In this document: positions 1-64,000 of the stretch, piece by piece | Layout of the letters: the number at the start of each line of letters is the position of its first letter | How positions within the stretch are numbered: position 1 is the stretch's first letter | Notes under the pieces: model-generated | Told to the model about the DNA's origin: nothing | Databases searched by the model: none | Seen by the model: only the letters and a program-made list of their open reading frames with translations | From: Candidatus Omnitrophota bacterium | GTDB lineage: Bacteria > Omnitrophota > Gorgyraeia > Gygaellales > Profunditerraquicolaceae | DNA: 64,000 bases | Assembly: GCA_022710715.1 (NCBI GenBank) | Contig: JAKLGJ010000003.1 | Location: 190,527 to 254,526 of the forward strand | Direction of reading: 5' to 3' | Translations under genes and position numbers: made by a program

Positions 1-1778
1 CACGCCCGCGCTGATATACCCGGCGCTTTCCACGATCAGATCCTGACAATACCAGGCCGACTGGGCGCTCTCGAGTATATTAAAATTCCTCAACTCGCCG
101 TTAACCTGCACGGCAGTATCCCCGGCCTTGACCGTGCCATAGTTGTGCACGGTGCCGCCAATCACCCGTGTGCCCTCGCCGCTCATCTCAAGCAGCGAGC
201 CGGGAGCGTTGGCAACCGCAGCGTTCAACGCGCCGCCTCTGTAATAGAAGCGGTCGTAATTGTTAATCGTCCCCGCATTCAGCGTGCCGCCGCTCAAATC
301 GTACAAACCGCTGCTGGTTCCGTCGGGCGTTGCGGAAACCCATACGTTGCCGTTGACATTGACCTCGCCGCCGCTCTGGCGGAACTCGCCCCGGCCGCGG
401 TTGCCTACGACCAGATCACTATTCTCCACATGCAGTTGCCCGGTGCCCGATAACGTATACAGACCGACGCTGTTATCCTGACGGGCAAGCCACAAAGGAT
501 AATCAGTCATGATCACCGTGCCGCCGCTTTGAATAACCTCGCCTGTCCCCGCCCATTCGCCCAAAGCCATACCGTCGGCGCGGAACTCCCCGTCAGCCAT
601 CTCGAAAATGCCGTGGCCGGTCGACCCCGCTCCCAGATACACACCGCTATTCTCGGCGTTAAACTCGCCGCCGTCCTGATAAAAATATCCTTCGCCGTTG
701 GAACCAATGAAAACTTCCGACCGGTCGTCATTCAAATTCGTCGCCAGATACCCGTCGTACAAATAATACTCGCCCCGCGAACCCGCATCGGCGCCCAGGA
801 CCAGATCGCCATCCAGAAGATTATATCCGCCATCCTGCACAAAAGTCCCGTTGCCCTGAAAGCCTATGATCTCATTTCCGCCTATATACTGCTGCTGGCC
901 GTCATCGTTCAATAGCGCCTCGCCGAACTCATCCACCAGAAGCGCGGTCCGGCTGTTGAGAGATCCGCCGTACTGATAATACGCGCCGTGACTGCCGGCC
1001 ACGTCGCCGATCACCAGATCCGAGAAACTGCCCTCGCGGACTTCCCATCTTTCCTCATCTTCATTATACACCGCATTATCGCCGATGATCTCATGCATTC
1101 CGTCATTCTGAGAGAAAAACGCGCCCGGCGACCAGGTCCCTGCCGAATCTTCGACTTCAAACCCGGTTGATGAACTGGCGATCACCTCATGGCCCACAGT
1201 CAGGAACGCGTCTTCGCTCCAGGAATCCAACTCGTACGAACCATTGCTGTTGGACGCGACACCCAGTACCAACCCTGTGATCACTTTATTCGTCCCGCCA
1301 TACTGATACACACTGCCTGTGCCCTCGCTGCCGACCACCATCTCCCTGCTCTCCAGCTCGCCTGCATTCAAAGAATACGTCCCGAACGAACCATTCAAAT
1401 CCCCCAGACGCAGCTGATTGCCCACTGCAACCCGGCCGCCGCTCTGATCCACAAAACAATCCGTATCAAACCCGAAATACGCGTTCTGATGAACCGTCAA
1501 GTCGGCATTCGATTTAATATCCAGCTCCATGCCGTAATCAATTAACAGAGAATTCACATTCTGATTGGAATCTATCGCAACATAGCCCCAGAACGGGGAA
1601 CCCAGAATGAAAGCTTCGTCATCAGTGAACGGCACGCCGTTCGGATCCCAGTTGTCGGGATTTTCCCAATTGCTATCAGACCCATCCCCGCCGTCCCAGT
1701 AATAAGTCGTCTGCGCGAAAGCTGTGCACGCTATCAAAACTCCCATCAGCACCAGAAAAACTGTCTTTGAAAAACGCA
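1..1778 (-). CDS. Secreted repeat protein, 5' complete and 3' truncated by the window edge. Signal peptide MRFSKTVFLVLMGVLIACTAFAQ, then repeated G-x-(Y/F)-x-Q-x-GG units typical of autotransporter-associated (PATR-like) beta-strand repeats.
   Basis: Hand translation of the minus strand. ATG at 1776-1778 is preceded by GGAG, and the frame stays open to position 1. Absent from the ORF track because no stop lies inside the window. Plus-strand ORFs 145-1545 are antisense shadows of this gene. Confidence 0.6.
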
Positions 1779-2065
1779 TAGAAAACTCCTTTTTTAGCGG
1801 GTAAACAGAATCCTACACTTAATTGTAAGCATATTCCGTGCCAAAGATTAAAAAAAGTTCATACTAATTCACGCCGTAACCACGAGCTGCTCAATGCGTT
1901 AAGAATGCGCCTTCCAAGACCTTCTATGGCTGGAAGCCCGGTCCGATTCCATTGTTGCCGGCCTTAAACACAAACAGAGCGCCCGACCCCACCCGGCGCT
2001 CTATCACTATGCAGCATCAACCCTTTAGCGCATGATTAATATCAACATAAAATCAGCCCAAGCTG

Positions 2066-2146
2066 AAAAAAGGGGACAGGTCCACCCAAAACCCTCCGTC
2101 GAGAAATTTAGACAGATGTGTCCCCTTCTAAATTTGCTGTGTCCCC
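2066..2146 (+). repeat. REP-like element copy A: GGGGACAGGTCCACCC-N30-GACAGATGTGTCCCC-N14-GCTGTGTCCCC.
   Basis: Near-identical to copies at 2838, 3493 and 5320. Lies 5 nt after the RAYT stop. Confidence 0.85.
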
Positions 2147-2155
2147 TTTTTAGTT

Positions 2156-2821
2156 CTAGGGAACCCCACACACCATCTGATCCAGAGGAAGCTGTTTAAT
2201 CTTTTCTTTCATCCGTTCCACGAAATCCTCACTCCCTAATATCGTCCGGCGCGAGAAAGATTTCTGATTCATCACCCTGGAATCAAGCACAAAATCGCTG
2301 TAAGTCCTTTGCCGAGCCGCCGGATCGCTGCCAAGCCGCTCATACAACGGATCCATGCTCACCAAAGGATCCTTCTTCCCGGCAGCGTACACATTATAAC
2401 TGCTGAATCCGTATTCCTCGGGATAGGAAACCAACTCTCCGCGCACAGGGTTCAATTCCACATACTTGCCGCACTGCACCAGATAATTCTCCGAATCGAC
2501 AATGATACTCTTATACCGCCCCTGCCACAAATGCCCGATTAAACCGTAGCGCTTGCGAAAATACTGCATATAGGACAGGTTCACCTTCTGCATAAAAAGC
2601 GCGACATTCGACTCCATCTGCGGCCAAAGCAGCAAATGCACATGATTATTCATCAGGCAATAGTGCAGGATCTTGATAAAATTATTCGCCCTATGCTCCA
2701 GCAGCAATTTGTAATAATGCCGCTTATCCTCCCAGCAATGAAAAACGAACTGCTTGCCATTGCCCCGGCACATCACATGCAACCCCGCTCCAACCACGAT
2801 GATCCTGCGAATCCTCGGCAT
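2156..2821 (-). CDS. REP-associated tyrosine transposase (RAYT; IS200-like Y1 HUH transposase).
   Basis: HUH motif NHVHLLLW; catalytic Tyr region GHLWQGRYKS...ELNPVRGELV like E. coli RayT/YafM. Start moved to the internal ATG (MPRIRR) preceded by GAGGAGGAGG, because the ORF-track N-terminus is read through REP copy B. Confidence 0.8.
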   Translation of the reverse strand: MPRIRRIIVVGAGLHVMCRGNGKQFVFHCWEDKRHYYKLLLEHRANNFIKILHYCLMNNHVHLLLWPQMESNVALFMQKVNLSYMQYFRKRYGLIGHLWQGRYKSIIVDSENYLVQCGKYVELNPVRGELVSYPEEYGFSSYNVYAAGKKDPLVSMDPLYERLGSDPAARQRTYSDFVLDSRVMNQKSFSRRTILGSEDFVERMKEKIKQLPLDQMVCGVP

Positions 2822-2837
2822 CTGCTCCTCCTCCTCA

Positions 2838-2916
2838 CATAAGGGGACAGGTCCACCCAAAACGGCTCGTCGAGAATTTTGGACAGATGTGTCCCCTTCT
2901 AAATTTGCTGTGTCCC
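2838..2916 (+). repeat. REP-like element copy B, same orientation as copy A, between the RAYT start and the ORF6N-1 stop.
   Basis: Direct sequence identity to copy A over about 80 bp. Confidence 0.85.
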
Positions 2917-2932
2917 CTTTTCGAGGACGAGA

Positions 2933-3475
2933 TTAATCAGTCTTGAATCCAATCTGCGGCTTCGAAACCGGTGCCGACGATTTGGTGACAGGCTGCGCCG
3001 GCGCAAGCAATAATTGCTTGATAGCTTCGAAAATCGCATTGATCCGCTCATCGTGCTTATCCACTCGCCGCCCCAACGCTTCAAGCTTTTCCGCCAATTC
3101 CCGGTGAGTCAACAAGAGCTCGCGCAACTTCACAAACGCCCTCATAATAGCAATATTTACCTGAACAGCCCGCTCTGACCTCAAAACGCTTGAAAGCATC
3201 GCCACACCCTGTTCGGTAAAAACATACGGCAAGTGTCGCCTGCCGCCCCAACTTGACATCGCAAATTGCGATTTCAAATTTATTGCTTCTTCCTGGGTCA
3301 TCTGAAACATAAAATCATCCGGGAATCTATTACGATTCCTTTTAACCTGCTCATTCAACCGCATCGTTGCAACACCATACAACTGCGCCAGGTCCCGATC
3401 GATCAAAACCCGCTTACCCCGTACCACTAAAATTCTTGCTGCCACGGCTTCCACAGAAAATTTCCCTTCGTTCAT
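2933..3475 (-). CDS. ORF6N-domain (KilA-N-like, phage antirepressor-type DNA-binding) protein, paralog 1.
   Basis: MNEGKFSVEAVAARILVVRGKRVLIDRDLAQLYGV...RFPDDFMFQ...[46 protein letters not shown] plus a C-terminal coiled coil. Start trimmed to ATG 3475 because the first 27 aa of the track ORF translate REP copy C. Confidence 0.7.
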   Translation of the reverse strand: MNEGKFSVEAVAARILVVRGKRVLIDRDLAQLYGVATMRLNEQVKRNRNRFPDDFMFQMTQEEAINLKSQFAMSSWGGRRHLPYVFTEQGVAMLSSVLRSERAVQVNIAIMRAFVKLRELLLTHRELAEKLEALGRRVDKHDERINAIFEAIKQLLLAPAQPVTKSSAPVSKPQIGFKTD

Positions 3476-3492
3476 AGGCACACCTCCCTGGG

Positions 3493-3570
3493 CAAGGGGA
3501 CAGGTCCACCCTTTTGCGCTCGTCGATATTTTCGGACAGATGTGTCCCCTTTTCAATTTACTGTGTCCCC
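3493..3570 (+). repeat. REP-like element copy C.
   Basis: GGGGACAGGTCCACCC...GACAGATGTGTCCCC...CTGTGTCCCC. Confidence 0.85.
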
Positions 3571-3663
3571 TTTTACCCTAATAGACGCCATCGCCGCTCA
3601 AATCTAACAAAAATATTTTTAACCCAACACACTTTCAATAACCGCACACAACCACTCCCCCCT

Positions 3664-3744
3664 AAAAAAGGGGACACAGCATTTTCGAAAGGGGACACAT
3701 CTCCCCCTTTTTCTCGACGAGGGCTAAGGGGTGGACCTGTCCCC
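3664..3744 (-). repeat. REP-like element copy D, inverted relative to copy C with about 93 bp between them (REPIN-like inverted pair).
   Basis: GGGGACACAGC...GGGGACACATCT...GGGTGGACCTGTCCCC. Confidence 0.8.
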
Positions 3745-3751
3745 TTTTCCG

Positions 3752-3760
3752 TGGTATAAT
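3752..3760 (+). promoter_or_regulatory. Extended -10 promoter TGgTATAAT located 6 nt upstream of the xrtA ATG; predicts a leaderless transcript.
   Basis: TGGTATAAT at 3752-3760, ATG at 3767, no Shine-Dalgarno. Confidence 0.45.
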
Positions 3761-3766
3761 TACTGC

Positions 3767-4639
3767 ATGTTCAATTATCTGATCTGGGGATTAGTCGCCG
3801 CGCTTTATTCGCCGATCATCTACCAGCTTTACCGCAACCGCTGGGAAATGATCGACTACACCCACGCCTACTTCATCCTGCCGGTCTCTCTGTGGCTGAT
3901 CTGGCGCAAGCGCAAAGAACTGCGCCAAGCCGCCCGCGCAACCGCCGCAAGCCGCGCCGCCGCCCACGCCCGCACCCCCAAAAAGGCCGCGCGCTCCGCA
4001 TCCTGGGGTCTGGCAGCCCTCATCCTGGGCGTCCTGTTCTTCATCTTCGGCTGGCGCTGGGATTATCTGTTCATCTCCACCTTCTCGCTCATCCTCACCG
4101 GCTCCGGCCTGGTGCTTTATCTCTACGGCTCCAAAACCGCCAAACTGCTCAAGTTCCCCATTCTCTATCTTTTGCTCATGGTTCCGCCGCCTCTGGGCAT
4201 CCTGGACTCCATCACCCTGCCCATGCGTTACGGCATCTCCGCGGTCGCCGAATTCATCCTGCGCTCATTCCACGTGCCGGTAGTCCGCGACGGCCTGCTG
4301 CTCAACGTCGGCGGACAGGAAATATTCATGGGCCAGCCCTGCTCGGGATTCCGCTCCCTGATCACCCTGATCTCCCTGGGCCTGGCGTACGTGTACATCT
4401 GCAAATCCACGCGACGCACCAAAGCCATACTCCTGGCCTCGATCGTACCCCTGGCTTTAACCGGCAACCTTATCCGCGTGCTTTCGCTGTGCCTGGTCAC
4501 CTACCACTTCGGCCCGGAGATCGGCCAGGGCTTCTTCCACGATTTCAGCGGCATCCTCATGTTCATCGTGACCATTTCCGGCCTCATCGGTCTGGAAGCC
4601 TATTTAAACCGCCCGCGGGTCACGGAGGAGGAACGCTAG
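3767..4639 (+). CDS. xrtA: Exosortase (EpsH/XrtA family), polytopic membrane transpeptidase.
   Basis: WEMIDYTHAYFILPVSLWLIWRKR N-terminal motif; CSG active-site region PCSGFRSLITLISLGLAYVY; 8 predicted TM helices; followed directly by EpsI. Start set to ATG 3767 rather than GTG 3731, which lies in REP copy D. Confidence 0.75.
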   Translation: MFNYLIWGLVAALYSPIIYQLYRNRWEMIDYTHAYFILPVSLWLIWRKRKELRQAARATAASRAAAHARTPKKAARSASWGLAALILGVLFFIFGWRWDYLFISTFSLILTGSGLVLYLYGSKTAKLLKFPILYLLLMVPPPLGILDSITLPMRYGISAVAEFILRSFHVPVVRDGLLLNVGGQEIFMGQPCSGFRSLITLISLGLAYVYICKSTRRTKAILLASIVPLALTGNLIRVLSLCLVTYHFGPEIGQGFFHDFSGILMFIVTISGLIGLEAYLNRPRVTEEER

Positions 4640-5320
4640 ATGAAAAAAGCCGCCCCTGCCCGCGCCGCCGCCCCCGCCGCGCCCTTCAACCCCAGATACC
4701 TTATCGCCGCCATCCTCATCTGCGCGGCTATCGCAATCAGCTTCGCCATACCTAAACCCAAATACCAAAGCCTCAACGTCCTTAAACAGATCTCCATCCC
4801 GGTAAACTTCGGAGACTGGAAGGGCAACGACATCGGTCAGCAGCTCGACCTCAACGACGACCGCTACCGCTTCATCTCGGACATCTTCGCGCGCACCTAC
4901 ACCCGCGCAGACGGCGCGCAGCTCATGTTGCTGATCCTCGACGCAGGCAACTTCCACAATCCCAAAGTCTGCTTCGGCTCTTCCGGCTACAAAATCCGCG
5001 AGCTTCCCGACACCCGGATCAACGCCGGCAAACGCTCTTTTGAAACCACCACCCTGCTGATGACCAAAGATCCGGAATCCACCATGCTCATCTACTGGCT
5101 GTGCATCGATAAGAAAATAACTTCCTGGGCCGGCCAAAAAACCAAAGAACTCTGGTTCTCGCTCTTCAACAAAAAGAAAGCCGGACTCATGGTCCGGCTC
5201 GACGTTCCTGCTCATCCTCAAGCGCCCGAAGCCTCCGCGGCTTTAGCGCAGCAATTCGTTACTGAACTATCAACTCACCTTTCTGAAAAGGACCTGACTC
5301 TCATATTCGGCGCCCAGTAA
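4640..5320 (+). CDS. epsI: EpsI-family exosortase-associated protein.
   Basis: Unfused partner directly after the exosortase (stop/start overlap TAGATG); single N-terminal TM helix then a soluble domain, the EpsI architecture. Confidence 0.6.
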   Translation: MKKAAPARAAAPAAPFNPRYLIAAILICAAIAISFAIPKPKYQSLNVLKQISIPVNFGDWKGNDIGQQLDLNDDRYRFISDIFARTYTRADGAQLMLLILDAGNFHNPKVCFGSSGYKIRELPDTRINAGKRSFETTTLLMTKDPESTMLIYWLCIDKKITSWAGQKTKELWFSLFNKKKAGLMVRLDVPAHPQAPEASAALAQQFVTELSTHLSEKDLTLIFGAQ

Positions 5321-5396
5321 AGGGGACAGGTCCACCCAAAACCCTCCGTCGACAAAAACAGCCAGATGTGTCCCCTTTCAAATTTGCTATGTCCCC
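5320..5396 (+). repeat. REP-like element copy E, abutting the epsI stop codon.
   Basis: Identity to copies A-C. Confidence 0.85.
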
Positions 5397-5425
5397 TTTT
5401 CCTTTTCCAACTCACTCAACTCAAC

Positions 5426-5941
5426 TCAATTCACATCAAACCTCGGTTTGGGCGGCTCATCCGGAGGCGGCTCAATGAGTTTTTTGATCGTTGTGAAGAT
5501 CACCTGAATATCAGTTTCATGCATTTGATACTTCCGCTCTAATTCTTCAATTTTCTCCGATAACTCTTTGTGCGTTAACAACAGTTCTCGCAGCTTCACA
5601 AATGCCCGCATAATTGCTATATTTACCTGGACTGCACGTTCTGAACGCAGCACACTCGATAACATCGCCACACCTTCTTGAGTAAACACATACGGCAGGT
5701 ATCTGTGCCCACCCCAACTTGAGGTCACAAATTGTGACCTCAAGTCTACAACCTCTTCTCGGCTAAGTTGAAACATAAAATCTTCAGGAAACCTCTTAAG
5801 ATTCCTTCTAACGCCTTGAAGCAAAGCTTTCGTCTTCACACCATACAGCTCCGCCAAATCCCTATCCAGCATCACCTTCTTCCCTCGAATCAACAGAATC
5901 TTTGCAGCCACAACCTCCACCGAAATTTTCTCTTTTTTCAT
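5426..5941 (-). CDS. ORF6N-domain protein, paralog 2.
   Basis: [35 protein letters not shown]...[58 protein letters not shown] before ATG 5941. Confidence 0.7.
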
Positions 5942-6132
5942 CGCTCTCCCTCCCTTCATCACTAATAGACGCAGAGAGAAGCGAAATCTAACACAAATCT
6001 CCAGCAACTTATCTCCACCCACCTATAAAAACAAGTAGGACATGGGGACACGAACGAAAAGGAACCAGGTGCCGCGAGGTAACCCCAACAAGAAAAGCGC
6101 ATATTTCTATGCGCTTCCTTCGCCTCCTGATT

Positions 6133-6148
6133 CAAAAGGGGACACAGC
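6133..6148 (-). repeat. Truncated REP-like remnant (a single GGGGACACAGC arm) just 3' of the lipoprotein gene. A second GGGGACAC lies at 6044-6051.
   Basis: Matches the first arm of copies D, G and H only. Confidence 0.4.
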
Positions 6149-6158
6149 TTTTTTCCGC

Positions 6159-6350
6159 CTAATTGTCCAGATACTTGAACTTGCTGACTTTGCTCTGCAG
6201 GTTCGGCTGATGAATCTCTTCTTCGATCACCGTCTTGACGATCTTGCCTTCCGCATCCTTCTCCACCGTGACTTTCTTGTGATAGCCGGTTAACGTCGTG
6301 CACCCGGATAATAAAACCGCAACCAACACCACAACGATAGCCCTTAACAC
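6159..6350 (-). CDS. Small lipoprotein with lipobox LLSGC.
   Basis: Signal peptide plus lipobox; overlaps the GT26 gene by 7 nt (operonic). Confidence 0.45.
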   Translation of the reverse strand: MLRAIVVVLVAVLLSGCTTLTGYHKKVTVEKDAEGKIVKTVIEEEIHQPNLQSKVSKFKYLDN

Positions 6351-7855
6351 TTGAGCACCCCCTTTCGCATTTTATACCGCAACACCATCCCAAACAACTT
6401 CGCCCCATCAATGAAATACCGTTTAAACATCCTGCGCGGCTCCATGAACACGCGCCATAACCACTCCAGATGAATAGCAATCATTATTTTAGGCGCCCGC
6501 CGCACATATCCGGACAGAAAATCAAGATACGCTCCCACGCCCATGCATAACCTCGGCTTTAATGCCGCTCGATGCTTATGAATCCACTTCTCCTGTAAAG
6601 GAGCACCCATGCCTACCAGCAGAATATCCGCCCCGGAATTATTGACCTGTTCCACCACATCGTCATCATTCGCAAAAAATCCGTTGCACACTCCCGCAAC
6701 CTTTAATCCCGGGAACCGATTAGTTGCCATTTCAGCGGCCTTCCGAGCAACCCCCTCCTTGCCCCCCAATAAAAACACCGCCAATCCCCTGTTTGCGGCA
6801 ACACGCAAAACAGCAGGAGAAAACTCCGTCCCGTTGCAATTATCCAGCATCCTGATCCCCAGTAAAGAAGAAACCACCCCCAATCCGATCCCATCGGGCA
6901 ACACCAAATCTTTCCCGTTCAGAATGCCCCGATATGCTTCATCTTTCTGCGCTTTATATAAACAATCCGCATTGAGGAAGAAAATCGTTCTTTTGGCAGA
7001 CGACTTGTTCTCGCCATTCCCAAGTATATCTTCAGCAATGTTTACGGCTTCTTTAAAATAAAGGTTATCGTAAGACACATTAAGCACTAAAGCTCGATCT
7101 CGCTGTTGCACTCCCACAGAGTGCCTTTTCCCCATAAAGTAACTCTTGATCAACAATCCCAACAAAAACAGGCCGCTTTTCGCATATCTTCCCAGCATCA
7201 GTTGAGGATCCTGTGCAATCCTCCAGGTCCATTCCAGATTCAATTTCCGCAGCAACACCGGCGCCCGCTTCAGCCTACCGCCGGGATAATCCATCCATCC
7301 CCCGACGCCCAAACAAAGCCGGGGATTCAACTGATCTCGATGCTTATTGATCCACTTCTCCTGTAAAGGCGCGCCCATGCCCACAATCAGGATATCCGCA
7401 CCCGACCGATTAATCTCTTCGATAACAGCCGCATCATCGCTAAAATATCCGGGATGCGCACCAACGATCTTTAATCCGGGATAAGCCTTAACCAGATTGT
7501 CGCCGGCTTTCTTCACTATTTCTTCCTTGCTCCCCAATAAAAACACCTTATTTCCGCCGAAAGCCGCAGTGACTAAAACCACCGGCGTCAAATCAGACCC
7601 ATTGCAATTTCCACGCGATTCAGTTCCCAACGACGCGCTCAAAAGCCGCAGATAAACACCATCCGGCAAAACCAGTTCAGCCGAATTCAGGATCTTAGCA
7701 TATTCCTCATCGTGCAACGCTTTGTACAGATAATCCGCATTGAGAAAAAACACCGACTTCTTGCTTTTTCCCTGCAAATAATCCTTAACCGTATTCACGG
7801 CTTCCTGGAAAGTCAGATTATTGTAGTTGATCCCAAAAACGTCGGTTTTGTGCAT
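6344..7855 (-). CDS. Tandem-duplicated WecB/TagA/CpsF-family (GT26) glycosyltransferase, two complete domains in one polypeptide.
   Basis: Two about 245-aa halves that each carry FFLNAD..LY, VLPDG, LLG.KEE, GADIL.VGMGAPLQEKWI.KHR..L.PRLC.GVG and LEW.WR motifs. Confidence 0.75.
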   Translation of the reverse strand: MHKTDVFGINYNNLTFQEAVNTVKDYLQGKSKKSVFFLNADYLYKALHDEEYAKILNSAELVLPDGVYLRLLSASLGTESRGNCNGSDLTPVVLVTAAFGGNKVFLLGSKEEIVKKAGDNLVKAYPGLKIVGAHPGYFSDDAAVIEEINRSGADILIVGMGAPLQEKWINKHRDQLNPRLCLGVGGWMDYPGGRLKRAPVLLRKLNLEWTWRIAQDPQLMLGRYAKSGLFLLGLLIKSYFMGKRHSVGVQQRDRALVLNVSYDNLYFKEAVNIAEDILGNGENKSSAKRTIFFLNADCLYKAQKDEAYRGILNGKDLVLPDGIGLGVVSSLLGIRMLDNCNGTEFSPAVLRVAANRGLAVFLLGGKEGVARKAAEMATNRFPGLKVAGVCNGFFANDDDVVEQVNNSGADILLVGMGAPLQEKWIHKHRAALKPRLCMGVGAYLDFLSGYVRRAPKIMIAIHLEWLWRVFMEPRRMFKRYFIDGAKLFGMVLRYKMRKGVLKC

Positions 7856-7858
7856 AGC

Positions 7859-8623
7859 TTAAATTGAGTCGAATATACTCCAGCAATCCAAAGCTCCGTT
7901 AACGATCTTCTTAAAACTCTCCAATGAATCATCACGCTCTATCTTAGTGCGTTTCAAATCAAACAACTCGCAGCCCGGATAATTTATTCCATTGATCGCG
8001 CTGAATGCGCATTTATATCCTGCTTCCTGCACGATTTGCCGGGACAGTTGGTTGTAATGCCTTCGCAAACCATACGGATAAGCAAAGAATTCGATAGATT
8101 CGGATAAAACAGCTTCCAGATCAGCCTTGCAACCGACAATCTCTTCTTTCATCTGCTCCAATGGCGCCCTAGACAGCAAACAATGCGTGCGGGTATGGCC
8201 GCCGAACTCAATCCCGGCCGCACGCATCTCTTTTACCTGGTCTTTGGTCACAATTCCCTTATCTGCGGTAGTCAAAAAAACACATCCTGGCACATTGTTC
8301 TTCTTTAACAAGGGAAAAGCATTATAGTAAATACACTCGCGCCCGTCATCCATGCTCACCGCAATTACCGTGTTTTTCAATTCCTTCTGCCCGGTCAAAA
8401 ACTCATACGCCTGGCGCAAAGAAACAATCTCGAAATTATCTTTCAGATACTTCAGCTGATCTTCGAACATGCCCGTAGAAACGCTATATATGTTCGAAGC
8501 AACGTCCTCCACGTCATGATACATCAACACGCGCACGCCCGGCTGTGTCAGCCTACTCTTGTCAATTTTGCCCCAAGCAGCGCACCTGCGCCTTAACCAA
8601 ACCTTGGCTTTTGTTTTTAACAT
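7859..8623 (-). CDS. Polysaccharide deacetylase (CE4 / NodB-like).
   Basis: SMDDG...HTRTHCLL motifs. Confidence 0.6.
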   Translation of the reverse strand: MLKTKAKVWLRRRCAAWGKIDKSRLTQPGVRVLMYHDVEDVASNIYSVSTGMFEDQLKYLKDNFEIVSLRQAYEFLTGQKELKNTVIAVSMDDGRECIYYNAFPLLKKNNVPGCVFLTTADKGIVTKDQVKEMRAAGIEFGGHTRTHCLLSRAPLEQMKEEIVGCKADLEAVLSESIEFFAYPYGLRRHYNQLSRQIVQEAGYKCAFSAINGINYPGCELFDLKRTKIERDDSLESFKKIVNGALDCWSIFDSI

Positions 8624-8637
8624 ATTACCCGCGAATG

Positions 8638-8646
8638 TGATATAAT
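8638..8646 (+). promoter_or_regulatory. Extended -10 TGaTATAAT. Would place the TSS at or near the second ATG (8654), i.e. a leaderless mRNA for the secreted hydrolase.
   Basis: TGATATAAT at 8638-8646 overlapping the first ATG (8645). Confidence 0.35.
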
Positions 8647-10933
8647 GATTCCCATGAAGAAATTCATCTTCCTATTATTAATCATTATACCCCTATTCTG
8701 CCCCTCCATACAAGCCCAAACCCAAGAAAATGAAGATGGTGAGTGGTATCCCTTCTATTTTCCGGAGAAACTCGATCCCGACTCTCCCATGAACATCGGT
8801 AAGCTGGTTTTAGACGCCCCTGCCGGAAAACACGGTTTCTGCAAAGTCAAAGACGGCCATTTCTATTTTGAGGACGGAACAAGAGCGAAATTCTGGGGCA
8901 CTAATCTTTGTTTCAACGCCTGTTTTCCCACCAAGGAACAAGCAGAAATGTTGGCCACCCGCATTGCCTACTTCGGCTTTAATGCTGTCCGTCTGCATCA
9001 TATGGATTTCTATTTCGAGCCCAAAGGAATCTTTGAAGACGTTTGCCCGGCCTACAAAGACCCGCAGATGAAAAGAACTGGAGTTTTGAGCAAAAAACAA
9101 CTCGACAAGCTGGATTACCTGATTTACCAATTAAAAATTAGAGGCATCTACATAGATATGAATTTGCTTGTGGCTCGTCATTTCACGGAAGCGGACGGAG
9201 TCAAATTTGCAAAAGAACTGGGTATGGCGGCAAAACCGGTTTCCATGTTTGATCCCAAACTTATTGAACTGCAGAAACAGTACGCTAAAGACCTACTCAC
9301 GCATTATAACCCTTACACAAAACTACGTTACTGCGACGATCCGGTAATCGCACTTATTGAAATTACCAATGAGAACTCAATTATTGGGTCCTGGCAAGGG
9401 AATAATCTAAACGGAACCCTCTTGGGTCTAAAAACCAAGGGGATTCCCGATTATTACTCCCAGCAGCTTGATATCAGCTGGAACAAATGGTTGGAGAAAA
9501 AATACTTAACAACTGAGCATACTATTGCCGCCTGGGAGGATACGTCCACCCATCCCGCCCAACTACAAATGATTTTTCTGCCTTCACTGGATCAATGGAA
9601 AACGGAACAACACAGTACAGCTAAACTATCTAAATCTGTAACTTCAGAAGGTGTAACAATTAAGGTAAAAACTATCACAAATACCCCTTGGCATCTTCAG
9701 TTTAAATCACACATTGATATTACTAAAGATAAAAACTACATATTAAACTTTACCGGATACAGTTCTAAACCAACAACCGCCGGTTTGATTTGCCAACAAA
9801 CATCTCCGCCATGGGATAATGTAGGATTGGCTGAAAGTATTATTTTCACCACAACCCCACAGGATTTTGCCATACCCTTCACAGCAACTCAGAGCTCAAC
9901 AAAAGCAAAACTGGCTTTTCTCATCGGCTACGACACTTCGACAATCTATTTATCCAATATCACTCTGACAAGTGCAAACAATTTGCCATTGAAATCGGAA
10001 TGCGAACCTACCGATCACTTTAACTTTCCAAGACCTCTCTACAAATTGCGATTTTTTCATAATAAAAAAATCATCAAAGACATTGCTTCTTTCTATGCTG
10101 ATCTAACAAAAGAGTACATCGACCAAATGTTATCCACACTACGGACTGACATAGGTATTAAAGTGCCAATCACAGGCATCGGGGGCAACATTCATGAAGA
10201 AAACATTCCCGCAATGCAAAACTGCGACTTCACTGATCATCACACATATTGGGACCATCCCAAGTTTCCACACAAACCTTGGGACAGGAATGACTTTGTT
10301 ATCGAAAACAAATCAATGCTTCAAAATCCTTCATTGGGCATGATAGGTTCTATAGATAAATACCACTTCGATAAAACTAAACCATATACCATAACTGAGT
10401 GGAACCATTGCTATCCCAACAAATTTGCTTACGAATCCCCTATCCTGATAGCACTCCACGCAAAACAAAAAGAATGCGACGCATTATTTCAATTCGCATT
10501 CAGTCACGGCTGGGAAATAAACTTCAGACTAGATACCATTCAAAGCTATTTCGATATTCTTTCCAATGCGCAACAATTACTACTTTGCGGTATGGGCAGC
10601 TTCATCCACCTATCACAAGATACAGCAGACCACTCACTTAATAATGGCATCTTGCGGTTCAAATCATCCGGCATCGAGGGATACTGCGGGTCTATTGCCA
10701 ACACCCCGCTGTACTTAAATGCCCAACCAATAATTTCACGGGACAACGGCGCGATTATTATTTTAACTAACAGTCAACAGTCAACCGATGCTTTATTCTC
10801 AGTCGGCGAGATTAAAAATTCGAACAGCGGCTGGCGCAATAATAAATTCATCTGGGGGGCAAGACCAACACTAATGAAACGCATCAAAACAAAGCAAACA
10901 GCGGAAAATTCAGCAAAGACACAACTACCTTGA
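8645..10933 (+). CDS. Secreted glycoside hydrolase, GH5-like TIM barrel plus C-terminal beta-rich domains.
   Basis: Signal peptide MKKFIFLLLIIIPLFCPSIQA; RLHHMD and IEITNENS (NE catalytic-acid-type motif). Sole plus-strand gene of the glycan island. Start may be 8654. Confidence 0.5.
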   Translation: MIPMKKFIFLLLIIIPLFCPSIQAQTQENEDGEWYPFYFPEKLDPDSPMNIGKLVLDAPAGKHGFCKVKDGHFYFEDGTRAKFWGTNLCFNACFPTKEQAEMLATRIAYFGFNAVRLHHMDFYFEPKGIFEDVCPAYKDPQMKRTGVLSKKQLDKLDYLIYQLKIRGIYIDMNLLVARHFTEADGVKFAKELGMAAKPVSMFDPKLIELQKQYAKDLLTHYNPYTKLRYCDDPVIALIEITNENSIIGSWQGNNLNGTLLGLKTKGIPDYYSQQLDISWNKWLEKKYLTTEHTIAAWEDTSTHPAQLQMIFLPSLDQWKTEQHSTAKLSKSVTSEGVTIKVKTITNTPWHLQFKSHIDITKDKNYILNFTGYSSKPTTAGLICQQTSPPWDNVGLAESIIFTTTPQDFAIPFTATQSSTKAKLAFLIGYDTSTIYLSNITLTSANNLPLKSECEPTDHFNFPRPLYKLRFFHNKKIIKDIASFYADLTKEYIDQMLSTLRTDIGIKVPITGIGGNIHEENIPAMQNCDFTDHHTYWDHPKFPHKPWDRNDFVIENKSMLQNPSLGMIGSIDKYHFDKTKPYTITEWNHCYPNKFAYESPILIALHAKQKECDALFQFAFSHGWEINFRLDTIQSYFDILSNAQQLLLCGMGSFIHLSQDTADHSLNNGILRFKSSGIEGYCGSIANTPLYLNAQPIISRDNGAIIILTNSQQSTDALFSVGEIKNSNSGWRNNKFIWGARPTLMKRIKTKQTAENSAKTQLP

Positions 10934-10939
10934 TATCAA

Positions 10940-11875
10940 TCAGCCATTTTTTAACAAAAATGCCGTTTGAGTCCACAAATTACCTTTTGCGCTCAATTTT
11001 CGATATCTAGCATACGCATTACCACTAACCCTCGGTTTTTTGTTAAAAATCATTCCAAACCGCCTAAAAGATAGCAAAAGAACAAACACCATCTTCAAGA
11101 AACAACGATGTCGGATCCCCTTCACCAAATAAACAGGCGTTCTAACACAAGTTTCTCTTACCGCTCCCCAGAAAGGGAAATATCTCCAGGCGACCCATAA
11201 GCTATTACGTAACCGTCGACACTCGTGTTCAGAGTTAAAGATTCTTTTTTCAAGTGAAATACGGTGGAAAACTTTAATTTCCGGACAATACAATATTCCA
11301 AATCCGGCGTTTAACGCTTTAAGGCTCAACTCAGATTCCTCCCAACTGAAGAACAGATCATCCCAATAAAATCCAGCCTGTTCAAAAACTTCGCATCTAA
11401 TCGCATGTCCACAACCGCAGAATGTATATGTTGAAAACTCCTCATCCTGCTTTTCCATAAAGCTTTTCTGATATACCCACGAACCCATGTCTAGTTCTTT
11501 AGTATGCGAATTGAGAATCTTAAATCCGATTATCCCAATTTCAGGATTAGCTTTGAATTTACCAACTATTTTGCTCAAAGAACCGTCTTCAAAACTAGCA
11601 TCATTATCCAGGAATACCAAGAACCGCCCCCGAGCATTAGCAACACCGATATTGCGACCTCCCGGAACTCCCATGTTTTTATGCAAACAGATCAACTTGA
11701 CTCCTTGGGGTACAAAATCATGCTCCAACATCTCAATAGTGCCATCAGTAGAACCTTGATCAACAACAATTACTTCATAATCATTAAAATCCTGTTTAAA
11801 GAGGTCATTTAAGGTCAAAGCAATATCATGCTTTCTGTTCCAACTAAGAATAATAACACTAATCAATTTCGACAT
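10940..11875 (-). CDS. Family 2 glycosyltransferase.
   Basis: SVIILSWNR...VVDQGSTDGT...DNDA motifs; start at MSKLIS. Confidence 0.7.
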   Translation of the reverse strand: MSKLISVIILSWNRKHDIALTLNDLFKQDFNDYEVIVVDQGSTDGTIEMLEHDFVPQGVKLICLHKNMGVPGGRNIGVANARGRFLVFLDNDASFEDGSLSKIVGKFKANPEIGIIGFKILNSHTKELDMGSWVYQKSFMEKQDEEFSTYTFCGCGHAIRCEVFEQAGFYWDDLFFSWEESELSLKALNAGFGILYCPEIKVFHRISLEKRIFNSEHECRRLRNSLWVAWRYFPFWGAVRETCVRTPVYLVKGIRHRCFLKMVFVLLLSFRRFGMIFNKKPRVSGNAYARYRKLSAKGNLWTQTAFLLKNG

Positions 11876-12815
11876 TCTCTTTAGTCCCCTGGATCCACCC
11901 CACAAAGAAACCTAATAACGCTGCCCAATCCCTTACAAGAACAACAATCGGCAATAAAAAATAAGCCTGGGGTATACTTTTGATTTCGACAAACCATTTC
12001 CAATGGTTTTTAACAGTTAATCCAATCCACAAAATAAAAACCACACATCCACCCCCACCCCAAATAATGGTATTAAAAATAAAGGATAAAGTACAAAAAA
12101 GCAGAATAGCAAAATAAAGAGCCAATTTTCTTAGATGAAAGATTAAATCGACTTTAACTTGTCCTTTCCCTTTTGCATACTGATAATATTGTTTAAAAAA
12201 AGCACCTATTGTTGAACGAGGTCGCCAATAAATTTTAGCTTTTTCATTTATTACTGTCTTAAAACCGGCTTTTTCAATTTTTTTAATAAACAGATAATCC
12301 TCAGCTGTTCGCAATGTTTCTGGGTACCCCCCCACCCTCTCCCACACATACTTTTTAAAAGCCATACACGCAACATACGGCCACAATTGGATTGGATAAA
12401 ATACAGCAACTGAACATTTCTCGAAAATTGTTTTGCCATCAGGCAAACGAATTCCATATACAACATCAACAGACGGATCTTCAAAAAAAGGCCTAACCAT
12501 CTCTTCAACAAAAAAATTATCAAAAGTGCACCCTGCATCAGTTGAAACAATGAGTTCACAACGAGCGGAATCAATAGCCACATTGCGTCCACGTCCAGGC
12601 AACGCACAGCTTACGGAAAGCAATTTGACAGGCAAGGAATCCTTGTATTCATTAATAATACTCATCGTATTATCGCGAGATCCTCCATCAACAATAACAA
12701 TTTCATTAATCAATAAGGATTGCGATTTCAATCTTTCCAACAGATCTCTCGCAACCTTTTCTTCATTCTTAATTGGTATCACAACTGCTACTAAACTTTC
12801 TTTAAAGTGTTTCAT
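11859..12815 (-). CDS. Family 2 glycosyltransferase with a C-terminal transmembrane extension.
   Basis: VVIPIKNEE...IVDGGSRDNT...STDAG motifs; hydrophobic C-terminus. Confidence 0.65.
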   Translation of the reverse strand: MKHFKESLVAVVIPIKNEEKVARDLLERLKSQSLLINEIVIVDGGSRDNTMSIINEYKDSLPVKLLSVSCALPGRGRNVAIDSARCELIVSTDAGCTFDNFFVEEMVRPFFEDPSVDVVYGIRLPDGKTIFEKCSVAVFYPIQLWPYVACMAFKKYVWERVGGYPETLRTAEDYLFIKKIEKAGFKTVINEKAKIYWRPRSTIGAFFKQYYQYAKGKGQVKVDLIFHLRKLALYFAILLFCTLSFIFNTIIWGGGGCVVFILWIGLTVKNHWKWFVEIKSIPQAYFLLPIVVLVRDWAALLGFFVGWIQGTKENVEID

Positions 12816-14136
12816 TGTGAATCCTTTTTGAAGATACAACACAACTATTTGTTTGGCATTTCTCAGCTAGCGCCACAATAACAATAAAATACGTCAATGT
12901 TGAAGCACTGCGAGATAGATTATCGGAGAAACTTACAAGAAGATAAAGACACGAAAGTATTGTTACCGTCAAGGAGAATTGTCGAACAATATCATCAGAA
13001 CTATTCCTGAAGACCTTGTAATTTCCAATAGCAAGAGAAATATAAATTAATATATACAATATGCAACCGGGAAGGCCAGTTTCCACAAGTAAGCGAACAT
13101 AATCATTATGGGCATAAACTGATTTCATCTCGGGAAACATGCCTAACCCGACTCCCATAACAGGGTGCTCGTAAAAAAGCGGTAAACCTTCATTCCAAGT
13201 CTTTACTCTCCAAGTCCAAGAATCAGTATAATAGCCATGAGTTCTACCATGCCCAACATCTGCAAATCGCTGAATAATAAGCGGAGAGAACAAAAGAATA
13301 ATTAATATTAACGCTCCAAGAATTTTGAATCGATATTCGCGCACTAAAACAGCAAGAATGGCACACCCAAGAATTGCTGCTAGCCAGGCAGCCCGAGTAA
13401 ATGTCAACAGGAGAAAAATAGAATAGATAAGTAAAAGAATTAAATTAAACGCGCTATTAATTTTAAATTTGTTATAAACCAGATTAACGATTAAAACAAT
13501 CATAATAGTTAATAAAAAGAAGGCAAACATATTTGGATGCACAAAAGTACCATAAATTCTTTTAAAACCAGCATCTACAATACCAACATCCTTCCCGATC
13601 TGCCAGATAGAAAAAAAGATAGGTAAGATTGTTGCTCCTACAAAACTAATAAATATCTTTCTCAATTCACTTTTATCAAATAAATGAAAAGAAATCAACC
13701 CGATCATAAGCAAACCAACAAAACGAAGAAGGTCTATAAAACTTATTACAGGCTTGATCGAAAAGATCGAAGAAAAAGAACAGAAAGCAATAAAGCAAAT
13801 TAAGAGTCTAAAACTCCTGATCTTGAAAATATTTATTTTCTTAAACAACAGGAAAAATATCGAAACGATAATCACTGCTACAGTCATATATGAAGCGAGA
13901 TTCTCTGCGCCAACACCAAAACTTATTCCCGACTTCGAGAAAACATCAAGAAAACTTCTTATGAAAAGATAATACAGCAATCCCAATTTGAGGTTTAAGA
14001 ATAACAACGCAATAAAACCTATAATAAAAAAAGAACTGATAAGTACAACAAAATTAAGCTCATTAAACAACATCAAAACAGAAAAAAAGAGAAAAAGAGA
14101 AACAGACAAAACAACCAAACTTAATGCTCTATGCAT
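12802..14136 (-). CDS. Wzy-type O-antigen polymerase / O-antigen-ligase-like membrane protein.
   Basis: Polytopic; Wzy_C-like motif AHNDYVRLLVETGLPG. Confidence 0.6.
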   Translation of the reverse strand: MHRALSLVVLSVSLFLFFSVLMLFNELNFVVLISSFFIIGFIALLFLNLKLGLLYYLFIRSFLDVFSKSGISFGVGAENLASYMTVAVIIVSIFFLLFKKINIFKIRSFRLLICFIAFCSFSSIFSIKPVISFIDLLRFVGLLMIGLISFHLFDKSELRKIFISFVGATILPIFFSIWQIGKDVGIVDAGFKRIYGTFVHPNMFAFFLLTIMIVLIVNLVYNKFKINSAFNLILLLIYSIFLLLTFTRAAWLAAILGCAILAVLVREYRFKILGALILIILLFSPLIIQRFADVGHGRTHGYYTDSWTWRVKTWNEGLPLFYEHPVMGVGLGMFPEMKSVYAHNDYVRLLVETGLPGCILYILIYISLAIGNYKVFRNSSDDIVRQFSLTVTILSCLYLLVSFSDNLSRSASTLTYFIVIVALAEKCQTNSCVVSSKRIHNETL

Positions 14137-14169
14137 AAATTGCCTTTCTGATCAAAATTAATTTATAGA

Positions 14170-15393
14170 TTAATTACTTAATAATTCCTGAAGCAATTTG
14201 CCGCTCTTGAGAGATTCTTTTTTAAAATTATCAACTCGTTCTCTTAAATATTCAGATATTGAACTTTGCTGGTTCCAAAGCTCCAATATTTTATCGTTAA
14301 CATTTTTCAATTGGAACTCGGCGAGATTTATATAGTAATTCAGAGAATTAAAAACATCGCTATTAATGCCAACAGATTTCAAACTATACCCCAAACTCAA
14401 AGTAGGAACACAAGTAGAAAAAGCTGCAATCGTTGAGTGTGTACGCGTTCCGACGAAAAGTTTGCATTTACTTATAACGTACTTTACCTCATCAGCGGCA
14501 AGATCTTCATCAATTAGAATTACCCTAGGATCCTTCTGAAAAAATCCTTTTATTGCTCTCAAACACGTTAAATCATTATCATGGTCACTAGTCACATGCG
14601 GTATTAATAAGACATTACACGGGATTTTACTCAAGACAAATTGAACAATTTCAATACAATATTTGACCCAAATAGCGAAATTGCCCTTAGCAGCATACTT
14701 AGCAACCAGAGGGCTAAAATTAAAACCAACAAAATGACCTGTCAAGTCTATATTCATTCTGGATAAATCAGGCATTCGCGGCTCCATCATAAACGCAGGA
14801 TCAGTGACTTTATAAACGTTTTCCTTAAGCCCTAAAGAATGGCAATAATCAATCGTTTTGCTTTCACGAGCAAAAATAATTGTACGTCTCAATTGCTCAG
14901 CAATGAACCTTTCATACACGGGATCCTGCGTAAAAGGACCAATTGAAGCACCCCAAATAATTATCGGTTTCCTTTTTCGCAAAACAAAATCATTCAGTCT
15001 AAGAAAGAAATCTGGTCTTCCATAATCCAACGAAAAATTATCTCCCCCAATGGCTAAAACTGCTTGGCTTAAAGCAAGGTCATTACTTATTGTTCTAAAA
15101 ATAACATCTTCATAAAGAGATTCTGACACTCTTTCCAATATTCGCTCAGCAGCCCATGGAAAAGAAAACCTTCTTGGCACCAAATATTTCGCGTGCTTAA
15201 TTTTACCATTGTTTTCACGAACCACTTGTTTCCGATATTGCGCGTTACTAATGAAATTACTATAAACGAGAAATTGAGGATCCTTATAAAAATGAGACAG
15301 AATCGCGTAAGTGCCCTTCACAATCGCTTCACATCCGCGATTTTCATAAGGTCCATTGCCCACAAGAACAAATCGAGTATTAGGGTCAGGCAT
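14170..15393 (-). CDS. Polysaccharide pyruvyl transferase (CsaB/WcaK family).
   Basis: PF04230-like layout; overlaps the downstream FeS gene by 8 nt. Confidence 0.55.
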   Translation of the reverse strand: MPDPNTRFVLVGNGPYENRGCEAIVKGTYAILSHFYKDPQFLVYSNFISNAQYRKQVVRENNGKIKHAKYLVPRRFSFPWAAERILERVSESLYEDVIFRTISNDLALSQAVLAIGGDNFSLDYGRPDFFLRLNDFVLRKRKPIIIWGASIGPFTQDPVYERFIAEQLRRTIIFARESKTIDYCHSLGLKENVYKVTDPAFMMEPRMPDLSRMNIDLTGHFVGFNFSPLVAKYAAKGNFAIWVKYCIEIVQFVLSKIPCNVLLIPHVTSDHDNDLTCLRAIKGFFQKDPRVILIDEDLAADEVKYVISKCKLFVGTRTHSTIAAFSTCVPTLSLGYSLKSVGINSDVFNSLNYYINLAEFQLKNVNDKILELWNQQSSISEYLRERVDNFKKESLKSGKLLQELLSN

Positions 15394-16594
15394 GCAACCT
15401 CACTCCCACAAAAAGCTTAACCAATCGAATAAATTCTTTAACCACAACTTTACAAGACGGCGCACCCAAAACGGACATTCCTGTAACACCAGGGCAATTA
15501 CCAATCAAATTAGCATGTAAAGGATAACAAATTCGCTTGGTTCTGGTATTGATGGTAAAGGCATTCAGAATTGCTTGTAAGCGAAGGTTGTCAGCATGGA
15601 TTTTCTTCGCGTCCACTAAACCATCAACTATCTGCTTACCCTTATCTGAACGGATTATCATTACGTTTGTTCCAATTGTATCCCCTTTTTGCTCGGGTAA
15701 CCAAGCATCACCAAAGGAGATGTCCGAGAAATCGCCGAAGAAATCCTGACAACAATAGCAGGCTAAAGGAGTAAAATATCCGGATCCAAAACATGTTGCC
15801 CACGCATCAGTAGACAATTCACTGATTTCATGCTGATTGTCAACTTTAATCTTAGTTTTCCCGGGCCACCCATCTCCTCTCCATTGAAAATAAGTAACCT
15901 GTGAAGCACTCACTTTATGCTTTTTTAAATAGCGGCTCAAAGCTCTATAAGAAGGCGCTTGATTACAAAACAAAGCAAGAATTAAGACTATAGACTCTTT
16001 TAAAACTTTGTCATGCGACATTGCCTTACGCAATGCAATTGCATGACACGGTAAACATACGACAGCTACCTTACGAGGATTCCTTTTAAGTTCAATTATT
16101 GCTTTATCCAGCGACACAGGACAATACTTTGAACCTTTTGCATTAAAAATTTCCTCTTCGGTCGAAGCAATAAAAGCTTCCGCCCGGACCTCTCTTCCGT
16201 ATTTCAAGCGGGTAACGACCACACCATCAACAACTTTATTTCTTAACAATTCAATCGACATTGTCGTTACCAGCCCACCGGAAGAACAACTAAACCTCAA
16301 ATCACCATTACCAGAATAACCTTTATAAATAGCTTGGAAATTGCCTATTAAGGCATTTTCAGGAGCTTGACCAAAAATCGAAATATTAAGTTCTTTATGA
16401 TCAAAACCAAATCCCGGACAGACTTGCTGGCACTTGCCGCAAAATATACATTTCGTCGTATCTAAAACTGGATAATTAATGCCTTCGGAGGTAACACGAA
16501 TAGTAATTGCTTGTGTCGGACAAATACCCGCACATACTCCGCAGCCGCAACACATAGCTTTAGATAATCTATCAAAAACAGAATTGGTTTTCAT
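15386..16594 (-). CDS. Coenzyme F420 hydrogenase/dehydrogenase beta-subunit-like 2x[4Fe-4S] protein.
   Basis: CGCGVCAGICP and CIFCGKCQQVCP ferredoxin motifs plus a FrhB-like C-terminal domain. A common partner of pyruvyl transferases in CPS/EPS loci. Confidence 0.6.
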   Translation of the reverse strand: MKTNSVFDRLSKAMCCGCGVCAGICPTQAITIRVTSEGINYPVLDTTKCIFCGKCQQVCPGFGFDHKELNISIFGQAPENALIGNFQAIYKGYSGNGDLRFSCSSGGLVTTMSIELLRNKVVDGVVVTRLKYGREVRAEAFIASTEEEIFNAKGSKYCPVSLDKAIIELKRNPRKVAVVCLPCHAIALRKAMSHDKVLKESIVLILALFCNQAPSYRALSRYLKKHKVSASQVTYFQWRGDGWPGKTKIKVDNQHEISELSTDAWATCFGSGYFTPLACYCCQDFFGDFSDISFGDAWLPEQKGDTIGTNVMIIRSDKGKQIVDGLVDAKKIHADNLRLQAILNAFTINTRTKRICYPLHANLIGNCPGVTGMSVLGAPSCKVVVKEFIRLVKLFVGVRLHA

Positions 16595-17832
16595 GCAAAG
16601 GTAGAAAATGAGGACACATCATTCGCTATGTCCGTAGTCTTTAGAACTTTATGTTTGTAGACAACATAGTATGCTGAAACGACCCTAAAGACCCAGGATA
16701 CTAAAGCCGCAAGAGCTGCTCCAGCCAGCCCCCATAAAGGAATTAAGAAAAAATTTAAACAAAGATTAAAGAAAATTCCCAATATGCATGTCCCTAAAAA
16801 CAATTGCAGCAAGTTTTTCGGTAACCTTCCACCAATAATGCCAGCCGGAATCGCATATAAAATCCGAAAAAATCCTGCCGCAATAAAAAAGACTAACAAA
16901 TGGGCTGAATGGTCATATCGGCCTTTGAAAAACCAATGCAGCAATGGCTGACCGGCAAACAAATATCCAATACAAACTACTATGGCGAGTATTCCAGCTT
17001 TAATTGAATCATTTTTAATGGGACGAGAATTATCTTTTGCATAATGCGGCATCATCACAAACCATAAAGCGGTAGCAACTAACTCGAACCCTCGGGTTAC
17101 CGTTATAACCACTACATAATCAGCTAATTTCGAGAAACCAAGCATTTTCGAGATAAAAAATTGATCAACCTGAACCATTACGGTATACGAAAACGTAATA
17201 AAAAAAAGAACTATCCCCTCTTTTACAAATCTGGCGGAAACAGCTTTCTCTCCCGATGGCAAACGATGTGTTACTAGATTACCTAAAACAAAAGTACTAA
17301 AAAAGATCAAGGTATAAACAAAAATAAGTCCCCAAAAGCTAAAAATCTTAAAAACAAAACACATCATTGCTACGCAAACAGAGAAAAAAATAGAATTTGT
17401 TTTACTTAAAAGCATTGACGAAGAATACCTGTCTTGAGACCGTAACAATGCCGAGTAATACTCGGTCCCAACCGCTGCCACGACCGCAAAATAAGCAAAT
17501 AACATTTCCTTCTTTAAATGATACATAAGACCGACAATAATACAACCTACGGCTGCAAACAAAGATGAAAATAACAAGCACGATCGAATAAACTTTTTCC
17601 AGTCATATTCTTTAATGTTCTCTCTATTAAATACGCGTATTATTGCCATATTCTGACCGAATAGTAATAAAGATGATAACATAATAACAACGGTATTAAT
17701 AAATTTAAACCGCCCGAACAAATTCGGGGGCAATAAACGGCCCAGAATAACATTGGTCAACAGTTCAGCAATCGCTGCCACTCCTAATATAATAGACACT
17801 GAACCGACTTTTTGGATTAAACTTGATTTCAT
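16591..17832 (-). CDS. Wzx-type polysaccharide flippase (MOP superfamily).
   Basis: About 12 TM helices; overlaps the upstream gene by 4 nt. Confidence 0.65.
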   Translation of the reverse strand: MKSSLIQKVGSVSIILGVAAIAELLTNVILGRLLPPNLFGRFKFINTVVIMLSSLLLFGQNMAIIRVFNRENIKEYDWKKFIRSCLLFSSLFAAVGCIIVGLMYHLKKEMLFAYFAVVAAVGTEYYSALLRSQDRYSSSMLLSKTNSIFFSVCVAMMCFVFKIFSFWGLIFVYTLIFFSTFVLGNLVTHRLPSGEKAVSARFVKEGIVLFFITFSYTVMVQVDQFFISKMLGFSKLADYVVVITVTRGFELVATALWFVMMPHYAKDNSRPIKNDSIKAGILAIVVCIGYLFAGQPLLHWFFKGRYDHSAHLLVFFIAAGFFRILYAIPAGIIGGRLPKNLLQLFLGTCILGIFFNLCLNFFLIPLWGLAGAALAALVSWVFRVVSAYYVVYKHKVLKTTDIANDVSSFSTFA

Positions 17833-17850
17833 TGATTATACCCTTATTCC

Positions 17851-18336
17851 TTACTTTATTTCCTCAAACAACTCCCCATTATCATACTCCGCCGGAAGCA
17901 CCAGATGCGCTGGCTTGCCGAACAGGCAGTCGCCTTCCTTATAAAACCCTTCGGCGATGAGCTCGGAGCAGACAAACCGCCGCTTGCTGCTGAAGAGCCG
18001 GTGCAGCCCCTCCCCTATGCGCGTAAACAATAGCGACAGCGGGAACCAGAAGAACTGCAAAGTATCGTAAGGCAGGTTGTTCATGGTCGCCCACCAGAGC
18101 GCGACTTTGTAGCGCTGGCGCTCGGACTGGCCGCGGCGGCGCAGGTGCTTGATCTGTATGCCCTTATCCAGGTAGGACTGCTTTAGATTGACCAGGCGGG
18201 AGCGCGGGATGCCGGCTTCGATGCAGGTATAACCGCCTAAACAGCCCAGCACGTGAGTCCATTTGCTGCTGTCGCCATAGCCGGCCTGAACCTGCGTTTT
18301 CTCGATAAGCTGATTGTGTCCGGCGACCAGGATCAC
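17851..18336 (-). CDS. YiiX / peptidase C92 family (permuted papain-fold) protein; N-terminus appears disrupted.
   Basis: GDVILVAGHN...SSKWTHVLG and FVCSELIAEGF match YiiX GDLVF...SPWSHVG and YCSEFV. Only a GTG lying inside the conserved GDV motif is available as start. GC higher than the neighbouring island. Confidence 0.4.
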   Translation of the reverse strand: MILVAGHNQLIEKTQVQAGYGDSSKWTHVLGCLGGYTCIEAGIPRSRLVNLKQSYLDKGIQIKHLRRRGQSERQRYKVALWWATMNNLPYDTLQFFWFPLSLLFTRIGEGLHRLFSSKRRFVCSELIAEGFYKEGDCLFGKPAHLVLPAEYDNGELFEEIK

Positions 18337-18415
18337 ATCGCCGATCTTGAATGAGTCGATAGATTGCTTCGTCGCTTCGCTCCTCGCAATGACCCTACTC
18401 CGCTCCTCGCAATGA

Positions 18416-19276
18416 CTAACGCACCAGCTTGAGCAGATAATCCTTATACCCGGCGTCCATATCCTGGGCCAGCTTTTCCAGCTGCTCCCGGTTGATGTAT
18501 TTCATCCGATAGGCGGTTTCTTCCAGGCAGCCGATCTTCAACCCCTGCCGCTCTTCGATCATCCAGATGAAACGCGATGCGTCGCCGATGGAATCGTAGG
18601 TGCCGGTGTCCAGCCAGGCGTAGCCGCGGTCAAGCAGGACGACTTTGAGCTTGTTCTGCTTGAGATAAGCGGTGTTGACGTCGGTGATCTCCAGTTCCCC
18701 TCTGGCCGAAGGCTTGAGGTTCTTGGCGATCTCGATGACCTGGTTGTCGAAGAAATACAACCCCGTCACCGCCCAGTTGGATTTGGGATGCCGGGGTTTT
18801 TCTTCCAGGGAAACCGCGTTGTTGTTTTCGTCGAATTCCACCACGCCGTAGCGTTCGGGGTCTTTGACCGGATAGGCGAAGACTACCGCGCCTTTGAGAT
18901 CGAGCATGGCGATCTTGAGATGCTCCACCAGGCCGTGGCCGTAGAAGATGTTGTCGCCGAAGATCAAACAGGTGTTATCCTTGCCGATGAATTTCTCGCC
19001 GATCAGGAAAGCTTCGGCGATGCCTTTGGGAACTTTCTGCTCGGCGTAGGTGATGTTGATCCCTAATTGCGAGCCGTCGCCGATCAGGGCGTTGAACTGC
19101 TCCTGCGCGCCGGGCGAGGTAATGATGAGGATATCCCGGATGCCGGAGAGCATCAAAGTAGACAGCGGATAATAGAACATCGGCTTGTCGTAAAGCGGCA
19201 GCAAAGGTTTGGAGATGATCTTGGTCACCGGGTGGAGCCGTTTGCCGCGGCCTGCGGCGAGGATTATGCCTTTCAT
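18416..19276 (-). CDS. rfbA: Glucose-1-phosphate thymidylyltransferase.
   Basis: MKGIILAAGRGKRLHPVT...KPLLP...YGVVEFD canonical motifs. Confidence 0.9.
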   Translation of the reverse strand: MKGIILAAGRGKRLHPVTKIISKPLLPLYDKPMFYYPLSTLMLSGIRDILIITSPGAQEQFNALIGDGSQLGINITYAEQKVPKGIAEAFLIGEKFIGKDNTCLIFGDNIFYGHGLVEHLKIAMLDLKGAVVFAYPVKDPERYGVVEFDENNNAVSLEEKPRHPKSNWAVTGLYFFDNQVIEIAKNLKPSARGELEITDVNTAYLKQNKLKVVLLDRGYAWLDTGTYDSIGDASRFIWMIEERQGLKIGCLEETAYRMKYINREQLEKLAQDMDAGYKDYLLKLVR

Positions 19277-19434
19277 ACGCGCGTCCTTTTTTGTGCGAGC
19301 ATCCTCTTCAGTGTCGATTTAGGCAAAGCTGCGTTGAATCTGCGCATTTCTTCCAGCCAGGCGAGCTTTTGGGCGGCAGGCACGCGCAGCCAGCGTTTCA
19401 TCTTCTCTTCTTCGGATTCCCAGCCGTAACTCAT
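19274..19434 (-). CDS. Small 53-aa ORF (MSYGWESEEEKMKRWLRVPAAQKLAWLEEMRRFNAALPKSTLKRMLAQKRTRV), translationally coupled on both sides.
   Basis: Not in the ORF track (under 60 aa). TAATG overlap with the upstream NTase stop and ATGA overlap with the rfbA start. Confidence 0.35.
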
Positions 19435-19931
19435 TATTTCTTCCCTTTCATGATTCTCTTGAGCTTCTTCAGTTGCAAGATGTCGAATGTATCTATCTGC
19501 CGGGCAGAAGCTCTTTTCATAGCGATAAGATCATCTATCCCCATCACCGGAAGCGCTAAGCCGGACACTTTTACCCGCCGGGCGCGCTTGAGCGCTTCGG
19601 CAAAAGGAACCGGCGAATCCACAATAATATCTATCTCTTTCAATTCGCCTGGTTGGTAGTAATTGATCGCCTTGAGATTCTTCTGTTTGATTAACGCGGC
19701 CAATGCCGCCGGATCCAGCGCTTTTATGTCGATCGGCTGCTTCAAGCGGTATCCCAGAGAACGTAAGATGCGGTCAGCTTCCCGCAGAGTCTGCGGATCG
19801 ATACCGATCAAAAGATCCAGATCAGCGGTTGCCCTGGACACACCCAACAAATTGAGCGCGATGCCGCCCACGATCACATAATCGAATTTCTCGCGCTGGA
19901 ATGCTTTGAAAACATCCTCATAAATGATCAT
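19434..19931 (-). CDS. Pol-beta-superfamily nucleotidyltransferase-fold protein.
   Basis: VIVGGIALNLLGVSRATADLDLLI matches hG[GS]-x9-13-DhD. Confidence 0.5.
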   Translation of the reverse strand: MIIYEDVFKAFQREKFDYVIVGGIALNLLGVSRATADLDLLIGIDPQTLREADRILRSLGYRLKQPIDIKALDPAALAALIKQKNLKAINYYQPGELKEIDIIVDSPVPFAEALKRARRVKVSGLALPVMGIDDLIAMKRASARQIDTFDILQLKKLKRIMKGKK

Positions 19932-19977
19932 ACGCCCTTGCCTTTTCCTTCAGCTTCCCTTGCTTACCTTGCGCCCC

Positions 19978-21561
19978 TCACACCCAGTTATAGATTGCCC
20001 TGGGGATGAAGAAGGTGCGGTTGTTCAAAATGATCCCCATGATGTTGGCTTTTTTCTCGGCCAGCGGGAAGAGCGCGTTGCGCACCACCTGCTTGCGGGT
20101 CTTGCCTTCGTCGACCACCAGCAGCACGCCGTCGACCTGACTGCACAGCAAAATGCTGTCGCGATGGGTCAGATCGGGCGCGGAGATAAGCACCAGATCG
20201 TAGCTGCGCACCACATCCGCCAGAAGGGTATTCATGCGGTTGGAGTCGAGCACGGTGACCGGGTTGAGCTCGGTCTTGCCCGCGGGAAGCAGCGCCAGGT
20301 TCTTAGAGATGGTCTGCACGGTCTTCTCAAAGGTGACTTTTTCCTCGATCACGTCGACCAGCCCCGGCGCGTTCTCCTTCTGCTTGTTCTCGAATTTCTT
20401 CAGGGTGAGCTGGCGGAAATTGGCGTCGACCACCAGGACTTTGAGCCCCCATTTCTCGGCGAGCGAACGGCCGAGGTTGACCACGATGTCGGCAGCGTCT
20501 TCGCCGTAGGCGGCGGTGGTGAAGAGCAGCGATTTGAGGTTCTTGTCCTTGGAGATGAGCAGGATCTGTTCGGCCAGGGTATCGAATGATCGGGACTTGC
20601 CTTTTTTAGGGATGAAACCCAGCGAGGGCAAAGCCAGGTAGCGTTCGACTTCCTGCGGCGATTTGAAGGTCTGGTCCATGTATTCGAACATGAACGCCAG
20701 CATGCCCCCCAGGAACAGGGACATGAAGATGGCCAGAATGATGATCAATCCGCCGGACGGACCCACGGGCCGCAAAGGCGGCAGGGCCTGTTCGATGACT
20801 TTGACGCTGGCCGGGCCGATAGCGTCGACGTCGTTAGGCAGAAGCTGGCCGCCGAAGAGCATTTTCTCTTTGGGCCGCTCTCTCTGCTCGATCTTGCTGA
20901 TGCTTTCCTGGATCTGGACTACGGTGGAATGTTTATCGCCGTATTTGGTCTGGAGCTCGGCCACCTGCTGTTCCAGGTCGAAAAGGATATACGCGCGGCT
21001 GACCACGTTGGCCACTGCCGCGGCGATCATCGGATCGTAATCGCGATATTTGATCAGGAAGAGATTGGTGTCGCGGATAGGCTCGATGTCGATGCGGGAT
21101 TTAAGCCGTTCCAGCGCGAGGAACGCCAGCTGGCGGCCTCTGGTCTGGTCGTCGAGGGCTTTGAGCTTGGCGGTGAGCATTTTGCGCTCGAGCTTCAGGA
21201 GGAGCGCTTTGAGCGGAGTTGCGGCTCTCTCTTCCACTTCCATGGGCAGGAAATTCTGCAGGGAGCGGAATTCGATGGTCCTGCGCAGCACCGGGAAGGA
21301 TTTGACGATTTCCGCCTGGGTCAGCGCCGCTTCCATGTTGCGGCTGCCCAAAAGCTCGCGATAGTAGGGCGATTCGACCTGTTTCTCGGCGGAGATGAGC
21401 ATCTTGACCTGGGCTTCGTATTCCGGGGTCCGCAGCATGTTGCCGATGATCACGGTGATCATCACGGTGATAAAACAGGTGATGATCACGGCTTTCTGGC
21501 GGAAAAGCACGCGCAGATAATCGCGCATGGTTGTTTCGGGTAATTGCTCGAGCTGTTCCAT
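19978..21561 (-). CDS. Polysaccharide chain-length determinant (Wzz N-domain) fused to a BY-kinase-like P-loop domain with a degenerate Walker A (TTAAYGEDAADIV).
   Basis: Two-TM Wzz topology with coiled coil; C-terminal domain has kinase-like DxD and hydrophobic strands but lacks GK[ST] and a C-terminal Tyr cluster. Confidence 0.6.
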   Translation of the reverse strand: MEQLEQLPETTMRDYLRVLFRQKAVIITCFITVMITVIIGNMLRTPEYEAQVKMLISAEKQVESPYYRELLGSRNMEAALTQAEIVKSFPVLRRTIEFRSLQNFLPMEVEERAATPLKALLLKLERKMLTAKLKALDDQTRGRQLAFLALERLKSRIDIEPIRDTNLFLIKYRDYDPMIAAAVANVVSRAYILFDLEQQVAELQTKYGDKHSTVVQIQESISKIEQRERPKEKMLFGGQLLPNDVDAIGPASVKVIEQALPPLRPVGPSGGLIIILAIFMSLFLGGMLAFMFEYMDQTFKSPQEVERYLALPSLGFIPKKGKSRSFDTLAEQILLISKDKNLKSLLFTTAAYGEDAADIVVNLGRSLAEKWGLKVLVVDANFRQLTLKKFENKQKENAPGLVDVIEEKVTFEKTVQTISKNLALLPAGKTELNPVTVLDSNRMNTLLADVVRSYDLVLISAPDLTHRDSILLCSQVDGVLLVVDEGKTRKQVVRNALFPLAEKKANIMGIILNNRTFFIPRAIYNWV

Positions 21562-21587
21562 ATGAATCCTCCCTTTAAAAGATACGA

Positions 21588-22262
21588 TTAGAAAACACCT
21601 TGCGAGACGACCACGATGTCGCCGGTTTGCAGCACCAGGTCATCGTCGGAATTACCGTCCATAACCGCTTTGATATTCACTTTGATCGTTTCATAGCCGG
21701 GCTTGTTTGAGCGCGGCCGCAATACTTTGACGTGGGTTGAGCCGAATTTGGTAAAACCGCCGGCCATGGAGATGGCGCGCAGGACCGTGGTGCTGCCTTC
21801 GAGCTGGAAGGTGCCGGGCCGCATCACTTCGCCGTAGACGAAGAATTTATGCGAGCGGGCTTCGCGCAATGAAACCGAAACCACCGGGTATTTCATGTAA
21901 CCGTCGGAAAGACGGTCCTGGATTTCTTTCTGGATGCCGGTCAGGGTCAAGCCGTTGACTCTGACGCTGCCCACGTAGGGGAACGAGATCGAGCCGTCGG
22001 GAGCCACGGAGACGGTGACCAGCAGCTTTTCCGGCTGGAGCACGCTGATATCCATGATATCGTCCACGCCGACCACGTATTCCGTGCCGGGAGCCATATC
22101 CGGGCTGGAAGCCGCGGGCGCTGAAACGGCGGACGCGGGGACTGCGGGTGCCGAGGCTGCGGGCGCCGGGACCGCAGGCGCTTCATCCTTGGCCGCTTCC
22201 GCGGCGCATGCGACTGACGCTCCGAAAAGTAACAGTATAAGACCGGTTAAAAACTGTTTCAT
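21588..22262 (-). CDS. Wza-like polysaccharide export protein (Poly_export + SLBB), short EpsE-type.
   Basis: Signal peptide, an Ala/Pro-rich linker, then a PES/SLBB domain. RBS GGAGGAG precedes ATG 22262. Confidence 0.65.
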   Translation of the reverse strand: MKQFLTGLILLLFGASVACAAEAAKDEAPAVPAPAASAPAVPASAVSAPAASSPDMAPGTEYVVGVDDIMDISVLQPEKLLVTVSVAPDGSISFPYVGSVRVNGLTLTGIQKEIQDRLSDGYMKYPVVSVSLREARSHKFFVYGEVMRPGTFQLEGSTTVLRAISMAGGFTKFGSTHVKVLRPRSNKPGYETIKVNIKAVMDGNSDDDLVLQTGDIVVVSQGVF

Positions 22263-22292
22263 CACTCCTCCTTTGATTAGAAACTTATCCAC

Positions 22293-22544
22293 TCAATTAG
22301 TCGCTACGCGATGCAGCAACTCTGAAATAAAAGTCTGGTATTTTACTCCCATTTTGCGCGCTTTTTCCTTGATGTTCCTCAAATCCTGGCTGTTAATGCG
22401 GACATTGAGGACCGCGTCTTTTTTTCTGGCGGCAAGAGATTGAGCGATCTGGTGAAACTCTTCCGGAGTTACGTTCACGAATTGATCATTGATCAAGGCT
22501 TCTTCGATCTCTTTTTCTTGTGCGGGCAGTTTAAGTCTTCTCAT
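22293..22544 (-). CDS. BrnA-like ribbon-helix-helix (CopG/COG3514) antitoxin-type regulator, orphan (no BrnT partner).
   Basis: LNVRINSQDLRNIKEKARKMGVKYQTFISELLHRV matches the BrnA core. Confidence 0.5.
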   Translation of the reverse strand: MRRLKLPAQEKEIEEALINDQFVNVTPEEFHQIAQSLAARKKDAVLNVRINSQDLRNIKEKARKMGVKYQTFISELLHRVATN

Positions 22545-22592
22545 TACGCAAAACCTCCATAAAACTTTTTAGCAGGTTCCAGGAAAGCTTAC

Positions 22593-22628
22593 GCATGTAT
22601 TATAACATGCATACAATTGTATATACAA
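22593..22628 (-). promoter_or_regulatory. Putative sigma70 promoter and operator. Inverted repeat GCATGT-N6-ACATGC whose loop is TATAAT on the minus strand, plus the perfect 12-bp palindrome TTGTATATACAA (a -35-like TTGTAT 18 bp upstream).
   Basis: Direct reading of the sequence upstream of the RHH gene. Confidence 0.4.
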
Positions 22629-22673
22629 ATCTATTTCTTTTCTTCAATTGAATGCGGCTTTTTCAACGCCCCC

Positions 22674-22754
22674 AAAAAAGGGGACACAGCAATTTGCAAA
22701 GGGGACACATCTGTCCGATTTTCTCGACGAGCCGTTTTGGGTGGACCTGTCCCC
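22674..22754 (-). repeat. REP-like element copy G, immediately 3' of the sugar transferase gene. Followed by a perfect 21-bp tandem duplication (22747-22788) spanning the REP end and the gene's last codons.
   Basis: GGGGACACAGCAATTTGCAAAGGGGACACATCTGTCCG...GGGTGGACCTGTCCCC; CTGTCCCCTATTTCGCGCCGA repeated twice. Confidence 0.8.
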
Positions 22755-22774
22755 TATTTCGCGCCGACTGTCCC

Positions 22775-24193
22775 CTATTTCGCGCCGATGCCGAGGATAA
22801 CCGCAGGCACGGTTTTGGCGATGATCTTGGCGTCGAGCCACAGGGACCAGTTGTCGATGTAATCCAGGTCCAGCTTGACCCATTTGGCGAAATCCACGAT
22901 CTGATTGCGCCCGGAAACCTGCCAGAGGCAGGTGATGCCCGGCCGCATGGAAAGCCTGCGGCGGTGCCAGGCGTCGTATTCCTTGACTTCCAAGGGCAAC
23001 GGCGGACGCGGCCCCACGGTGCTCATATCCCCGCAGAACACGTTCCATAATTGCGGCAGCTCGTCGATGGAAAACTTGCGCAGGATGCGGCCCAGCCAGG
23101 TCACCCTGGGGTCGTTTTTCATCTTGAACACCGGGCCGGTCATCTCGTTATGCACGCGCAATTCGTTCAATTTCATCTCCGCGTCTTTGATCATGGTGCG
23201 GAATTTGTACAGGGTGAAAATGCGGCCGTTAAGCCCCACCCGTTTCTGCCGGAAGAATACCGGCCCCGCGGAAGTCACTTTTATCAAGAGCGCCACGATC
23301 AGGAAAAAAGGCGACAGCGCCACAAGCAGGACGCCGGCAAAAACAAAATCGAAAACGCGCTTGATCAGCAGATGCCAGAGTTTATCCGGCGTGGAATCAA
23401 AGGTCAACAGGGGAAATTTGCCCAGCTCCCCGACTTTAGCCCGGGAGAACTGCATCTCGAAATAATCCACGGCCACGTGTATCTTCAAACCTTCCATTTC
23501 GCACAGATAGAGGATATCCTCGATCTTGTTCAGCCAGGAACGCGGGATCACGAAAACCACCTCATCGATCACCATGCTGCGCAGGATCAGGGGCATGTCC
23601 TTGAAGGTCCCCAGGACTTTCACCCCTTCCACGCTCTCCCCCTTCTTGCCCGGATCGTCGTCGATGATGCCGGCGAGCTTGTACCCCCAGGAAGAATGCT
23701 CCTTGATCAACTGGATGAATTGCTGGGCGCGTTTGTTGGTGCCCACCACCAGGAGATATTTGACGTTGAAGCCGCGGCGGCGGATCAGGCGGAAAAACAG
23801 GATGAGAAATATTTTCGAAGCCAGAGTCAACACCGTGGCGATGCCGAAGACCAGCAGGATGAACGCGCGGCTGATCTCATGCAGCCGGAATAAATAGATC
23901 ACGCTGGAGTAAAATACGAACCCCACGAAAGCGGTGCGCAGCACGATCAGCCAGATATCCCAGAGCGGCTTGGTGCGAAAGGATTCGTACATTTTGAACC
24001 AATAGAGCAATCCGCTCCAGGTGAAAACGAACAGCGGCAGCAGGCCGACGTATTCGTTCAACGGATGGATCATGCCCATGCTATCGCTCAAATAACCGCG
24101 GAATTCGAAGCCGATGAGGAATGACGCGGCGGCAATGAACATATCCACGAAAACCGCTGTTTTTCTAAGCATTGAAATGCGTTCTTTAAGCAT
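22775..24193 (-). CDS. Polyprenyl-phosphate glycosyl-1-phosphate transferase (WbaP/EpsL-type initiating sugar transferase).
   Basis: N-terminal TM bundle plus a C-terminal bacterial sugar transferase domain (KRVFDFVFAGVLLVALSPFFL...FRQKRVGLNGRIFTLYKFRTM). Confidence 0.8.
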   Translation of the reverse strand: MLKERISMLRKTAVFVDMFIAAASFLIGFEFRGYLSDSMGMIHPLNEYVGLLPLFVFTWSGLLYWFKMYESFRTKPLWDIWLIVLRTAFVGFVFYSSVIYLFRLHEISRAFILLVFGIATVLTLASKIFLILFFRLIRRRGFNVKYLLVVGTNKRAQQFIQLIKEHSSWGYKLAGIIDDDPGKKGESVEGVKVLGTFKDMPLILRSMVIDEVVFVIPRSWLNKIEDILYLCEMEGLKIHVAVDYFEMQFSRAKVGELGKFPLLTFDSTPDKLWHLLIKRVFDFVFAGVLLVALSPFFLIVALLIKVTSAGPVFFRQKRVGLNGRIFTLYKFRTMIKDAEMKLNELRVHNEMTGPVFKMKNDPRVTWLGRILRKFSIDELPQLWNVFCGDMSTVGPRPPLPLEVKEYDAWHRRRLSMRPGITCLWQVSGRNQIVDFAKWVKLDLDYIDNWSLWLDAKIIAKTVPAVILGIGAK

Positions 24194-24219
24194 CTGCGAT
24201 TGTTCCTTGCGCTATGAGA

Positions 24220-25395
24220 TTAAAACAATACGGTCAGGCCGCAGGTCACGGCGTTCTTTTCGTAGTCGCGGGTGTCGGAGTTGGAGTCGGTTTGAGAATA
24301 TGCATACGAGACGTTGGCTTTGATGTTGTCCGCGACGTCATAGACCAGGCCGACATTGATTCCCTGGAACGTGTCTCTGACGTCAACCACGGTATAGGTG
24401 CCTTCGCCGTAAAAAGCGTTCACCCCCAGACCGAGCCTGCGGAATATCTGGTTGCCCAGGCCGGCGGAAAACTGCCACTGATTGAAAAGGTCCTGGGTGG
24501 ATGAATTGGTGGTGTATTGTTTGGAATAGGAGATCGAAGCCCGGGTAGTGGCGTCTAAATCGTCGGTCAGGGTGACCTGGAAGAACGGTTTGACGTAATT
24601 CCTGTTATTGAACGAACGGATGAAATCGTAGCCGGTTTTTCCGTCGAGATAAACCTGGGAAGTGAAATAATGCCTGCCTCCCGCGCCCAGGGAATTGATG
24701 GTGGCCGACGCGCCGGGATCGAATTCGCGCACCGCGATATCGTAGGAAATCGACCCCTGGGTTTTGGAACTGAAGATATAATCCCCGGATACCCCGAAGC
24801 GGTTATAATAGGAATCGCTCATGTCGTTGCGGGAGTAATCGGTGATCTCGTTGGCGTAACGCAGCGAACCGGTGAATTCTTTGGTGAAATCGCGGCTATA
24901 GGAGGCGTTGAATCGGTTGCGCAAATAGCTGTACCGGCCGGAAGTGCGGCCGAATTCGTCTTCGAAGCTGCTCGGCTCTTCGGCGTGGGTAAACGTATCG
25001 CTCAAGCTGAAACGCTCGTAAGGATTGAGTTCCCGGTTATACCGGGCGTTGATATGTTCGGAGGTATTGTCGAAATCGCTGTATTTATCGAAGAACTGCT
25101 GGTTGATCCGGGCGGTAAAGGCCAGGTTCTGGGTTTTGCCTTCATAGGCGGCGTCCAGGCCGACCGAAGCGGTAGTGATATAATCATCCTTCTCGTTGGT
25201 CTGGGCGTAGGTGATGTTGTCATCGTAGGAAACCGACAGCGAACCCAGGGCTTTGAGATCCCAGCCATTGATCAGATACGCGTGCGCGCGCGCCGGGGCG
25301 CAAAAGCAGCAAACGACAGAGCAAACGGCAGTTACGATAAGGCTGGAAACGGCACTGCGGCGGAAGATAAAAAAACGGCTCAAACGTGGTCGCAC
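24220..25395 (-). CDS. Outer-membrane beta-barrel protein (OmpL-like; PEP-CTERM/EPS-locus associated type).
   Basis: Signal peptide ...CAPARAHA; alternating amphipathic strands; aromatic-rich; C-terminal Phe. Confidence 0.5.
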   Translation of the reverse strand: MRPRLSRFFIFRRSAVSSLIVTAVCSVVCCFCAPARAHAYLINGWDLKALGSLSVSYDDNITYAQTNEKDDYITTASVGLDAAYEGKTQNLAFTARINQQFFDKYSDFDNTSEHINARYNRELNPYERFSLSDTFTHAEEPSSFEDEFGRTSGRYSYLRNRFNASYSRDFTKEFTGSLRYANEITDYSRNDMSDSYYNRFGVSGDYIFSSKTQGSISYDIAVREFDPGASATINSLGAGGRHYFTSQVYLDGKTGYDFIRSFNNRNYVKPFFQVTLTDDLDATTRASISYSKQYTTNSSTQDLFNQWQFSAGLGNQIFRRLGLGVNAFYGEGTYTVVDVRDTFQGINVGLVYDVADNIKANVSYAYSQTDSNSDTRDYEKNAVTCGLTVLF

Positions 25396-25584
25396 GGTTT
25401 CCGGGAATCCTTTCTGGCGCTTAAGGCATTAAGGTACAATAAGTTAATTCATAAAGTAAACAATGTAAAGTATATCATACCATCAGGCTTATTTCAAGCA
25501 AATAGAAACAATTCCCGGTTTCGGGCTGCGCAGGCTGCCTCACGCAGGTTTTCCCGCGCAAGCTGCCCGTACCTTCTCACGGGA

Positions 25585-25968
25585 TCATTGTTTTTGGGAG
25601 AGCGTTTGGCTGATGCACTCAATGAGTTTCTGGGTGGTGACCGGCTTGGCCAGGAACGGACGGCCGCCGATGTTGCCTTTCTGGGCCTCTACCTCTTTGT
25701 CGCTGACGATCGCGGTGAGAAAAACGACCGGAATGCGGGAGAGTTCGGGATCGTTCTTGAGTTCGGCGAAGATGTCCACGCCGCTCAAATCCGGCATGAT
25801 AATGTCCAGAAAGATCATTTCCGGCTTGAATTCCTTGATCACCGGTATGGCCAGGAGCCCGCGGGATTCGGTACGCACTTCGAAATCGCCGGCCGCTTCA
25901 AGGTTCAATTTGACCATCCGGGCAAAAGATTCTTCGTCGTCTATGATGAGAATTTTACGCTTGGCCAT
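25585..25968 (-). CDS. Single-domain response regulator (REC only).
   Basis: ILIIDDE...D...K receiver motifs. Confidence 0.8.
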   Translation of the reverse strand: MAKRKILIIDDEESFARMVKLNLEAAGDFEVRTESRGLLAIPVIKEFKPEMIFLDIIMPDLSGVDIFAELKNDPELSRIPVVFLTAIVSDKEVEAQKGNIGGRPFLAKPVTTQKLIECISQTLSQKQ

Positions 25969-25979
25969 GGGCAGCCTCC

Positions 25980-27266
25980 TTACAGCTTAAGCAACAGCAC
26001 CGTTCGCACCCCGCCGATGGGCCGGTTTTTAACCACGATGCTGGCATTGTGCATATCCATAATGTTTTTCACGATGGGAAGGCCCAATCCGGTGCCTCCC
26101 TTGCCCTGCTTGGTGGTGACAAAAGGGAAAAAGATCTTGTCGATCATTTCCGGCGGTATGCCGCTGCCGGTGTCTTCGATCTCCAGCACCACCACCGTAT
26201 CCTTGAGCGCGAAATCCGCCGCGGGATCGACGTCTTCGGGCGGGACTTTGGAGAATTCCCTGACATTGGTGCGCAAGGTCAGGATGCCTCCCGAAGCCAT
26301 AGCGTCGACGGAATTCATCACCAGGTTCATGATCACCTGTTCGATCTTGATCCTGTCCACGTTCACGAACAATTGTTCGTGCCAGAATTCCTTGACCACG
26401 CCGATATGGAACTTGCTGAATTCGTGCTTCATCAGCAGCAGCGAATTCTCGATGAGCTGGTGCAGATTGTGGCGGCCGAACTGTATTTCCGACACGCGCG
26501 AGAAATCCAGCAAACCTTTGATGATGCTATCCGCGCGAACCACGGCTTCGCTCATGTAGTTCAAAGTGGAAGCCACATTCTCGTTGTCGGAACGCACGGT
26601 GCGGTAAAGGTATTCTATTCCCTGCAGGATGATCGCCAGGGGATTTTTGACTTCATGAGCCACTCCCGAAGCCAGGCGGCCGACCACCTCCATCTTTTCG
26701 GAATAGACCAGTTGCGCCTGGGTATCCTTGACCTCGGCGTAAGCGGCCATCAGGTCGCTTTCGGCTTTTCTGCGTTCTTCGATCTCCCTGGTCAACTGCT
26801 CGTTGGCATCGATAAGTTCGGCGGTGCGTTCGGACACGCGCAGTTCAAGTTCGTCGCGGACCCGGCGCAGATCGTCTTCGATACGCTTGCGCTCGATGGC
26901 GTAGCGGATGCTGCGCACCAGCAACCGGCTGTCCACCTGGCCTTTAACCAGGTAATCCTGGGCGCCCTGGCGCACGGCATTGATGGCGAACGTCTCATCG
27001 TTGATGCCGGTCATCACGATAATAGGCATCTGGGGAAACGCGGTGTAGGCGTTCAAAAAGGTCTGGAATCCGTCGGAATCCGGCAGCATCAGATCGAGTA
27101 GGACCACGTCGAACAACGTGTCTTTGAGCCGCTGCAGACCGGCGGCAAGGGTAGTGGCGATTTCGATTTCAAACGGCTGGTTGGATTGCTTGAGCAGATC
27201 GGAGAGCGTGACCGCGATGAGATTATTGTCCTCGATCATCAAAACCCGGATGGTTTGATTGTCCAT
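25980..27266 (-). CDS. Hybrid sensor histidine kinase (N-terminal REC, coiled coil, HisKA, HATPase_c).
   Basis: VLMIEDN...DLMLPD; H-box SGVAHEVKNPL; G boxes. Confidence 0.8.
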   Translation of the reverse strand: MDNQTIRVLMIEDNNLIAVTLSDLLKQSNQPFEIEIATTLAAGLQRLKDTLFDVVLLDLMLPDSDGFQTFLNAYTAFPQMPIIVMTGINDETFAINAVRQGAQDYLVKGQVDSRLLVRSIRYAIERKRIEDDLRRVRDELELRVSERTAELIDANEQLTREIEERRKAESDLMAAYAEVKDTQAQLVYSEKMEVVGRLASGVAHEVKNPLAIILQGIEYLYRTVRSDNENVASTLNYMSEAVVRADSIIKGLLDFSRVSEIQFGRHNLHQLIENSLLLMKHEFSKFHIGVVKEFWHEQLFVNVDRIKIEQVIMNLVMNSVDAMASGGILTLRTNVREFSKVPPEDVDPAADFALKDTVVVLEIEDTGSGIPPEMIDKIFFPFVTTKQGKGGTGLGLPIVKNIMDMHNASIVVKNRPIGGVRTVLLLKL

Positions 27267-27291
27267 AGTGGTTTAGATTGTACCACAAATT

Positions 27292-28128
27292 CTACGGCTG
27301 CACAAGGTTAACTAAAGGCGCGAGCGCATCTACGCCGCTTTTGCCGCTGTAATCGGGTTGAGGCGGGTCAGCCTGGTACAGAACACCCAGAGGGATACGT
27401 TCTCCCCATTCCAGGGATTTAGTCAACGCCCAGACCAGGTCCGCAGGCCGGTAATCCGGCTGCGCGGCCGCCTGATAAACCCGCTGGGAGTACCACTCAT
27501 GGGTATTCTTTTTATTGAAGGTCACGCAGGGCTGAAGCACGTCGATCAGCGCGAATCCCTTGTGCCGGATGCCGGCCAGGATCAGGCCGGATAGAGATTC
27601 GCTGTCCCGGGAAAAACCGCGGGCGACAAACCCGGCGCCCGCGGCAATAGCCAGAGTCAGCGGCGAAAGATGCGCGTTGATCACTCCCCCGGTCTGCACC
27701 GCGGTCTTCAGACCTTCATCGGTGGTAGGCGAAGCCTGGCCTTTAGTCAGGCCGTAGATCTGGTTGTCGTGCACGATCACGGTGATGTCGATATTGCGGC
27801 GGATGGCGTGGATGAAATGGTTGCCGCCCTCGCCGTAACAATCGCCGTCGCCGGTAGTAACCAGCACGGTCAATTGCCGGTTGGCGATCTTGATCCCGGT
27901 AGCCACCGGCAGCGCCCGGCCGTGCAAACCGTTAAAACAATTGGCCTTGATATAATGCGGCAGCTTGGCCGCCTGGCCGATACCGGAAACCAGCATCAGC
28001 TCTTGAGGCGGTTTGCCCAGTTGAGCCAGGGCTTTTTTTACCGCGTTAAGGATGCCGAAATTCCCGCATCCCGGGCACCAGGCTATTTCGTCTTGAGTTT
28101 TAAAATCCGCAGTATCCATATCAGGCAA
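27292..28128 (-). CDS. korB: 2-oxoacid:ferredoxin oxidoreductase, beta (TPP-binding) subunit.
   Basis: CPGCG...GDGD.YGEGGNHFIHA TPP motif. Confidence 0.8.
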   Translation of the reverse strand: MPDMDTADFKTQDEIAWCPGCGNFGILNAVKKALAQLGKPPQELMLVSGIGQAAKLPHYIKANCFNGLHGRALPVATGIKIANRQLTVLVTTGDGDCYGEGGNHFIHAIRRNIDITVIVHDNQIYGLTKGQASPTTDEGLKTAVQTGGVINAHLSPLTLAIAAGAGFVARGFSRDSESLSGLILAGIRHKGFALIDVLQPCVTFNKKNTHEWYSQRVYQAAAQPDYRPADLVWALTKSLEWGERIPLGVLYQADPPQPDYSGKSGVDALAPLVNLVQP

Positions 28129-29842
28129 TGAGTTGATGAAAAAGCTCGTCCACGGTAAACGGACGGCCGTCGTATTTGAGGATCGAATCGCTGACTTTGA
28201 TCCCGGTTTCCCTGCGCAGCAGTTTCGCCAGTTGCGCGCCGGCGTTATTTTCCACGGTCACGATCCGGCGCGCGTCGTTGAGCAGATACGCCATTTCCTG
28301 CGCGGGGAACGGCCAGACCTGCGGCAGATGAATGAAACCCACGCGCTCCCGGCCGGAACCGCCGGCATGAGCGGCTTCTTTCATCACCCCGTATACCGAA
28401 CCGCACCCGATGAGGATAACGTGCGCTCCGGCGATATTCTCGCTGACCGGCTTTACCGCTTCCTGCGACAATAAACGCATGCGCTTATGATAGCGCTTCT
28501 CCACCATGCGCACGCGCATCAAAGCGTCTTCGGTGATATGCCCTTCTTCATTATGCTCGTCGCTATCCGCGTAAACGGGGTCCGCGACCCAGGATGGGAC
28601 TGCCCGGGGGGAAACGCCGTTCTCGGTCAGCGCGTAGCGTTTATAACCGGCGACTTTTTTCGAGGCTTCGCGGGAAATCAATCCCCGCTCGATTTTTACC
28701 CCGGGATCAAGCGGGGCGATATCCCGTACCGAATCCGCCAGCAGCTGGTCGGACATGATGATGACCGGGACCTGGAATTTTTCCGCGGTATTGAACGCTC
28801 TGGCCGTCAGGGAATATAACTCTTCGACGGTGCCCGGGGTATAGATGACGCGGCCGAATTCCCCGTGACCGGCGGCAAGGATGAAATCCAGATCCGCCTG
28901 CTCGGTGCGGGTCGGGAATCCGGTGGCAGGGCCGGGCCGCTGCGCGTCCAGTATCACCAGCGGGGTCTCGGTCATGCCCGCCAGACTTAACCCCTCGACC
29001 ATCAGGCAGAACCCGCCGCCGGAAGTCGAAGTCATGGACCGCACGCCGGCGAATGAGGCGCCGATGACCATGTTCACCGCGGCGATCTCGTCTTCGGCCT
29101 GCTCGACGATGATGTCGAATTCCTTGGCGCGCGCGGCGATCTCGTTCATCACCCCGGTAGACGGGCTCATGGGATACGCGCTGTAGAATTTACAACCGGC
29201 GCGTATCGCGCCTAACGCCACCGCTTCGCTGCCGCTGACCACCGAACGCTCCCGGGTATCGCCGGGTTCGACCGAATACAATCCGTTTCTTCTCTCCCGC
29301 CCGGCAAATTCGTACCCGGACCGGGCGCAGGCGATGTTTATGTCGACGATCTCCGGAGACTTATCGCTGAACGTACCGCGCAACGCTTTTTCCACGCAGG
29401 AAACATCCAGCTCCATGATCCCCGCGATCATTCCGCAGGCTACCGCGTTGACAAAAATATCCTTGCCCCCTTTTTCCATCGCCAGATCGTATAAAGGCGC
29501 GTCGAGGATCGCCCCGGGCACCGTCTCCGGCAGGTTTACCGGCCCGAATTTCTTCTGATCCGCGATAAGCAGACCGTCCGCGGCCAGCGCGGAAGCGTGC
29601 AATGCGGGACTGGCCTTATCCAGGCAGACGATGATCTCGCACCGGGAGCGCGCGGCGTACACGGGTCTGGAGGAAATACGTATCTGGAAAAAATTGTTTC
29701 CGCCGCGGATGCGGGACATGAAATCCTGATGCGCGAAAAGGCGCAGGTGGGCGTTCTGGCACATGAGGGACAGGACCTGGCCGATGGTTTGAGTGCCCTG
29801 CCCGGCTTCCCCGCAAATACGGATGGAGAGTTCGCTAACCAT
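28121..29842 (-). CDS. korA: 2-oxoacid:ferredoxin oxidoreductase, fused gamma-alpha subunit.
   Basis: N-terminal POR catalytic (gamma) domain GEAGQGTQT plus an alpha domain. Start trimmed to MVSELS with GAGGT RBS. Confidence 0.75.
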   Translation of the reverse strand: MVSELSIRICGEAGQGTQTIGQVLSLMCQNAHLRLFAHQDFMSRIRGGNNFFQIRISSRPVYAARSRCEIIVCLDKASPALHASALAADGLLIADQKKFGPVNLPETVPGAILDAPLYDLAMEKGGKDIFVNAVACGMIAGIMELDVSCVEKALRGTFSDKSPEIVDINIACARSGYEFAGRERRNGLYSVEPGDTRERSVVSGSEAVALGAIRAGCKFYSAYPMSPSTGVMNEIAARAKEFDIIVEQAEDEIAAVNMVIGASFAGVRSMTSTSGGGFCLMVEGLSLAGMTETPLVILDAQRPGPATGFPTRTEQADLDFILAAGHGEFGRVIYTPGTVEELYSLTARAFNTAEKFQVPVIIMSDQLLADSVRDIAPLDPGVKIERGLISREASKKVAGYKRYALTENGVSPRAVPSWVADPVYADSDEHNEEGHITEDALMRVRMVEKRYHKRMRLLSQEAVKPVSENIAGAHVILIGCGSVYGVMKEAAHAGGSGRERVGFIHLPQVWPFPAQEMAYLLNDARRIVTVENNAGAQLAKLLRRETGIKVSDSILKYDGRPFTVDELFHQLIA

Positions 29843-29849
29843 GATCTTA

Positions 29850-30575
29850 TTATACCTCTTTTTCAGGCAAAGGGGAAACCCTGCGTTTGCGCGCCAGCGC
29901 ATAGATTGCCACCGGCAGCGCTATCGCAACGAAAGCCGCGGCGGCAACTATGATGAACCCCGGCGAAAACAGCTCATGGTACGAATGAACCTCGCCCAGC
30001 CGGCTGCCGAAGTACGCCGAGATAAAAGCCCAGGGAATGCTCCCCAGCAGCGTGGCCCAGAAATAATCCCTGAAGCGCACTTCCAGCAGGCCGCAGCCGT
30101 AATTCAGCACTTCGTAGGGAACCAGGGGAATGAGCCGGCAGACCAGCACGGTGATGAATCCGCGCTGCTTCAGGGTCTGGTCGAGTTTTTTGAGTTTGCC
30201 CTTGAGCATTTTTTCGACGAAAGAACGGCCGGCGTAGCGCGCGATGAAAAATGTGCAGCTCGAACCTGTCACTGCGCCCAGGAGCAGACATGCCGCGCCC
30301 CGGAGCGGGCCGAAAGCCAGGCCGGCTGCCAAAGAAAGCATGCCGATAGGCGGCAGGATGGAAATGGTGTTGAGTGCATACGCCAGCACGAAGACCGCCA
30401 TGGCGCCGTGGCCGAATTGCCGCAGGTAAACGCGCAGGGCTGCGGGATTGAGCTGATGGATCTGCGGCCAGAAGCGGCGGATCAACCACCAGGCAAGCAG
30501 GACGCAGCCGGCCAGAAGCGCCAGTTTAGCGACGAACGCGAGCGTTTTTCGATTTCCGAAACGGGAAGCGGTCAT
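29850..30575 (-). CDS. TVP38/TMEM64 (DedA-superfamily) membrane protein.
   Basis: Typical TVP38 motif region GxxxGxxxxF...RLIPxxP. Confidence 0.6.
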   Translation of the reverse strand: MTASRFGNRKTLAFVAKLALLAGCVLLAWWLIRRFWPQIHQLNPAALRVYLRQFGHGAMAVFVLAYALNTISILPPIGMLSLAAGLAFGPLRGAACLLLGAVTGSSCTFFIARYAGRSFVEKMLKGKLKKLDQTLKQRGFITVLVCRLIPLVPYEVLNYGCGLLEVRFRDYFWATLLGSIPWAFISAYFGSRLGEVHSYHELFSPGFIIVAAAAFVAIALPVAIYALARKRRVSPLPEKEV

Positions 30576-30582
30576 GTATGTT

Positions 30583-31458
30583 TTACCGGTAGATGATAAG
30601 GATACAGGCGGACAGCCACAGGGCCAGGTTGATCTGGATGGCCCGGTCCGCGAGCAGGATGCGCGTGGGATCTCCCTCCTGCGCTTCCAGCCGGGTCAGG
30701 TACAGATAGCGGAATAAGCCGAAAAAGACAAAGGGGATGGTGACGATCATCCAGTGCGAACCGATGCGGCGCACGGTTTCGTTGTCGATGGTATACAGCA
30801 CATAGACGACCGCGATCGCGGCGGCGGCGATGGTGATCATCTGCTCCAGCAGAGGCAGGTCGTACTGCTCGAGCACCGAACGGTGATGCTGATCTTTTTC
30901 TTTCAGCAAGCGCATCTCCTGCTTGCGCTTGATAAAACCCAGGAACGATGCCAGCAGTACGGTCAACAAAAGTATCCAGACGGAAACCGCGACCTGGGCC
31001 ACGATCGCGCCGGCGATGATGCGCATCAGGAAAAAAATCGCCAGGCAGGCGACATCCAGCAGAAATATTTTTTTCAGCACGGTCGAATAGAGCACATTGA
31101 GCAGGATATACACGACGATGACCAGACCCAGCAGCATGGAGCAGCGAAAAGCCGCTGCCAGGGCGATCAGGGTCAACGCGCTTGCTCCGGCCACTGCCAC
31201 CCGTCTGCGGATCAATCCCGCAGCGATCGGGCGCAGGCGTTTGACCGGATGCACCGCGTCGGCGCGCATATCGATGACGTCATTGACCAGATAGGCCGCG
31301 CTCGAGGCCAGGCAAAAGATCCCGAAAGCCAGACTCGCGTTGATATTCTCCGGAAAACTGAACAGCCTGCCGCCGAATATCAGCGGGCAGAAAACAAAAA
31401 AGTGTTTAACCCATTGCTGGGGGCGCAAAGCGCGTAAGAAATGATAAATGTGCTTCAT
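30583..31458 (-). CDS. UbiA-family prenyltransferase resembling decaprenyl-phosphate phosphoribosyltransferase (DPPR synthase).
   Basis: NDVIDMRADAVHPVKRLRPIAAGLI Asp-rich motif; about 9 TM helices. Confidence 0.6.
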   Translation of the reverse strand: MKHIYHFLRALRPQQWVKHFFVFCPLIFGGRLFSFPENINASLAFGIFCLASSAAYLVNDVIDMRADAVHPVKRLRPIAAGLIRRRVAVAGASALTLIALAAAFRCSMLLGLVIVVYILLNVLYSTVLKKIFLLDVACLAIFFLMRIIAGAIVAQVAVSVWILLLTVLLASFLGFIKRKQEMRLLKEKDQHHRSVLEQYDLPLLEQMITIAAAAIAVVYVLYTIDNETVRRIGSHWMIVTIPFVFFGLFRYLYLTRLEAQEGDPTRILLADRAIQINLALWLSACILIIYR

Positions 31459-33107
31459 CGGTAGATCGCGGTGAGCATGGAGATGAGAGTAAAATTATTG
31501 TATCCCGCCAGGATGATCAACCCCATGCACAGGATACGCAATGCCGTCCGGTGCTTGGCCAAACCCAGGAATACCAGCATCAGGAGCAGCAGCGTAACAT
31601 TGCCGCTGTAGGTGAACAGTTCTGCCCGCCCGTAGGAGTTGACGCCGTAGAAACAATGCAGCAGCACATTGAACCCCAGGCACAGGGATAATCCCGTGAT
31701 CACCGGAGAACCGGATAAGCCGGACACGCCTCCCCGATCGGCAGCTTCGAATTTACTCATCTTATCCGTAACCTGCTGCACATTGACCGCCAGGCCGCTT
31801 GCCAGAGCAGCCAGCCAGAAGATCAAAGCGGACATTCCCAGCGAGCCGAAATACCATCCGGAGGAAAATGACAGCGCCGGATATATCCGGCCGGGCGCGA
31901 GCAGGATATCCGGAACAGGCGCGACCACATTGAAGATGAACAACTGGCGGATGACGTGTTTAAATGTCTCCCAGGGCTGCTGGAAGAGAAATCCCGACGC
32001 GAATCCCTGCTCGCCCAGGATCTTCCAGGAAACAAAGATCTCGCTCGACGAGTAGATCAGCTTCTGCGCCAGTGACAAAAACAGGCTGATACCGAATACC
32101 GCGGCTGCCCAGAGCAGTGCGCGCGCCAGGCGATGTTCCTTTTTATCTACCGCCAGCGCGACAGCCAGACAGATCCCGGTCTGCATGAGATTGGTTACAG
32201 TCACGCCGAAGGAAAAAACACCCAGCGCCACCCACAGGGAAAGATTCACCCGGCGGGAGCGCGCCGACTGGAGAAAAACCAGATACGTCGCGGCCAGGCT
32301 GCACACCGCCCAGGCCTGCGTATCCGGCACCGCACCGAAGAACAACTGGCTGAAGGACAGCCCGAAAACCAGCGTTGCCAGGAATGCGTCGAGATAGAAA
32401 GTCACTATCCGGCGGAAGATCAAAAAAGCCAGGACTGTCGCCGCCCCCCCGCATCCGGCAGTCAACACTACTGCCGCGCGCGCCGACGAATGCAGCGCCG
32501 CTGCCAGCGGCACTCCCCAGGGATGTACAAGCAGCGCGAACAACGGATGCACGAACGCGCGATGGAATTGCGGCGCGGCGCCGGCGATAGTATCGATCAC
32601 CTGCGGAGCGTCGAGCTGGAACATCAGGTTCTCCGCGCTCAAAGCCATGCCGCGCTGGAACGCCATCCCGAAATACAGATACACCAGCCAGAATACAACG
32701 CCCGTGCTCACGCAGGCCGCGGCGACAGGCAAAGTGCGCGAGAGGGAAAAAGGCAGCGCGGCATTGAGTTTTCGCAGCAGATTGATCCTCTCCTGCCGGG
32801 CGCATTGTTTGATCGCGGCGAGATTACGGATAAACAGGAACAGATACGCGGCTGCGCCGGTAAAAAGTATGCTGATAAGAAAAAGGTAGGATTGGGTTTT
32901 GCCGTAGTAATACGCGAGCGGATGCGCGCCCCGGTTGTGGAACAACTGCGCCGCCGGACCCGCGCCGGAACCGTCATAGATCTGGCGCACCAGCAGGCGG
33001 CCATAGGAAAAATAAATGATCCACACCAGGAAGAGAAAACCGCCTACGACGCACAGGAATGCCGGCAGGGTCAATTGCCGCGCCGCGGATTTACGTTCGG
33101 TAACCAT
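31455..33107 (-). CDS. Polytopic membrane protein, possibly a GT-C-type glycosyltransferase.
   Basis: About 14 hydrophobic segments with large loops; 4-nt overlap with the UbiA gene. No confident family assignment by eye. Confidence 0.3.
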   Translation of the reverse strand: MVTERKSAARQLTLPAFLCVVGGFLFLVWIIYFSYGRLLVRQIYDGSGAGPAAQLFHNRGAHPLAYYYGKTQSYLFLISILFTGAAAYLFLFIRNLAAIKQCARQERINLLRKLNAALPFSLSRTLPVAAACVSTGVVFWLVYLYFGMAFQRGMALSAENLMFQLDAPQVIDTIAGAAPQFHRAFVHPLFALLVHPWGVPLAAALHSSARAAVVLTAGCGGAATVLAFLIFRRIVTFYLDAFLATLVFGLSFSQLFFGAVPDTQAWAVCSLAATYLVFLQSARSRRVNLSLWVALGVFSFGVTVTNLMQTGICLAVALAVDKKEHRLARALLWAAAVFGISLFLSLAQKLIYSSSEIFVSWKILGEQGFASGFLFQQPWETFKHVIRQLFIFNVVAPVPDILLAPGRIYPALSFSSGWYFGSLGMSALIFWLAALASGLAVNVQQVTDKMSKFEAADRGGVSGLSGSPVITGLSLCLGFNVLLHCFYGVNSYGRAELFTYSGNVTLLLLMLVFLGLAKHRTALRILCMGLIILAGYNNFTLISMLTAIYR

Positions 33108-33216
33108 GCGTCCATTATACCACTAAAAAAGAAAAGAGAGCTCTGATTTTGAACCCTCTTTTGAGAAACGCTGCGCTGCATGAGCCGGATCGGCGTTACC
33201 GCCTCTATTATGCCGA

Positions 33217-33579
33217 TCAGGCAACAGTCACTTTTTTCATTTTGGTGAAATAGATCCCCAGCCGGTGCGAATGATGATCCTCGTTGACCACATTGGAACG
33301 CACCTCGCCCAGAGCTTCCATCGGGCCGGAAAGCTTGACCACGTCATTATCCACTTTGAGCAGAGTGAAACGCATGGACAGGATAGTGGAAATAGGAATA
33401 TCTTTATCCGTCAATAAAGCCATCCCGGTCTGGCTGATATCGAGCATCTGGGCCTGGATATCCTGGCCGCCGAGCATGACTTTGGTGGTAGACGGTTCAT
33501 TGGTCCGGTAGACTACCGTGCAGTTCATGCGCATGCGTTTGCTGGTTCGACGGTCCGTGCCGGAAAAAATTCTGTTCAT
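33217..33579 (-). CDS. PilZ-domain (c-di-GMP-binding) protein.
   Basis: RRxxxR-like DRRTSKRMR and DxSxxG-like DISQTGMAL motifs. Start at MNRIFS with AAAGGAG RBS. Confidence 0.55.
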   Translation of the reverse strand: MNRIFSGTDRRTSKRMRMNCTVVYRTNEPSTTKVMLGGQDIQAQMLDISQTGMALLTDKDIPISTILSMRFTLLKVDNDVVKLSGPMEALGEVRSNVVNEDHHSHRLGIYFTKMKKVTVA

Positions 33580-33882
33580 AATAAGCGCTCCTTTCGCAGC
33601 GGGCGAAACTGTCGCCACGGGGCGTATGCCGGCGCAATGCACGTTAGCGCCGGGCACTATTTGCTGTAGAGACAATAGTCCTTACATTGAAAATAAGCAT
33701 TATCTATACCAAACTCGCGCCTGGCAGAAAATATAATCAGCAAGTATATGAATTATAAAGTGTTATATCAAAAAATCGGCGAGGCTAAATTAAAAGGATT
33801 TACGCGAAAAAGCCGGAAAAGTTGAATCCCGGCTACACCCTGTTGATTTATCCAAACAAGGGGACATTTAGGTGCGACACCG

Positions 33883-34116
33883 CTACATCTGGGTGATGGC
33901 TTCCTGGATCATGGGCATGATCCCTTCGATCTCTTCTTTAGTCAGCCTGCCGAGTTTGGCAAAACGGTAGTTGCCTTCCTGATCCTGATTTTCGCGCACG
34001 ATCTGAAGCTTCTTGGGGCCGTTATTATAGGAATACACGCTGACCACGATTTTCTGGTTCTCTTTGGTCCAGGCCTTGGAAAACAGTTGTTCGTCAAGAT
34101 TGCTATCGTAAGGCAT
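33883..34116 (-). CDS. Small PC4/YdbC-like ssDNA-binding protein.
   Basis: AWTKENQKIVVSVYSYNNGPKKLQIVRENQDQEGNYRFAKLGRLTKEEIEGI pattern resembles bacterial YdbC. Confidence 0.4.
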   Translation of the reverse strand: MPYDSNLDEQLFSKAWTKENQKIVVSVYSYNNGPKKLQIVRENQDQEGNYRFAKLGRLTKEEIEGIMPMIQEAITQM

Positions 34117-34147
34117 GCTCTCCTCCTCTTAGTAATACTTTGCTTGT

Positions 34148-34176
34148 ATTATACCTCTGCCGGCTGAAAAAAGCAA
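34148..34176 (-). promoter_or_regulatory. Sigma70-type promoter for the PC4-like gene: -35 TTGCTT, 17 bp spacer, -10 TATAAT, with RBS AGGAGGAG downstream.
   Basis: Read on the minus strand. Confidence 0.45.
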
Positions 34177-34201
34177 GAGGCTGGGCGTTTAACCCAGCCT
34201 C
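34177..34201. terminator. Bidirectional intrinsic terminator. 9-bp stem GAGGCTGGG / CCCAGCCTC, 7-nt loop, T-tracts on both strands (TTGCTTTTTT on minus, TTTTTC on plus).
   Basis: Perfect inverted repeat. Sits after cheW and REP copy H. Confidence 0.6.
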
Positions 34202-34205
34202 TTTT

Positions 34206-34286
34206 TCAAAAGGGGACACAGCAAATTTCAAAGGGGACACATCTGTCCGATTTTCTCGACGAGCCCCAAGGGGTGGACCTGTCCCC
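34206..34286 (-). repeat. REP-like element copy H, overlapping the cheW stop codon.
   Basis: Near-identical to copy G. Confidence 0.8.
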
Positions 34287-34780
34287 TATGCGAGGAGTTC
34301 GGCGGCGAGCGAGACGTCTTCGGTCAGGACTTTGTCGATGTCGAGCAGGATCTTGACCTTGTCGCCGATCTTACCCATGCCGGTGATAAAATCCGTGTGC
34401 ACTTTGTTGCCGAAACTCGGCGCCGGCTCGATATTGTCCTGGGATATATCCAGCACCTCGCACACCCGGTCGACGGCGATGCCCATAAGCGAATTGTTGA
34501 CGTTGAGCACGATGATGCAGGTCTCGTTGGTATAATCGTGCTTAGGCATCCCGAATTTCAAACGCAGGTCGATCACCGGGATCACTTTTCCGCGCAGGTT
34601 GATCACGCCTTTAACGTAATCCGGCACCTGGGGGACCGCAGTGATCTCCATCAGCCCGATGATCTCGCGCACTCCCAGGATCTCCAGGCCGTACTCTTCA
34701 TGTCCCAGGGCGAAGGTGAGGTATTTTCCTTCCTTAGCCAGGGCCTGAACCATAGTATTGGATTTCTCATTGCTTGGCAT
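34286..34780 (-). CDS. cheW: Chemotaxis coupling protein CheW.
   Basis: CheW-like domain LTFALGHEEYGLEILGVREII...VINLRGKVIPVIDLR. Confidence 0.85.
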   Translation of the reverse strand: MPSNEKSNTMVQALAKEGKYLTFALGHEEYGLEILGVREIIGLMEITAVPQVPDYVKGVINLRGKVIPVIDLRLKFGMPKHDYTNETCIIVLNVNNSLMGIAVDRVCEVLDISQDNIEPAPSFGNKVHTDFITGMGKIGDKVKILLDIDKVLTEDVSLAAELLA

Positions 34781-34797
34781 GTATTCCCTCCCCAGGA

Positions 34798-36450
34798 TTA
34801 GAAGCCTTTAAAGTTTTTGTCGTCGTCCAAAGGAATAACTTCTTCCGGCTTGAGCACCTTCGGCGATTGTTTGACATCGGCTGTCTTGGTAGTTACGCCT
34901 GCCGTCAAAGGTATATGCGCCTGTTTCTTGCCCGCGGCTGCCGCAAGCTTCTGCGGATGAGCGGCCGACAGTCTGCGCTCGACGGGATGCGCCGCCTGAT
35001 GAGTGGTTACCAGGGTGGCGTTGGCTCCGTCTACGACCTTACGCAGTTCCTGCACCATACCGCGCAGCGCGTCTGCTTGAGATGCAAGCTCTTCGGATGC
35101 GGATGCAGATTCTTCGGCCGCTGAAGCGTTCTGCTGGGTAACCTGATCCATCTGGGATACCGCGTTGGTAACCTGACCGATGCCCTCCGCCTGTTCTTTA
35201 CTGGCAGCGGCGATCTCGGAAACGATATCCGCGACTTTTTTGGAACTGTCGGTAATGCTCTTTAGGGAATCGCCGGCCTTCTTGACGATATCCGTTCCGG
35301 CCTTGACTTTGTTGATGCTGTCTTCGATCAAACTGGCGGTATCTTTGGCGGATTCCGCAGATCTGCGGGCCAGGTTACGCACTTCTTCGGCGACCACAGC
35401 GAACCCTTTGCCATGCTCCCCTGCGCGCGCCGCTTCCACTGCCGCATTCAACGCCAGAAGGTTGGTCTGGAAAGCGATCTCTTCTATGGTTTTGATAATC
35501 TTGGAAATCTTATCCGACGATTCGTTGATCTCGCCCATTGCCGACTGCATTTCCGACATGGCGGAATTACCCTGCTCCGCGGAAGATTTCGCTTCTGCGG
35601 CAAGCTGGTTGGCTTTGGAAGCGTTGTCCGCGTTCTGTTTGGTCATCGAGGACATTTCGTCCAGGGAACTGGACGTCTCTTCCAGCGAGGCCGCCTGTTC
35701 GGTAGCGCCCTGGGAAAGCTGTTGCGAAGCCGAAGACACCTGGTTGGCCGCCGAAGCGGTCTGCTCTGCGCCGTCGTTGAGGCTGTTGACGATGCGGTTG
35801 ATCGGACGGGTTATAGCCAGGGTCAGCGCCACGCCGATAAAAATAGCCAGCGCCAGGCCGATAATGATGAAGCTGATCATGAGCATCGAAGCTTTATTGC
35901 TCAAGGACGTATTGTCGTCCGACGTTTTCTGGCCGCTTGCGATCATCAGATCGATGAGTTTTTCCATTCTCTGCTGCTCGACTTCCGCGGTCGTTTTCGC
36001 GTCGCCTACCAGAAGGACATTGAACTCGTCCTCTTTTCCCGCGCGCTTGAGGCTGACCAGCTTATCCAGGTTGGCGCGATAGGCTTTGCGGGAATCCACA
36101 AAATCCTGATTGGCTTTTTTGAGCTCTTCCGTATTGATGGATTGCTCGAGCCGCTCGACGCTTTTGCTGATGACGGCGGAAAAGCCTTTGATCTGCGTGT
36201 CGAATTTGACGATTTCTTCATCGGTTTTAGCTTTGGCCATGTCCCGGATGGCAATGCGCACATTCAAAAAAGCGGACGAGATTTTCTGTAATTCGGCGAT
36301 GGGGATAGTGATATCTTTATAGAGAAGCGCACCGGCTTTGTCTATTTTCTTGATGTTTACCACGCCGACCATACCTATCGCCAACGCGACCAGCGCCACT
36401 ATTAGGAAGCCACCCAGCAATTTCACACCGAGTTTCATGTTCTTAAGCAT
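34798..36450 (-). CDS. Methyl-accepting chemotaxis protein (4HB sensor, TM, HAMP, MA domain).
   Basis: Highly conserved signalling hairpin ...[35 protein letters not shown]. Start set to ATG 36450 with AGGAGG. Confidence 0.85.
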
Positions 36451-36606
36451 GCCGTTCCTCCTTAGACGTTGAATAAACAGAGGCATTTTTCCTCAATACC
36501 TCCGATATACATTGTACTTATCGGTTAGCGAAGGCAATACTTTAGAGTAATTTTAAAATAAATCATGGCGAGCATTGCAGCAAAGCAGGCGGGGTCAAAC
36601 GGCGGA

Positions 36607-37086
36607 TTACGATTTTCTCGAAGCGGAAGCGTTCTTTTTCTTAAGTTTATCTCGCTGAATCTGCAACTGCGACTCCAGCCGGCGCAGGCGCTCTTCCGGC
36701 CGCGCGTAGCCGAGCATTCTGCACAGAGCGTAATTGGCATAGGCGACCGCGCCGGACAGATCCAGAAGCGCAACGATGTTAAGGCAGGCTTCGGCGGCTG
36801 CATGGTAGAGACGCAGCGCGTCCCGGTCTTTCCGGGTCTGGGCGACGTTCTGCACAAGCATGAAGGTAACGGACTGCCCCTCCCATACGCAGGAATCGGC
36901 TTTAATGATCACCGGCAGACAGTGCTGCCCTTTCGGCTTCATCAGCGCTTCCGAGGCGCCTTGAAAGGCCTGCTGGAGCAACTGGTTGAAATCATGCGCT
37001 TCGAAAAGGAATGAGATATGCAGATTGGCGAGTTCGGCAGGTTTGTATCCGAACAGATGGGTCAGGAACCGGTTGGCGAAAAGGAT
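36607..37086 (-). pseudogene. N-terminally truncated PAS-domain protein fragment.
   Basis: In-frame extension upstream of the track ORF reads AGKILFANRFLTHLFGYKPAELANLHISFLFEAHDFNQLLQ (PAS core) and is bounded by a TGA with no start codon. The track start is a TTG. Confidence 0.45.
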
Positions 37087-37138
37087 CTTCCCGGCTCATG
37101 GCTTATTGTACAAAAATTCTCTTCGCCGCACAAGCGAA

Positions 37139-37951
37139 TTATTCCGGCTGCGTAGCCGTTACGCCGGGCTGGGGAGCGACGCGCAGATTGGGGTAGAGCA
37201 CGACGATACTGATGCGGCGGTTACGGGGATCTTCGGGATCGGCTTTGATCACCGGGCGGGTCGCGGCAAAACCCGCGACCATGCTGATGCGCCGGATGTC
37301 CAGACCGGATTTCTCCAGCTCCAGCCTGGCCGACGAAGCGCGGGCGGTGGAAAGCTCCCAGTTAGTGTACACGCTGGAAGGGAATTCCAGCGCGTCGGTA
37401 TGGCCTTCGATCACGAGTTTGTTATCCGTTTCGTTGAGATTCTCGCTCAAGGCCTTGAGGATCACTTTGCTGTTGGGGTTGAGTTCCGAGCTGCCCAGCT
37501 GGAACAGGGGTTTTCCCTGATTGTCCATGATATCGATGCGCACCCCCTCTTCGGTCAGGGTCACCTGCACCTGTTCTTTAAGATCGCCCAGTTTATGTTC
37601 GATGGTTTTTCTCAACTTGTCGCGCAGATCCGAGGCGCTGACCACAAAAGTCAGCCTGGTCTGCGTCGAGGAATGGAATAATCCCGGCTGCTTGCGGTTG
37701 CCCCGCAGATTGCCCTTCTCGTCGAAAATAGTCTGCCCCAGTTTCTGGAATATCGCGCGGTACTTGAAGTACCCGGCGATCTCGGAACGCTTCTCGCCGG
37801 TAAGCATCGTGGTGACCAGCCACATCACCAGAAAAAACGCCATCATCGCGGTCATGAGATCGGCATACGCGACTTTCCAGGCTCCGCCGTGATGGCCGCC
37901 GACCACTTTTTTCACCCGTTTGACGATAATCGGCGCTTTCTGATCGCTCAC
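37139..37951 (-). CDS. motB: Flagellar stator protein MotB (OmpA-like C-terminus).
   Basis: AWKVAYADLMTAMMAFFLVMWLV plug/TM; peptidoglycan-binding domain. Confidence 0.85.
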   Translation of the reverse strand: MSDQKAPIIVKRVKKVVGGHHGGAWKVAYADLMTAMMAFFLVMWLVTTMLTGEKRSEIAGYFKYRAIFQKLGQTIFDEKGNLRGNRKQPGLFHSSTQTRLTFVVSASDLRDKLRKTIEHKLGDLKEQVQVTLTEEGVRIDIMDNQGKPLFQLGSSELNPNSKVILKALSENLNETDNKLVIEGHTDALEFPSSVYTNWELSTARASSARLELEKSGLDIRRISMVAGFAATRPVIKADPEDPRNRRISIVVLYPNLRVAPQPGVTATQPE

Positions 37952-38800
37952 TTATTTACCCTGGCCTTTGACCGCGGTTTCCATTTCGCTGAACGACGGC
38001 TTGACCTCGCCCGGTATGGCCCGTCTGCCGAATTCCACCGCCATCAGCGGAGCTACGCCCCGGGCAAAGGCGATCAGCGCGGCTTTGATGATCTGCAGAT
38101 ACACCCCTTCCTCGCGAGCCTTATGCTCGAGATTGGTGGACATGGGGCTGAAAATACAATACGACCCGAAGATCCCGAAGAACGTCCCCAGCAGCGCTAC
38201 GGCGATATGATGGCCGATGACCAGGGGCGGCTGGTCGATCTTGCCCATGGTCAGAACAACGCCGATAACCGCGGCGACGATGCCCAGACCGGGCAACCCG
38301 TCGGCGATCCGGTTGACCGCGTGCGACGGCTCCAGGGCATGCTCGTGATGCGTGTCTATCTCCAGGTCGATCAGGCTCTCCAGTTCGAACGGGGGGATAT
38401 TCGCGCTGACGACCATGCGCACGTTGTCGCAGATGAACTGCACCAGCTCGTGGTTTATCTTATATTTTTTGAACAACTCGCTCTGTTTGGGATTCTCGAT
38501 ATCGCCTTCCACGGAGAGCGGCCCATCCTTGCGGATCTTGGAGAATAAACCGTACAATAAAGAAAGATAGTTCAGATAGGATTTCTTATTCGGCGGGACG
38601 GCTGTGAACATGGCCGGAAGATTCTTGAGTACAGCAGCGACCACTCCCGGGGGATTAGCGATAAGAAAAGCGCCTATGGCTGCGCCGAAAATGATCATCG
38701 CTTCCACCGGCTGGAATAGAATCGCCACGTTCCCCTTTTCCAGTATGTATCCGCCGACAACCGAAAACATGACCACAACGATCCCGATAATCACGAGCAT
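37952..38800 (-). CDS. motA: Flagellar stator protein MotA.
   Basis: Collinear with E. coli MotA motifs (YLQ...LER.DIENP...LP.FGIVAAV.GVV...EFGR). Confidence 0.85.
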   Translation of the reverse strand: MLVIIGIVVVMFSVVGGYILEKGNVAILFQPVEAMIIFGAAIGAFLIANPPGVVAAVLKNLPAMFTAVPPNKKSYLNYLSLLYGLFSKIRKDGPLSVEGDIENPKQSELFKKYKINHELVQFICDNVRMVVSANIPPFELESLIDLEIDTHHEHALEPSHAVNRIADGLPGLGIVAAVIGVVLTMGKIDQPPLVIGHHIAVALLGTFFGIFGSYCIFSPMSTNLEHKAREEGVYLQIIKAALIAFARGVAPLMAVEFGRRAIPGEVKPSFSEMETAVKGQGK

Positions 38801-38803
38801 AGT

Positions 38804-41399
<2,596 letters not shown>

Positions 41400-41403
41400 G
41401 TGC

Positions 41404-43462
<2,059 letters not shown>

Positions 43463-43475
43463 TCTCCATGCACGT

Positions 43476-43964
43476 TCAGGTTACCTTCTGCAGTTCCTTG
43501 AGCGTTTCCTGGAACAGCCGTTCCTTGACTTCCGAGGTTATGGACTGGCTGACCAGCCGCTGCGCCAGTTCCAGGGAAATCTCGGAAATTTCGTTATACG
43601 CCTCCAGCAGGAGACGGTTGTTATCCTCCTGCACCGCGTTGTGCGCTTTCTGGCGGATCTGATCGGCTTCCTCATGCGCCTTACGCAGGATTTCATCCCG
43701 CAGCTTGCCGGCTTCCAGTTTCGCCCCGGCCAAAACTTCATCCGCCTGCTGCTGTATGCCGACGAGCTTACGCGAGTACTCCGCTTCCTGCTTTTTGACC
43801 GCTTGCTTGGTCTCTTCGATCAGCTCCAGGTCTTTCCGGATCGTCTCTTTGCGCTGCGCCAGCAGCGCGCAGATGGGTTTCCAGGATATTTTCCACAGGA
43901 TGCCCACGGCCAGCAGAAAAGTGATGATCTGGGCAACCAGAATCCCCGCATTGATCTCAAGCAT
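43476..43964 (-). CDS. atpF: Fo ATP synthase b subunit.
   Basis: Single N-terminal TM plus a long charged helix. Confidence 0.8.
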   Translation of the reverse strand: MLEINAGILVAQIITFLLAVGILWKISWKPICALLAQRKETIRKDLELIEETKQAVKKQEAEYSRKLVGIQQQADEVLAGAKLEAGKLRDEILRKAHEEADQIRQKAHNAVQEDNNRLLLEAYNEISEISLELAQRLVSQSITSEVKERLFQETLKELQKVT

Positions 43965-43979
43965 GGTTTTCCTCGCTGT

Positions 43980-44345
43980 TTAATGCACCAGCAGCTTGGT
44001 GAACGGGTTGACGAATAAAATGATGATACCGATGAAAAGCGTATACAATACCAGCGATTCGATGAACGCCAGACCGATCATCAGCACCATCTGGATCTTC
44101 GGCGTCGCTTCCGGCTGACGGGCGATGCCGTCCAGAGCGCTGGTAATGGCCTTGCCTTGCGCGATACCGCAGAGAGCCGCGACGACGGCCAGCGCGAATC
44201 CGGCCACGATGATGGAAACGCTGAAATAATTGACGTACGCCGGCTGCGCCAACTGTTGCGCCGCCCCGGCGCCGCCTTCAGCCGCCCAGGCAACCGCGCC
44301 CTGCGTCAACAACGCCATACAACAACCCGCGAGTTTCTTGACCAT
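43980..44345 (-). CDS. atpE: Fo ATP synthase c subunit with an about 40-aa N-terminal extension.
   Basis: Hairpin with conserved Glu (AFIESLVLY); the extra N-terminal segment is hydrophobic. Confidence 0.8.
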   Translation of the reverse strand: MVKKLAGCCMALLTQGAVAWAAEGGAGAAQQLAQPAYVNYFSVSIIVAGFALAVVAALCGIAQGKAITSALDGIARQPEATPKIQMVLMIGLAFIESLVLYTLFIGIIILFVNPFTKLLVH

Positions 44346-44360
44346 GTGTCCTCCCTTTGT

Positions 44361-45095
44361 TTAGTGTTCCTCGAGTTTGACTGCGCTCGCAACGTACGAG
44401 ACAGACAGAACCATGAAAATAAGCGCCTGGATGAACCCGACCATCAAACCCAGCAGCAGGATGAACGGCCGCAAGAACAACGGCCCCAGGCTCAATCCTT
44501 TGACGATGAGTTCCTTGCCGAAAAAGAATTCCAGCATCAGGAAAGCCAGTATGCCCAGCAGGATCTCCTTGGCGAAGATATTGCAGAACAAACGCAAAGC
44601 CAGCGAGAACGGCCGGGCGAAATTACCGATCATCTCGATGATGAACATCAATCCGCGGATAGGAAACATATACCAGGGAAGCGACGGCCCGAAGAAATGC
44701 TTCAGGTATCCCAGCCCCTGCCGGCGAAACCCCATGAAGTTATAGTACACGAATACCACCAGCGACAGGCCCACGGTAACATTCAGGTCCGAAGTCGGGG
44801 AGATCAGGCCGGGGAACAAGCCGATAAGGTTGCCGACAAAGATGTACAGGAAGATCCCGATAAACAAAGGATAATACCGGACCGCGTCATGGCCGATGGC
44901 GTCGTCGATCATGCCGGTAATACTCTCGAAACACATTTCAAAGACCGATTGCAGCGCGTGCGGTACCCGCCGGGCGGTTTTGAGCACCGCCAGCGACGCG
45001 ACCCCGATAGCCAGCCATACCAGCCAGGTCATCAGCAGGCTGGTGGGAATGTTCGCGATATGGTATTCGATGCTTTCCGGAACAACCGAGCTCAT
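44361..45095 (-). CDS. atpB: Fo ATP synthase a subunit.
   Basis: Conserved Arg helix ...LALRLFCNIFAKE. Start trimmed to MSSVVPESIEY; the upstream 117 aa of the track ORF is a Gly/Arg-rich read-through. Confidence 0.85.
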   Translation of the reverse strand: MSSVVPESIEYHIANIPTSLLMTWLVWLAIGVASLAVLKTARRVPHALQSVFEMCFESITGMIDDAIGHDAVRYYPLFIGIFLYIFVGNLIGLFPGLISPTSDLNVTVGLSLVVFVYYNFMGFRRQGLGYLKHFFGPSLPWYMFPIRGLMFIIEMIGNFARPFSLALRLFCNIFAKEILLGILAFLMLEFFFGKELIVKGLSLGPLFLRPFILLLGLMVGFIQALIFMVLSVSYVASAVKLEEH

Positions 45096-45478
45096 ACACT
45101 GCGCCTTTCTCTCGTCTTCTGCGACTGAACGGCCCTGCCGATCAACCAGACCGATACCGCCAGTCCCGCGACCAGCCCGCACACGATACCCCAGACGTTC
45201 ACCGCAGCCGGTCCTACCAGCAGCCAGAAGGCTATGCCCATCGCGGCAAACCGCAGGAAAGGGTTTTTGAACAGGTAACTCGTCCAGTGCCGGCGATAAA
45301 CGGATATCGCCGCTTTCAGACCGATGATCAATAAAAACAGGTCTGCCAGACTCACCAGAACGCCCGCGATCACGCCGGTAAACAGGTGGGCCCTGCCCAG
45401 AACCATACCGCTGGCTATCAGCAACACTGCCAGGCACGCCGCACACCGGGCAGCCCGCAGCTGGATATTATGTATCAT
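45092..45478 (-). CDS. atpI: ATP synthase protein I (AtpI-like small membrane protein).
   Basis: 4 TM helices; located upstream of atpB. Confidence 0.55.
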   Translation of the reverse strand: MIHNIQLRAARCAACLAVLLIASGMVLGRAHLFTGVIAGVLVSLADLFLLIIGLKAAISVYRRHWTSYLFKNPFLRFAAMGIAFWLLVGPAAVNVWGIVCGLVAGLAVSVWLIGRAVQSQKTRERRSV

Positions 45479-45680
45479 CGGAAAGCTTCTTGATCTCTTT
45501 AATCACCTGCCAGAAACCGGCAGCGATACCCAGGATGAGAAATACTAACGTAAAAAGCGGCGAACTGCCGAACCGCTTATCGATCGCCAGCCCTATGCCC
45601 AGCCCCAGCGCCGTGGCGACGATCATGGTAATGCCCAGCGACGAAAGCGACCAGAGCTGCCAGGAAGCGTTTTTGCTCAT
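45468..45680 (-). CDS. AtpZ / ATPase_gene1-family small membrane protein.
   Basis: Two-TM 70-aa protein at the head of the atp operon. Confidence 0.5.
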   Translation of the reverse strand: MSKNASWQLWSLSSLGITMIVATALGLGIGLAIDKRFGSSPLFTLVFLILGIAAGFWQVIKEIKKLSDDT

Positions 45681-46090
45681 CGCGCCACAGCGCCGCAGTT
45701 CACATCGCCGCAGCGCATGGTATTATCGATGCAGGAGATGAGCTTGTGGGCTTCCACCGGCTTGGCGATGAAATTCCTGCCGCCGATCTCGCGCATCAAT
45801 CTGGATCCGATCTCCTCTTCCGTGACCAGCGCGGTCAAAAACAGAATGGGCACGCTTTTGAGCAATTCGTTGCGCAGCAGCGCGTCGGCGACGTCCGGAC
45901 CGGACATGTTCGGCATCATCACGTCCAGGATGATCAGATCCGGCTTATTCTGCTGCGCCAGGGTAAGACCGGTTTCTCCGGTATGCGCGATGCTGACCTG
46001 GAACCGGCCGCTGCGTTCCAGGATCTGCTTCACAAAAAAACAAAAGTCTTTTTCGTCGTCGATCAAAAGGATTTTCTTTACTTCTGCCAT
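45677..46090 (-). CDS. Single-domain response regulator (REC only).
   Basis: [11 protein letters not shown]...DVMMP...K. Start ATG 46090 with AGGAGGAAGC RBS; the track ORF over-extends. Confidence 0.75.
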   Translation of the reverse strand: MAEVKKILLIDDEKDFCFFVKQILERSGRFQVSIAHTGETGLTLAQQNKPDLIILDVMMPNMSGPDVADALLRNELLKSVPILFLTALVTEEEIGSRLMREIGGRNFIAKPVEAHKLISCIDNTMRCGDVNCGAVAR

Positions 46091-47769
46091 GCTTCCTCCT
46101 GCTGCGCGGGTTGGCCCGCATAGACTGGTAGTTTGATCAAAAAGGCGGTGCCTGTGCCCACCTGACTCTTCACTTCGATCGAACCGCGATGGCGCTCGAG
46201 GATCATGTGAGAGATACTCAATCCCAGCCCCGTGCCCTTTCCCGGTTCTTTGGTCGTAAAGAACGGGTCGAAAATGCGATCGAGATTCTCCGGCGCGATA
46301 CCGGTACCGGTATCGCTGACGTTCACCCCTGCCCAGGACGCGCCGTCCGACTGTTCCTGCGTGACGCATACGGACAGCCTGCCGCCTTTGGGCATGGCGT
46401 CGATACCGTTCAGGAAGAGGTTGAAGAAAACCTGGCGCAGCATGGTCACGTCCGCCTCGATGAGAACGGGCAGCGGCGGGAACTGCCGCTGGATCTCCAC
46501 CGCGTTCAACGACGCCTGATGTTCGAGCAACCCCGCGGCTTCGGCGATCAAAGCGCACAGGTCCACCGCTTTGAGCTCGAGTTTCGAGGCGCGGGAGAAC
46601 TTAAGCAGCTCGATGATGATATTGTTGGCGCGCAGGATCGAATTTTTCATCTTCTCGATCGACTCGCCGGTCATCGGATCGTCGTTTTTCATCGTGCCCT
46701 TGAGGAATTCCAGCCCGCTCATGATGATGCCCAGCGGATTGCGGATCTCGTGCGCGATGCCCGACGCCAGCTGCCCGACGGAAGCGAGCTTCTCGGTCTG
46801 GATAAGCTGGTCCTGGGTGGCGTGCAGCTTCTTGATCGTCTCTTCGAGCATCTCTATTTTCGCCTGCAGATCGTTGTAGAGCTTGAAATTCTCGATGGCG
46901 ACCCCGCCCTGGCCCGCGAGCACGGCCAGCAGGGTATATTCGCGTTCCGTAAACCCCTCTTCGCTTTCTTTCTCGCAGATGTTCATCACGCCGAAAGTCG
47001 TGCGCTGGGAACGCAGCGGCAAGCTGGCCAGCGGCGGCGTATACAAAGACGCCGGAGCCATGTCCGGATGGCTCTGCATCAATTCGTCGAACGACTCCCG
47101 GCTGTTGATCACGATCGGCTTGCCTTCCCTGATCACTCTGCCGGGAATGGTGTTCTCCACCTCGAGCTGCGCGGGCGCCGATGCGGCGCCGTCGCCGTTG
47201 CCGCGCACCGCTTTGACCGTCAGTTGCCGGCTGTGGTCATCGAGCATCAACAGCGAACCTTTTTTCGCCCGGGTAATGGATAAGGCCGAATCGAGTATCC
47301 TGCCTAAATAAGCGTCGAGGTTCGATTCGCTGGTCACCGAGCGGTTGATTTCGAACAACGTGCGCAATTCGGTGGCTTTGACGTAATCGATCGCGTACGC
47401 CTGCTTGCGCAGGCAACGCTCGACGGTCGAGACCAGTTCATTGATGTCGAACGGCTTGCAGATGAAATCGAACGCGCCGATCTTGAGCGCTTCCACGGCG
47501 GCTTCGATGGTCGGATAGCCGGTGACCAGGATCACCTCGATGTACGGATTGGTGATCTTGATCTGCTTGAGCACGTCCGTGCCGGTAAGGCCGGGCATCT
47601 TGAGATCGGTCACCAGGAGGTTGAAGGCATTGGTCTTGAGTTTTTCCACCGCGACGGAACCGTTCTCCGCCGTTTCCACCTCATACCCTTTGTCGGTGAG
47701 AACTCGTTTGATAAGCTGGATGATGATGTCTTCGTCATCCGCGATCAGTATCCGGGGTTTTATCATCAT
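46078..47769 (-). CDS. Hybrid sensor kinase: REC, GAF, HisKA, HATPase_c.
   Basis: ILIADDE...D; H-box [11 protein letters not shown]; N, G1, G2 boxes. Confidence 0.85.
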
Positions 47770-47963
47770 GCTCCTTCAAAACCGCTGGAGTTGCGTACCC
47801 ATTCCTTGAGCTGCTCGCGCTCGAATCTCCATTTATGCATCACTTTTTTTGCGGGCAGACTGCCGTCTTTGAGAAGCCGGTATACCGAACGCTTGCTCAA
47901 CCGCAGAAACGTTGCCGCTTCGTCAAGAGTCAGAATTTCGACGTCCTTATCAAGAACAAACAT
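47766..47963 (-). CDS. Stand-alone excisionase/MerR-type helix-turn-helix DNA-binding protein (65 aa).
   Basis: LTLDEAATFLRLSKRSVYRLLKDGSLPAKKV. 4-nt overlap with the GAF kinase start. Confidence 0.55.
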   Translation of the reverse strand: MFVLDKDVEILTLDEAATFLRLSKRSVYRLLKDGSLPAKKVMHKWRFEREQLKEWVRNSSGFEGA

Positions 47964-48142
47964 CCCATCCTTTCTGTAAAGCCCCCCCGGCTTTACTTCC
48001 GGCCGTTGATACTGCCGGACAGACGATATCCTTCCTGCGCAGCGCGCCAGGCGAATAGCAGTTAAACTGCCAGTAATATCACTGTGTTACCGTTATTATC
48101 GGCCTGGCCTTGAAAAACTTTAATGCGTGAAAAAAAAGGGAT

Positions 48143-49642
48143 TTACGGGGAAACCGGCAGGAGGATGGTGAAGGTAGTCCCTTTTCCGACGACGCTCTCA
48201 ACGGAAATGGAACCTTTGTGATTCTCGATAATGCGATAGACGATGGACAGCCCCAGACCGAGACCTCCGCTGGGGGATTTGGTGGTAAAGAAAGGGTTGA
48301 AGATGCTTTCCATCTGTTCCTGCGGGATACCGCAGCCGTTATCCGCGACCTGCAGCTGCGCCGCATGCGCCTGCTGCAGCCCGACGGTCCTGACCAGGAT
48401 CTCGCCCGGCTCCGGCCGTTTGACCGACTCGATGGCGTCGCGCGCGTTGGTAATAAGATTGATCAATACCTGCTGCAGCTGGTTGAGGTCGCCGAGCACG
48501 TGCGGCAGATCCGGCTGCAGCTCGACGCGCATCCTGATATTGTGCACTTTCAACTGCGCCTTCAATAAGGAAAGCGAATCTTCCACCGCCCGGTTAAGGT
48601 CGCAGGCCTGGACTTTAAAATCGGTCTTGCGGGCGAAGGAACGCACGTTCTGGATGATCTTCTCCATGCGTTCGGTCTGATCCACGATCTTCTGCAGATC
48701 CGCGCGGACTTTATGCTGCGGCTCGATATCCAGCAGCGCGACCTGGGCGAAACCGCGTATGCCGGTCAGCGGCTGGTTGAGCTCGTGGGAGATCCCGGCG
48801 GCCAGCTGTCCCATGGCCGTCATCTTGCTGGAATGGATCAGCTGCTGCTGGGTGTCCTGAAGCTTCTTGTACGCTTCCTGCAGCGCCTGCTCGGCCTGCT
48901 TGCGCTCGGAGATGTCGTTGGCCACCACCAGGGCCACGGTGATCATCCCGCTGTGATGCTTGAGGGGCTGAATGCTGGTCTGGTACCAGCGTTTCCGTCC
49001 CCCGACGATTGTTTCGCTCTCGCCCGTCATCCCCTGATCGGAATCGATCACCTGCTGCACCCATTTAAGCTGATTATCCGCGTATTCCTGCGGAAAAATT
49101 TCGTGCATGGTCTTACCGATGTAATCGGCCGGCTTGCCCCCCAGTTCTTTCGCGCCTTCGTTATTAAGGAAAAGCACCACTCCGTTACGGTCGACGGTTA
49201 CGATAGCCTGCTGCAACGACTCCACCAGAGTGCGGTATTTCTCCTCGCTCTCCCTGATGCGGTTCTCCATTTTGTGCTTGTACAGAGCGGTCTCGATGCC
49301 GCTGACGATCTCCCGCTCTTCGAAAGGCTTGAGTATGTATCCGTAGGGGCCGGTAAGTTTCGCCCGCTGCAGGGTCTCGGCATCGGCATAAGCGGTCAGG
49401 TACATCACCGGGATATTGAACCGGCCGAAGATCTGCTCCGCGGCGTCGATACCGTCCATCGCCCCGTCGAGCATGATATCCATGAGCACCAGGTCGGGTT
49501 TAAGCGCTTCGGCTTTGGCCAGGGATTCTGCCGCCGTGGCCACCGCGGCGACCACGTCGTAACCGATGCCGCGCAAACGCTCGGCAAGATCCTTGCGCAC
49601 GATCCCCTCATCCTCGACTATCATCAAACGTGTCCCGGCCAT
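48143..49642 (-). CDS. Hybrid sensor kinase: REC, PAS, HisKA, HATPase_c.
   Basis: LMIVEDE...D; H-box AGISHELNQPL; G boxes. Confidence 0.85.
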   Translation of the reverse strand: MAGTRLMIVEDEGIVRKDLAERLRGIGYDVVAAVATAAESLAKAEALKPDLVLMDIMLDGAMDGIDAAEQIFGRFNIPVMYLTAYADAETLQRAKLTGPYGYILKPFEEREIVSGIETALYKHKMENRIRESEEKYRTLVESLQQAIVTVDRNGVVLFLNNEGAKELGGKPADYIGKTMHEIFPQEYADNQLKWVQQVIDSDQGMTGESETIVGGRKRWYQTSIQPLKHHSGMITVALVVANDISERKQAEQALQEAYKKLQDTQQQLIHSSKMTAMGQLAAGISHELNQPLTGIRGFAQVALLDIEPQHKVRADLQKIVDQTERMEKIIQNVRSFARKTDFKVQACDLNRAVEDSLSLLKAQLKVHNIRMRVELQPDLPHVLGDLNQLQQVLINLITNARDAIESVKRPEPGEILVRTVGLQQAHAAQLQVADNGCGIPQEQMESIFNPFFTTKSPSGGLGLGLSIVYRIIENHKGSISVESVVGKGTTFTILLPVSP

Positions 49643-49675
49643 GGTCCTCTATCCTCGCGCGCCCGGCGCGCTTGG

Positions 49676-52600
49676 TTATTTGAAGCGTATCTTGAACAGC
49701 GTCCCTTTGTTGCGCAGCACTTCGAACGTGCCGTTGAGCTGCTCCACCAGGGTAAGCACGATCTGCAGCCCCAGGCTCGGCGTTCTGTACACATCCATCC
49801 CGGCAGGCAAACCTTTGCCGTTGTCTTCGATGGACAAAGTATATGTTGTATCAGGTTCCTGCCTGAAGTCAATACAAATTTCCCCCTGCCGGGAATCGCT
49901 GAAAGCGTGCTTGAGCGCGTTGGACACCAGCTCATTCACGATCAACCCGCAGGGAATGGCGTGATTCACCGTCAATGTTATATTATCGACCACATTGATC
50001 CTGAACTTGATTTTTTTCGTGTCCACCACATAGGACGCGAACAACCCCGCGGCCAGGTCATGGATATACTTGGTAAAATCGATCTTGGTCAGGCTTTTGA
50101 GATAATATAATCTCTCGTGGATCAATACCATGGATTTGATCCGGCTCTGGCAGTCTTTGAACATCACCCGGTCATCGGGGTCCTTGAGGGATTTGGACTG
50201 CAGATTGATCAGGCTGGAAACCACCTGAAGGTTATTCTTGACCCGGTGATTGATCTCCTTAAGCAAAATCTCCTTTTCTTTCAGCGCGGCGGTCATGCTC
50301 TCCTGAATCCTGACCCGCTCGCTGATGTCCAGCGCGGTGAAAATCATCCCTTTGCTCCAGTCCGACTGATCCAGCGGCACGGAACTCAAGAGCACGTTGA
50401 TTACGACGCCGTCTTTGCGCAGCCAGCGGGTTTCTACCGTGCCCATCCCGGTCTTTCTGATCTGATCGTACTTGACCCTACCCACGAATTCGTAATCTTC
50501 CTGCGCGGGATACAGCATCCGCGCTTCGCGACCGGTCAGCTCTCCGGCTGCATACCCGGTCATCTTGCAGAAACAGTCGTTGACCTGCTGAATCACCCGG
50601 TTCACCACCAGGCCGATACCGATGGGCGCGGCGCGGAATATGCTGTTGAGTTTGTTTTCACGCTCGCGCAATGCCTGCTGCGCCAGTTCCATTTCGGTGA
50701 CGTCCCTGACTGTGGCCAGCAGACAGGCCTCTCCGTCGATCACGATGCGTTCGGCGGAGACCGAAGCCACGAACGATTCCCCGGATTTGCGCCGCTGTAA
50801 AATGCGCATATGGGCGGCGGCGCTGTCTAAAGCCTGCAGCAGACGCTTGCGATCCTGATCGTCTACCCAGATGCCCAGTTCCACCGACGTTTTGCCGATC
50901 GCCTCGCTGCGCGAATAACCGAAGATCTTCTCCGTCGCTTCGTTGGTTTCGATGATGCGGCCCGTTTCCAGAGAGCTGATGGTCATCCCGTCCGCGCTGG
51001 AGTGGAAAGCCTTGGAAAACTTTTCTTCGGACAACCGCAGCGCCGCTTCAGCGCGCTTGCGCTCGGTTATATCGATATTGGTCCCGATATACCCTTTGAC
51101 GCTGCCGTCGGGATCGCGCCATGATACCGCGTATCCCAGGACGAAAGTGACCTTGCCTTCCGGGCTGCAGAACCGGCATTCCAGCCCCCATTTCCCTTCG
51201 GAAGCGACCAGCCGCGGCCACTCCTTATCGATCAGGGCGCGGTCATCCGGATGCACCCCCTCGAGCCATCCTTTGCCCAGGGATTGCTCAAAGGTCAATC
51301 CGGACATCTCGCTCCAGCAGCGGTTGACATAGAGGCAATCGCCGTTCTGGTCGGTCAGATAGATCGCGATCGGCGATTCCTCGGCCAGGGCGCGGAAGCG
51401 TTCCTCGCTCTCCCGCAGAGCCTCCTCCGCGATCTTCAAGGCGGTGATATCCTCGCAATACACCAGCCACCCGCCGTCTTCAAGCGCTACGGTGTGAAAA
51501 GAAACGATTTTCTGGCTGCCCTCCCTGCAGACGATAGGAAAAACGCGGACATGTTTCATCCCCGGACGCATTGTCCGGGTATCGCTGATCCATTCAGCAA
51601 CGACCTGCTTCCGGGCCGGCTCATCCGGGAAAGCCCGCTTGAACCAGGTTGCGCCGTCCGGGAGATCCTCCAGCGAATAACCGGTGATCTCGGTAAAACG
51701 GTTATTGACATACGACAGCTTGCCCGCCAGGGTGAGCATCATGATGCCCAGCGGCGATTGCTCGGAAAGCATCTCGAATTTCCGGTGCTGCGCCTGGACC
51801 AACTCTTCCATGCGTTTACGCCCGGTAATATCGGTGAACATGGCGAATGCCCCGCCGAACCCCCCGGCTGCGTTGCGCAGCGGAGTGGCGGAAACCAGCA
51901 TCCAGCGCACCGAACCGTCTTTGTGCCGGAACCGGCGCTCGAACCGCGCGTCTTCTCCCTGCACGCTTAAAGCTATTTTCTCCCGGTGATCATCCAGATC
52001 CTCCGGAGCCACAAAATCGGCAAATGGCTTGCCCACCATTTCCTCGGGAACAAGCCCGAGCATATCCGCCATTTTCTGATTAACAAAGGTAGTAATATAC
52101 TCTTCGTTCATACCCCAGATGCCTTCGTTGGCGGTCTCGACAATGCGCCGGTAGCGTTCTTCGCTTTCGCGCAACGCCGTTTCGATGTTTTTACGCTCGG
52201 TGATATCGCGGCTGATCCCCTGTAAGGCTACCATCCGGCCCCGGGGATCGCTCAACAGGCAGAACCGGGCTTCCAACCAGCGCAGCGAACCGTTCTTGTG
52301 CCGGACCTGGAGCTCCTCGGTATAATACTGCGATGCTTTGCCCCGCTGCCGGGAATGCTGCTCCCTGATCTCCTTGAGCCGCTTGCGCAAATAGGCGTAC
52401 GTCGCCGGGGTGATCACATCCTTGAAATCGGTATTCATCGCTTCTTCGACACTGTACCCCAGCAGCGTTGTTACCGCCGGGCTGACGAACGTATGGCGCA
52501 AACGCGTATCCATCACCCAGACGATATCCCGGATATTCTCGGCCAGGAACCGGTATTTCCGCTCGCTCTCTTCAAGAATGCGGTGTTCGGTTTTGCTTTC

Positions 52601-53518
52601 GGTGATATCCCGGATGGATTCGATCGCGCCGATCTTATTGCCTTTGGCGTCATAGAGAATCGCGGCTTTTGCCCAGAGGATCCTCTTCCTTCCCTGCGGC
52701 CGGGAAAATTCGGTTTCGGCGATAAGCGTGCCGTTCTCCCGGCGCAGCATGGTATAGAATTTCTGCTCGATCATTTTGTGCTGGCGTAAAACCAGATCGA
52801 TCAGGATCGGCCGGCGCTGACCGTAGAAAAACAGGGCGTATTCGAAATTTCCTTTTCCCAGGATATCCTGGGCTTTGACGCCGGTCAACTCTTCGATAGC
52901 GTGATTCCAGGCGATCACCGTTCCTTTTCTATCTATGGCAAAGGTTGCGTCCGGCAGGAAATTGATGATGTCCAGCAGGCGTTGCTGGGAAGACCTTACC
53001 GCCGACGCGGCTTTGCGGTGCGCGGAAACATCGGTGCCCACCCCGAAAAAATAATCAAATTCGCCGTCAGCGCGGAATACCGGGCTGAACTGCCATTCCA
53101 CGTCTATCAGTGCGCCTTTTCGGGGTTGAAGGCTGCAGGCGAGTTGATACGGACGCCGGGAACGCAGCGACTCTTTGAAGTTTCGCAGGAAATCCGGGCG
53201 TTTTTCAGCGGGAACAAATGTGTCGACGAAAGGTTTGCCCAGGGCCTGCTTGCGGCTGCAGCCCAGCGCTTTCAGCAGCATATCGTTCATCATCGCCACC
53301 GCGCCGGCGTGGTCGAGCACGAAAAAGAGAACCGGGAAAGCCCGGACCAGGCTGCGGGAAAAGTCGCGTTCCTTGATCAGCTGTGTTATAGCAAGTTTAT
53401 GGTCGGCTTCGAGCTTCTCCAGCTCAAAGAGACGGCGATGCAGCAGTTTTAATTCGCGGATAAGCGTCCTGTCTGAAGGCGGTGAGGATGGATTGGCTGG
53501 GGGGATATGTTCGGGCAT
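49676..53518 (-). CDS. 1280-aa cytoplasmic multi-PAS (>=7 PAS/PAC) sensor histidine kinase of the HisKA_2/HWE type.
   Basis: Repeated PAS cores (SE.RYR...E..DI.W); HisKA_2 H-box EINHRVKNNLQVVSSLINLQ; HATPase_c_2. Confidence 0.85.
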   Translation of the reverse strand: MPEHIPPANPSSPPSDRTLIRELKLLHRRLFELEKLEADHKLAITQLIKERDFSRSLVRAFPVLFFVLDHAGAVAMMNDMLLKALGCSRKQALGKPFVDTFVPAEKRPDFLRNFKESLRSRRPYQLACSLQPRKGALIDVEWQFSPVFRADGEFDYFFGVGTDVSAHRKAASAVRSSQQRLLDIINFLPDATFAIDRKGTVIAWNHAIEELTGVKAQDILGKGNFEYALFFYGQRRPILIDLVLRQHKMIEQKFYTMLRRENGTLIAETEFSRPQGRKRILWAKAAILYDAKGNKIGAIESIRDITESKTEHRILEESERKYRFLAENIRDIVWVMDTRLRHTFVSPAVTTLLGYSVEEAMNTDFKDVITPATYAYLRKRLKEIREQHSRQRGKASQYYTEELQVRHKNGSLRWLEARFCLLSDPRGRMVALQGISRDITERKNIETALRESEERYRRIVETANEGIWGMNEEYITTFVNQKMADMLGLVPEEMVGKPFADFVAPEDLDDHREKIALSVQGEDARFERRFRHKDGSVRWMLVSATPLRNAAGGFGGAFAMFTDITGRKRMEELVQAQHRKFEMLSEQSPLGIMMLTLAGKLSYVNNRFTEITGYSLEDLPDGATWFKRAFPDEPARKQVVAEWISDTRTMRPGMKHVRVFPIVCREGSQKIVSFHTVALEDGGWLVYCEDITALKIAEEALRESEERFRALAEESPIAIYLTDQNGDCLYVNRCWSEMSGLTFEQSLGKGWLEGVHPDDRALIDKEWPRLVASEGKWGLECRFCSPEGKVTFVLGYAVSWRDPDGSVKGYIGTNIDITERKRAEAALRLSEEKFSKAFHSSADGMTISSLETGRIIETNEATEKIFGYSRSEAIGKTSVELGIWVDDQDRKRLLQALDSAAAHMRILQRRKSGESFVASVSAERIVIDGEACLLATVRDVTEMELAQQALRERENKLNSIFRAAPIGIGLVVNRVIQQVNDCFCKMTGYAAGELTGREARMLYPAQEDYEFVGRVKYDQIRKTGMGTVETRWLRKDGVVINVLLSSVPLDQSDWSKGMIFTALDISERVRIQESMTAALKEKEILLKEINHRVKNNLQVVSSLINLQSKSLKDPDDRVMFKDCQSRIKSMVLIHERLYYLKSLTKIDFTKYIHDLAAGLFASYVVDTKKIKFRINVVDNITLTVNHAIPCGLIVNELVSNALKHAFSDSRQGEICIDFRQEPDTTYTLSIEDNGKGLPAGMDVYRTPSLGLQIVLTLVEQLNGTFEVLRNKGTLFKIRFK

Positions 53519-53655
53519 AGGTTAACAAAAAAAGCAACTCTCCTCCATGAGTAGTTGCCTGACCCTTACGTTGTTGTTCCAAAATGCTCAAGTGTGTTTA
53601 TTATATCACCGCGCGCACGCATCGCCAAGCACTATCTCGATGCCGGCGCGGGCGC

Positions 53656-53686
53656 AAAAAAAAGCAGCGGATATACACCTGCTATC
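53656..53686 (-). terminator. Candidate intrinsic terminator after flgM: short GC stem followed by an 8-T tract on the minus strand.
   Basis: AGCAGG...CCGCTGC TTTTTTTT. Confidence 0.3.
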
Positions 53687-53730
53687 CCCTGCCGGTTACA
53701 TGAAACAAATCAGCCGCGAGCGTGTACCGT

Positions 53731-54054
53731 CTACGGCTCTCCCAGTTCTTCCAACAGCTTTTCTGCAGTCCTGTCCGCGACTTCCGGATTGAGATACTCT
53801 CCCTGATCGATCTTCGCCCGGGCTTCTTCGACTTTCTTGAGATCGACATCAGGCATGTTCTTGACTATGTGCGTATAGCGTGCGACTTCTGCCGCGGATA
53901 AGCCTTCTTTGGAAAGCATGAGTTTGTCCTTAGCTGGCGTTTCTTTTTTTTGGGCTGCCTCAATGCTGTTCTTTGCAGAATCTATAGATGCATGCGCTCC
54001 TGGTTTGACCCGGCGCGACTGGTCTATTCCCTGCGGATTTATCTTGTGTATCAT
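53731..54054 (-). CDS. flgM: Anti-sigma-28 factor FlgM.
   Basis: C-terminal DLKKVEEARAKIDQGEYLNPEVADRTAEKLL FlgM signature; RBS GGAGGA. Confidence 0.75.
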   Translation of the reverse strand: MIHKINPQGIDQSRRVKPGAHASIDSAKNSIEAAQKKETPAKDKLMLSKEGLSAAEVARYTHIVKNMPDVDLKKVEEARAKIDQGEYLNPEVADRTAEKLLEELGEP

Positions 54055-54073
54055 CTTTCTTCCTCCATTTTCA

Positions 54074-54100
54074 GTTACGGCACATTTCGCTGAAACTTTA
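54074..54100 (-). promoter_or_regulatory. Sigma28 (FliA) promoter: TAAAGTTT, 11-nt spacer, GCCGTAAC (consensus TAAAGTTT-N11-GCCGATAA).
   Basis: Read on the minus strand 20 nt upstream of the flgM ATG. Confidence 0.7.
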
Positions 54101-54237
54101 GCACTTTATTGCAATTTTTACTTAATAAGTTAAAGTGTAACTTAATTATTCTCAATATGATATGTACATGCCCCTGCCCTGGCATGGCTTTATCTCTGCC
54201 AACAATTACCACCCGGCTGCAGCTAATTTTTTTTCGA

Positions 54238-54888
54238 TCATTGCTGCTTTTGCGACGCCAGAACGATGTCTTTCAGATAAATCTCGGTTTCCTGACCGGC
54301 AGGCGGCTCTGACGTCAGTTTGACGAAAACAATGGCGTTGCCGTCGACTCCATCCTTGAGAATGTCCTTATCCAGGACGATCTCTTTCCAGTCTTTACCC
54401 AGGTTCACGGAAACCATTTCCACCTTGTGCGTGGTCCAGCGGTGGATATCGGTAACCCCGACCTTCAAGACCTCATCCCCGACCTTGCCCTTCGCCTGAA
54501 GAACGAGTTTATTGTCGCGCAGACTGACCGGATCGGCAAAATTGATCTGTATTCCCACCCAGCCCAGCTGATTTACCGGCAGGACTATTTCATTGGAGCC
54601 GGTAACCCGGGTGTTGTCCCGGGCGTCGCCGAAAAACTCGAACCCGGATATGGAACCGATCACTGCCGCCTCCTGCTCGTTGGTCTGCGTCACCAGTTTC
54701 TTCATTAACGTGGGGGTGATGCGATTCTTCTGGCGCATGGACAGAGAGATCCTGGCCTTGGCCGGCGGATTAAGGATAATATAGGTTAACGGCAGAATAA
54801 CCACTACCAGAGAAGTCAAAGCGATGAACCCGGCGAGTTTCCATTTATCCATTACGCGTAAATCCTCCCATCCCATTGCCGCACTCAT
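54238..54888 (-). CDS. Hypothetical N-terminally membrane-anchored protein.
   Basis: One TM helix then a soluble beta-rich domain; ATGA overlap with the upstream small ORF. Confidence 0.4.
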   Translation of the reverse strand: MSAAMGWEDLRVMDKWKLAGFIALTSLVVVILPLTYIILNPPAKARISLSMRQKNRITPTLMKKLVTQTNEQEAAVIGSISGFEFFGDARDNTRVTGSNEIVLPVNQLGWVGIQINFADPVSLRDNKLVLQAKGKVGDEVLKVGVTDIHRWTTHKVEMVSVNLGKDWKEIVLDKDILKDGVDGNAIVFVKLTSEPPAGQETEIYLKDIVLASQKQQ

Positions 54889-55079
54889 ACCTTATCCCCC
54901 AGCAGATGGTCAATTTCTTCTTTGGTTAACGCGCTGTCATATACCGGCTGCCTGCGCGCTGGCCTCCTCTGCTGACGGCGGTCGATTTCGGGAATTTCTT
55001 CTTTCTTGTAACCGAACAGACCGGGGAACTCGTTCTGCATATCCTCCGCGGTGAAAAAGTGCGAACTCTCCGACCACAT
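54885..55079 (-). CDS. Hypothetical 64-aa acidic/basic protein.
   Basis: Operonic between the XRE-cupin gene and the anchored protein. Confidence 0.3.
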   Translation of the reverse strand: MWSESSHFFTAEDMQNEFPGLFGYKKEEIPEIDRRQQRRPARRQPVYDSALTKEEIDHLLGDKV

Positions 55080-55100
55080 ACTTGCCCTCCTTTGTGGAGC

Positions 55101-55649
55101 TTACGTTTTAGCCCTTAACAATATCCACAAAAAACTGATCTCTTCGTCGCCCAAATTCTTGATGTATTGAAATCGCGGCTTGATCAGATACATGCTGTCT
55201 CCAGGCTCAAGCTCGAATGTTTTATCATTGACCGCAACGCCGGTTTTCCCGCGCACCGGTACGCCCAGCATCTCATCCGCTTCGGGACAATTCTCGCAGG
55301 CGATCGTCTCGGCTTTCTTCAGACGCATGAGAACCGGCAGCATCTTGATATTCAAAACGCTTGACGCCAGCATCTCATAATTCGGCAGCGCATCCGCGGC
55401 GAAAACTTTATTTTTATCCTGACGCTTGAGAAAAACGAATTCCCGGGGTTCTTCTTTCTGAAAAAAATAACCCACCGCCGTTTCCAGCGCTGCGGCGATT
55501 TTGGACAGGGATTCGACTGACGGCGATGACATGCCGTTTTCAAGCTGCGAGAGAAAACTGGCGGTAAGATTGGTTTTGGCGGCAAGTTCTTTGAGCGGGA
55601 TGTTCTTGGTCTGTCGGAGATGCCGAATTCTGCGGCCTATATCTTTCAT
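55101..55649 (-). CDS. XRE-family HTH plus cupin-domain transcriptional regulator.
   Basis: N-terminal IRHLRQTKNIPLKELAAKTNLTASFLSQLENG HTH; C-terminal cupin. Confidence 0.75.
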   Translation of the reverse strand: MKDIGRRIRHLRQTKNIPLKELAAKTNLTASFLSQLENGMSSPSVESLSKIAAALETAVGYFFQKEEPREFVFLKRQDKNKVFAADALPNYEMLASSVLNIKMLPVLMRLKKAETIACENCPEADEMLGVPVRGKTGVAVNDKTFELEPGDSMYLIKPRFQYIKNLGDEEISFLWILLRAKT

Positions 55650-55792
55650 ACGCGACTTTTCCTTACAGCGCTATGGTCATTGCTGTCATGGGAATAGCTA
55701 TGAAAAAACTACAAAAAAACTACCCAGGCTTAGTTGTGCTGGCACCACCCACCGCAACAGCTTGTGTAGTTGAGTCTAATTAAACTTAGTTA

Positions 55793-55821
55793 ATTTTAAC
55801 TACATTATCAGAAATTGTCAA
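55793..55821 (-). promoter_or_regulatory. Sigma70 promoter: TTGACA, 17 bp spacer, TAAAAT on the minus strand, about 135 nt upstream of the XRE-cupin gene.
   Basis: Perfect -35 and 5/6 -10 with canonical spacing. Confidence 0.45.
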
Positions 55822-55868
55822 TACTTATTGCAAATAATATTGTTAGGACGTTAAGCGCCGATCCGGGC

Positions 55869-56390
55869 TTACGGCAGACCGAAACGGCAACCGCAATAAT
55901 GCTGGCGGTAAAGCTGGTGGGCTTTGGCGAAATCGATAGTCTTCTTGAATCCGTCTTTCTTCTTGAAATTATATTCTTTATAGGCCGCGGGATCGATCTC
56001 CTTTCCCAGAGCATTGATCAACTCCGCGTCTTTATGCGGACTGATGGAAAGGGTGGTAGCAATCTGCATGATTCCCATTTCCTGCGCTTTGCGGCTGGTC
56101 GCGCGCAGACGCAGGGCGAAACAAACGCTGCAGCGCCTGCCCCCTTCCGGTTCGCCCTCCAATCCGGTAACCGCAGTATCCCAGGAATCAGAATCATACT
56201 CGCCCTCGACAAGCGCGATCCCGAAGGTAGCGGCTACCTGTCGCGCCACCGCCAATCGCCTTTCGTATTCCTCTCGGGGATAAATGTTGGGATTGTAGAA
56301 ATAACCGACCACCTCCATCCCCTCTTCCTGCAGCGTTTGTATCGCGGCGCTGGAACAGATACCGCAGCAAATATGCAAAAGTATTTTCAT
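55869..56390 (-). CDS. queH: Epoxyqueuosine reductase QueH (DUF208).
   Basis: ILLHICCGICS...YFYNPNIYPREEY...HYCGC conserved Cys pattern. Confidence 0.7.
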   Translation of the reverse strand: MKILLHICCGICSSAAIQTLQEEGMEVVGYFYNPNIYPREEYERRLAVARQVAATFGIALVEGEYDSDSWDTAVTGLEGEPEGGRRCSVCFALRLRATSRKAQEMGIMQIATTLSISPHKDAELINALGKEIDPAAYKEYNFKKKDGFKKTIDFAKAHQLYRQHYCGCRFGLP

Positions 56391-56399
56391 CCGCTCTCC

Positions 56400-57158
56400 T
56401 TAAAAAGACACGGTCATGCCGTCGCGCGCCGCGACGACATCCAGATTCAATTCCCGCGCCAGCTGCTGCGACAGCAACTCCGGTTTCGCCTTAAGCATGG
56501 TCATCCCGAAATGAGTCAGAATCGTCTTCCGGGGCCGCAACTCTCCGAGCAGGATTTTTACTTCCTCGATGCTCAAATGATCCACCCCGGGCCGGGGATG
56601 CAGAAGGATCACGTTGATAATCAGGATATCCGTCCGGTAAAACGAGGTCAATTCCGGGAAGAAGCGGGTATCGGTCATCAATCCGACCGTGCTGTTCCCC
56701 AGGGTAAATTTCAAACCGTAGGTCTGCGCCGGATGGACATGCGGCATGGAGGTTTCGAAAACGAAAGCGCCGATGCGGAATTGCCCGCGGGGTTTGAGTA
56801 TTTCGATTTTTTCGGGGAACGGACGCAGATACTGAAAAATGACCGGATCGCCGTCCAGCGCGTCCTGCGGCGCACAAACCACGCCCCGCTTCTTGAACCC
56901 GCCTTCGGTCATGGCCTCGATGATGACATTGACGTCGTTGGCATGATCGATATGGCGGTGCGTCAGGATGACGCCGTCGAGCGCTTCGGGATTGAGTTTC
57001 GGCCGGCTCTTGATGCAGCGCACCAGACTGCCCGGCCCGGGATCAACCAGCACCTGTGTACCGGCGCAGGAAATCCATAAGCCGCCGGACTGGCGCAACT
57101 GCTTGATCATCACGAATCGCGCTCCGGCAGTGCCGAGAAATTTTATAAAATCAGCCAT
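56400..57158 (-). CDS. MBL-fold metallo-hydrolase.
   Basis: THRHIDHANDV motif. Start trimmed to MADFIKF, because the track N-terminus runs into the palindrome. Confidence 0.7.
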   Translation of the reverse strand: MADFIKFLGTAGARFVMIKQLRQSGGLWISCAGTQVLVDPGPGSLVRCIKSRPKLNPEALDGVILTHRHIDHANDVNVIIEAMTEGGFKKRGVVCAPQDALDGDPVIFQYLRPFPEKIEILKPRGQFRIGAFVFETSMPHVHPAQTYGLKFTLGNSTVGLMTDTRFFPELTSFYRTDILIINVILLHPRPGVDHLSIEEVKILLGELRPRKTILTHFGMTMLKAKPELLSQQLARELNLDVVAARDGMTVSF

Positions 57159-57167
57159 AGGTTTGAT

Positions 57168-57227
57168 GGGGACGTTCCCCAAGGTACCACCCCTGTAACC
57201 AGGGGTGGTACCTTGGGGAACGTCCCC
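57168..57227. repeat. Perfect 28-bp inverted repeat (GGGGACGTTCCCCAAGGTACCACCCCTG, loop TAAC) between the NYN gene stop and the MBL gene start.
   Basis: Both arms are exact reverse complements. Shares GGGGAC and CCACCCC cores with the REP-like family. The T-tract lies only on the plus strand. Confidence 0.8.
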
Positions 57228-57710
57228 TTATTTTAGCCAGAGAGAGCGCAATTCCCTGTTGATCGCCAGCATCGAACTCTGGCTGATCTCCGCTTTACCG
57301 GCATCCTTGCCGGCAGAGCCGGCCGCGCGCTTGTGCGCCACTGCCGCGAATTCCGCAACCTTCAGGACCTGCGTGCCGGCGGACCGGGCAAAAAAACGGA
57401 CTTCATTATCGTCGGAAACGACCAGCACCGTTTTGGGATGAGCCGCCGATTCCACCAGCCGCTTGATCCTCTCGTCCGCGCTCTCTTCGCGCGAGAAGAG
57501 GATCTCCAGAGCCGGATCTTCGATGTGCGCGCTGCCGGCGGCGGGAAACCCGTCGAAAACGATGGTGATTTTGTTCTTCCGGCTGCCGCAGAGATGCCGC
57601 TCCCGGATGCAATGGACCAGCGCCCGGGGTTTATCCGCGCCTTTGAGCACTCCTTCAAACACCCGGTGCCGGACGAGATTGTACCCGTCTATGATGTAAT
57701 GTAAAGACAT
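57228..57710 (-). CDS. NYN-domain (YacP-like) putative RNase.
   Basis: MSLHYIIDGYNLV...TIVFDG...VVSDD motifs. Confidence 0.55.
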   Translation of the reverse strand: MSLHYIIDGYNLVRHRVFEGVLKGADKPRALVHCIRERHLCGSRKNKITIVFDGFPAAGSAHIEDPALEILFSREESADERIKRLVESAAHPKTVLVVSDDNEVRFFARSAGTQVLKVAEFAAVAHKRAAGSAGKDAGKAEISQSSMLAINRELRSLWLK

Positions 57711-58635
57711 ACGTGATGCCCCCGACAGCCGCCAGCACGAGCATAATAAAAAACCCGAGCAGCGACATGGCAAAAGCGGCGTTTCTACCCAGGCCCGCCT
57801 GGGCGAAAAAGTAAACCGTTAACGCGTCCCGCAAACCCAGTCCGCCGATGGAAATGGGCAGCATGGTCACCGCGCCGATGATCGGAACGAATACAAAAAA
57901 ATAGATCAACCCGATATCGAAACCCAGCGATCTGCAGAGCAGGTAACTCGTAAGCGGGGAAAGCAACTGCACGCCCAGAGAGATCAGCAGGCTTAGCCCC
58001 ACCGCTTTCTTCTTGTGGCGGAAAATATGCGTATGGGTATGGATGCTGCCGAGGGTCGCGCGCAGCGAACCGGTGACCGGGGAAGCAAGCATGGCGTTGA
58101 TCTTACGGTAGAAATACGAATTGAACAGCACCAGCAGCAGGCCGGCTAACACCGCGGCGATCACCGCGACGCTGACATACACGCTGCGTTCGGTAATCAT
58201 CGAGGTCCCGGCGATCAGGGAGAGTATCGACACGATAACCAGCCCGCCGTAACCGCTCAATCGATCGACCAGCGCGCTGGCGACCACTTCCGGGGTCCTG
58301 CGGGTGGAAGCGGCCAGGTCAAAACTGCGCACCACATCTCCCCCGATCGACGAAGGCAGGAAGATATTAAAAAAAATACCGCCGGCATACGGCGGTATTA
58401 ATTGCTTGAGCCCCAGATCGATCCCCGCGGCTTTCAACAATGTCTTCCAGCGCAGGAAACAGAGCATATAGACAACGACATACAGGCCGGCTGCTCCGGC
58501 AAAAAGCAGCTTGTCGGCCCTGCGCATCAAGCCCAGGAGACTGCGCAGATCGACCTGCCGCAACAAAAAAATCAGCAACGCGAGGCTGATCACCACCCTC
58601 GTCAGGAGTATCCCTGCTTTCTTGAGGGTTTCCAT
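57655..58635 (-). CDS. Flippase-like / lysylphosphatidylglycerol-synthase-TM-region (UPF0104) membrane protein.
   Basis: 8 TM helices; LSPLTSYLL region typical of the family. Confidence 0.5.
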   Translation of the reverse strand: METLKKAGILLTRVVISLALLIFLLRQVDLRSLLGLMRRADKLLFAGAAGLYVVVYMLCFLRWKTLLKAAGIDLGLKQLIPPYAGGIFFNIFLPSSIGGDVVRSFDLAASTRRTPEVVASALVDRLSGYGGLVIVSILSLIAGTSMITERSVYVSVAVIAAVLAGLLLVLFNSYFYRKINAMLASPVTGSLRATLGSIHTHTHIFRHKKKAVGLSLLISLGVQLLSPLTSYLLCRSLGFDIGLIYFFVFVPIIGAVTMLPISIGGLGLRDALTVYFFAQAGLGRNAAFAMSLLGFFIMLVLAAVGGITYVFTLHHRRVQSRPAPGV

Positions 58636-58670
58636 GCGCCCTCCCCCCGACGAGCGCCTCCCCGACCGGC

Positions 58671-59570
58671 TCATCGATCGGAGAGTTCTTTGCCGGTCAA
58701 TTGTCTGTACGCCTCGAGGTATTTCAAGGTGGTCTTGCGGATGATATCCTGCGGCAACGAGGGCGCGGGCGGCGTCTTATTCCAGTCCAGCCCCTCCAGG
58801 TAATCCCGCACAAACTGCTTATCGAAACTGGGCTGGCCCTTCCCGGGCGCATACTGCGCCGCGGGCCAGAAACGCGATGAATCCGGCGTCAGGACTTCGT
58901 CGATCAGGATGATCGCGCCGTCTTTTTCGCCGAATTCGAATTTCGTATCCGCGATGATAATACCGTGCGTCAGCGCGTAATCGCGGGCCGTGGAATACAG
59001 AGCGATGCTGGTCTGCCGGAGAAAATCCGCGGTTTTCTTGCCGACGGTCTTTTCAACATACGACTGGTTTACATTGATATCGTGGCCCTTTTCCTCTTTG
59101 GTCGAAGGCGTAAACAGCACCTCCGGCAAACGCGCGGATTCGGTCAGCCCCGCCGGCAAAGCGATGCCGCATACCGACTGACTGGCGCGATATTCCTTCC
59201 AGCCGGAACCGGAAAGATATCCCCTGACCACGCATTCAACCGGCAGAGGCCTGGTTTTCTTTACCAGCATTGAACGGCCGGAAAGCTGATCTTTGTATTT
59301 CTTCGCCGCCGCGGGAAATTCCTTGACGTCGGCAGTGATAAAATGATTGGGCACCACCCCGGCGAGCAGGTCGAACCAGAAACAGGACATCGCGGTCAGG
59401 ACTTTTCCCTTGGAAGGAATACCGCTGGGCAACACCACGTCGAAACAGGAGATGCGGTCCGTAGAGACCACCAGCAGCGTATCGCCCAGATCGTAGACAT
59501 CCCTGACCTTTCCCCGCCTGAACAGCTTGATATCCGTAAACCGCGTTTCCAGCAGCACTTCTTCGCTCAT
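58671..59570 (-). CDS. purC: Phosphoribosylaminoimidazole-succinocarboxamide synthase.
   Basis: GKVRDVYD...[15 protein letters not shown] synthetase motifs. Confidence 0.9.
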
Positions 59571-59579
59571 CGTTCCTCC

Positions 59580-61388
59580 CTACACCGGCCTGTTCAAACG
59601 CATGCGCAGGCCTTCGAATTCATCCCACAATTCCTGCGGGAAATCGTTCTTGAACTCCTTGAAGAATTTCTTCACCCTTTCCAGCTCTTCCAGCCAGGCT
59701 TTACGATCGACCATCAGCAGTTTTTCCAGCGATTCTCTGGGCAGGTTCAAACCGGTCAGATCGATGTCTTCGATCTTGGGGATATAACCGATCGGAGAAG
59801 GCAACGCCTGCAGCTTATTCTCGCAGCGGGCGACGATCCACTCCAGCACGCGCAGATTTTCCCGGTACCCCGGCCAGAGGAATTTCCCCTTTTCGTCGAT
59901 CCGGAACCAGTTCACGTGAAAGATCCGGGGAGCCGCAGCCATCCGGTAGCCCATGTTCAGCCAGTGCTTGAAATACGTCGCCATATTGTACCCGCAAAAC
60001 GGAAGCATGGCCATGGGATCGCGGCGCACCTCGCCCTGTTTGCCGTACTGCGCGGCGGTGCGTTCCGAAGCCATGGTCGCGCCGACAAACACGCCGTGGC
60101 GCCAGTTGAACGATTCATAGACCAGCGGAGCGAGATGCGCGCGGCGACCGCCGAAGATGATCGCGGATATCGGCACGCCGTGGTGCTGCTCCAGCCGGAA
60201 CGATGCCGAAGGGCACTGGTTGATCGGCGCGGTGAAACGGCTGTTGGGATGCGCTCCCAGAATCGGCTTCCCCTGACCGTCGAGCATTCCCGGTTTCCAA
60301 GGTTTTCCCTGCCAATCAATGCCGCGGCTGGGAACTTCTCCGTCTGCGCCTTCCCACCACAGCGTTCCATCCGGCTTGAGCAGGACATTGGTAAAAATGG
60401 TGTTCTTTCTGATCGTTTCGACCATGGTGGGATTGGTATGCGAATTGGTCCCCGGAGCCACGCCGAAGAATCCCGATTCCGGATTAATCGCCCAGAGCGC
60501 TCCGTCCGAATCCACCCGCATCCAGGCGATGTCGTCGCCGACGGTCCAGATACGGTAACCTTTGCGCTTTAACCCTTCGGGCGGAAGCAGCATCGCCAGG
60601 TTCGTTTTACCGCAGGCGCTGGGAAACGCGGCGGCGATATAGGTGATCCGACCGTTAGGCTCTTCGATGCCCATGATCAGCATATGCTCGGCGAACCATT
60701 TCTCCTTGAGCCCCATAAAACTGGCAATGCGCAAAGCCAGGCATTTTTTTCCCAGCAGGACGTTACCGCCGTAACCGGATCCCACGCTCCAGATAGTATT
60801 ATCCTGGGGAAAATGCAGGATCAACCGCTTGTTCACATCCAGATCGGCCAGCGAATGCAGGCAGCGGGTAAAATCCGCGCCTTTATCCAGTAATGCCGTC
60901 ACCGCAGCGCCGGCGCGGGTCATGATGAGCATATTCAACACGACATACCGGGAATCCGTCAGTTCCACGCCGATCTTGCTGAATGTCGAGCCCACCGGTC
61001 CCATGGAAAAAGGAATGACATACATCGTCCGTCCCCGCATGGCCCCTTTGAAGATCGCGCGCGCTTTCTGATATCCGGCGCGCGGAGCCATCCAGTTGTT
61101 ATTCGGCCCGGCCTCTTTTTTCGTGCGGCTGCAGATATAGGTCAAGTGTTCCGTGCGGGCCACATCGTTGGCGTTGGTCCGGTGCAGAAAACTGCCCGGC
61201 ATTTTTTCTTCATTCAGAGGGATCAGCTCTCCCGCGGTCACCGCTTCTTTTTCCAGACGCTGCTTTTGCTCGGCCGAGCCGTCAATCCAGACAATATCGT
61301 CGGGCTGGCACATATCGGCCATTTTTTTGACCCACGCTTTCAGATGCTTGTTGTGGGTGGGGAATTTCTTGACGTTGTACGTGTGCAT
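59580..61388 (-). CDS. pckG: Phosphoenolpyruvate carboxykinase (GTP).
   Basis: Length and P-loop/kinase motifs of PEPCK-GTP. Confidence 0.9.
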   Translation of the reverse strand: MHTYNVKKFPTHNKHLKAWVKKMADMCQPDDIVWIDGSAEQKQRLEKEAVTAGELIPLNEEKMPGSFLHRTNANDVARTEHLTYICSRTKKEAGPNNNWMAPRAGYQKARAIFKGAMRGRTMYVIPFSMGPVGSTFSKIGVELTDSRYVVLNMLIMTRAGAAVTALLDKGADFTRCLHSLADLDVNKRLILHFPQDNTIWSVGSGYGGNVLLGKKCLALRIASFMGLKEKWFAEHMLIMGIEEPNGRITYIAAAFPSACGKTNLAMLLPPEGLKRKGYRIWTVGDDIAWMRVDSDGALWAINPESGFFGVAPGTNSHTNPTMVETIRKNTIFTNVLLKPDGTLWWEGADGEVPSRGIDWQGKPWKPGMLDGQGKPILGAHPNSRFTAPINQCPSASFRLEQHHGVPISAIIFGGRRAHLAPLVYESFNWRHGVFVGATMASERTAAQYGKQGEVRRDPMAMLPFCGYNMATYFKHWLNMGYRMAAAPRIFHVNWFRIDEKGKFLWPGYRENLRVLEWIVARCENKLQALPSPIGYIPKIEDIDLTGLNLPRESLEKLLMVDRKAWLEELERVKKFFKEFKNDFPQELWDEFEGLRMRLNRPV

Positions 61389-61401
61389 GTCGCTACCTTC
61401 C

Positions 61402-62325
61402 TTATTGCTTTAACAGATATGCGTGAACGGCATGCGCAGCCACTGCGCCGTCGCTCGCCGCGGTCACCACCTGGTATAAACTCTTTTCCCGGCAGTCGCC
61501 GCAGGCAAAAATCCCTTCGCGCGACGTTTTCATTCTCTCGTCGGTTATGATAAATCCCGTCTCGTCCATGTCCACCGCCCCCGCCAGAAAATCGGTGGTC
61601 GGCGCAATCCCGATAAAAACAAAGACTCCGTGGCAGGGAATCGTCTGTTCCGCGCCCGTATGCACGTGTTTGACCAGCACCCCTTCGACTTTTTTGTCGC
61701 CCAGGATCCTTGCGACTTCGCTATCCAGGATAAACGAGATTCTGGGATTCCGCTTGACCTGCTCCTGCAGTATCTCCGCCGAACGCAAATGCTGCCTGCG
61801 GTGGACGATGGTCACTTTGCTGGCAATACCCGCCAGGTAAAGCGCTTCTTCCAGCGCCCGGTCGCCGCCGCCGACGATTATCAATTCTTTGTTCTTGAAC
61901 AGCGGACCGTCGCAGGTGCCGCAATAGGAAACCCCCCTGCCGATCAACAGCTCTTCTCCGGGCACACCCAGACGTTTCCAGTGCGCGCCGGTCGCGATAA
62001 TGATGCTGCGGGTCTCGAAAACCGCGTCTTCGGTTTCCACGGCATAGACCGGATGAATGGACTGCGACGTCGCCCTGATCCCGGAGACCCGGACAGTCTC
62101 CACCTTGACGCCCAGATCGTCGATCTGGCTTTTAAAACGATCCATCAGCTCTTGGGTGCCGATCCCTCCGGGAAATCCGGGGAAATTCTCGATGGTCGGC
62201 GAAAGCAGGATCTGCCCGCCGGGAACCATCTTTTCCATGATCAACGTATTGAGCCGGTACCTGCCGGTATACAGAGCCGCAGCCAACCCTGCGGGTCCGG
62301 CGCCGATAACGATCACATCAAACAT
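61402..62325 (-). CDS. trxB: Thioredoxin-disulfide reductase family flavoprotein.
   Basis: VIGAGPAG FAD motif; CGTCDG redox motif; GGGD NADPH site. Confidence 0.8.
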   Translation of the reverse strand: MFDVIVIGAGPAGLAAALYTGRYRLNTLIMEKMVPGGQILLSPTIENFPGFPGGIGTQELMDRFKSQIDDLGVKVETVRVSGIRATSQSIHPVYAVETEDAVFETRSIIIATGAHWKRLGVPGEELLIGRGVSYCGTCDGPLFKNKELIIVGGGDRALEEALYLAGIASKVTIVHRRQHLRSAEILQEQVKRNPRISFILDSEVARILGDKKVEGVLVKHVHTGAEQTIPCHGVFVFIGIAPTTDFLAGAVDMDETGFIITDERMKTSREGIFACGDCREKSLYQVVTAASDGAVAAHAVHAYLLKQ

Positions 62326-62364
62326 AGCACAGTACTCCGTAATAGTGTTTCCGGCAGGAAGCCG

Positions 62365-62850
62365 TTAGAGATTCTTGATCTTTTTGCCCAGCAGCGCTTT
62401 CTTCCACATCGGCACATAATCGACAATCAGCTTGCCCAGAAGATGGTCTATCTCATGCTGCATCACGCAGGCCAGCATGTTCTCGGCATCCACGACCACC
62501 GGACGACCGTCTTCATCCAGCGCCTGCACGGTCACCTTTTTCGCGCGTTTGACTTTCACCGAGATACCCGGGCAGCTCAAGCATCCTTCTTCGATCGCCT
62601 GACGCCCTTCCTTTTTGACGATGCGGGGATTGATCAGCTTATACAGCCCTTTGCCGATATCCACCACGATCATGGAAATGTCCAGCCCGACCTGCGGAGC
62701 AGCCAGCCCGATGCCCGAAGATTCATACATCAGCCGCGACATCAGGGAGAGCATCCGCTTATGTTCGGCGGTGACCTGTTTCACCGGCTTTGTCTTTTTG
62801 CGCAGGACCGGGTCGCCGATCGTTCTAATCTTTAATTCGGTTTCGTTCAT
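62365..62850 (-). CDS. def: Peptide deformylase.
   Basis: [15 protein letters not shown] and HEIDHL motifs. Confidence 0.95.
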
Positions 62851-63175
62851 CGACTTTCACTATAGCTGGTTTGACCTTTCGCGCCTCGAGATCCTCAACG
62901 AGCGCATACGAAAGAATGATCACCTCATCGCCCACGCAGGCGCCGCGCGCAGCCGGGCCGTTCATGCAAACGATCCCGGACCGCCGCTTTCCCTCAATGG
63001 CATAGGTTTCCAGGCGGATCCCGTTATTGACGTTAAGCACTTCGACTTTTTCGCCCGGCAGGATCGCCGCCTTTTCCAGCAGCGCGGCATCCACCGTAAT
63101 GCTGCCTTCATAATAAAGATTGCTCTCGGTTACCCGGGCGCGATGAATTTTCGATTTCAGCATTGTCCTCAACAT
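62825..63175 (-). CDS. panD: Aspartate 1-decarboxylase.
   Basis: [16 protein letters not shown]...GSIT pyruvoyl-forming motif. Confidence 0.9.
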
Positions 63176-63189
63176 AGACCTTCCTTCTG

Positions 63190-63696
63190 TTATTTCAGCG
63201 CCCCGGCCAATTCCCGCCCGAACTCTTCCGAAGCGAACGGGCCGGCGCCGGTGATCACGATCCCGTCGCGCTGCACATCCGCACCGGTGTAGATGGCGCC
63301 GTATTTTCTGATCTGGCCTTCCTCGGAAGCCCAGACGGTTGCTTTCTTATCTTTGAGTACCCCGGCGCGCGCCAGGATAACCGGCGCGATACAGATAGCG
63401 CCGATGATCTTCCCCTGCGCCGCAGCTTCGCGGACCAGCGCGTGCGCAACCGGATCATCCCAGTATTGCCGGGCGCCGTTGCCGCCGACAAAAACCACGG
63501 CGTCATAGTCGCCGGCGCGCGCATCAGCCAGCGCGATATCCGGCTGCACCACCGCGCCCAGCTTGCCCCGTGCCGGCTTGAGACTGCTGCAGGCGGTACT
63601 GATTGCGACGCCCCCCCTGCGCAGGATCTCCTTCGGCTGCAGATACTCTTCGTCGCGAAAATCTTTTTGCGCCAGAATCAACAGCGCTTTCTTCAT
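63190..63696 (-). CDS. DJ-1/PfpI-family protein.
   Basis: Nucleophile-elbow GAICIAP. Confidence 0.8.
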
Positions 63697-63718
63697 TGTC
63701 TGAACCTCGGACGCTCCA

Positions 63719-64000
63719 CTACCTGGCCCGGATCGCGGTCACAGCCACGCAATCCACTACATCCTCGGCCGAACATCCCCGGGACAGATCGCTGCAGGGA
63801 TTCTTCAATCCCATCAGCAACGGACCCAGGGCCCGCGCGCCGGCCAGGCGCTCGGTCAACTTATAGCCGATATTCCCGGCATCCAGATTGGGAAAAATCA
63901 ACACGCTGGCGTTTCCCGCTACCGCGCTGCCCGGAGTCTTGATTTTTGCGACGTCCGGCACGATAGCCGCGTCAAGCTGCAATTCCCCGTCAACCAGCAG
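63719..64000 (-). CDS. pta: Phosphate acetyl/butyryl-transferase, C-terminal part only (gene continues beyond the window).
   Basis: C-terminal Pta motifs IFPNLDAGNIGYKL...GPLLMGL. Confidence 0.6.
   Translation of the reverse strand: MLVDGELQLDAAIVPDVAKIKTPGSAVAGNASVLIFPNLDAGNIGYKLTERLAGARALGPLLMGLKNPCSDLSRGCSAEDVVDCVAVTAIRAR

Follow-up and report, generated by a model that had tools for sequence, protein, structure and literature searches.

Nucleotidyltransferase (NTase) toxins of the MenT/AbiEii kind are translation poisons that extend the 3' end of tRNA; Mycobacterium and Streptococcus are so far the only genera in which they have been characterized, and two types of antitoxin are known (PMC10435456, PMC11375011). 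In MenT1, MenT3 and AbiEii the antitoxin is reported to induce auto-phosphorylation of a threonine or serine (S78 in MenT3, T65 in AbiEii), which neutralizes toxicity (PMC11375011; bioRxiv 10.64898/2026.01.19.700257). A lysine followed by R..D..D, i.e. the C-terminal motifs III and IV, is characteristic of DUF1814 proteins (PMC7450476). MenA1-MenT1 of Mycobacterium tuberculosis (Rv0078B-Rv0078A; PDB entries 8AN4, 8AN5 and 8RR5) consists of a single-domain DUF1814-superfamily NTase of 196 aa preceded by the gene of a very short, helical antitoxin (68 aa; PMC10435456) that has no recognizable DNA-binding domain. In E. coli, MenT1 shows no toxicity (PMC10435456). The toxins of AbiEi-AbiEii (Streptococcus agalactiae/Lactococcus) and MenA3-MenT3 reach about 250–300 aa with larger C-terminal domains, and their antitoxins, also encoded upstream, belong to the COG5340 winged-helix proteins and measure about 200 aa. 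In MntA-HepT (MNT/HEPN, type VII), a minimal pol-beta-fold NTase is encoded first and an overlapping partner second; there the NTase, an NTP_transf_2 protein, serves as the antitoxin of its partner, a HEPN RNase that carries an Rx4-6H motif.

The pair of genes described here was read directly from the sequence of an uncultured Omnitrophota bacterium (a stretch of 64,000 nucleotides, henceforth the window), in which it lies on the minus strand inside an exopolysaccharide (EPS) operon. An NTase gene of 165 aa (19434..19931), the putative toxin, is followed by a small ORF of 53 aa (19273..19434), the putative antitoxin. The upstream neighbor codes for a Wzc-like chain-length determinant/tyrosine autokinase and the downstream one for RfbA (TIGR01207, 2e-131). 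At the TAATG junction (19432..19436) one nucleotide is common to the NTase stop (TAA, 19436..19434) and the small-ORF start (ATG, 19434..19432), an arrangement suited to translational coupling, and at the ATGA junction (19273..19276) the small-ORF stop (TGA, 19275..19273) overlaps the rfbA start (ATG, 19276..19274). The preliminary description had reported both overlaps, the basic 53-aa ORF and its wzc and rfbA flanks, all of which the sequence bears out; the boundary that it placed at 19274 moves to 19273 once the stop codon is counted, and the ORF that it called unannotated has an identical counterpart in public records ([quoted passage not shown]). A spacer of 46 nt (19932..19977, minus strand), rich in purines upstream of the ATG (GGAAAAGGCAAGGGCGT), separates the wzc stop from the NTase start. 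Neither in this spacer nor bracketing the pair did we find a promoter or terminator consensus for the two genes, the transcription of which is probably read-through from the EPS operon. Neither direct nor inverted repeats were found flanking the two genes, and the window contained no Rfam families. In several relatives, as in the window, the pair is co-directional within housekeeping operons and has no promoter of its own.

The NTase passed the Pfam gathering scores of DUF2204 (31.0 vs. 20.3 bits, E-value 2.5e-7) and DUF6036 (26.0 vs. 23.6 bits, 9e-6), and marginally that of AbiEii (PF08843; 23.3 vs. 22.5 bits, 7e-5). NTP_transf_5 was also among its matches, and all these are AbiEii-clan families; Pfam gave no NTP_transf_2/MNT match. 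PADLOC AbiEii models matched only weakly and partially (E 0.002–0.025). The best PDB sequence match of the NTase family profile was MenT1 (8AN4/8AN5/8RR5), over residues 7–158 with an E-value of 3e-8. When the AlphaFold2 (AF2) model of the NTase (pLDDT 94.8) was compared to the PDB with Foldseek, the top four matches were again MenT1 chains (ranks 1–3, TMq 0.70–0.71, E 2e-7 to 1e-6; rank 4, TMq 0.62, E 1.8e-6), at an identity of only about 21%. The same fold group also holds the non-toxin enzymes LnuA, ANT(2'')-Ia and TM1012, with TM values of 0.55–0.59, lower than those of MenT1; LnuA matched the profile at positions 7–65 only (E 1e-3).

The motif residues were followed in the alignment with MenT1 and across 153 sequences of the family. 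The signature GG-x13-DLD, from which a pol-beta-superfamily NTase had been proposed, is indeed there as G22-G23, thirteen residues and D37-L38-D39. Motif I (G22-G23, codons at 19863..19868, minus strand) aligns with the GG of MenT1, G22 being invariant and G23 present in 152/153. The motif II stretch R33-A-T35-A-D37-L-D39 (19815..19835, minus strand; AGG GCA ACC GCT GAT CTG GAT), with its two carboxylates and threonine, aligns with R-F-T39-R-D41-V-D43, which puts T35 at the phosphoacceptor position T39 of MenT1. This residue is threonine in 151 of the 153 sequences and serine in one, while 151 sequences retain D37 and 152 retain D39. The third carboxylate, D101 (19629..19631, minus strand), sits on strand 99–103, is found in all 153 and aligns with the "VVDLL" strand of MenT1. 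Finally, the C-terminal motifs III/IV of DUF1814-type NTases were recognized by alignment as K139...R144..D147..D150 (19482..19517, minus strand), corresponding to K137, R146, D149 and D152 of MenT1; K139 is kept in 153/153 and the other three in 152/153 apiece. All residues mutated in MenT1 (T39, D41, K137 and D152, the mutants including K137A and D152A; PMC10435456) are thus conserved, as T35, D37, K139 and D150 (residue roles in MenT1 were taken from PMC10435456 and PMC11375011). The Ser/Thr two residues before the first motif II Asp, at T35, likewise matches MenT1 T39, MenT3 S78 and AbiEii T65. By sequence, motifs and fold, the NTase is a member of the DUF1814 superfamily with an apparently intact catalytic site. 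When natural fusions of the NTase with the small protein were looked for, the extra length of the longer NTase homologues proved to be mis-called N-terminal extensions.

The 53-aa protein has no Pfam or NCBIfam family, just as the preliminary description had noted that it matched nothing obvious. It has no sequence relative in the PDB, no fold relative and no PADLOC match, and it could not be shown to resemble MenA1, AbiEi or another known antitoxin. AF2 predicts three helices (residues 8–17, 20–36 and 39–52; pLDDT 79). A search with the single sequence returned only itself; homologues were reached through the neighbors of NTase homologues and then by profile searches, which yielded 641 proteins and, in a further search, 196 cluster representatives. 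We regard the 53-aa protein as the founder type of a small-protein family that has not been described before. That the small ORF is a genuine gene under purifying selection is seen in that it shows a coding-type substitution pattern (mismatch fractions of 0.44, 0.36 and 0.61 at the three codon positions, 37 loci) and an intact homologue adjoins the NTase in 77 of the 79 assessable loci. Its product has a pI of 10.6, with 13 K+R vs. 6 D+E, and contains no histidine; the NTase has a pI of 9.75. Antitoxins are in many cases acidic, unlike these two basic proteins.

Across genomes the two genes are near-obligately linked and co-diverging. Conservation of the small ORF in homologous loci had been one of the points on which the preliminary description made its reading depend, and the 77/79 count is in its favor. 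Related loci have a partner ORF of 47 to 74 aa, positioned downstream of the NTase in 74/76, and the commonest junction is a 4-nt ATGA overlap (40/76). The order is inverted in Scalindua, and one locus (L015) has both orders in tandem. The pairwise divergences of the NTase and the small protein are correlated (r = 0.88). Linked loci were found in Omnitrophota, Planctomycetota/Brocadiia, Nitrospinota, Margulisiibacteriota, Peribacteria and archaea, and one MAG holds two copies (L043 and L060).

Nothing else around the pair is constant. The sole gene family common to all of 80 loci is the NTase, and the neighbors vary from ispE-spoVG/glmU-prs to hutU-hutI/lptE and smpB, with PEPCK, giant ORFs and, in one case, a Bac_transf gene as further contexts; some copies are stand-alone bicistrons between genes of the opposite strand. 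A GlmU cluster downstream in five related loci raised the idea of a sugar-nucleotide link, which was rejected: it is a conserved spoVG-glmU-prs string into which the pair has been inserted. In the window, GC3 is 0.60 and 0.63 for the pair vs. 0.80 for wzc and 0.79 for rfbA. Neither gene occurs in any of the 80 closest rfbA loci (0/80); the nearest metagenome rfbA is 67% identical, which leaves no close relatives of this EPS locus for an empty-site test. Because neighbors vary, GC3 differs from the flanks and the closest rfbA loci are without it, the pair behaves as an autonomous, context-independent cassette of foreign composition, which came to lie between wzc and rfbA by chance insertion and without functional link to EPS. 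Sequenced phages, IMG/VR contigs and plasmids gave no copies, save one weak match to a Nostoc plasmid (26% identity). The pair shows genomic hallmarks of toxin-antitoxin systems in its overlap of 1–4 nt, varying context, patchy and multi-copy distribution and foreign composition.

The way in which the cassette decays provides a hint of which gene does what. Among ten loci chosen through the small protein and on the length of their contigs, the NTase was ruined next to an intact small ORF in three, a count that comes from few loci and in which MAG frameshifts and nonsense codons may be assembly errors: a deletion down to a remnant of about 17 codons (L161), a frameshift within the RxTxD motif (L170) and a premature stop at position 93 (L171). 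Beyond these, NTase residues 1–70 are fused to the small ORF in a truncation-fusion (P0312). In the separate set of 79 loci selected through the NTase, the small ORF was frameshifted in just one (L075). Loss of the NTase with the small ORF kept, the reverse being rare, fits a toxin NTase and a small-protein antitoxin.

Comparison with the described systems puts the pair closest to MenA1-MenT1. Like MenT1, its best match in both sequence and fold, the NTase is short and single-domain, and the GG, T-x-D-x-D, K and R..D..D elements are all conserved; the 53-aa protein resembles MenA1 in being very short, helical and devoid of a recognizable DNA-binding domain. The differences are that the NTase falls best in DUF2204/DUF6036, with AbiEii only marginal, that the small protein has three predicted helices vs. 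two in MenA1 and no similarity to it in sequence or fold, and that the small ORF mostly lies downstream, whereas menA1 and abiEi are upstream of their toxin genes. No MenA1-family antitoxin is encoded upstream of the NTase, so that the locus is not a MenAT1 system proper. AbiEii and MenT3 belong to the same NTase superfamily and have the same set of motifs, but the proteins here are smaller, and instead of an adjacent AbiEi-like (COG5340) gene there is wzc upstream and the 53-aa ORF downstream, which places the locus outside the PADLOC definition of AbiE. Taking this together, we think it fairly probable that the pair is a horizontally acquired, self-contained two-gene toxin-antitoxin cassette of the MenT/AbiEii kind that landed in an exopolysaccharide operon, with the 53-aa protein most likely as the antitoxin. 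The earlier, hedged proposal of a toxin-antitoxin-like pair of either AbiE or MNT/HEPN type accordingly survives in its AbiE branch, supported by AbiEii-clan Pfam matches and by MenT1, while the MNT/HEPN branch falls with the missing NTP_transf_2 match and the missing histidine.

The pair could instead be a housekeeping accessory, in which a non-toxic RNA- or protein-modifying enzyme (e.g. for RNA 3'-end repair or tagging) works with the small protein as its obligatory specificity or regulatory subunit. Its frequent co-directional position in core operons without a promoter of its own, its retention in very small genomes (Omnitrophota, Peribacteria), its absence from phage, plasmid and viral collections (bar the one weak plasmid match) and the basic character of both proteins would agree with this. 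We nevertheless regard it as unlikely: no neighbor or pathway is conserved, the composition is foreign with respect to the flanks, the pair is patchily distributed (with a MAG that holds two copies and a tandem in another locus), the nearest characterized relatives of the NTase are all toxins, and repeated inactivation of the NTase beside a surviving partner is unexpected for an enzyme and a mere cofactor. A dedicated role in the EPS pathway, for instance in controlling Wzc or RfbA or in a nucleotide-sugar step, might be read from the placement between wzc and rfbA, the start/stop overlap onto rfbA and the few relatives that have sugar-nucleotide or sugar-transferase genes as neighbors (glmU, Bac_transf). 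It seems extremely improbable, given that the glmU cases reflect insertion into the spoVG-glmU-prs string, that other copies sit near hut genes, smpB, PEPCK or giant ORFs, that the 80 closest rfbA loci lack the pair and that its GC3 is strongly unlike that of the EPS genes.

The NTase might also be a small-molecule (antibiotic-type) enzyme like LnuA or ANT(2'')-Ia, with the small ORF an unrelated or regulatory neighbor, as the fold matches to these enzymes and TM1012, the LnuA match to the N-terminal 60 residues of the profile and weak precomputed matches to PF10706 (Aminoglyc_resit) in many homologues could suggest. The proteins of this group (TM1012, DUF2204/DUF6036 proteins, LnuA and ANT(2'')-Ia) share the compact NTase fold, yet they are uncharacterized or small-molecule-modifying and match the C-terminal motifs less well than MenT1 does; we know of no coupled small partner for them. 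MenT1 matches better both in sequence, at E 3e-8 over the full length, and in fold, at TM 0.71; it shares both the C-terminal K..R..D..D and the threonine at the phosphoacceptor position, where LnuA has a histidine, and antibiotic NTases are encoded on their own, unlike the NTase here with its nearly universal coupled partner. With no full-length similarity to the antibiotic enzymes and a gene that does not stand alone, this assignment is very unlikely, and the alignment to a sugar-nucleotide or aminoglycoside NTase that would have spoken against the preliminary proposal did not materialize, MenT1 being the best alignment. Reversed polarity, with the NTase as an antitoxin that modifies or sequesters a toxic 53-aa protein, is suggested by the NTase-first order of mntA-hepT and by a highly basic small protein that could bind nucleic acid. 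It is hardly credible, as there is no NTP_transf_2/MNT match, a partner without histidine cannot carry Rx4-6H, this partner does not reach half the length of a HEPN domain, and loci with a destroyed NTase and an intact small ORF would be lethal were the small protein toxic.

Under the MenT/AbiEii-kind cassette that we prefer, the NTase would be toxic through tRNA, and the translationally coupled, helical 53-aa protein would be its cognate antitoxin, binding a face of the NTase. Neutralization could come about by active-site occlusion, by induced self-phosphorylation of the near-invariant Thr35, or by both, the phosphorylation being the type VII route demonstrated for MenA1-MenT1. A bolder suggestion, tentative and somewhat unlikely in our judgment, is that the 53-aa protein is the founder of one more antitoxin class for MenT/AbiEii-type NTases, unrelated in structure to the others, and that it forces self-phosphorylation of Thr35 as MenA1, MenA3 and AbiEi do for their toxins. 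If true, the auto-phosphorylation switch would be ancient, intrinsic to the fold and exploited convergently by unrelated partners, and would reach far beyond pathogens to Omnitrophota, CPR bacteria, anammox Planctomycetota and archaea. On this suggestion, the translational chaining of the cassette to rfbA could also tie expression of the capsule operon to a growth brake.

Literature searches on DUF6036, DUF2204, NTP_transf_5 and NetFlax with nucleotidyltransferase returned no description of the pair. The cassette would add to the toxin family a compact branch of 165 aa that keeps every functional residue, together with a partner family missing from Pfam, NCBIfam, the PDB and the searchable literature, and it occurs mainly in uncultured lineages with small genomes and in some archaea. 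At 165 plus 53 aa it would be a minimal system in which to probe how universal antitoxin-induced self-phosphorylation is for the NTase fold, and it would account for hundreds of "hypothetical protein"/"nucleotidyltransferase" pairs annotated in MAGs. In the window, the pair is best seen as a passenger of the EPS operon rather than an EPS gene. In one related locus (L031), the small domain is fused to a HAD-like ORF.

Every gene in this part of the window is encoded on the minus strand. A Wzc-like chain-length determinant/tyrosine autokinase (19978–21561, -; sub-cut-off hits to TIGR01007 and TIGR01005, marginal ones to Pfam Wzz, GNVR and AAA_31) is followed, after a 46-nt spacer on that strand, by a nucleotidyltransferase (NTase) ORF of 165 aa (19434–19931, -) and a small ORF of 53 aa (19273–19434, -), both read from the sequence, and then by rfbA (18416–19276, -; TIGR01207, 2e-131). 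The surrounding exopolysaccharide (EPS) cluster comprises a Bac_transf sugar transferase, a Wza-like exporter, Wzc, RfbA, a Wzx-type flippase and a pyruvyl transferase. The preliminary description of a tightly coupled, possibly toxin-antitoxin-like pair was accurate in its junctions, motif spacing and protein charge: we could read the TAATG junction of NTase stop and small-ORF start, the ATGA junction of small-ORF stop and rfbA start and the GG-x13-DLD spacing (G22-G23, 13 residues, D37-L38-D39), and the 53-aa protein is indeed basic (computed pI 10.6). Identical proteins are already recorded from a Candidatus Omnitrophota MAG as 'nucleotidyltransferase' and 'hypothetical protein'.

Every sequence, motif and fold test that we ran places the NTase in the MenT/AbiEii enzyme superfamily. 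It matches Pfam DUF2204 (2.5e-7), DUF6036 (9e-6) and, slightly over the cut-off, AbiEii (7e-5), with NTP_transf_5 below cut-off; no NCBIfam model was hit, and PADLOC gave weak, partial AbiEii matches only. There are at least 130 homologues of about 165 aa, and a profile from 30 homologues retrieved Mycobacterium tuberculosis MenT1 (8AN4/8AN5/8RR5) from the PDB over positions 7–158 (E 3e-8). When the AlphaFold2 model (pLDDT 94.8, pTM 0.89) was searched against the PDB, the top four matches were MenT1 chains, three at TMq 0.70–0.71 (E 2e-7 to 1e-6) and the fourth at TMq 0.62. A sugar-nucleotide or aminoglycoside NTase was the alternative that would have refuted the original proposal; LnuA and TM1012 match the profile at the N-terminal NTase motif only, and TM1012, LnuA and ANT(2'')-Ia rank after MenT1 as fold matches (TM 0.55–0.59). 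We reject this assignment because MenT1 is the better match in both profile and fold.

The HMMER alignment, with PDB numbering corrected for its shift of one residue from the native one, equates T35, D37, D39, K139, R144, D147 and D150 of the NTase with T39, D41, D43, K137, R146, D149 and D152 of MenT1, where T39, D41, K137 and D152 have been mutated (PMC10435456). The DUF1814 motif set (as described in PMC7450476) is present. Among 153 family members G22, A25, G30, D101 and K139 are invariant, position 35 holds threonine in 151 and serine in one, and D37, D39, R144, D147 and D150 are each retained in 151–152; given this near-complete retention, the NTase looks catalytically competent, judging by its sequence.

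The 53-aa protein retrieves itself alone in a single-sequence search and matches nothing in Pfam or NCBIfam, as its initial characterization as a protein without obvious family implied; its family is new to the libraries, structures and literature that could be searched. In 80 loci encoding NTase homologues, gathered from GTDB species representatives, tblastn with this protein found a match directly behind the NTase in about 45, a profile HMM raised the partner-positive loci to about 70, and an iterated HMM over adjacent ORFs to 76 (E ≤ 1e-3), the small ORF being downstream of the NTase in 74 and upstream in two, with a 4-nt overlap in 40 of the 76. Counting L028, where it lies 84 nt downstream, and leaving out L050, which stops at a contig edge, an intact partner is present in 77 of 79 assessable loci, so the small ORF is conserved beside NTase homologues, the point on which the pairing had been made to depend. 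The other two are L075, with a frameshifted copy, and L031 (4476–5558, Candidatus Brocadia), where an ORF of 360 aa begins with the small-protein domain and otherwise resembles a HAD-family hydrolase (DxDxT motif), through genuine fusion or through loss of a stop codon.

The family core reads W-E-[ST]-E-x-E-[RK]-L...[IV]-P-x-x-K-K-L-x-W-L-x-x-M-x-x-F, followed by a basic tail, with W5, K23, W26 and L27 invariant in close members; much-diverged proteins retain position and overlap (e.g. Peribacteria 'SGFEREHLR..ASVESKFHALTEM..F'). Mismatch fractions by codon position (0.44/0.36/0.61) indicate that the small ORF is a translated gene under purifying selection. Profile searches found 641 members in a 90%-clustered collection and, among 1.84 billion sequences, 196 cluster representatives, nearly all free-standing and of 40–90 aa. 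One protein of 112 aa (P0376) carries two tandem copies of the domain.

The pair behaves as a self-contained cassette rather than as part of the EPS gene set. When every ORF flanking it in the 80 loci was clustered, the NTase was the sole common family, and the recurrent contexts are unrelated housekeeping strings into which the pair is inserted co-directionally (ispE-spoVG-[pair]-glmU-prs-L25; hutU-hutI-[pair]-lptE-porV; smpB-[pair]); at other loci it stands alone with opposite-strand genes on both sides. Neither gene occurs within 4 kb of the most similar rfbA genes (0 of 80 metagenomic loci, 59–67% identity), and GC3 in the window is 0.60 and 0.63 for the pair versus 0.80 for wzc and 0.79 for rfbA. 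Divergences of the NTase and the small protein are closely correlated (r = 0.88), and the two therefore travel as a unit. Hosts include Omnitrophota, Planctomycetota (including Scalindua and Brocadia), Nitrospinota, Nitrospirota, Margulisiibacteriota, Peribacteria/Peregrinibacteria, Elusimicrobia, Acidobacteriota, Myxococcota, Actinomycetota and archaea such as Hadarchaeum and Pyrohabitans. Phage and IMG/VR searches for a carrier gave no matches and a plasmid search one weak match only; neither repeats flanking the pair nor an Rfam element in the window was found.

One MAG holds two copies (L043, L060), and L015 (2430–3874) has two tandem cassettes of opposite gene order, the first with a 56-aa small ORF ('...SISERLAWAFAQHRF...') before a divergent NTase with VGAAA in place of VGG, the second with a canonical NTase before its small ORF. 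In two Scalindua loci (L048, 3799–4486; L070, 3838–4498) the small ORF is upstream, overlapping by ~29–35 nt, a gene order like that of MenA1-MenT1. Two Omnitrophota-type contigs (L167, 1668–3162; L174, 1680–3162) have the cassette adjoining giant genes whose called products run to 7,396 and 12,796 residues. At L172 (984–2449) the cassette is immediately followed by genes for a Bac_transf sugar transferase and an ABC exporter, a second polysaccharide-type context that is probably coincidental.

Which partner is the toxin can be approached from the small-protein side. Ten small proteins, picked solely for long contigs, led to an intact upstream NTase of 165–175 aa in seven loci and, in three, to an intact small ORF beside a ruined NTase: L161 keeps the first ~17 codons, fused up to the small-ORF start, L170 has a frameshift within the R-x-T-x-D motif, and in L171 codon 93 is a nonsense codon. 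In P0312 a complete small protein is fused in frame to NTase residues 1–70. The converse state, an intact NTase with a broken small ORF, was seen in one of 79 loci (L075). This asymmetry is as predicted if the NTase is the toxin and the small protein the antitoxin, with few loci and possible MAG errors in the two point lesions (L170, L171); intact small ORFs beside ruined NTases argue, from the same few loci, against the reverse polarity, with the small protein as toxin.

With the NTase as toxin, homology suggests that it would stall translation by adding nucleotides to tRNA 3'-CCA ends, 3'-end addition being the activity of MenT1, MenT3, MenT4 and AbiEii (PMC10435456, PMC7450476, bioRxiv 10.64898/2026.01.19.700257). 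Translational coupling would ensure that the small protein is made whenever the NTase is, and it may neutralise the enzyme by binding across the active-site face, like the short helical MenA1. MenA1 turns MenT1 off through the phosphoacceptor T39 (PMC11375011), and the homologous MenT3 S78 and AbiEii T65 act alike (PMC11375011; bioRxiv 10.64898/2026.01.19.700257); since Thr35 is essentially invariant, the small protein may also trigger NTase self-phosphorylation there. In this genome the cassette seems to be expressed by read-through from the EPS operon and overlaps rfbA stop to start, so its expression probably follows that of the operon.

The NTase is closest to MenT1 (~21% identity), a compact, distant, new member of a known superfamily. 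The prevailing order, NTase then small ORF, reverses that of menA1-menT1 and abiEi-abiEii, and by its putative antitoxin the system belongs to neither MenAT1 nor AbiE. New toxin-antitoxin pairs are common, and the cassette is in principle unsurprising; it is a clean, widespread, minimal system of direct relevance to the recent proposal that control by auto-phosphorylation is universal among MenT/AbiEii toxins.

Elsewhere in the EPS operon, the Bac_transf gene and the Wza-like exporter have between them an 83-aa ORF (22293–22544, -) that is similar to a CopG/BrnA-type antitoxin (PF12441, 26.6 bits, slightly below the 28-bit cut-off) and is low in GC relative to its neighbours (0.44; GC3 0.50). 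The 230-nt upstream gap has no toxin-sized partner ORF, just one of 21 aa, and the 83-aa ORF may thus represent an orphan antitoxin, inserted into this operon as a second piece of foreign DNA. Between rfbA and the flippase, a 161-aa ORF (17851–18336, -) without Pfam match has host-like composition (GC 0.57, GC3 0.76). Just downstream of it GC falls sharply from ~57% to 35–40% (~17850 and below, e.g. 16591–17832), and the flippase gene is itself low (GC 0.37, GC3 0.35), making the EPS locus a compositional mosaic.

What the first reader, a model, noticed from the sequence alone, without database searches (positions are those of the whole stretch)
22293..22640. Orphan BrnA-like RHH gene with palindromic operators embedding a TATAAT box at the head of the export operon
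An RHH antitoxin-family protein without a toxin partner sits first in the wza-wzc operon. Upstream lie GCATGT-N6-ACATGC, whose loop is TATAAT on the coding strand, and the perfect palindrome TTGTATATACAA. This suggests autoregulated, RHH-controlled expression of the polysaccharide export genes.
Basis: partly seen in the sequence, partly recalled or inferred. Interest (0 to 1): 0.5.

Follow-up and report, generated by a model that had tools for sequence, protein, structure and literature searches.

The report
Toxin-deleted BrnTA-like module before wza
The small DNA-binding gene in front of the polysaccharide export genes is the surviving antitoxin half of a toxin-antitoxin module whose toxin gene was deleted. 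It still carries that family's promoter and operator, so it is an ordinary relic rather than a dedicated regulator of export.

Summary
The window is a Candidatus Omnitrophota genome.

In 70 non-redundant homologous loci, about 52 have an ~86-aa toxin gene directly upstream, usually overlapping the RHH start (ATGA). That toxin models confidently, and its best solved match is Brucella BrnT (3U97).

TTGTATATACAA is the family's operator. It occurs with at most one mismatch, 0-31 nt upstream of the toxin start, in 47 of 49 intact modules. In the window it supplies the -35, 18 nt before TGTTATAAT.

GCATGT-N6-ACATGC is not conserved. Its right arm holds the start codon of the dead toxin.

The window keeps only toxin codons 1-11 (MRKLSWNLLKS) and the last ~8 (KFYGGFA*). 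About 200 nt were lost at an AAAAAG junction.

At least 17 of 70 loci show similar toxin decay.

None of 80 related EpsL-PGT-Wza-Wzc clusters carries this RHH. Other accessory genes (Fic, Zeta toxin, AbiE, PD-(D/E)XK) sit at the same junctions.

Self-repression is likely. Read-through into wza-wzc is possible but untested. Interest is low.

The parts
22293..22544 (-). Intact 83-aa RHH antitoxin gene of the BrnA/CopG_antitoxin type. The N-terminal ~38 residues are helical and the C-terminal residues 41-81 form the ribbon-helix-helix.
   Evidence: PF12441 scores 26.6 bits and NikA-like RHH gives E 5e-5. There are 369 homologues, mostly 83 aa and mostly from Omnitrophota. All 20 invariant family residues are retained. 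The AF2 monomer has low confidence but shows H-H-(strand region)-H-H.
22554..22558 (-). Shine-Dalgarno GGAGG for the RHH gene. It lies inside the remnant of the toxin's C-terminal codons.
   Evidence: Read directly from the sequence. The same (G)GAGG sits at the same place in the toxin 3' ends of intact modules.
22531..22596 (-). Remnant of the BrnT-like toxin gene. The start ATG is at 22596-22594. Codons 1-11 (MRKLSWNLLKS) run to 22564. The deletion junction lies in AAAAAG at about 22565-22569. The C-terminal remnant AAG TTT TAT GGA GGT TTT GCG TAA (KFYGGFA*) occupies 22567-22544 in another frame. The frameshifted 21-codon ORF ends at 22531.
   Evidence: tblastn of intact toxins matches MRKLSWNLLKS (8 of 11 identical; E 0.058 on its own) at exactly the position after the -10 where intact modules start the toxin. 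The 3' piece matches toxin 3' ends such as L016 ACAAAGTTTTATCGAGGG...ATGA. ATG-to-ATG distance is 52 nt here against about 254-257 nt in intact modules.
22599..22607 (-). Extended -10 element TGTTATAAT. The TATAAT occupies 22599-22604.
   Evidence: Read from the sequence. The same layout (palindrome, then nnGTAT, then TATAAT) occurs in loci L063, L078, L059, L069, L044 and L041. The stock promoter scan missed it because TTGTAT matches only 3 of 6 positions of TTGACA.
22611..22628 (.). Family operator. On the minus strand it reads as three abutting hexamer half-sites, TTGTAT-ATACAA-TTGTAT. The core palindrome TTGTATATACAA is at 22617-22628. Its first hexamer (22623-22628) doubles as the -35, 18 nt from the -10.
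   Evidence: The core palindrome occurs with at most one mismatch in 47 of 49 intact modules, 0-31 nt upstream of the toxin start. Ten of its 12 positions are kept in at least 45 of 47 loci. The flanks ATACAA and nnGTAT are semi-conserved. It is also retained upstream of the RHH gene in at least 9 toxin-decayed loci.
22593..22610 (.). Inverted repeat GCATGT-N6-ACATGC around the -10. It is not conserved. Its right arm contains the dead toxin's ATG.
   Evidence: Present in the window. Only 2 of 28 loci with the same promoter layout have any inverted repeat with arms of 5 bp or more there, and none has this sequence. The window holds 31 such 6-N6-6 repeats.
22675..22760 (+). One copy of a dispersed ~85-nt REP-like repeat (AAAGGGGACACA-N9-AAAGGGGACACATCTGTCC...GGGTGGACCTGTCCCCT). 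It sits between the PGT stop codon and the toxin-antitoxin promoter, antisense to the genes.
   Evidence: Seven full copies occur in the window. The 12-mer has 16 matches against 0.2 expected. On the minus strand it folds into a long hairpin followed by U6 (z = -2.1). Rfam gives no hit.
22747..22788 (.). Perfect 21-bp tandem duplication, CTGTCCCCTATTTCGCGCCGA x2. It spans the end of the REP-like element and the PGT stop codon.
   Evidence: the repeat finder family D1. The region is identical in all five contigs aligned (window plus four from other samples).
22775..24193 (-). Upstream neighbour: polyprenyl glycosylphosphotransferase (WcaJ/EPS_sugtrans type).
   Evidence: TIGR03025 scores 441 bits and PF02397 gives E 2e-70.
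21588..22262 (-). Downstream neighbour: Wza-type polysaccharide export protein. Its ATG is at 22262, 30 nt after the RHH stop, and it has its own AGGAGG.
   Evidence: PF02563 and SLBB domains. Public gene calls give 224 aa. No terminator-like site lies between the RHH gene and wza.
19978..21561 (-). Wzc-type chain-length determinant / tyrosine autokinase.
   Evidence: TIGR01007, Wzz, GNVR and AAA_31 matches.

Best explanation
The locus is a degenerate type II toxin-antitoxin module of a BrnT/BrnA-like family that is abundant in Omnitrophota and their neighbours.

The ancestral module had this order: operator and promoter, then an ~86-aa BrnT-fold toxin, then the 83-aa RHH antitoxin, with the toxin stop overlapping the antitoxin start. 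It was inserted between the glycosylphosphotransferase gene and wza of a conserved EPS cluster.

An internal deletion of about 200 nt at an AAAAAG microhomology then removed toxin codons ~12-77. That left the promoter (TTGTAT-18 nt-TGTTATAAT), the operator, the first 11 and last ~8 toxin codons (including the antitoxin's ribosome-binding site), and an intact antitoxin gene.

Inferred mechanism:
- RHH dimers bind the abutting TTGTAT/ATACAA half-sites that overlap the -35 and repress their own promoter. Without the toxin as co-repressor, repression is probably weaker or non-cooperative.
- Transcripts that do start, at about 22592, carry the RHH gene. Because no terminator is apparent, they probably continue into wza-wzc.

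Shown here: the family, gene order, toxin fold, operator conservation, deletion anatomy, and absence of the RHH from related EPS clusters.

Inferred only: DNA binding, repression, the transcription start site and read-through.
For: Family and partner:
- About 49 of 70 non-redundant homologous loci have an 83-103-aa ORF ending 4 nt (some 14-41 nt) inside the RHH start. Three more intact toxins were found by tblastn.
- The toxin alignment models at pLDDT 93.7.
- Its best PDB match is Brucella abortus BrnT, 3U97 (E 5.7e-4, probability 1.00, TM 0.57/0.63), followed by RelE-family toxins.
- Pfam BrnT_toxin is hit weakly by 7 of 19 members.

Operator: TTGTATATACAA occurs with at most one mismatch in 47 of 49 intact modules, just upstream of the toxin start.

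Two promoter layouts are visible. In one, TTGACA-N17-TACAAT precedes the palindrome, which then covers the -10 and the start site. In the other, the palindrome serves as the -35, followed by TATAAT. The window has the second layout.

Deletion:
- MRKLSWNLLKS follows the -10 exactly where toxins start.
- AAGTTTTATGGAGG...TAATGA matches toxin 3' ends.

Recurrence: stop codons, frameshifts and 5', 3' or internal deletions of the toxin occur in at least 17 of 70 loci. The operator is kept 18-200 nt from the RHH gene in at least 9 of them.

Insertion:
- The RHH gene and intergenic region have GC 0.44, against 0.55-0.58 for the neighbouring genes.
- 80 related loci keep EpsL-PGT-Wza-Wzc. The PGT-Wza gap is usually short (roughly up to 260 nt by my arithmetic on the coordinates), and none has an RHH.

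Known behaviour of the prototype: the BrnT-BrnA 2:2 complex binds and represses its own promoter (PMC5086665, citing Heaton et al. 2012).
Against: - The window protein scores just below the Pfam cutoff for PF12441 and far below the NCBIfam BrnA cutoff.
- No solved structure is detectable by sequence for either protein.
- The RHH monomer model is poor (pLDDT 57).
- The N-terminal toxin remnant alone has weak statistics (E 0.058). Its weight comes from its position.
- The toxin ATG sits only 2 nt after the TATAAT, closer than in relatives (4-15 nt). The ancestral -10 and start-site geometry may therefore have shifted.
- There is no expression or binding data.
Confidence: 0.8

Rival explanations
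1. Co-opted regulator. The RHH and its operator-promoter now act as the functional, self-regulated promoter of the wza-wzc export genes. On this view polysaccharide export is under RHH control.
For: - The RHH stop is 30 nt from the wza ATG on the same strand, with no terminator-like site between them.
- No other sigma-70-like site was found between the toxin-antitoxin promoter and wza.
- The REP-like hairpin followed by U6 downstream of PGT could terminate upstream transcription.
- The promoter, operator and RHH gene are perfectly intact, although the toxin is gone.
Against: - None of 80 related EpsL-PGT-Wza-Wzc loci has the RHH.
- Homologues, including other toxin-less ones, sit in unrelated contexts.
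- Only 11 of 72 family loci show a terminator after the RHH gene, so its absence here is not special.
- The REP hairpin is not a canonical terminator (one search found none; z is only -2.1).
- The contigs aligned from five samples are 100% identical across this region, so they give no evidence of selection.
Confidence: 0.15
2. Inert relic. After the toxin was lost the antitoxin has no function. It is simply caught before it decays, and any effect on neighbouring genes is incidental.
For: - Toxin decay with antitoxin retention is common in this family, in at least 17 of 70 loci, and at all stages.
- The window RHH's N-terminal (presumed toxin-binding) part is unusually divergent: 0.53 identity to the family consensus, against 0.69 +/- 0.07 for partners of intact toxins. 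Its RHH part is typical, at 0.76 against 0.78.
- Orphan antitoxins are widely reported in other bacteria (PMC7192599, PMC10790755).
Against: - The ORF, ribosome-binding site, promoter and operator carry no lesion.
- All 20 invariant residues are retained.
- At least 9 independent loci keep the operator next to the RHH gene after toxin loss. This would also be expected if a self-regulated antitoxin stays useful.
- The group-level test for N-terminal relaxation is only marginal (P = 0.057).
Confidence: 0.3
3. Anti-addiction or cross-talk element. The orphan antitoxin is kept because it neutralises, or co-represses, paralogous BrnT-like modules elsewhere in the genome or on incoming mobile elements. 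All of these share the same operator.
For: - The operator is nearly invariant across proteins that are only 53-69% identical, so cross-binding is plausible.
- Some genomes carry two or more copies of the family. L027 and L039 come from one MAG, and L034 and L049 from another.
Against: - No second copy of the toxin, the RHH gene or the operator lies in the 64-kb window.
- The rest of the 1.62-Mb contig could not be searched.
- The divergent N-terminal part argues against preserved toxin binding.
Confidence: 0.15
4. The palindromes are chance features of an AT-rich spacer, and there is no operator.
For: Perfect 12-bp palindromes (23) and 6-N6-6 inverted repeats (31) are common in the window.
Against: TTGTATATACAA is conserved at the same place in 47 of 49 intact modules from many genomes. 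This rival applies only to GCATGT-N6-ACATGC, and for that repeat it is the favoured view.
Confidence: 0.02

Closest known systems
[quoted passage not shown] 2012, as summarised in PMC5086665; BrnT structure 3U97)
   Same: - Intact relatives have the toxin gene first and an antitoxin with a C-terminal RHH second.
- The toxin model's best solved match is BrnT.
- The antitoxin hits CopG_antitoxin and BrnA models.
- A palindromic site overlapping the promoter fits the self-repression reported for BrnTA.
   Different: - Sequence similarity to BrnT and BrnA is at or below family thresholds.
- In the window the toxin is deleted, so there is no toxin-antitoxin pair, no 2:2 complex and no conditional co-operativity.
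Orphan (solo) antitoxins of chromosomal type II systems, such as those catalogued in Klebsiella and E. coli (PMC7192599, PMC10790755)
   Same: The antitoxin gene is kept without a cognate toxin. The state arises by toxin decay and is frequent within the family (at least 17 of 70 loci).
   Different: Here the deletion scar can be read to the base. The family operator and promoter are retained and now sit directly in front of a polysaccharide export operon.
Arc/MetJ/CopG-type RHH repressors that bind inverted or tandem half-sites overlapping their promoter (from general knowledge)
   Same: A small RHH protein with a 12-bp palindrome plus an adjacent half-site at 6-bp register, overlapping the -35 or the -10 and start site.
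   Different: Binding was not tested. The protein has an extra ~38-residue N-terminal part that is typical of BrnA-like antitoxins.
REP elements with REP-associated tyrosine transposases (RAYTs). This applies to the neighbouring repeat at 22675-22760, not to the RHH gene.
   Same: A short, hairpin-forming repeat that is strictly intergenic and occurs in many copies. A Y1 (IS200-like) transposase gene at 2156-2860 is flanked by two copies.
   Different: - The transposase scores 48.6 bits against a cutoff of 80 for NF047646.
- The two flanking copies are in direct, not inverted, orientation.
- The element is longer (~85 nt) than classic REPs.

Membership tests
BrnTA-like type II toxin-antitoxin module (BrnA/CopG_antitoxin, PF12441) | The antitoxin matches the family profile at its curated threshold. 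| tested here: inconclusive
   The window protein scores 26.6 bits against a cutoff of 28 for PF12441, and 17.3 against 60 for NF047399 BrnA. Most 60-69% identical homologues carry a precomputed PF12441 hit, and some are named CopG family antitoxin.
BrnTA-like type II toxin-antitoxin module (BrnA/CopG_antitoxin, PF12441) | A cognate BrnT-fold toxin is encoded immediately upstream in the same operon. | tested here: not met
   In the window only codons 1-11 and the last ~8 codons remain. In the family the feature is met: about 52 of 70 loci have the toxin, and the model's top PDB match is BrnT 3U97. The window locus is therefore a derivative of such a module, not a working toxin-antitoxin pair.
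BrnTA-like type II toxin-antitoxin module (BrnA/CopG_antitoxin, PF12441) | Self-repression through binding of the antitoxin, or of the complex, to its own promoter. | not testable with these tools
   A conserved palindromic operator overlapping the promoter was found, which fits this feature. Binding and repression need EMSA and reporter assays.
BrnTA-like type II toxin-antitoxin module (BrnA/CopG_antitoxin, PF12441) | The toxin is a growth-inhibiting ribonuclease that the antitoxin neutralises. | not testable with these tools
   Only the fold-level match to BrnT and RelE-like toxins is available.
Ribbon-helix-helix DNA-binding fold | A beta-strand followed by two helices, forming a dimer. | tested here: inconclusive
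   Profile hits to two RHH families (PF12441, PF21983) cover residues 39-78. The AF2 monomer shows coil at 41-50, then helices at 51-63 and 68-81, but pLDDT is only 57. The dimer was not modelled.
Dedicated regulator of the EpsL-PGT-Wza-Wzc (PEP-CTERM-type) EPS cluster | Conserved association of the regulator gene with the cluster in related genomes. | tested here: not met
   tblastn with the RHH protein found no hit in 80 related loci that keep the cluster order. The same junctions hold unrelated accessory genes elsewhere.
REP/RAYT system (for the repeat at 22675-22760) | A multi-copy intergenic palindromic repeat plus a RAYT gene flanked by copies. | tested here: inconclusive
   Seven copies lie in 64 kb. 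The Y1_Tnp gene at 2156-2860 is flanked by two copies. It hits NF047646 at 48.6 bits, below the cutoff of 80.

The most novel reading that the evidence does not exclude
The relic promoter and operator may have been captured as the working promoter of wza-wzc. EPS export in this organism would then be repressed by the orphan RHH. Because the operator is almost invariant across the family, it would also be repressed by every paralogous BrnTA-like complex in the cell. That would tie capsule or EPS export to the state of a toxin-antitoxin network.
Probability: 0.12. Interest if true: 0.5.

Novelty: new member of a known kind. Interest (0 to 1): 0.22.

Why it matters
The main value is as a correction. 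A gene that looks like a regulator at the head of an export operon is really the scar of a selfish toxin-antitoxin insertion.

Three smaller points may be useful:
- The work defines the operator (TTGTATATACAA plus flanking half-sites) and two promoter layouts for a large BrnTA-like family. The family is concentrated in Omnitrophota, and current profile libraries do not recognise its toxin.
- It gives a base-level example of how such modules lose the toxin but keep a self-regulated antitoxin. This outcome recurs in about a quarter of the loci examined.
- It shows that the gene junctions of Omnitrophota EPS operons collect accessory and defence-type genes.

If the promoter does drive wza-wzc, this would be a small case of regulatory capture.

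Tried and rejected
- RHH structure: the AF2 monomer had pLDDT 57, so I ran no fold search on it.
- PDB sequence searches with profiles of the RHH family and of the toxin family found nothing meaningful.
- Rfam at E <= 1 over 21500-23500 gave no hit, so the upstream hairpins are not a known RNA family.
- PADLOC gave no hit for the RHH protein or the toxin.
- The stock promoter scan did not report the TTGTAT-18-TATAAT site, because its -35 matches only 3 of 6 positions.
- A simple hairpin-plus-T-run search found no terminator after the RHH gene or on the minus strand of the REP region. It found one in only 11 of 72 family loci.
- The test for relaxed constraint on the N-terminal part of orphan antitoxins was marginal at group level (P = 0.057). 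The window protein is about 2 SD low.
- MAFFT placed the ~200-nt gap at a suboptimal position. I read the junction from the two flanks instead.
- No close relative of this genome (more than 71% Wza identity) was in the metagenome scan. The pre-insertion and pre-deletion states could therefore not be recovered.

Full report
**1. What is in the sequence**

All genes around the finding lie on the minus strand. Listed in the direction of transcription, from high to low coordinates:
- EpsL-like outer-membrane barrel, 24220-25395
- polyprenyl glycosylphosphotransferase (PGT), 22775-24193
- a 230-nt spacer
- the 83-aa RHH ORF, 22293-22544
- a Wza-type exporter, ATG at 22262, ending at 21588
- a Wzc-type co-polymerase/kinase, 19978-21561
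- a DUF2204/AbiEii-like nucleotidyltransferase with a 53-aa ORF, 19273-19931
- RmlA

The RHH protein is identical to a protein of a Candidatus Omnitrophota MAG. The same arrangement was seen on the contigs shown from several samples, and the 550-nt region was identical in the five contigs aligned.

Both palindromes are present. GCATGT-ATTATA-ACATGC lies at 22593-22610 and TTGTATATACAA at 22617-22628.

On the coding strand the region reads TTGTAT-ATACAA-TTGTAT-GCATGT-TATAAT-AC-ATG. This gives a -35-like TTGTAT, an 18-nt spacer and an extended -10, TGTTATAAT.

**2. Chance**

Taken alone the palindromes are unremarkable. The window holds 23 perfect 12-bp palindromes and 31 perfect 6-N6-6 inverted repeats. 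The promoter region has three such repeats against 0.36 expected, and shuffling gives P = 0.037. The decisive evidence is comparative.

**3. The family and its missing partner**

The RHH protein has 369 homologues at E <= 1e-3 among the 370 candidates the word index collected, mostly 83 aa long and 55-69% identical to it. A genome-collection scan confirmed 236 relatives, mostly in Omnitrophota and also in Planctomycetota, Elusimicrobia and others. The best 80 loci were returned.

Among 70 non-redundant loci:
- 49 have an upstream same-strand ORF of about 86 aa whose end overlaps the RHH start, typically as ATGA.
- tblastn adds three more intact copies.

This upstream protein has no Pfam or NCBIfam assignment at threshold. 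Seven of 19 members hit BrnT_toxin weakly. An AlphaFold model built from 30 sequences is confident (pLDDT 93.7). Its best match among solved structures is Brucella abortus BrnT, 3U97 (E 5.7e-4, TM 0.57/0.63), followed by RelE-type toxins.

The family is therefore a divergent BrnT/BrnA-like module with the toxin gene first, as in brnTA.

**4. The operator**

I anchored the upstream regions of the 49 intact modules on the best match to TTGTATATACAA. The motif appears with at most one mismatch in 47 of them, 0-31 nt before the toxin start. Ten of its twelve positions are kept in at least 45 of 47 loci. The flanks are semi-conserved as further half-sites: ATACAA on the 5' side and nnGTAT on the 3' side.

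Two promoter layouts occur:
- **Layout A.** TTGACA-N17-TACAAT is followed by the palindrome, which covers the -10 and the start site.
- **Layout B.** The palindrome itself provides the -35 (TTGTAT), and a TATAAT follows 17-18 nt later. The toxin ATG lies only 4-15 nt beyond it, which suggests leaderless or very short-leader mRNAs.

The window has layout B.

GCATGT-N6-ACATGC is different. Only 2 of 28 layout-B loci have any inverted repeat with arms of 5 bp or more around the -10, and none has this sequence. I treat it as a lineage-specific coincidence. Its right arm is simply AC plus the toxin's ATG plus C.

**5. What happened to the toxin**

Directly after the -10 the window reads ATG CGT AAG CTT TCC TGG AAC CTG CTA AAA AGT, which translates to MRKLSWNLLKS. 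This matches the conserved toxin N-terminus, for example MKQLTWNLLKS in L029 and MKGLKWNLLKS in L027.

The 24 nt before the RHH start read AAG TTT TAT GGA GGT TTT GCG TAA, which translates to KFYGGFA*. They match toxin 3' ends such as ...ACAAAGTTTTATCGAGGGAGAACGAAATGA in L016, including the embedded ribosome-binding site and the stop/start overlap.

The two pieces meet in AAAAAG and are out of frame with each other. The toxin ATG lies 52 nt from the RHH ATG, against about 254-257 nt in intact modules. So about 200 nt, roughly codons 12-77, were deleted, probably at a short microhomology.

No toxin-like ORF exists on either strand, and none occurs elsewhere in the window.

**6. This is a recurrent fate**

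Among the loci without an obvious toxin ORF I found the following:
- in-frame stops (L011, L090)
- a frameshifted N-terminal piece (L089)
- N-terminal remnants (L007, L020, L062)
- C-terminal remnants (L038, L045, L067, L070, L075, L085, L088)
- loci with no toxin remnant at all (L036/L053, L057, L082, L092)

In at least nine loci the operator is still present, but now only 18-200 nt from the RHH start instead of about 280 nt. The window's state, with operator, promoter and antitoxin kept and the toxin gone, is one of a series.

This agrees with the general finding that orphan antitoxins are common in bacterial genomes (PMC7192599, PMC10790755).

**7. Relation to the export genes**

In 80 related loci found with the Wza protein, the order EpsL-PGT-Wza-Wzc is conserved. 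The PGT-Wza gap is usually short, roughly up to 260 nt by my arithmetic on the coordinates. None contains an RHH homologue.

Where those operons have larger gaps, the gaps hold other accessory genes: Fic/DOC, a Zeta-toxin-like kinase, PD-(D/E)XK proteins, a 23S-rRNA-IVS protein, YhcG, AbiEi/AbiEii and a transposase.

In the window the 512 nt between the PGT stop and the wza ATG consist of:
- a REP-like repeat with a 21-bp tandem duplication
- the relic module

The relic is AT-richer, at GC 0.44 against 0.55-0.58 for the neighbouring genes. The RHH gene is therefore an insertion into a pre-existing operon, not its native head.

What the insertion does to expression is open. No terminator-like site separates the RHH gene from wza, so transcripts from the relic promoter should enter wza-wzc. 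The REP copy folds, on the coding strand, into a long hairpin followed by U6 (z = -2.1). It could weaken transcription arriving from PGT, but it is not a canonical terminator.

**8. Mechanism proposed**

- **Shown:** the anatomy and the comparative evidence above.
- **Inferred from the BrnTA prototype** (the complex binds its own promoter; PMC5086665) **and from general RHH behaviour:** dimers of the 83-aa protein bind the abutting TTGTAT/ATACAA half-sites over the -35 and repress their own synthesis. Without the toxin, repression is set by the antitoxin alone.
- **Side effect, inferred:** a self-limited trickle of transcription enters wza-wzc.

The window protein keeps all 20 invariant family residues. 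Its RHH half is typical, at 0.76 identity to the consensus. Its N-terminal half, the presumed toxin-binding part, is about 2 SD more divergent than in partners of intact toxins. That fits loss of the neutralising role with retention of DNA binding. The group-level test, however, is only marginal (P = 0.057).

**9. Comparison with known systems, and novelty**

The locus works like, and descends from, a BrnTA-type module. It fails the defining test of having a toxin, so it is an orphan antitoxin rather than a toxin-antitoxin system.

Nothing here is a new kind of system. The operator definition, the unannotated BrnT-fold toxin family and the deletion scar are new details within a known kind.

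**10. Verdict**

- Observation: confirmed.
- Interpretation: partly supported.
- Interest: low, about 0.2.
- Most novel reading not excluded: regulatory capture of wza-wzc by the relic promoter, at about 12% probability.

Noticed in passing
window 2060-2149 (-), 2830-2920 (-), 3480-3573 (-), 3667-3760 (+), 5310-5399 (-), 22675-22760 (+), 34209-34295 (+); partial copies at 6135 and 15677: A dispersed ~85-nt intergenic repeat, AAAGGGGACACA-N9-AAAGGGGACACATCTGTCC-N8-TCGACGAG-N~10-GGGTGGACCTGTCCCCT, is present in 7 full copies in 64 kb. The 12-mer has 16 matches against 0.2 expected. It forms a conserved hairpin (GGGGACA/TGTCCCC outer stem, inner stem with a few compensated changes). Several copies lie directly 5' of a ribosome-binding site and ATG in the same orientation. 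It has no Rfam match and was not found in the 167 fetched loci that come from other genomes.
   Followed up: partly
window 2156-2860 (-): A Y1 (IS200-like) transposase gene is flanked on both sides by copies of the repeat above. It hits the NCBIfam REP-associated tyrosine transposase model at 48.6 bits, below the cutoff of 80. This may be a REP/RAYT-type system in an Omnitrophota genome, although the two flanking copies are in direct orientation.
   Followed up: partly
window 22747-22788, and 34286-34300: A perfect 21-bp tandem duplication (CTGTCCCCTATTTCGCGCCGA x2) spans the end of the REP-like copy and the PGT stop codon. At both copies that converge on a minus-strand gene (PGT, and the CheW gene 34286-34780), the gene's TAG stop overlaps the element end CCCCTA. 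The element may insert at, or create, stop codons.
   Followed up: no
window 19273-19931 (-): A second small accessory insert in the same operon lies between wzc and rmlA: a 165-aa DUF2204/DUF6036/AbiEii-like nucleotidyltransferase, followed by a 53-aa ORF whose start overlaps the NTase stop codon by one base. Neither has a family assignment at NCBIfam. A 64%-identical NTase follows wza in a related locus (L130).
   Followed up: partly
L094, L097, L107, L114, L116, L119, L120, L125, L168, L170, L173 (related EPS loci): The PGT|Wza and Wza|Wzc junctions of related EpsL-PGT-Wza-Wzc operons repeatedly hold unrelated accessory genes: Fic/DOC with DUF4172, Zeta-toxin-like, PDDEXK_3, 23S-rRNA-IVS protein, YhcG nuclease, AbiEi/AbiEii and a DUF772 transposase. 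L111, by contrast, holds a polysaccharide deacetylase, which fits the pathway. These junctions look like insertion hot spots.
   Followed up: partly
L063, L078, L059, L019 and other layout-B loci: In many intact modules the toxin ATG lies only 4-6 nt after the TATAAT, which implies leaderless toxin mRNAs. Other members instead have a GAGGTG ribosome-binding site and a GTG start. The two translation-initiation modes track the two promoter layouts.
   Followed up: no
L027/L039 (MAG binchicken_co203_628) and L034/L049 (MAG KR13_S3.mb.80): Some genomes carry two or more copies of this BrnTA-like family, all with the same operator core. Cross-regulation between paralogues therefore seems possible.
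   Followed up: no
window 2933-3556 (-), 5426-6022 (-); L011 4466-5110: Two ORF6N-domain (KilA-N/Rha-like) genes in the window are each adjacent to a REP-like copy. The first is directly preceded by one. An ORF6N gene also follows the RHH homologue in L011. The window additionally encodes an exosortase (EpsH, 3731-4639), which fits the PEP-CTERM-type models hit by the EPS genes.
   Followed up: no

Follow-up and report, generated by a model that had tools for sequence, protein, structure and literature searches.

What does a closely packed run of genes for a 550-aa membrane protein, a UbiA-family protein, and a TVP38-type (VTT-domain) protein do in a member of the Candidatus Omnitrophota, and do the flanking genes for a 2-oxoacid:ferredoxin oxidoreductase (korAB) and a PilZ protein share in its function? 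We addressed this question in a 64,000-nucleotide stretch of the genome (the window). Most likely, the first two genes, possibly with the third, make a lipid-linked ribose donor and add this sugar, outside the cytoplasm, to a surface glycan. PilZ, korAB, and the two-component genes appear to have promoters of their own and to be neighbors in a densely packed small genome, outside the glycosylation system.

Gene Organization and Transcription Signals

The five minus-strand genes, with their coordinates and the junctions at 31455/31458, 30575/30583, and 29842/29850, lie as the original prediction had placed them (Table 1), and the locus has identical gene calls in other, independent public assemblies from this organism. 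A 4-nt overlap (ATGA) joins the 550-aa gene to UbiA, 7 nt separate UbiA from VTT and again VTT from korA, and the dense packing goes on beyond korA, with a single nucleotide between korA and korB.

Table 1. Features of the locus, in window coordinates
Feature	Position	Strand	Remarks
Exosortase-associated Wzx/Wzy exopolysaccharide locus	3731-25395		Pfam labels on database gene calls
Response regulator gene	25585-25968		11 nt after the hybrid histidine kinase gene
Hybrid response-regulator/histidine kinase gene	25980-27266		25 nt after korB
korAB, 2-oxoacid:ferredoxin oxidoreductase alpha + beta	27292-29842	minus	neighbor
korB	27292-28119	minus	kor beta subunit
korA	28121-29842	minus	573 aa
GGTATAAT -10-like box	29849-29856	minus	inside the last VTT codons, 6 nt before the korA ATG
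VTT/TVP38 gene	29850-30575	minus	241 aa
UbiA gene	30583-31458	minus	291 aa
550-aa membrane protein (GT-C) gene	31455-33107	minus	550 aa
GGTATAAT -10-like box	33114-33121	minus	6 nt upstream of the GT-C ATG
Weak terminator-like hairpin + T-run	33132-33162	minus	between the PilZ and GT-C genes
PilZ gene	33217-33579	minus	120 aa

Which of these genes are transcribed together? Judged from its sequence, the GGTATAAT box before the 550-aa gene is the probable start of a leaderless transcript that would carry this gene, UbiA, and VTT; no promoter-like box precedes UbiA or VTT, and we therefore treat the three as one transcription unit. The second box is a probable separate promoter for korAB. The underlying motif, GGTA[TC]AAT, has 12 copies in the window (both strands counted); 4 of them lie 2–10 nt before database-called start codons, and a fifth precedes an alternative exosortase start codon. 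A scan for the terminator that would have separated korA from VTT found no such site in the 7-nt gap, and with intergenic gaps of 1–7 nt, transcription is likely to read through into korAB.

On the upstream side, the hairpin between PilZ and the 550-aa gene has 12 pairs (four of them G–C) and is followed by CTTTTTTAGT, as found by a consensus scan, and a promoter-like site lies upstream of PilZ (33771–33743). PilZ thus appears to be a neighbor in its own transcription unit. Its product is a single PilZ domain (PF07238, E = 1.4e-8) with the intact c-di-GMP motifs RxxxR (RTSKR) and DxSxxG (DISQTG) that mark PilZ receptors. The suggested c-di-GMP control of the glycan genes is not borne out, given PilZ's own promoter-like site and the hairpin with its T-run; position is its sole tie to the cluster. 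No Rfam family reached its threshold, either across the whole window or in the intergenic regions flanking PilZ.

The Donor Synthase

The UbiA protein matches PF01040 (E = 5e-20, residues 40–261) and scores 253.1 bits against NF008977, above that model's cutoff of 234. The three models for DPPR synthases (DPPRS) give 253, 204, and 162 bits, versus 28.8 for heme O synthase, 22.8 for 4-hydroxybenzoate prenyltransferase, and 23.5 for chlorophyll synthase. The DPPR-synthase-like label therefore stands, and the scores favor DPPRS over a grouping with menaquinone, heme O, or ubiquinone prenyltransferases. Two motifs, N59-D60-x-x-D63-x-x-x-D67 and R178-x-x-E181, show no variation among 26 homologs and match the catalytic NDxxDxxxD (cytoplasmic loop II) and RxxE (loop IV) motifs, whose residues were mutated and found necessary for activity in Citrobacter youngae ORF15 and Mycobacterium tuberculosis DPPRS (Kelly et al. 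2024, PMC11127046). Pfam and NCBIfam models detect no fused phosphatase domain in the 291 residues, which are ~32% identical to the actinobacterial enzymes. By sequence, the protein is a member of the DPPRS/PPPRS clade, with predicted polyprenyl-phosphate 5-phosphoribosyltransferase activity.

The 550-aa Protein

What is its large membrane partner? Pfam and NCBIfam give no match, even at E ≤ 10, so the earlier label of candidate GT-C was a guess; later structure prediction bore it out. The AlphaFold2 model (pLDDT 89.7) has more than 12 helices, and all 21 of its best structural matches have the GT-C fold, 19 of them being GT-C glycosyltransferases, among them AftB, AftA, AftD, and EmbA. Proposed as a check, HMM classification thus assigned no family, and structure points to the GT-C fold, not to a non-glycosyltransferase family. 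GT-C proteins have a polytopic membrane domain of 7–13 helices in which the first core helix leads into an extracytoplasmic loop, and the model agrees: a 59-residue loop (151–209) with few positive charges follows a helix, and the preceding loop (100–123) has five K/R. D166, in this first periplasmic loop, lies in the motif LF(E/Q)xDxP and is invariant in both the 67-sequence and the 12-sequence sets, which makes it, by sequence conservation, a candidate for the acidic residue that acts as catalytic base in GT-C enzymes. The predicted model has no carbohydrate-binding module.

Sequence relatives lead to the uncharacterized membrane-protein family DUF6080. The word-index (phmmer) matches of the 550-aa protein are DUF6080 proteins only (E = 3.5e-11 to 1.9e-6), and a profile of its family matches a DUF6080 protein at E = 9.5e-61. 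PF19558 (DUF6080) is matched by 10 of the 67 family members (the 550-aa protein and 66 relatives), and the 550-aa protein itself gives no match at E ≤ 10 and does not reach the gathering score. Compared with DUF6080, it is longer at the N terminus, where ~130 additional residues contain predicted membrane helices. Against PDB sequences the family profile finds chance-level adiponectin-receptor matches only (E ≥ 0.32). DUF6080 is mentioned nowhere in the literature searched. We conclude that the 550-aa protein is, by its predicted structure, a GT-C-fold glycosyltransferase of an uncharacterized family distantly related to DUF6080, and we propose that it is a putative periplasmic pentofuranosyltransferase. 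One family member, P0187, carries a fused HAD-IB phosphatase domain; this domain and the PRP domain of HAD-UbiA fusions are both HAD-IB-like, yet BLASTP aligns them nowhere, and the fusion is therefore only suggestive.

Recurrence of the Gene Pair

We examined ~110 related loci: 26 with the GT-C family, 80 metagenomic UbiA loci, and 3 close UbiA loci. UbiA is the commonest Pfam family among the neighbors of the GT-C family, which adjoins this UbiA type in 5 of the 26 loci (L010, L013, L022, L026, and L038); in L026, the partner is a HAD-UbiA fusion whose domains are arranged as in ORF15. The other 21 have no UbiA nearby, and none of the 80 metagenomic UbiA loci has the GT-C family as a neighbor; partnering is therefore frequent, not obligatory. 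The UbiA clade also adjoins GT39/PMT_2-type GT-C genes in other bacteria, for example in Legionella adelaidensis (L040) and beside the closest Omnitrophota UbiA homolog (L008), and the profile of the 550-aa family finds no match in these partners. The donor synthase thus pairs with several unrelated GT-C families, and GT-C plus UbiA is a recurrent gene pair, consistent with glycan modification in the periplasm by way of a lipid-linked pentose.

Neither a kor gene nor a PilZ gene lies near any of these 26, 80, and 3 loci. KorA and KorB keep their family assignments (602 bits against TIGR03710, cutoff 483; 354 bits against TIGR02177, above cutoff). In a close relative (L123), korAB is cleanly deleted, and the genes for UbiA, VTT, and the histidine kinase are retained. 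We considered whether this relative instead marks an insertion of korAB in the window; we rejected this, since the junction alignment reveals that L123 lost sequence here, including the VTT C terminus, a part that VTT homologs cover. Of the proposed coupling to korAB, the lack of a terminator after VTT holds, against which stand the separate GGTATAAT box, the related loci, and the deletion. korAB looks functionally unrelated to the glycosylation genes, its adjacency incidental.

The VTT Protein

Does the third gene supply a flippase? The VTT protein matches PF09335 (E = 5e-32), a domain common to it and UptA (COG0586), and falls far below the cutoffs of both UptA models (NF052604, 36.1 bits, cutoff 250; NF052605, 25 bits, cutoff 300). 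Its homologs are named TVP38/TMEM64 or YdjX, and by sequence it is a TVP38/TMEM64-type (COG0398) member of the DedA superfamily. This subfamily lacks the residues tied to undecaprenyl-phosphate transport, is often fused to pyridine-nucleotide-disulfide oxidoreductases, and was judged unlikely to flip undecaprenyl phosphate, with phospholipid scrambling predicted instead (Todor et al. 2023). Leaving aside the relative L123, where UbiA–VTT adjacency is kept with the C-terminally truncated VTT, VTT lies within ~1 kb of UbiA in 1 of the ~110 other UbiA or GT-C loci (L105), in a UbiA–GHMP kinase–VTT arrangement independent of the window locus. In other Omnitrophota, homologs ~50% identical have redox genes of no evident relation as their surroundings. 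The original proposal of TVP38 as a flippase thus fares poorly on subfamily, model scores, and neighborhood; we regard the protein as a candidate flippase or scramblase of lipids whose membership of the system is uncertain.

Comparison with Known Systems

In mycobacteria, the decaprenyl-phospho-arabinose pathway comprises the DPPRS Rv3806c, the phosphatase Rv3807c, DprE1/DprE2, Rv3789, and the Emb/Aft GT-C arabinosyltransferases. The window shares the first-enzyme family and the use of a polyprenyl-phosphate pentofuranose donor by GT-C enzymes. It differs in having, within 64 kb, no DprE1/DprE2, PAP2 phosphatase, or GtrA-like or SMR transporter, and without DprE1/DprE2 homologs there, arabinose is not indicated. 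Unlike mycobacteria, the organism is an Omnitrophota bacterium of Gram-negative type, and glycan decoration is more likely here than arabinan polymerization.

Closer parallels exist outside the Actinobacteria, where three-component pentofuranose systems have been demonstrated experimentally and reported to be widespread (Kelly et al., PNAS 2024, PMC11127046). A lipid-linked pathway for periplasmic glycan modification outside that phylum is thus supported here by the UbiA type, the GT-C fold, and the recurrent pair, but a pathway of this type is not new. In the C. youngae O1/O2 system, the components are ORF15 (PPPRS-PRP), ORF14 (a MATE flippase), and ORF12, the GT-C enzyme that founded CAZy GT136 and is annotated EpsG-like (CDD: EpsG-family); systems of this type usually include a MATE or SMR flippase (PMC11127046). 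As in C. youngae, a DPPRS-type UbiA with identical catalytic motifs adjoins a GT-C-fold enzyme beside a polysaccharide biosynthesis locus, and the window has no epimerase, which points to ribofuranose, as in serotype O1. The window UbiA differs from ORF15 in lacking a fused HAD (PRP) phosphatase domain, and the Pfam labels on the window's genes include no separate phosphatase (HAD/PRP or PAP2). Unlike C. youngae, the window has a TVP38-type DedA protein in the position of the MATE/SMR transporter; no MATE, SMR, or GtrA-type flippase occurs in the cluster or the window, whose sole MOP-family gene encodes the exopolysaccharide Wzx. Of the three-component features, then, a PPPRS beside a GT-C near a glycan locus is present, and a dedicated transporter and 5-phosphatase are absent from the window. 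Finally, unlike ORF12, the window GT-C lacks a C-terminal carbohydrate-binding module and detectable EpsG-like similarity; its 66 relatives match DUF6080 or nothing. The EpsG-like annotation of ORF12, the lack of any Pfam match for the 550-aa protein, and the DUF6080 matches of its relatives point indirectly to a family different from GT136/ORF12. The pairs with GT39/PMT_2-type genes likewise place this UbiA clade directly beside a large GT-C protein, but of a different sequence family.

A Candidate Acceptor

The exopolysaccharide locus begins ~5 kb downstream of UbiA, within 6 kb of the cluster and on the same strand. It encodes an EpsL-like outer-membrane protein, a priming phosphoglycosyl transferase, a Wza-like exporter, a chain-length kinase, Wzx, a pyruvyl transferase, Wzy, two GT2 enzymes, a deacetylase, a WecG-type glycosyltransferase, EpsI, and exosortase EpsH; G+C is low (35–40%) at 10–18 kb of the window. 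From proximity alone, the exopolysaccharide of this exosortase-type locus is the likely acceptor. A Vibrio plasmid offers a parallel: its XrtA/PEP-CTERM polysaccharide locus includes a HAD-UbiA gene and a gene for a small transporter of the EamA family (SMR-like); the hypothetical proteins of that locus are unrelated to the 550-aa family. E. coli genomes, searched at the DNA level with a Vibrio HAD-UbiA gene, gave no match.

Proposed Pathway and Alternatives

How might the parts work together? On the cytoplasmic face, the UbiA enzyme would move ribofuranose-5-phosphate from PRPP to polyprenyl phosphate, as its family and intact motifs suggest. A phosphatase, its gene not found in the window, would strip the 5-phosphate, and the donor would probably stay polyprenyl-P-ribofuranose, since the 64-kb window contains no epimerase of the DprE1/DprE2 or ORF13 type. 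In the weakest step, the donor would reach the periplasmic leaflet, possibly through the cotranscribed TVP38-type DedA protein. The GT-C enzyme, its fold predicted and D166 invariant, would then pass the pentofuranose to an acceptor, by position most plausibly the downstream Wzx/Wzy exopolysaccharide. We consider it probable that the 550-aa and UbiA genes, possibly with VTT, form such a variant three-component extracytoplasmic pentofuranose glycosylation system.

The closest competitor, against which we lean only slightly, takes GT-C and UbiA alone as the unit: TVP38 would be a general scramblase or housekeeping DedA sharing the transcript, or a redox-related protein, with flippase and phosphatase encoded elsewhere. 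The properties of COG0398, the 50%-identical Omnitrophota-type homolog among redox genes, the single instance among ~110 loci, and the truncated VTT of L123 all favor this separation. Against it, VTT follows UbiA by 7 nt with no promoter-like box between, the adjacency persists in L123 and arises independently in L105, and the cluster has no other flippase candidate. Another acceptor for the pair—lipopolysaccharide/lipid A, a protein (compare the arabinosylated pilin of Pseudomonas), or a cell-wall polymer—seems rather unlikely to us. GT-Cs with polyprenyl-phosphate donors do act on lipids (ArnT), proteins (PMT, Pseudomonas pilin), and polysaccharides (Emb/Aft, ORF12), korAB and two signaling genes lie between the cluster and the exopolysaccharide genes, and the GT-C protein has no carbohydrate-binding module; the same-strand locus within 6 kb and the Vibrio plasmid argue for the exopolysaccharide.

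Two further readings carry little weight. That no glycosylation system exists, UbiA making some other prenylated product and the 550-aa protein having a GT-C-like fold with another role, draws on the ~32% identity to actinobacterial enzymes, on an Omnitrophota clade assigned by sequence, and on a GT-C family with no characterized member, found in no paper of the literature searched. The UbiA equivalog score above cutoff and intact motifs, the structural matches with the invariant acidic residue, and the recurrence beside this UbiA type, HAD-UbiA fusion included, make it quite improbable. The original prediction of one functional operon from GT-C through korAB, with kor chemistry coupled to glycan modification under PilZ c-di-GMP control, is very improbable. 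Intergenic gaps of 1–7 nt with one 4-nt overlap down to korB, the missing VTT–korA terminator, and the intact PilZ motifs agree with it, but the korA box stands 6 nt before its ATG just as at the GT-C gene, kor and PilZ are absent from all related loci, L123 deleted korAB cleanly and kept its neighbors, a hairpin with T-run and a promoter-like box divide PilZ from GT-C, and no pentofuranose pathway step in the literature examined needs a 2-oxoacid oxidoreductase or ferredoxin.

Implications

The kind of pathway is known; what differs here is an uncharacterized GT-C family, no phosphatase or epimerase in the window, and a TVP38-type DedA protein in the flippase position. The korAB adjacency, the source of the locus's oddness, appears to be without biological meaning. 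That the donor synthase has several unrelated GT-C partners is relevant to genome-based prediction of glycan structures and to glycoengineering. A bolder idea, which we hold to be speculative and unlikely, is that the DUF6080-related family consists of unrecognized GT-C polyprenyl-phosphate-pentofuranose transferases whose donor is moved here by a TVP38/COG0398 DedA protein. If TVP38 did flip the donor, COG0398, a DedA subfamily currently credited with phospholipids alone, would gain its first defined lipid substrate and its first role with polyprenyl-phosphate sugars, which would bear on the function of the subfamily. If the assignment holds, it would give the first functional handle on a large family of membrane proteins—~600 cluster representatives in Omnitrophota, Chloroflexota, Planctomycetota, Bacteroidota, and others—and would extend the pentofuranose pathway described in 2024 to uncultured Omnitrophota and to exosortase-type exopolysaccharides.

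Probable Donor Synthase and Gene Cluster

The genes from PilZ to korB all lie on the minus strand, and the gene and junction positions of the original prediction are borne out (see table). The GT-C and UbiA genes overlap by 4 nt, with gaps of 7 nt between UbiA and VTT (TVP38), 7 nt between VTT and korA, and 1 nt between korA and korB, the 2-oxoacid:ferredoxin oxidoreductase genes. Packing remains dense beyond korB, where a 25-nt gap leads to a hybrid response-regulator/histidine kinase gene and an 11-nt gap to a response regulator gene. Public gene calls for the same organism match this layout.

Features of the cluster and its surroundings in the window
Feature	Position (nt)	Strand	Detail
PilZ	33217-33579	minus	120 aa
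550-aa membrane protein (GT-C)	31455-33107	minus	550 aa
UbiA	30583-31458	minus	291 aa
VTT/TVP38	29850-30575	minus	241 aa
korA	28121-29842	minus	573 aa
korB	27292-28119	minus	275 aa
GGTA[TC]AAT box, GT-C gene	33114-33121	minus	GGTATAAT, 6 nt before start
GGTA[TC]AAT box, korA	29849-29856	minus	6 nt before start
GGTA[TC]AAT box, hybrid kinase gene	27277-27284		TGTGGTACAAT, 10 nt before start
GGTA[TC]AAT box, Wzx gene	17835-17842		2 nt before start
GGTA[TC]AAT box, exosortase gene	3753-3760		GGTATAAT, 6 nt before alternative ATG
77-aa gene	33889-34115	minus	between CheW and PilZ
762-aa gene	8645-10933	plus	TGTGATATAAT 7 nt before an ATG
~85-nt intergenic element, seven copies	2069-2149, 2840-2920, 3493-3573, 3667-3747, 5319-5399, 22677-22778, 34209-34289		AAAGGGGACAGGTCCACCC...CTCGTCGAGAAAnTCGGACAGATGTGTCCCCTTTnAAATTTGCTGTGTCCCCTTTT (consensus)

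The proposal that the UbiA protein is of the DPPR-synthase type holds up on profile and motif evidence. Besides matching PF01040, it scores 253 bits on NF008977 (decaprenyl-phosphate phosphoribosyltransferase; cutoff 234) but gets less than 30 bits from the profiles of heme O synthase, 4-hydroxybenzoate prenyltransferase, and chlorophyll synthase; it thus does not group with the menaquinone or heme O prenyltransferases. When it is aligned with 25 homologs, both N59-D60-xx-D63-xxx-D67 and R178-xx-E181 prove invariant, and these positions correspond to the residues mutated in the Citrobacter youngae synthase ORF15 (N247, D248, D251, D255, R366, and E369), most of which its activity needs (Kelly et al. 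2024, PMC11127046). Their equivalents in Mycobacterium tuberculosis DPPRS are required for activity in vitro (PMC11127046). Well beyond Actinobacteria, proteins 30-50% identical to it are common: Omnitrophota, Aminicenantes, and Bradymonadia have them, and plasmids or other replicons carry them in Bacteroidota, Alphaproteobacteria, Legionella, Vibrio, Lactococcus, and haloarchaea.

How does the cluster compare with known pentofuranose systems? In C. youngae O1/O2, O antigen receives alpha-pentofuranose in the periplasm through three biochemically demonstrated components (Kelly et al., PNAS 2024, PMC11127046): a polyprenyl-phosphoribose synthase, which is a PRPP-using DPPRS homolog with a fused HAD phosphatase; a MATE flippase; and a GT-C enzyme that founded CAZy family GT136. 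Epimerases convert the ribofuranose to xylo- or arabinofuranose, and the GT-C genes of these systems are mostly annotated as hypothetical (PMC11127046). Pathways of this kind are thus already established beyond Actinobacteria, and the suggested lipid-linked sugar pathway for periplasmic glycan modification stands in its synthase and GT-C core but belongs to a known type. Computation gives good support to that core, a lipid-linked pentofuranose donor synthase with a periplasmic GT-C. The differences lie around it. Whereas the C. youngae synthase carries its phosphatase as a fusion, the UbiA protein in the window has none, and the genes labelled across the window include neither a HAD nor a PAP2 gene. 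Nor does the window contain a DprE1/DprE2-type or ORF13-type epimerase, so ribofuranose is the default predicted sugar.

A Separate GT-C Family

The 550-aa protein matched nothing in Pfam or NCBIfam, even at E<=10, and probably belongs to another, uncharacterized family than the C. youngae GT-C, ORF12, which is annotated as EpsG-like. A word-index search returned only an identical protein and seven weak matches labelled DUF6080; an exhaustive HMMER search recovered a family of 612 cluster representatives at E<=1e-3, of which 74 reach E<=1e-30. Its conserved core spans approximately residues 130-550, with D166, H187, P188, and H484 invariant, within a motif LF(E/Q)xDxP...H.R..VHP. Structural matches were to ArnT (17.6), Pmt4 (17.1), ALG9 (16.8), AftB (15.8), PglB (15.5), AftA (13.2), and AftD (12.6). 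Fold and a conserved acidic loop residue thus argue for the protein being, as first proposed, a candidate GT-C. PF19558 (DUF6080) matches 10 of 67 family members, and the family profile matches a DUF6080 protein at E 9.5e-61; judged by sequence, these proteins form a distinct family with a distant link to DUF6080, a name of which we found no mention in the literature searched.

Some members carry extra domains, which may be acceptor-binding or processing modules. P0187 has an N-terminal HAD-IB phosphatase domain, not detectably similar to the PRP domain found in a HAD-UbiA fusion, and P0219 an N-terminal BNR/sortilin beta-propeller. Five members (P0156, P0158, P0176, P0177, and P0195) share a C-terminal soluble domain of ~350 aa without a Pfam match, with conserved stretches such as FLFGMGNR...YRDAAMM...DNLGE.

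The pairing of this family with UbiA is real but not exclusive. UbiA is the commonest Pfam family among its neighbors, and a DPPRS-type UbiA gene directly adjoins the GT-C gene in 5 of 26 other loci (L010, L013, L022 from Planctomycetia, L026 from Saprospiraceae, and L038 from Planctomycetales); the remaining 21 have no UbiA nearby. At L013 the GT-C gene is followed by an overlapping UbiA gene, as in the window, at identities of only 33% and 44%. L026 pairs the GT-C with a 506-aa HAD-UbiA fusion that has the domain architecture of ORF15, and a second GT-C paralog lies nearby. The family is absent from 80 metagenomic UbiA-clade loci. The closest UbiA homolog (49% identity, from another Omnitrophota) adjoins a PMT_2-type GT-C and a Legionella homolog a GT39-type one, neither of which the family profile detects; evidently, the donor synthase partners with several unrelated GT-C families.

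In metagenomic loci L041-L120, a GHMP-kinase gene repeatedly comes after the DPPRS-type UbiA gene (6 of the 92 immediate-neighbor genes scanned across 80 loci), a pairing outside the published three-component scheme (e.g., L105, 5424-7907). The same 92 genes include four NAD-dependent epimerases, four PMT_2 GT-Cs, and three MOP-family flippases.

The TVP38 Protein as a Possible Flippase

Where C. youngae has a MATE flippase, the only transporter-like gene in the cluster encodes a TVP38-type DedA protein (VTT domain, E 5e-32). Just 7 nt, devoid of any promoter-like box, separate its gene from the preceding UbiA gene, and a close metagenomic relative (locus L123) keeps the adjacency at identities of 79% for UbiA and 74% for VTT, both of which count for a role in the pathway. 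The protein scores only 36 and 25 bits on UptA models with cutoffs of 250 and 300, and its homologs are named TVP38/TMEM64 or YdjX, i.e., COG0398. DedA proteins of COG0398 are unlikely undecaprenyl phosphate flippases and probably phospholipid scramblases, and they are often fused to pyridine-nucleotide-disulfide oxidoreductases (Todor et al. 2023). Proteins ~50% identical to it are common, and several bear Omnitrophota or Omnitrophica names; the one whose context was examined sits among redox genes, with UbiA absent. Among ~110 loci, a VTT profile found one further VTT gene near a UbiA homolog, at L105, in the order UbiA, GHMP kinase, VTT. That the VTT protein belongs to the pentofuranose system is possible but somewhat doubtful, and the joint proposition of a COG0398 polyprenyl-phosphate-pentose flippase and a new GT-C family of pentofuranosyltransferases is unlikely.

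korAB, PilZ, and Promoter-Like Boxes

Do korAB and PilZ belong to the same functional unit? The 7-nt gap between VTT and korA holds no terminator-like site, so read-through into korAB is likely. The octamer GGTA[TC]AAT occurs only 12 times on both strands of the window, and four copies sit within 2-10 nt of a start codon called in the database, on its upstream side, with a fifth at an alternative ATG of the exosortase gene; the four at called starts stand against a chance estimate of ~0.06 built from ~62 starts, 11 offsets, 12 motifs, and 128,000 positions; in a looser random-position control, the observed five boxes were reached in 0.45% of trials. The pattern suggests -10 boxes driving leaderless transcripts, with putative promoters of their own for korAB and for the kinase gene and one common to GT-C, UbiA, and VTT. 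Alignment of L123 (1-1894) with window positions 27255-30045 reveals a clean ~2.7-kb deletion that fuses VTT codon ~193 to the final seven korB codons; it removes korAB and the last predicted VTT membrane helix and joins UbiA, the truncated VTT gene, and the kinase gene (92% identical), leaving the TGTGGTACAAT box and the kinase gene intact. Insertion of korAB in the window lineage was rejected, since the junction alignment indicates deletion in L123. With a box of its own at korA, no kor gene next to related UbiA or GT-C loci, and this loss, the proposed coupling is most likely incidental, and the adjacency most likely reflects lineage-specific gene packing without functional meaning.

The PilZ protein, with its RxxxR (RTSKR) and DxSxxG (DISQTG) motifs, is plausibly a c-di-GMP receptor. 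Its gene comes with a promoter-like site of its own and is separated by a hairpin and T-run from the GGTATAAT box of the GT-C gene, and related loci have no PilZ gene. The suggested c-di-GMP link to the glycosylation genes is most likely incidental as well; position alone connects them. The neighboring 77-aa gene lacks a recorded Pfam family; upstream of it are a strong terminator-like hairpin (34203-34175), a GGTATAAT box (34155), and a Shine-Dalgarno-like AGGAGGAG.

Exopolysaccharide Locus and Likely Acceptor

The same strand carries, downstream of the cluster, an exopolysaccharide locus of the exosortase-associated Wzx/Wzy type, which encodes an EpsL-like outer-membrane protein, a priming phosphoglycosyl transferase, a Wza-like exporter, a chain-length kinase, a nucleotidyltransferase, Wzx, an FrhB-like protein and a pyruvyl transferase, Wzy, two GT2 enzymes, a deacetylase, a WecG-type transferase, EpsI, and exosortase EpsH. 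G+C content is 35-40% at 10000-18000 (Wzx, Wzy, GT2, and pyruvyl-transferase genes) versus 54-59% in the flanks; a low-G+C core is typical of the laterally exchanged, serotype-determining part of a polysaccharide locus. Only one gene within the locus is on the plus strand; its 762-aa product lacks a recorded Pfam family.

The ~85-nt element contains three GGGGACA/TGTCCCC boxes, one inverted and two direct, at spacings of 50 and 21 nt, and TGTCCCCTTT (<=1 mismatch) occurs 31 times versus 3.8 expected. Its copies lie mostly in the exosortase/exopolysaccharide locus, where one directly adjoins the exosortase gene's GGTATAAT box; another precedes the 77-aa gene. The element may serve as a regulator-binding array, or it may be a small mobile or REP-like repeat.

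On a Vibrio alfacsensis plasmid, a HAD-UbiA gene and a small EamA-family (SMR-like) transporter gene lie within an XrtA/PEP-CTERM polysaccharide locus, an arrangement closely parallel to the exosortase locus in the window. Given this parallel and the neighboring locus, exopolysaccharide is, from position, the most plausible acceptor. The GGTA[TC]AAT boxes suggest that leaderless or near-leaderless transcription is common in this Omnitrophota genome. Relative to the known systems, the locus is new in its GT-C family, its lack of a fused phosphatase, and its possible DedA-type flippase.

Follow-up and report, generated by a model that had tools for sequence, protein, structure and literature searches.

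A cluster of soluble kinases, receivers and a small HTH protein in Omnitrophota as a candidate module of the late flagellar regulon

Class III flagellar operons of enteric bacteria and Bacillus, which include che, mot and MCP genes, are driven by sigma-28 (FliA) and restrained by FlgM. Pathways that pair an HWE/HisKA_2 kinase with a single-domain receiver are represented by LovK-LovR and PhyK-PhyR. TorI, a prophage-encoded inhibitor of excisionase fold, binds the response regulator TorR, and Rv2175c, a small wHTH protein encoded beside PknL and under its control, is phosphorylated on Thr by that Ser/Thr kinase. BldC of Streptomyces is a 68-residue stand-alone MerR-like DNA-binding regulator (PMC5859096). 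Here, these systems are compared with a gene cluster from the MAG of an uncultivated Omnitrophota bacterium, located in a 64-kb window (the whole stretch of DNA that was analysed) of a 1.62-Mb contig. The cluster comprises the following features.

49676..53518, minus strand: sensor kinase of 1280 aa, PAS + HisKA_2 + HATPase_c (Pfam)
48143..49642, minus strand: REC-PAS-HisKA-HATPase kinase, 499 aa (Pfam)
48096..48122, minus strand: exact sigma-28 (FliA) consensus TAAAGTTT-N11-GCCGATAA, 0 mismatches, predicted promoter
48068..48080, minus strand: conserved leader element GATATTACTGGCA, 15 nt after the -10 box, candidate operator
47766..47963, minus strand: stand-alone HTH_17 protein (excisionase/MerR-type winged helix), 65 aa, first gene after the sigma-28 promoter
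46078..47769, minus strand: REC-GAF-HisKA-HATPase kinase, 563 aa (Pfam)
45677..46090, minus strand: REC-only response regulator, 137 aa, 'IDDEKDFCFF' family (Pfam)

A Pfam profile search confirmed, at these coordinates, all of the domains that had been named for the kinases, the REC-only protein and the HTH protein. The predicted absence of a REC-DNA-binding regulator was likewise borne out by a six-frame REC profile scan of the window, in which five REC ORFs were found, three in the cluster and a REC-kinase/REC-only pair at 25588-27272, none of them with a DNA-binding domain. The original prediction had also spoken of a phosphorelay, and kinases with N-terminal receivers do occur here together with a stand-alone receiver; however, no Hpt domain is present, and a strict His-Asp-His-Asp phosphorelay is therefore not demonstrated. 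The overlap assigned to the start of the HTH gene is in fact formed by its stop codon, which shares an ATGA (47766-47769) with the start codon of the REC-GAF kinase.

All three kinases are soluble, with 0 transmembrane segments in each. The 1280-aa kinase contains seven PAS stretches according to Pfam and eight according to TIGR00229; the best named match of its core is NCBIfam PhyK, at 131 bits far under the cut-off, and its orthologue at the orthologous locus L006 is just 513 aa long. Gene order and content are kept with L006 at 54-64% protein identity (54% for the REC-GAF kinase). The ATG at 46090, not the position 46084, is the start of the REC-only gene, which shares 13 nt with the end of the kinase gene and 4 nt with the start of atpZ. 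The surroundings of the cluster are as follows.

54074..54100, minus strand: sigma-28-like promoter (TAAAGTTT-N11-GCCGTAAC, 3 mismatches) in front of flgM
53731..54054, minus strand: flgM, anti-sigma-28 factor, 107 aa (Pfam FlgM 28.8 bits, cut-off 25)
53628-53600: predicted sigma-70-like promoter, in the gap between flgM and the 1280-aa kinase gene
38804..45680, minus strand: F-type ATP synthase operon atpZ-I-B-E-F-H-A-G-D-C (Pfam families on the identical contig)
37139..38800, minus strand: motA-motB stator genes (MotA PDB match E = 4e-19; MotB_plug + OmpA)
37138-37122: terminator-like hairpin after motB (terminator scan)
36518-36544 within 34286..36544, minus strand: sigma-28-like promoter with 2 mismatches, then MCP and cheW

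The flgM gene, which scores 33.8 bits against TIGR03824 (under the cut-off), had been described as downstream, but by the direction of transcription it lies upstream of the cluster. The HTH gene heads an array of REC-GAF kinase, REC, atp operon and motAB in which all junctions from HTH to motB measure 15 nt or less; the atp operon, whose atpC is short, adjoins both motA and the REC gene without gaps, and an MCP-cheW unit of sigma-28 type follows motAB. It would be odd for the atp operon, a housekeeping operon, to depend on sigma-28, and internal promoters, invisible to a simple scan, are likely.

The exact sigma-28 site sits inside a 179-nt gap, 133 nt ahead of the start codon of the HTH gene, and no other block of this intergenic region is as well conserved in comparison with L006; the calculated expectation for exact matches in 128 kb (both strands) is about 3e-5. 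Scanning the window yielded four matches with three or fewer mismatches against 0.53 expected, and the remaining intergenic ones lie ahead of flgM and of MCP-cheW. At L006, TAAAGTTA-N11-GCCGTTAA stands directly upstream of flgM, and a FliA/WhiG sigma factor (269 bits, cut-off 189.6) is encoded five genes upstream of it; the fliA of the present genome is not within the 64-kb window.

Close relatives of the HTH protein form a small, strongly conserved clade in Omnitrophota, which was sampled with about nine distinct members in three operon architectures, so that independent observations are few. These architectures all consist of REC/kinase or flagellar-switch/chemotaxis genes, and the proposed genomic tie of the HTH to receiver and kinase genes recurs in three different settings. 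Architecture C reads FliM-HTH-FliY-CheY-CheX-MCP-CheW-REC-CheA, with the HTH gene overlapping fliY by 8 nt; the last gene of architecture B encodes a CheA-like kinase; the REC of the 499-aa kinase is 54-62% identical to those of the REC-PAS kinases of architectures A and B; and the window shares parts with B and C. A sigma-28-like site scoring 13-16 of 16 lies upstream of the HTH gene in 9/9 distinct members, whereas only 11 of 1500 random windows reach 13 or more and HTH loci outside the clade score at background level. Together with the homologues between fliM and fliY-cheY and the downstream motAB and MCP-cheW genes, these promoters make the suspected link to motility much stronger; the companion suggestion of a link to EPS is without support. 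The 'FCFF' REC-only family is lineage-specific, being confined to HTH-clade loci among the 98 loci compared; it accompanies the HTH in 8/9 distinct loci of the clade, with each of the three architectures represented, and in architecture C it is placed between cheW and cheA. REC domain comparison ruled out that the 137-aa REC is a CheY orthologue.

The HTH gene, the sigma-28 promoter and the leader element move as one unit into the three architectures, the constant companions of the HTH being these two DNA elements and no single kinase. The leader consensus, ATTaCTGkCA, occurs at a fixed offset of 15-16 nt past the -10 box in 8/9 clade promoters (it is missing in L013), where it forms the third information peak behind the -35 and -10 boxes; it is absent behind the MCP and flgM sigma-28 promoters. 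The element repeats the -10 region imperfectly and in inverted orientation, matching at 8/12 positions in the window and 8-10/12 in architecture B (null P(>=8) = 0.0045), and weakly, at 5-6 of 12, in L006, L098 and L097. Most probably, the HTH binds the dyad of -10 box and inverted leader copy and would thereby feed back on its own operon, a reading drawn solely from the co-occurrence of gene and element; alternatively, the element may act as a leader signal in the RNA or be recognised by another factor.

The HTH protein itself scores 55.6 bits against Pfam HTH_17 (cut-off 27) and 47.8 bits against TIGR01764 (cut-off 28.8), with a weak match to Rv2175c_wHTH (26.7 bits, cut-off 27.1). With a pLDDT of 67, its AF2 model is moderately confident, and the best PDB fold matches, BldC, RacA, RdfS and Xis, are weak (E about 3e-3); TorI (1z4h) is also among them. 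Thirty-one residues are invariant across 13 relatives, and the most conserved parts are the recognition helix and wing (LSKRSVYRLLK, KWRFER), whose basic residues are typical of DNA-binding HTH_17 proteins. That the protein is a prophage remnant was rejected in view of the conserved chromosomal synteny, the lack of an integrase nearby and its 77% identity between genomes in which AtpA is 83% identical. The HTH is probably a BldC-like DNA binder and promoter-proximal autoregulator.

On balance, we lean towards the view that the cluster is a cytoplasmic multi-kinase/receiver module of the late flagellar (sigma-28/FliA) regulon with single-domain receivers as its outputs. The promoter, the operator and the extent of the operon are predictions from sequence. 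Upon completion of the hook-basal body and export of FlgM, sigma-28 would turn on the HTH operon; the PAS and GAF kinases would sense cytoplasmic signals and hand phosphate to receiver domains; and single-domain receivers would act on motility via protein-protein contact, while the HTH, a stand-alone protein like BldC, would bind DNA at its own sigma-28-driven operon. If single-domain receivers are the outputs, the lack of a classical output regulator finds its simplest explanation, and the 137-aa REC, with relatives between cheW and cheA, fits this. The cluster appears to be part of the late flagellar programme, and motility is therefore probably steered through small receivers, not through a classical DNA-binding regulator. 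Partner switching, which the original prediction had offered together with a split output, is without support, as STAS, PhyR-like and NepR-like proteins are all absent.

A split response regulator, in which the HTH is the DNA-binding output and is bound by a separate receiver under phosphorylation control, has only circumstantial backing and seems rather unlikely. Candidates for this receiver are the 137-aa REC and the REC at the N terminus of the coupled GAF kinase, and the pair would be the two-polypeptide equivalent of fused HTH_17-REC response regulators. That fused family is large (761 clusters at E <= 1e-10, the best 120 of which are all PF12728+PF00072, some being named 'response regulator' by NCBI), its REC is closest, among the RECs compared, to that of the GAF kinase (38%, 78 bits), the order of HTH followed by a REC-starting gene recurs in the window, L008-type loci, L033 and L034, the ATGA overlap suggests coupled synthesis, and the HTH keeps company with the 'FCFF' REC. 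However, in its HTH the fused family reaches only about 40% identity, and it sits on a different tree branch; moreover, the GAF-kinase REC is the most generic of the set, being the best match of an unrelated REC-HD protein as well. Furthermore, translational coupling links the HTH gene to any gene that comes next, FliY and defence genes included; in architecture C it precedes fliY and an ordinary chemotaxis operon, for which a transcriptional output is not expected; and its invariant companions are DNA elements, not one kinase.

It is improbable that DNA is not the target of the HTH and that it works as a small adaptor, attaching to a receiver domain or to a switch protein of the flagellum as TorI does to TorR. 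The TorI fold match and the position between fliM and fliY, with its overlap, would suit such an adaptor, but the conserved basic helix and wing, the DNA-bound regulators BldC, RacA and RdfS as top structural matches and the conserved DNA element that accompanies the gene point to DNA binding. There is also a slim chance that these are independent two-component genes and mere neighbours, with a conventional response regulator elsewhere on the 1.62-Mb contig as the real partner and the HTH as an unrelated regulator or mobile-element relic. Orphan kinases and orphan regulators are common, the view taken here spans 64 kb of the genome, and at domain level the HTH matches MAD1, a defence HTH, and PHROGs excisionase families, with distant relatives in unrelated settings near a DinG helicase, defence genes and a Ser/Thr kinase. 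Against this, the cluster genes overlap, their order and content are conserved with L006, parts are common to architectures B and C, the promoter and leader element are clade-specific, and integrase and phage genes are absent from the 64 kb that surround the HTH.

Compared with known systems, the cluster resembles LovK-LovR and PhyK-PhyR in that a soluble multi-PAS HisKA_2 kinase is encoded near single-domain receivers, but PhyR, NepR and an ECF sigma factor are absent here and the context is flagellar. TorI-TorR and Rv2175c-PknL likewise tie a small excisionase-type or wHTH protein to a signalling protein, although neither is linked to flagellar genes. The fused HTH_17-REC regulators of Methylomirabilota/Rokubacteria and others, which are uncharacterised, have the same domains in the same order, and their linker resembles the junction between the HTH and REC-GAF genes; however, two polypeptides are encoded here, and the fused genes lack an upstream sigma-28 promoter. 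BldC (PDB 6ama, 6amk) is the best structural match of the HTH model (TM 0.64-0.74, 23-30% identity), is of similar size, also has one winged-helix domain and no dimerisation or effector domain, and is a chromosomal regulator, not a recombination factor. Nevertheless, a PDB profile search of the HTH gave no detectable sequence match to it. The sites that BldC occupies are direct repeats in head-to-tail order, unlike the candidate site of the present cluster, an imperfect dyad of which the -10 box is part, and BldC is not known to be tied to sigma-28 or to two-component genes. Class III operons differ in that the present operon carries receiver-bearing GAF/PAS histidine kinases and a DNA-binding protein in place of classical che genes and continues gap-free into the ATP synthase operon; they are matched by the exact promoter, by flgM, motAB, MCP and cheW nearby, and by the same HTH heading a fliY-cheY-cheA operon in related genomes.

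The minus-strand kinase and receiver cluster at 45677-53518, which contains a 65-aa HTH_17 protein (hereafter the HTH), and the flgM gene next to it comprise the following genes.

53731-54054, minus strand: flgM, anti-sigma-28 factor
49676-53518, minus strand: 1280-aa kinase with seven PAS stretches (eight by TIGR00229), HisKA_2 and HATPase_c
48143-49642, minus strand: REC-PAS-HisKA-HATPase kinase, followed by a 179-nt gap
47766-47963, minus strand: 65-aa HTH_17 protein
46078-47769, minus strand: REC-GAF-HisKA-HATPase kinase, whose ATG overlaps the HTH stop codon (ATGA)
45677-46090, minus strand: 137-aa REC-only protein

The order of transcription is flgM, 1280-aa kinase, REC-PAS kinase, HTH, REC-GAF kinase and REC. 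The domains and genes of the original prediction are thereby confirmed, with small corrections: the start of the REC-only gene, the overlap with the REC-GAF kinase, which involves the end of the HTH gene and not its start, and the position of flgM, which is upstream and not downstream with respect to transcription. The HisKA or HisKA_2 and HATPase_c domains of the kinases and the Response_reg domains of the receivers all exceed the Pfam cut-offs, and the acidic pocket and the T and K positions are present in the receiver alignment. No transmembrane segment was found in any of the cluster's kinases.

That the cluster encodes no REC-DNA-binding protein also stands, and it extends to the whole window: a six-frame REC profile search of the 64 kb returned, besides the REC proteins of the cluster, only a second pair made up of a REC-kinase and a REC-only protein (25588-27272); none of these five carries a DNA-binding domain. 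The accompanying interpretation is supported only in part. The term phosphorelay does not apply in its strict multi-step (His-Asp-His-Asp) sense, as Pfam detects no Hpt domain in the five cluster proteins, and a partner-switching circuit finds no counterpart among the genes at 33-56 kb, which include neither an RsbV/W-type STAS protein with its anti-sigma kinase nor PhyR-NepR.

The intergenic gap before the HTH contains an exact match (16/16) to the classical FliA consensus, TAAAGTTT-N11-GCCGATAA, at 48096-48122 on the minus strand, a predicted sigma-28 promoter 133 nt before the start codon; the pattern TAAA-N15-GCCGATAA is thus present upstream of the first gene. Four sigma-28-like sites with at most three mismatches occur in the window against 0.53 expected; of the others among these four, one immediately precedes flgM and another an MCP-cheW pair. 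In the orthologous locus of a relative (L006), the site is the best-conserved block, the remaining intergenic region having diverged. A sigma-28-like site precedes the HTH gene in all nine distinct members of the clade formed by its close Omnitrophota relatives, with scores of 13 to 16 of 16, a score of 13 being reached by only 11 of 1500 random windows of 260 nt. Scores of HTH loci outside the clade are at background level, and sigma-28 promoters as a general trait of the wider HTH_17 family were rejected, since only one such locus (L030) has one and another (L037) is marginal. The window itself encodes FlgM; FliA was seen in L006 only, where the gene of a FliA/WhiG sigma factor lies five genes ahead of flgM. 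The cluster is predicted to be a sigma-28-dependent late flagellar operon. Between fliA and flgM of L006 (616-4506) lie small ORFs, one of them coding for a DUF6115 protein, and the arrangement resembles the sigma-28/FlgV/'TM+HTH' sub-module of PMC11607428. The window's genome has a 216-aa membrane protein, a 64-aa ORF and an HTH_3-cupin regulator in place of this block.

The clade is small, its nine distinct members falling into three architectures. In architecture A (the window, L006 and L098), the order is flgM, PAS-HisKA_2 kinase, REC-PAS kinase, HTH, REC-GAF kinase, REC and the atp operon. Architecture B (L008, L010 and L011) consists of an Hpt protein, REC-kinases, a 183-aa REC, HTH, REC, REC-PAS kinase, three RECs and a CheA-like kinase that has no CheW domain; Hpt proteins are found in this architecture only. 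Architecture C (L012, L013 and L097) comprises FliM, HTH, FliY, CheY, CheX, MCP, CheW, REC, CheA and more che genes. The REC-PAS kinase is common to A and B, with REC domains 54-62% identical. Between the window and L006, identity is 83% for AtpA, 77% for the HTH, 64% for the REC and 54-59% for the kinases. The HisKA_2 kinase of 1280 aa and 7-8 PAS domains (49676-53518) faces a positional counterpart of 513 aa at 28% identity (L006 4698-6239). The sensor array is evolving fast, in contrast to the otherwise stable cluster.

Anchoring the nine promoters on the -10 box reveals a third information peak, (T)ATTaCTGkCA, 15-16 nt downstream of that box. This leader element is present in eight of the nine promoters, its copy in the window being GATATTACTGGCA at 48068-48080 on the minus strand, and it is absent after the flgM and MCP promoters. 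It repeats the -10 region imperfectly in inverted orientation, with 13 nt between the two; the window matches at 8 of 12 positions and architecture B at 8-10 of 12 (null P 0.0045 for at least 8), and the match is weaker in L006, L097 and L098. We infer that the leader element is a candidate operator. Other readings of the leader were tried and rejected. A sigma-54 promoter (TGGCAG-N5-CTGCT, around 48051-48066) lacks a conserved -12 GC in L006, L012, L097 and L008. A known RNA element finds no Rfam family in 47700-48300, and L006 lacks about 50 nt of the 5' UTR, whose folding is only moderately better than that of shuffles (z = -2.4). A wider regulon shows no enrichment, the degenerate 10-mer having two matches in 64 kb against about 0.7 expected, of which the second, at 55679, is probably due to chance.

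The HTH itself belongs to the HTH_17 family (PF12728, 55.6 bits against a cut-off of 27; TIGR01764, 47.8 bits against 28.8), and 31 invariant residues are common to 13 relatives at 61-81% identity. A scan of 1.84 billion representative proteins gave 4869 HTH_17-type matches but one representative only for this clade, and a scan of a genome collection returned only 5 loci, owing to the small size of the clade. The representatives that score best against the HTH query (P0134-P0138 and others) carry three to six tandem HTH_17 domains in 165-560 aa. The AlphaFold model is a three-helix winged helix of moderate confidence (pLDDT 67), for which the best solved fold matches by Foldseek are DNA-bound BldC chains, then RacA, RdfS and Xis, with TorI lower. 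A PDB sequence search gave no significant match, and literature searches on HTH_17 and response regulators, excisionase and FliA, and Omnitrophota flagella returned nothing on this gene.

A prophage remnant or true excisionase, the origin that would have separated the HTH from signalling, was checked and rejected: no integrase or phage family is found among the annotated genes of the window, PHROG matches are at domain level only, no mobile-element genes are present, and around the HTH lie flgM, kinases and the atp operon. Synteny is kept in L006, at 83% AtpA identity, and the HTH is a conserved chromosomal gene and not a relic. An anti-phage defence role was likewise rejected, with MAD1 at 52 bits against a cut-off of 80, PADLOC at 29 bits and a context that is not one of defence; only at domain level does the HTH match excisionase and defence families. 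More remote HTH_17 relatives, 40-65% identical, occur in mixed contexts, upstream of Ser/Thr kinase-HDOD proteins, AAA+HD proteins, NtrC-type regulators or hybrid kinases, beside a DinG-like helicase, or in defence-like loci, and one group is fused to REC. Relatives at 55-65% identity repeatedly precede Pkinase-HDOD (L040, L046) or AAA_22 and HD_5 genes (L022, L028, L047, L055), often with a divergently oriented DinG-like helicase and NUDIX gene beside them. These contexts hint that this HTH_17 branch generally accompanies signalling genes.

From the HTH to motB (37139-47963, minus strand), 15 genes follow one another on the same strand; no junction exceeds 15 nt, and overlaps of 4 nt are frequent. 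Their order is HTH, REC-GAF kinase, REC, atpZ-I-B-E-F-H-A-G-D-C (with a short atpC), motA and motB. The REC stop codon overlaps the atpZ start (ATGA), 3 nt separate the end of atpC from motA, and a terminator-like hairpin directly follows motB (37138-37122). A simple scan found no sigma-70-like promoter on the strand of the array. It is unusual for an ATP synthase operon to lie between genes of the flagellar regulon. Downstream of the array come a sigma-28-type MCP-cheW unit and a PilZ protein. In that region (33217-36544, minus strand), a sigma-28-like promoter with two mismatches precedes the MCP gene, whose product has a 4HB sensor, and then cheW, a 77-aa ORF and the gene of the PilZ-domain protein. 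Elsewhere in the window, a low-GC island at about 8000-18000 (GC 35-40% against about 57%) carries polysaccharide genes (a family 2 glycosyltransferase, a Wzy-type polymerase/ligase, a polysaccharide pyruvyl transferase and a flippase), and is probably a horizontally acquired surface-polysaccharide locus; a sugar transferase is encoded at 22775-24193.

The best matches of the 137-aa REC form a lineage-specific REC-only family (IDDEKDFCFF..., here the 'FCFF' family), which also includes the REC-only proteins of architecture B, the second REC-only protein of the window and a member between cheW and cheA in architecture C. Among the 98 fetched loci, this family is restricted to those of the HTH clade. 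Pairwise comparison rejected the 137-aa REC as a CheY orthologue; the true CheY orthologues of architecture C differ from it and share 46-49% identity with E. coli CheY. CheY of E. coli and of Thermotoga served as references in the comparison. The second pair (25588-27272, minus strand) consists of a 430-aa REC-HisKA-HATPase kinase and a 133-aa 'FCFF' REC-only protein, and is adjoined by neither an HTH nor a sigma-28 site.

Taken together, a late-flagellar signalling operon, predicted from sequence, would be the simplest account of the cluster. Sigma-28 would turn the operon on, and the soluble PAS and GAF kinases would feed the receiver domains. Single-domain receivers would serve as outputs and affect motility via protein contacts. 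With such receivers as outputs, the missing DNA-binding regulator would no longer be puzzling. The promoter, leader element and HTH gene travel as a cassette ahead of different signalling operons, and this is the pattern expected of an autoregulator gating downstream genes, which is the role predicted for the HTH in its own operon.

It is also possible that the HTH is one half of a split regulator, its output being controlled by a separate REC polypeptide. Such a pairing has a precedent in fused HTH_17-REC proteins, a large family of at least 761 clusters, yet these are only distantly related to the HTH, and their REC resembles that of the GAF kinase unspecifically, for which reason it was rejected as a specific relative. 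The recurrent gene order of HTH then REC and the co-occurrence of the HTH with one REC-only family point the same way, whereas architecture C speaks against the idea, its HTH being the head gene of an ordinary chemotaxis operon. The fusions are found mostly in Methylomirabilota/Rokubacteria and appear uncharacterised; those at L084 (7965-8525), L083, L085, L087 and L089 are 183-186 aa long and are followed by a REC-HD_5 protein.

Beyond the late-flagellar operon, a more elaborate scheme can be drawn, to which we give only a small chance. The HTH clade would be an unrecognised, dedicated late-flagellar regulator of Omnitrophota, made under sigma-28 and binding the -10-box dyad, with binding set by the phosphorylated 'FCFF' REC in a two-polypeptide HTH_17-REC regulator; PAS and GAF sensing would then tune a single signalling, ATP synthase and MotAB transcript, coupling energy supply to motor output. 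Statements on expression and binding are predictions throughout, and for this genome fliA and regulators were covered within the 64 kb.

Omnitrophota are uncultivated and, to our knowledge, essentially no regulation has been studied experimentally in them. If true, the account given here would provide a testable piece of their flagellar hierarchy, consisting of a sigma-28 promoter together with candidates for the operator and the regulator. It would also mean that an excisionase-type HTH has been domesticated as a chromosomal regulator that moves together with its promoter and operator in a single cassette, and that kinase clusters without an output regulator may belong to the motility programme and act via single-domain receivers. 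The gap-free joining of signalling, ATP synthase and stator genes is unusual, and the main interest lies in this joining and in the conserved cassette of promoter, candidate operator and HTH.

The components combined here are of known kinds: two-component proteins, a small HTH resembling BldC and a late operon predicted to depend on sigma-28. BldC, a stand-alone MerR-like regulator, has 68 residues (PMC5859096). With regulators of this class, which are about 60-70 aa long and consist of the winged helix alone, with no coiled-coil or effector domain, the 65-aa HTH shares its size and, in the predicted model, its build. Members of the BldC-like class bind cooperatively, head to tail, to direct repeats, whereas the only candidate site found at the HTH locus is dyad-like.
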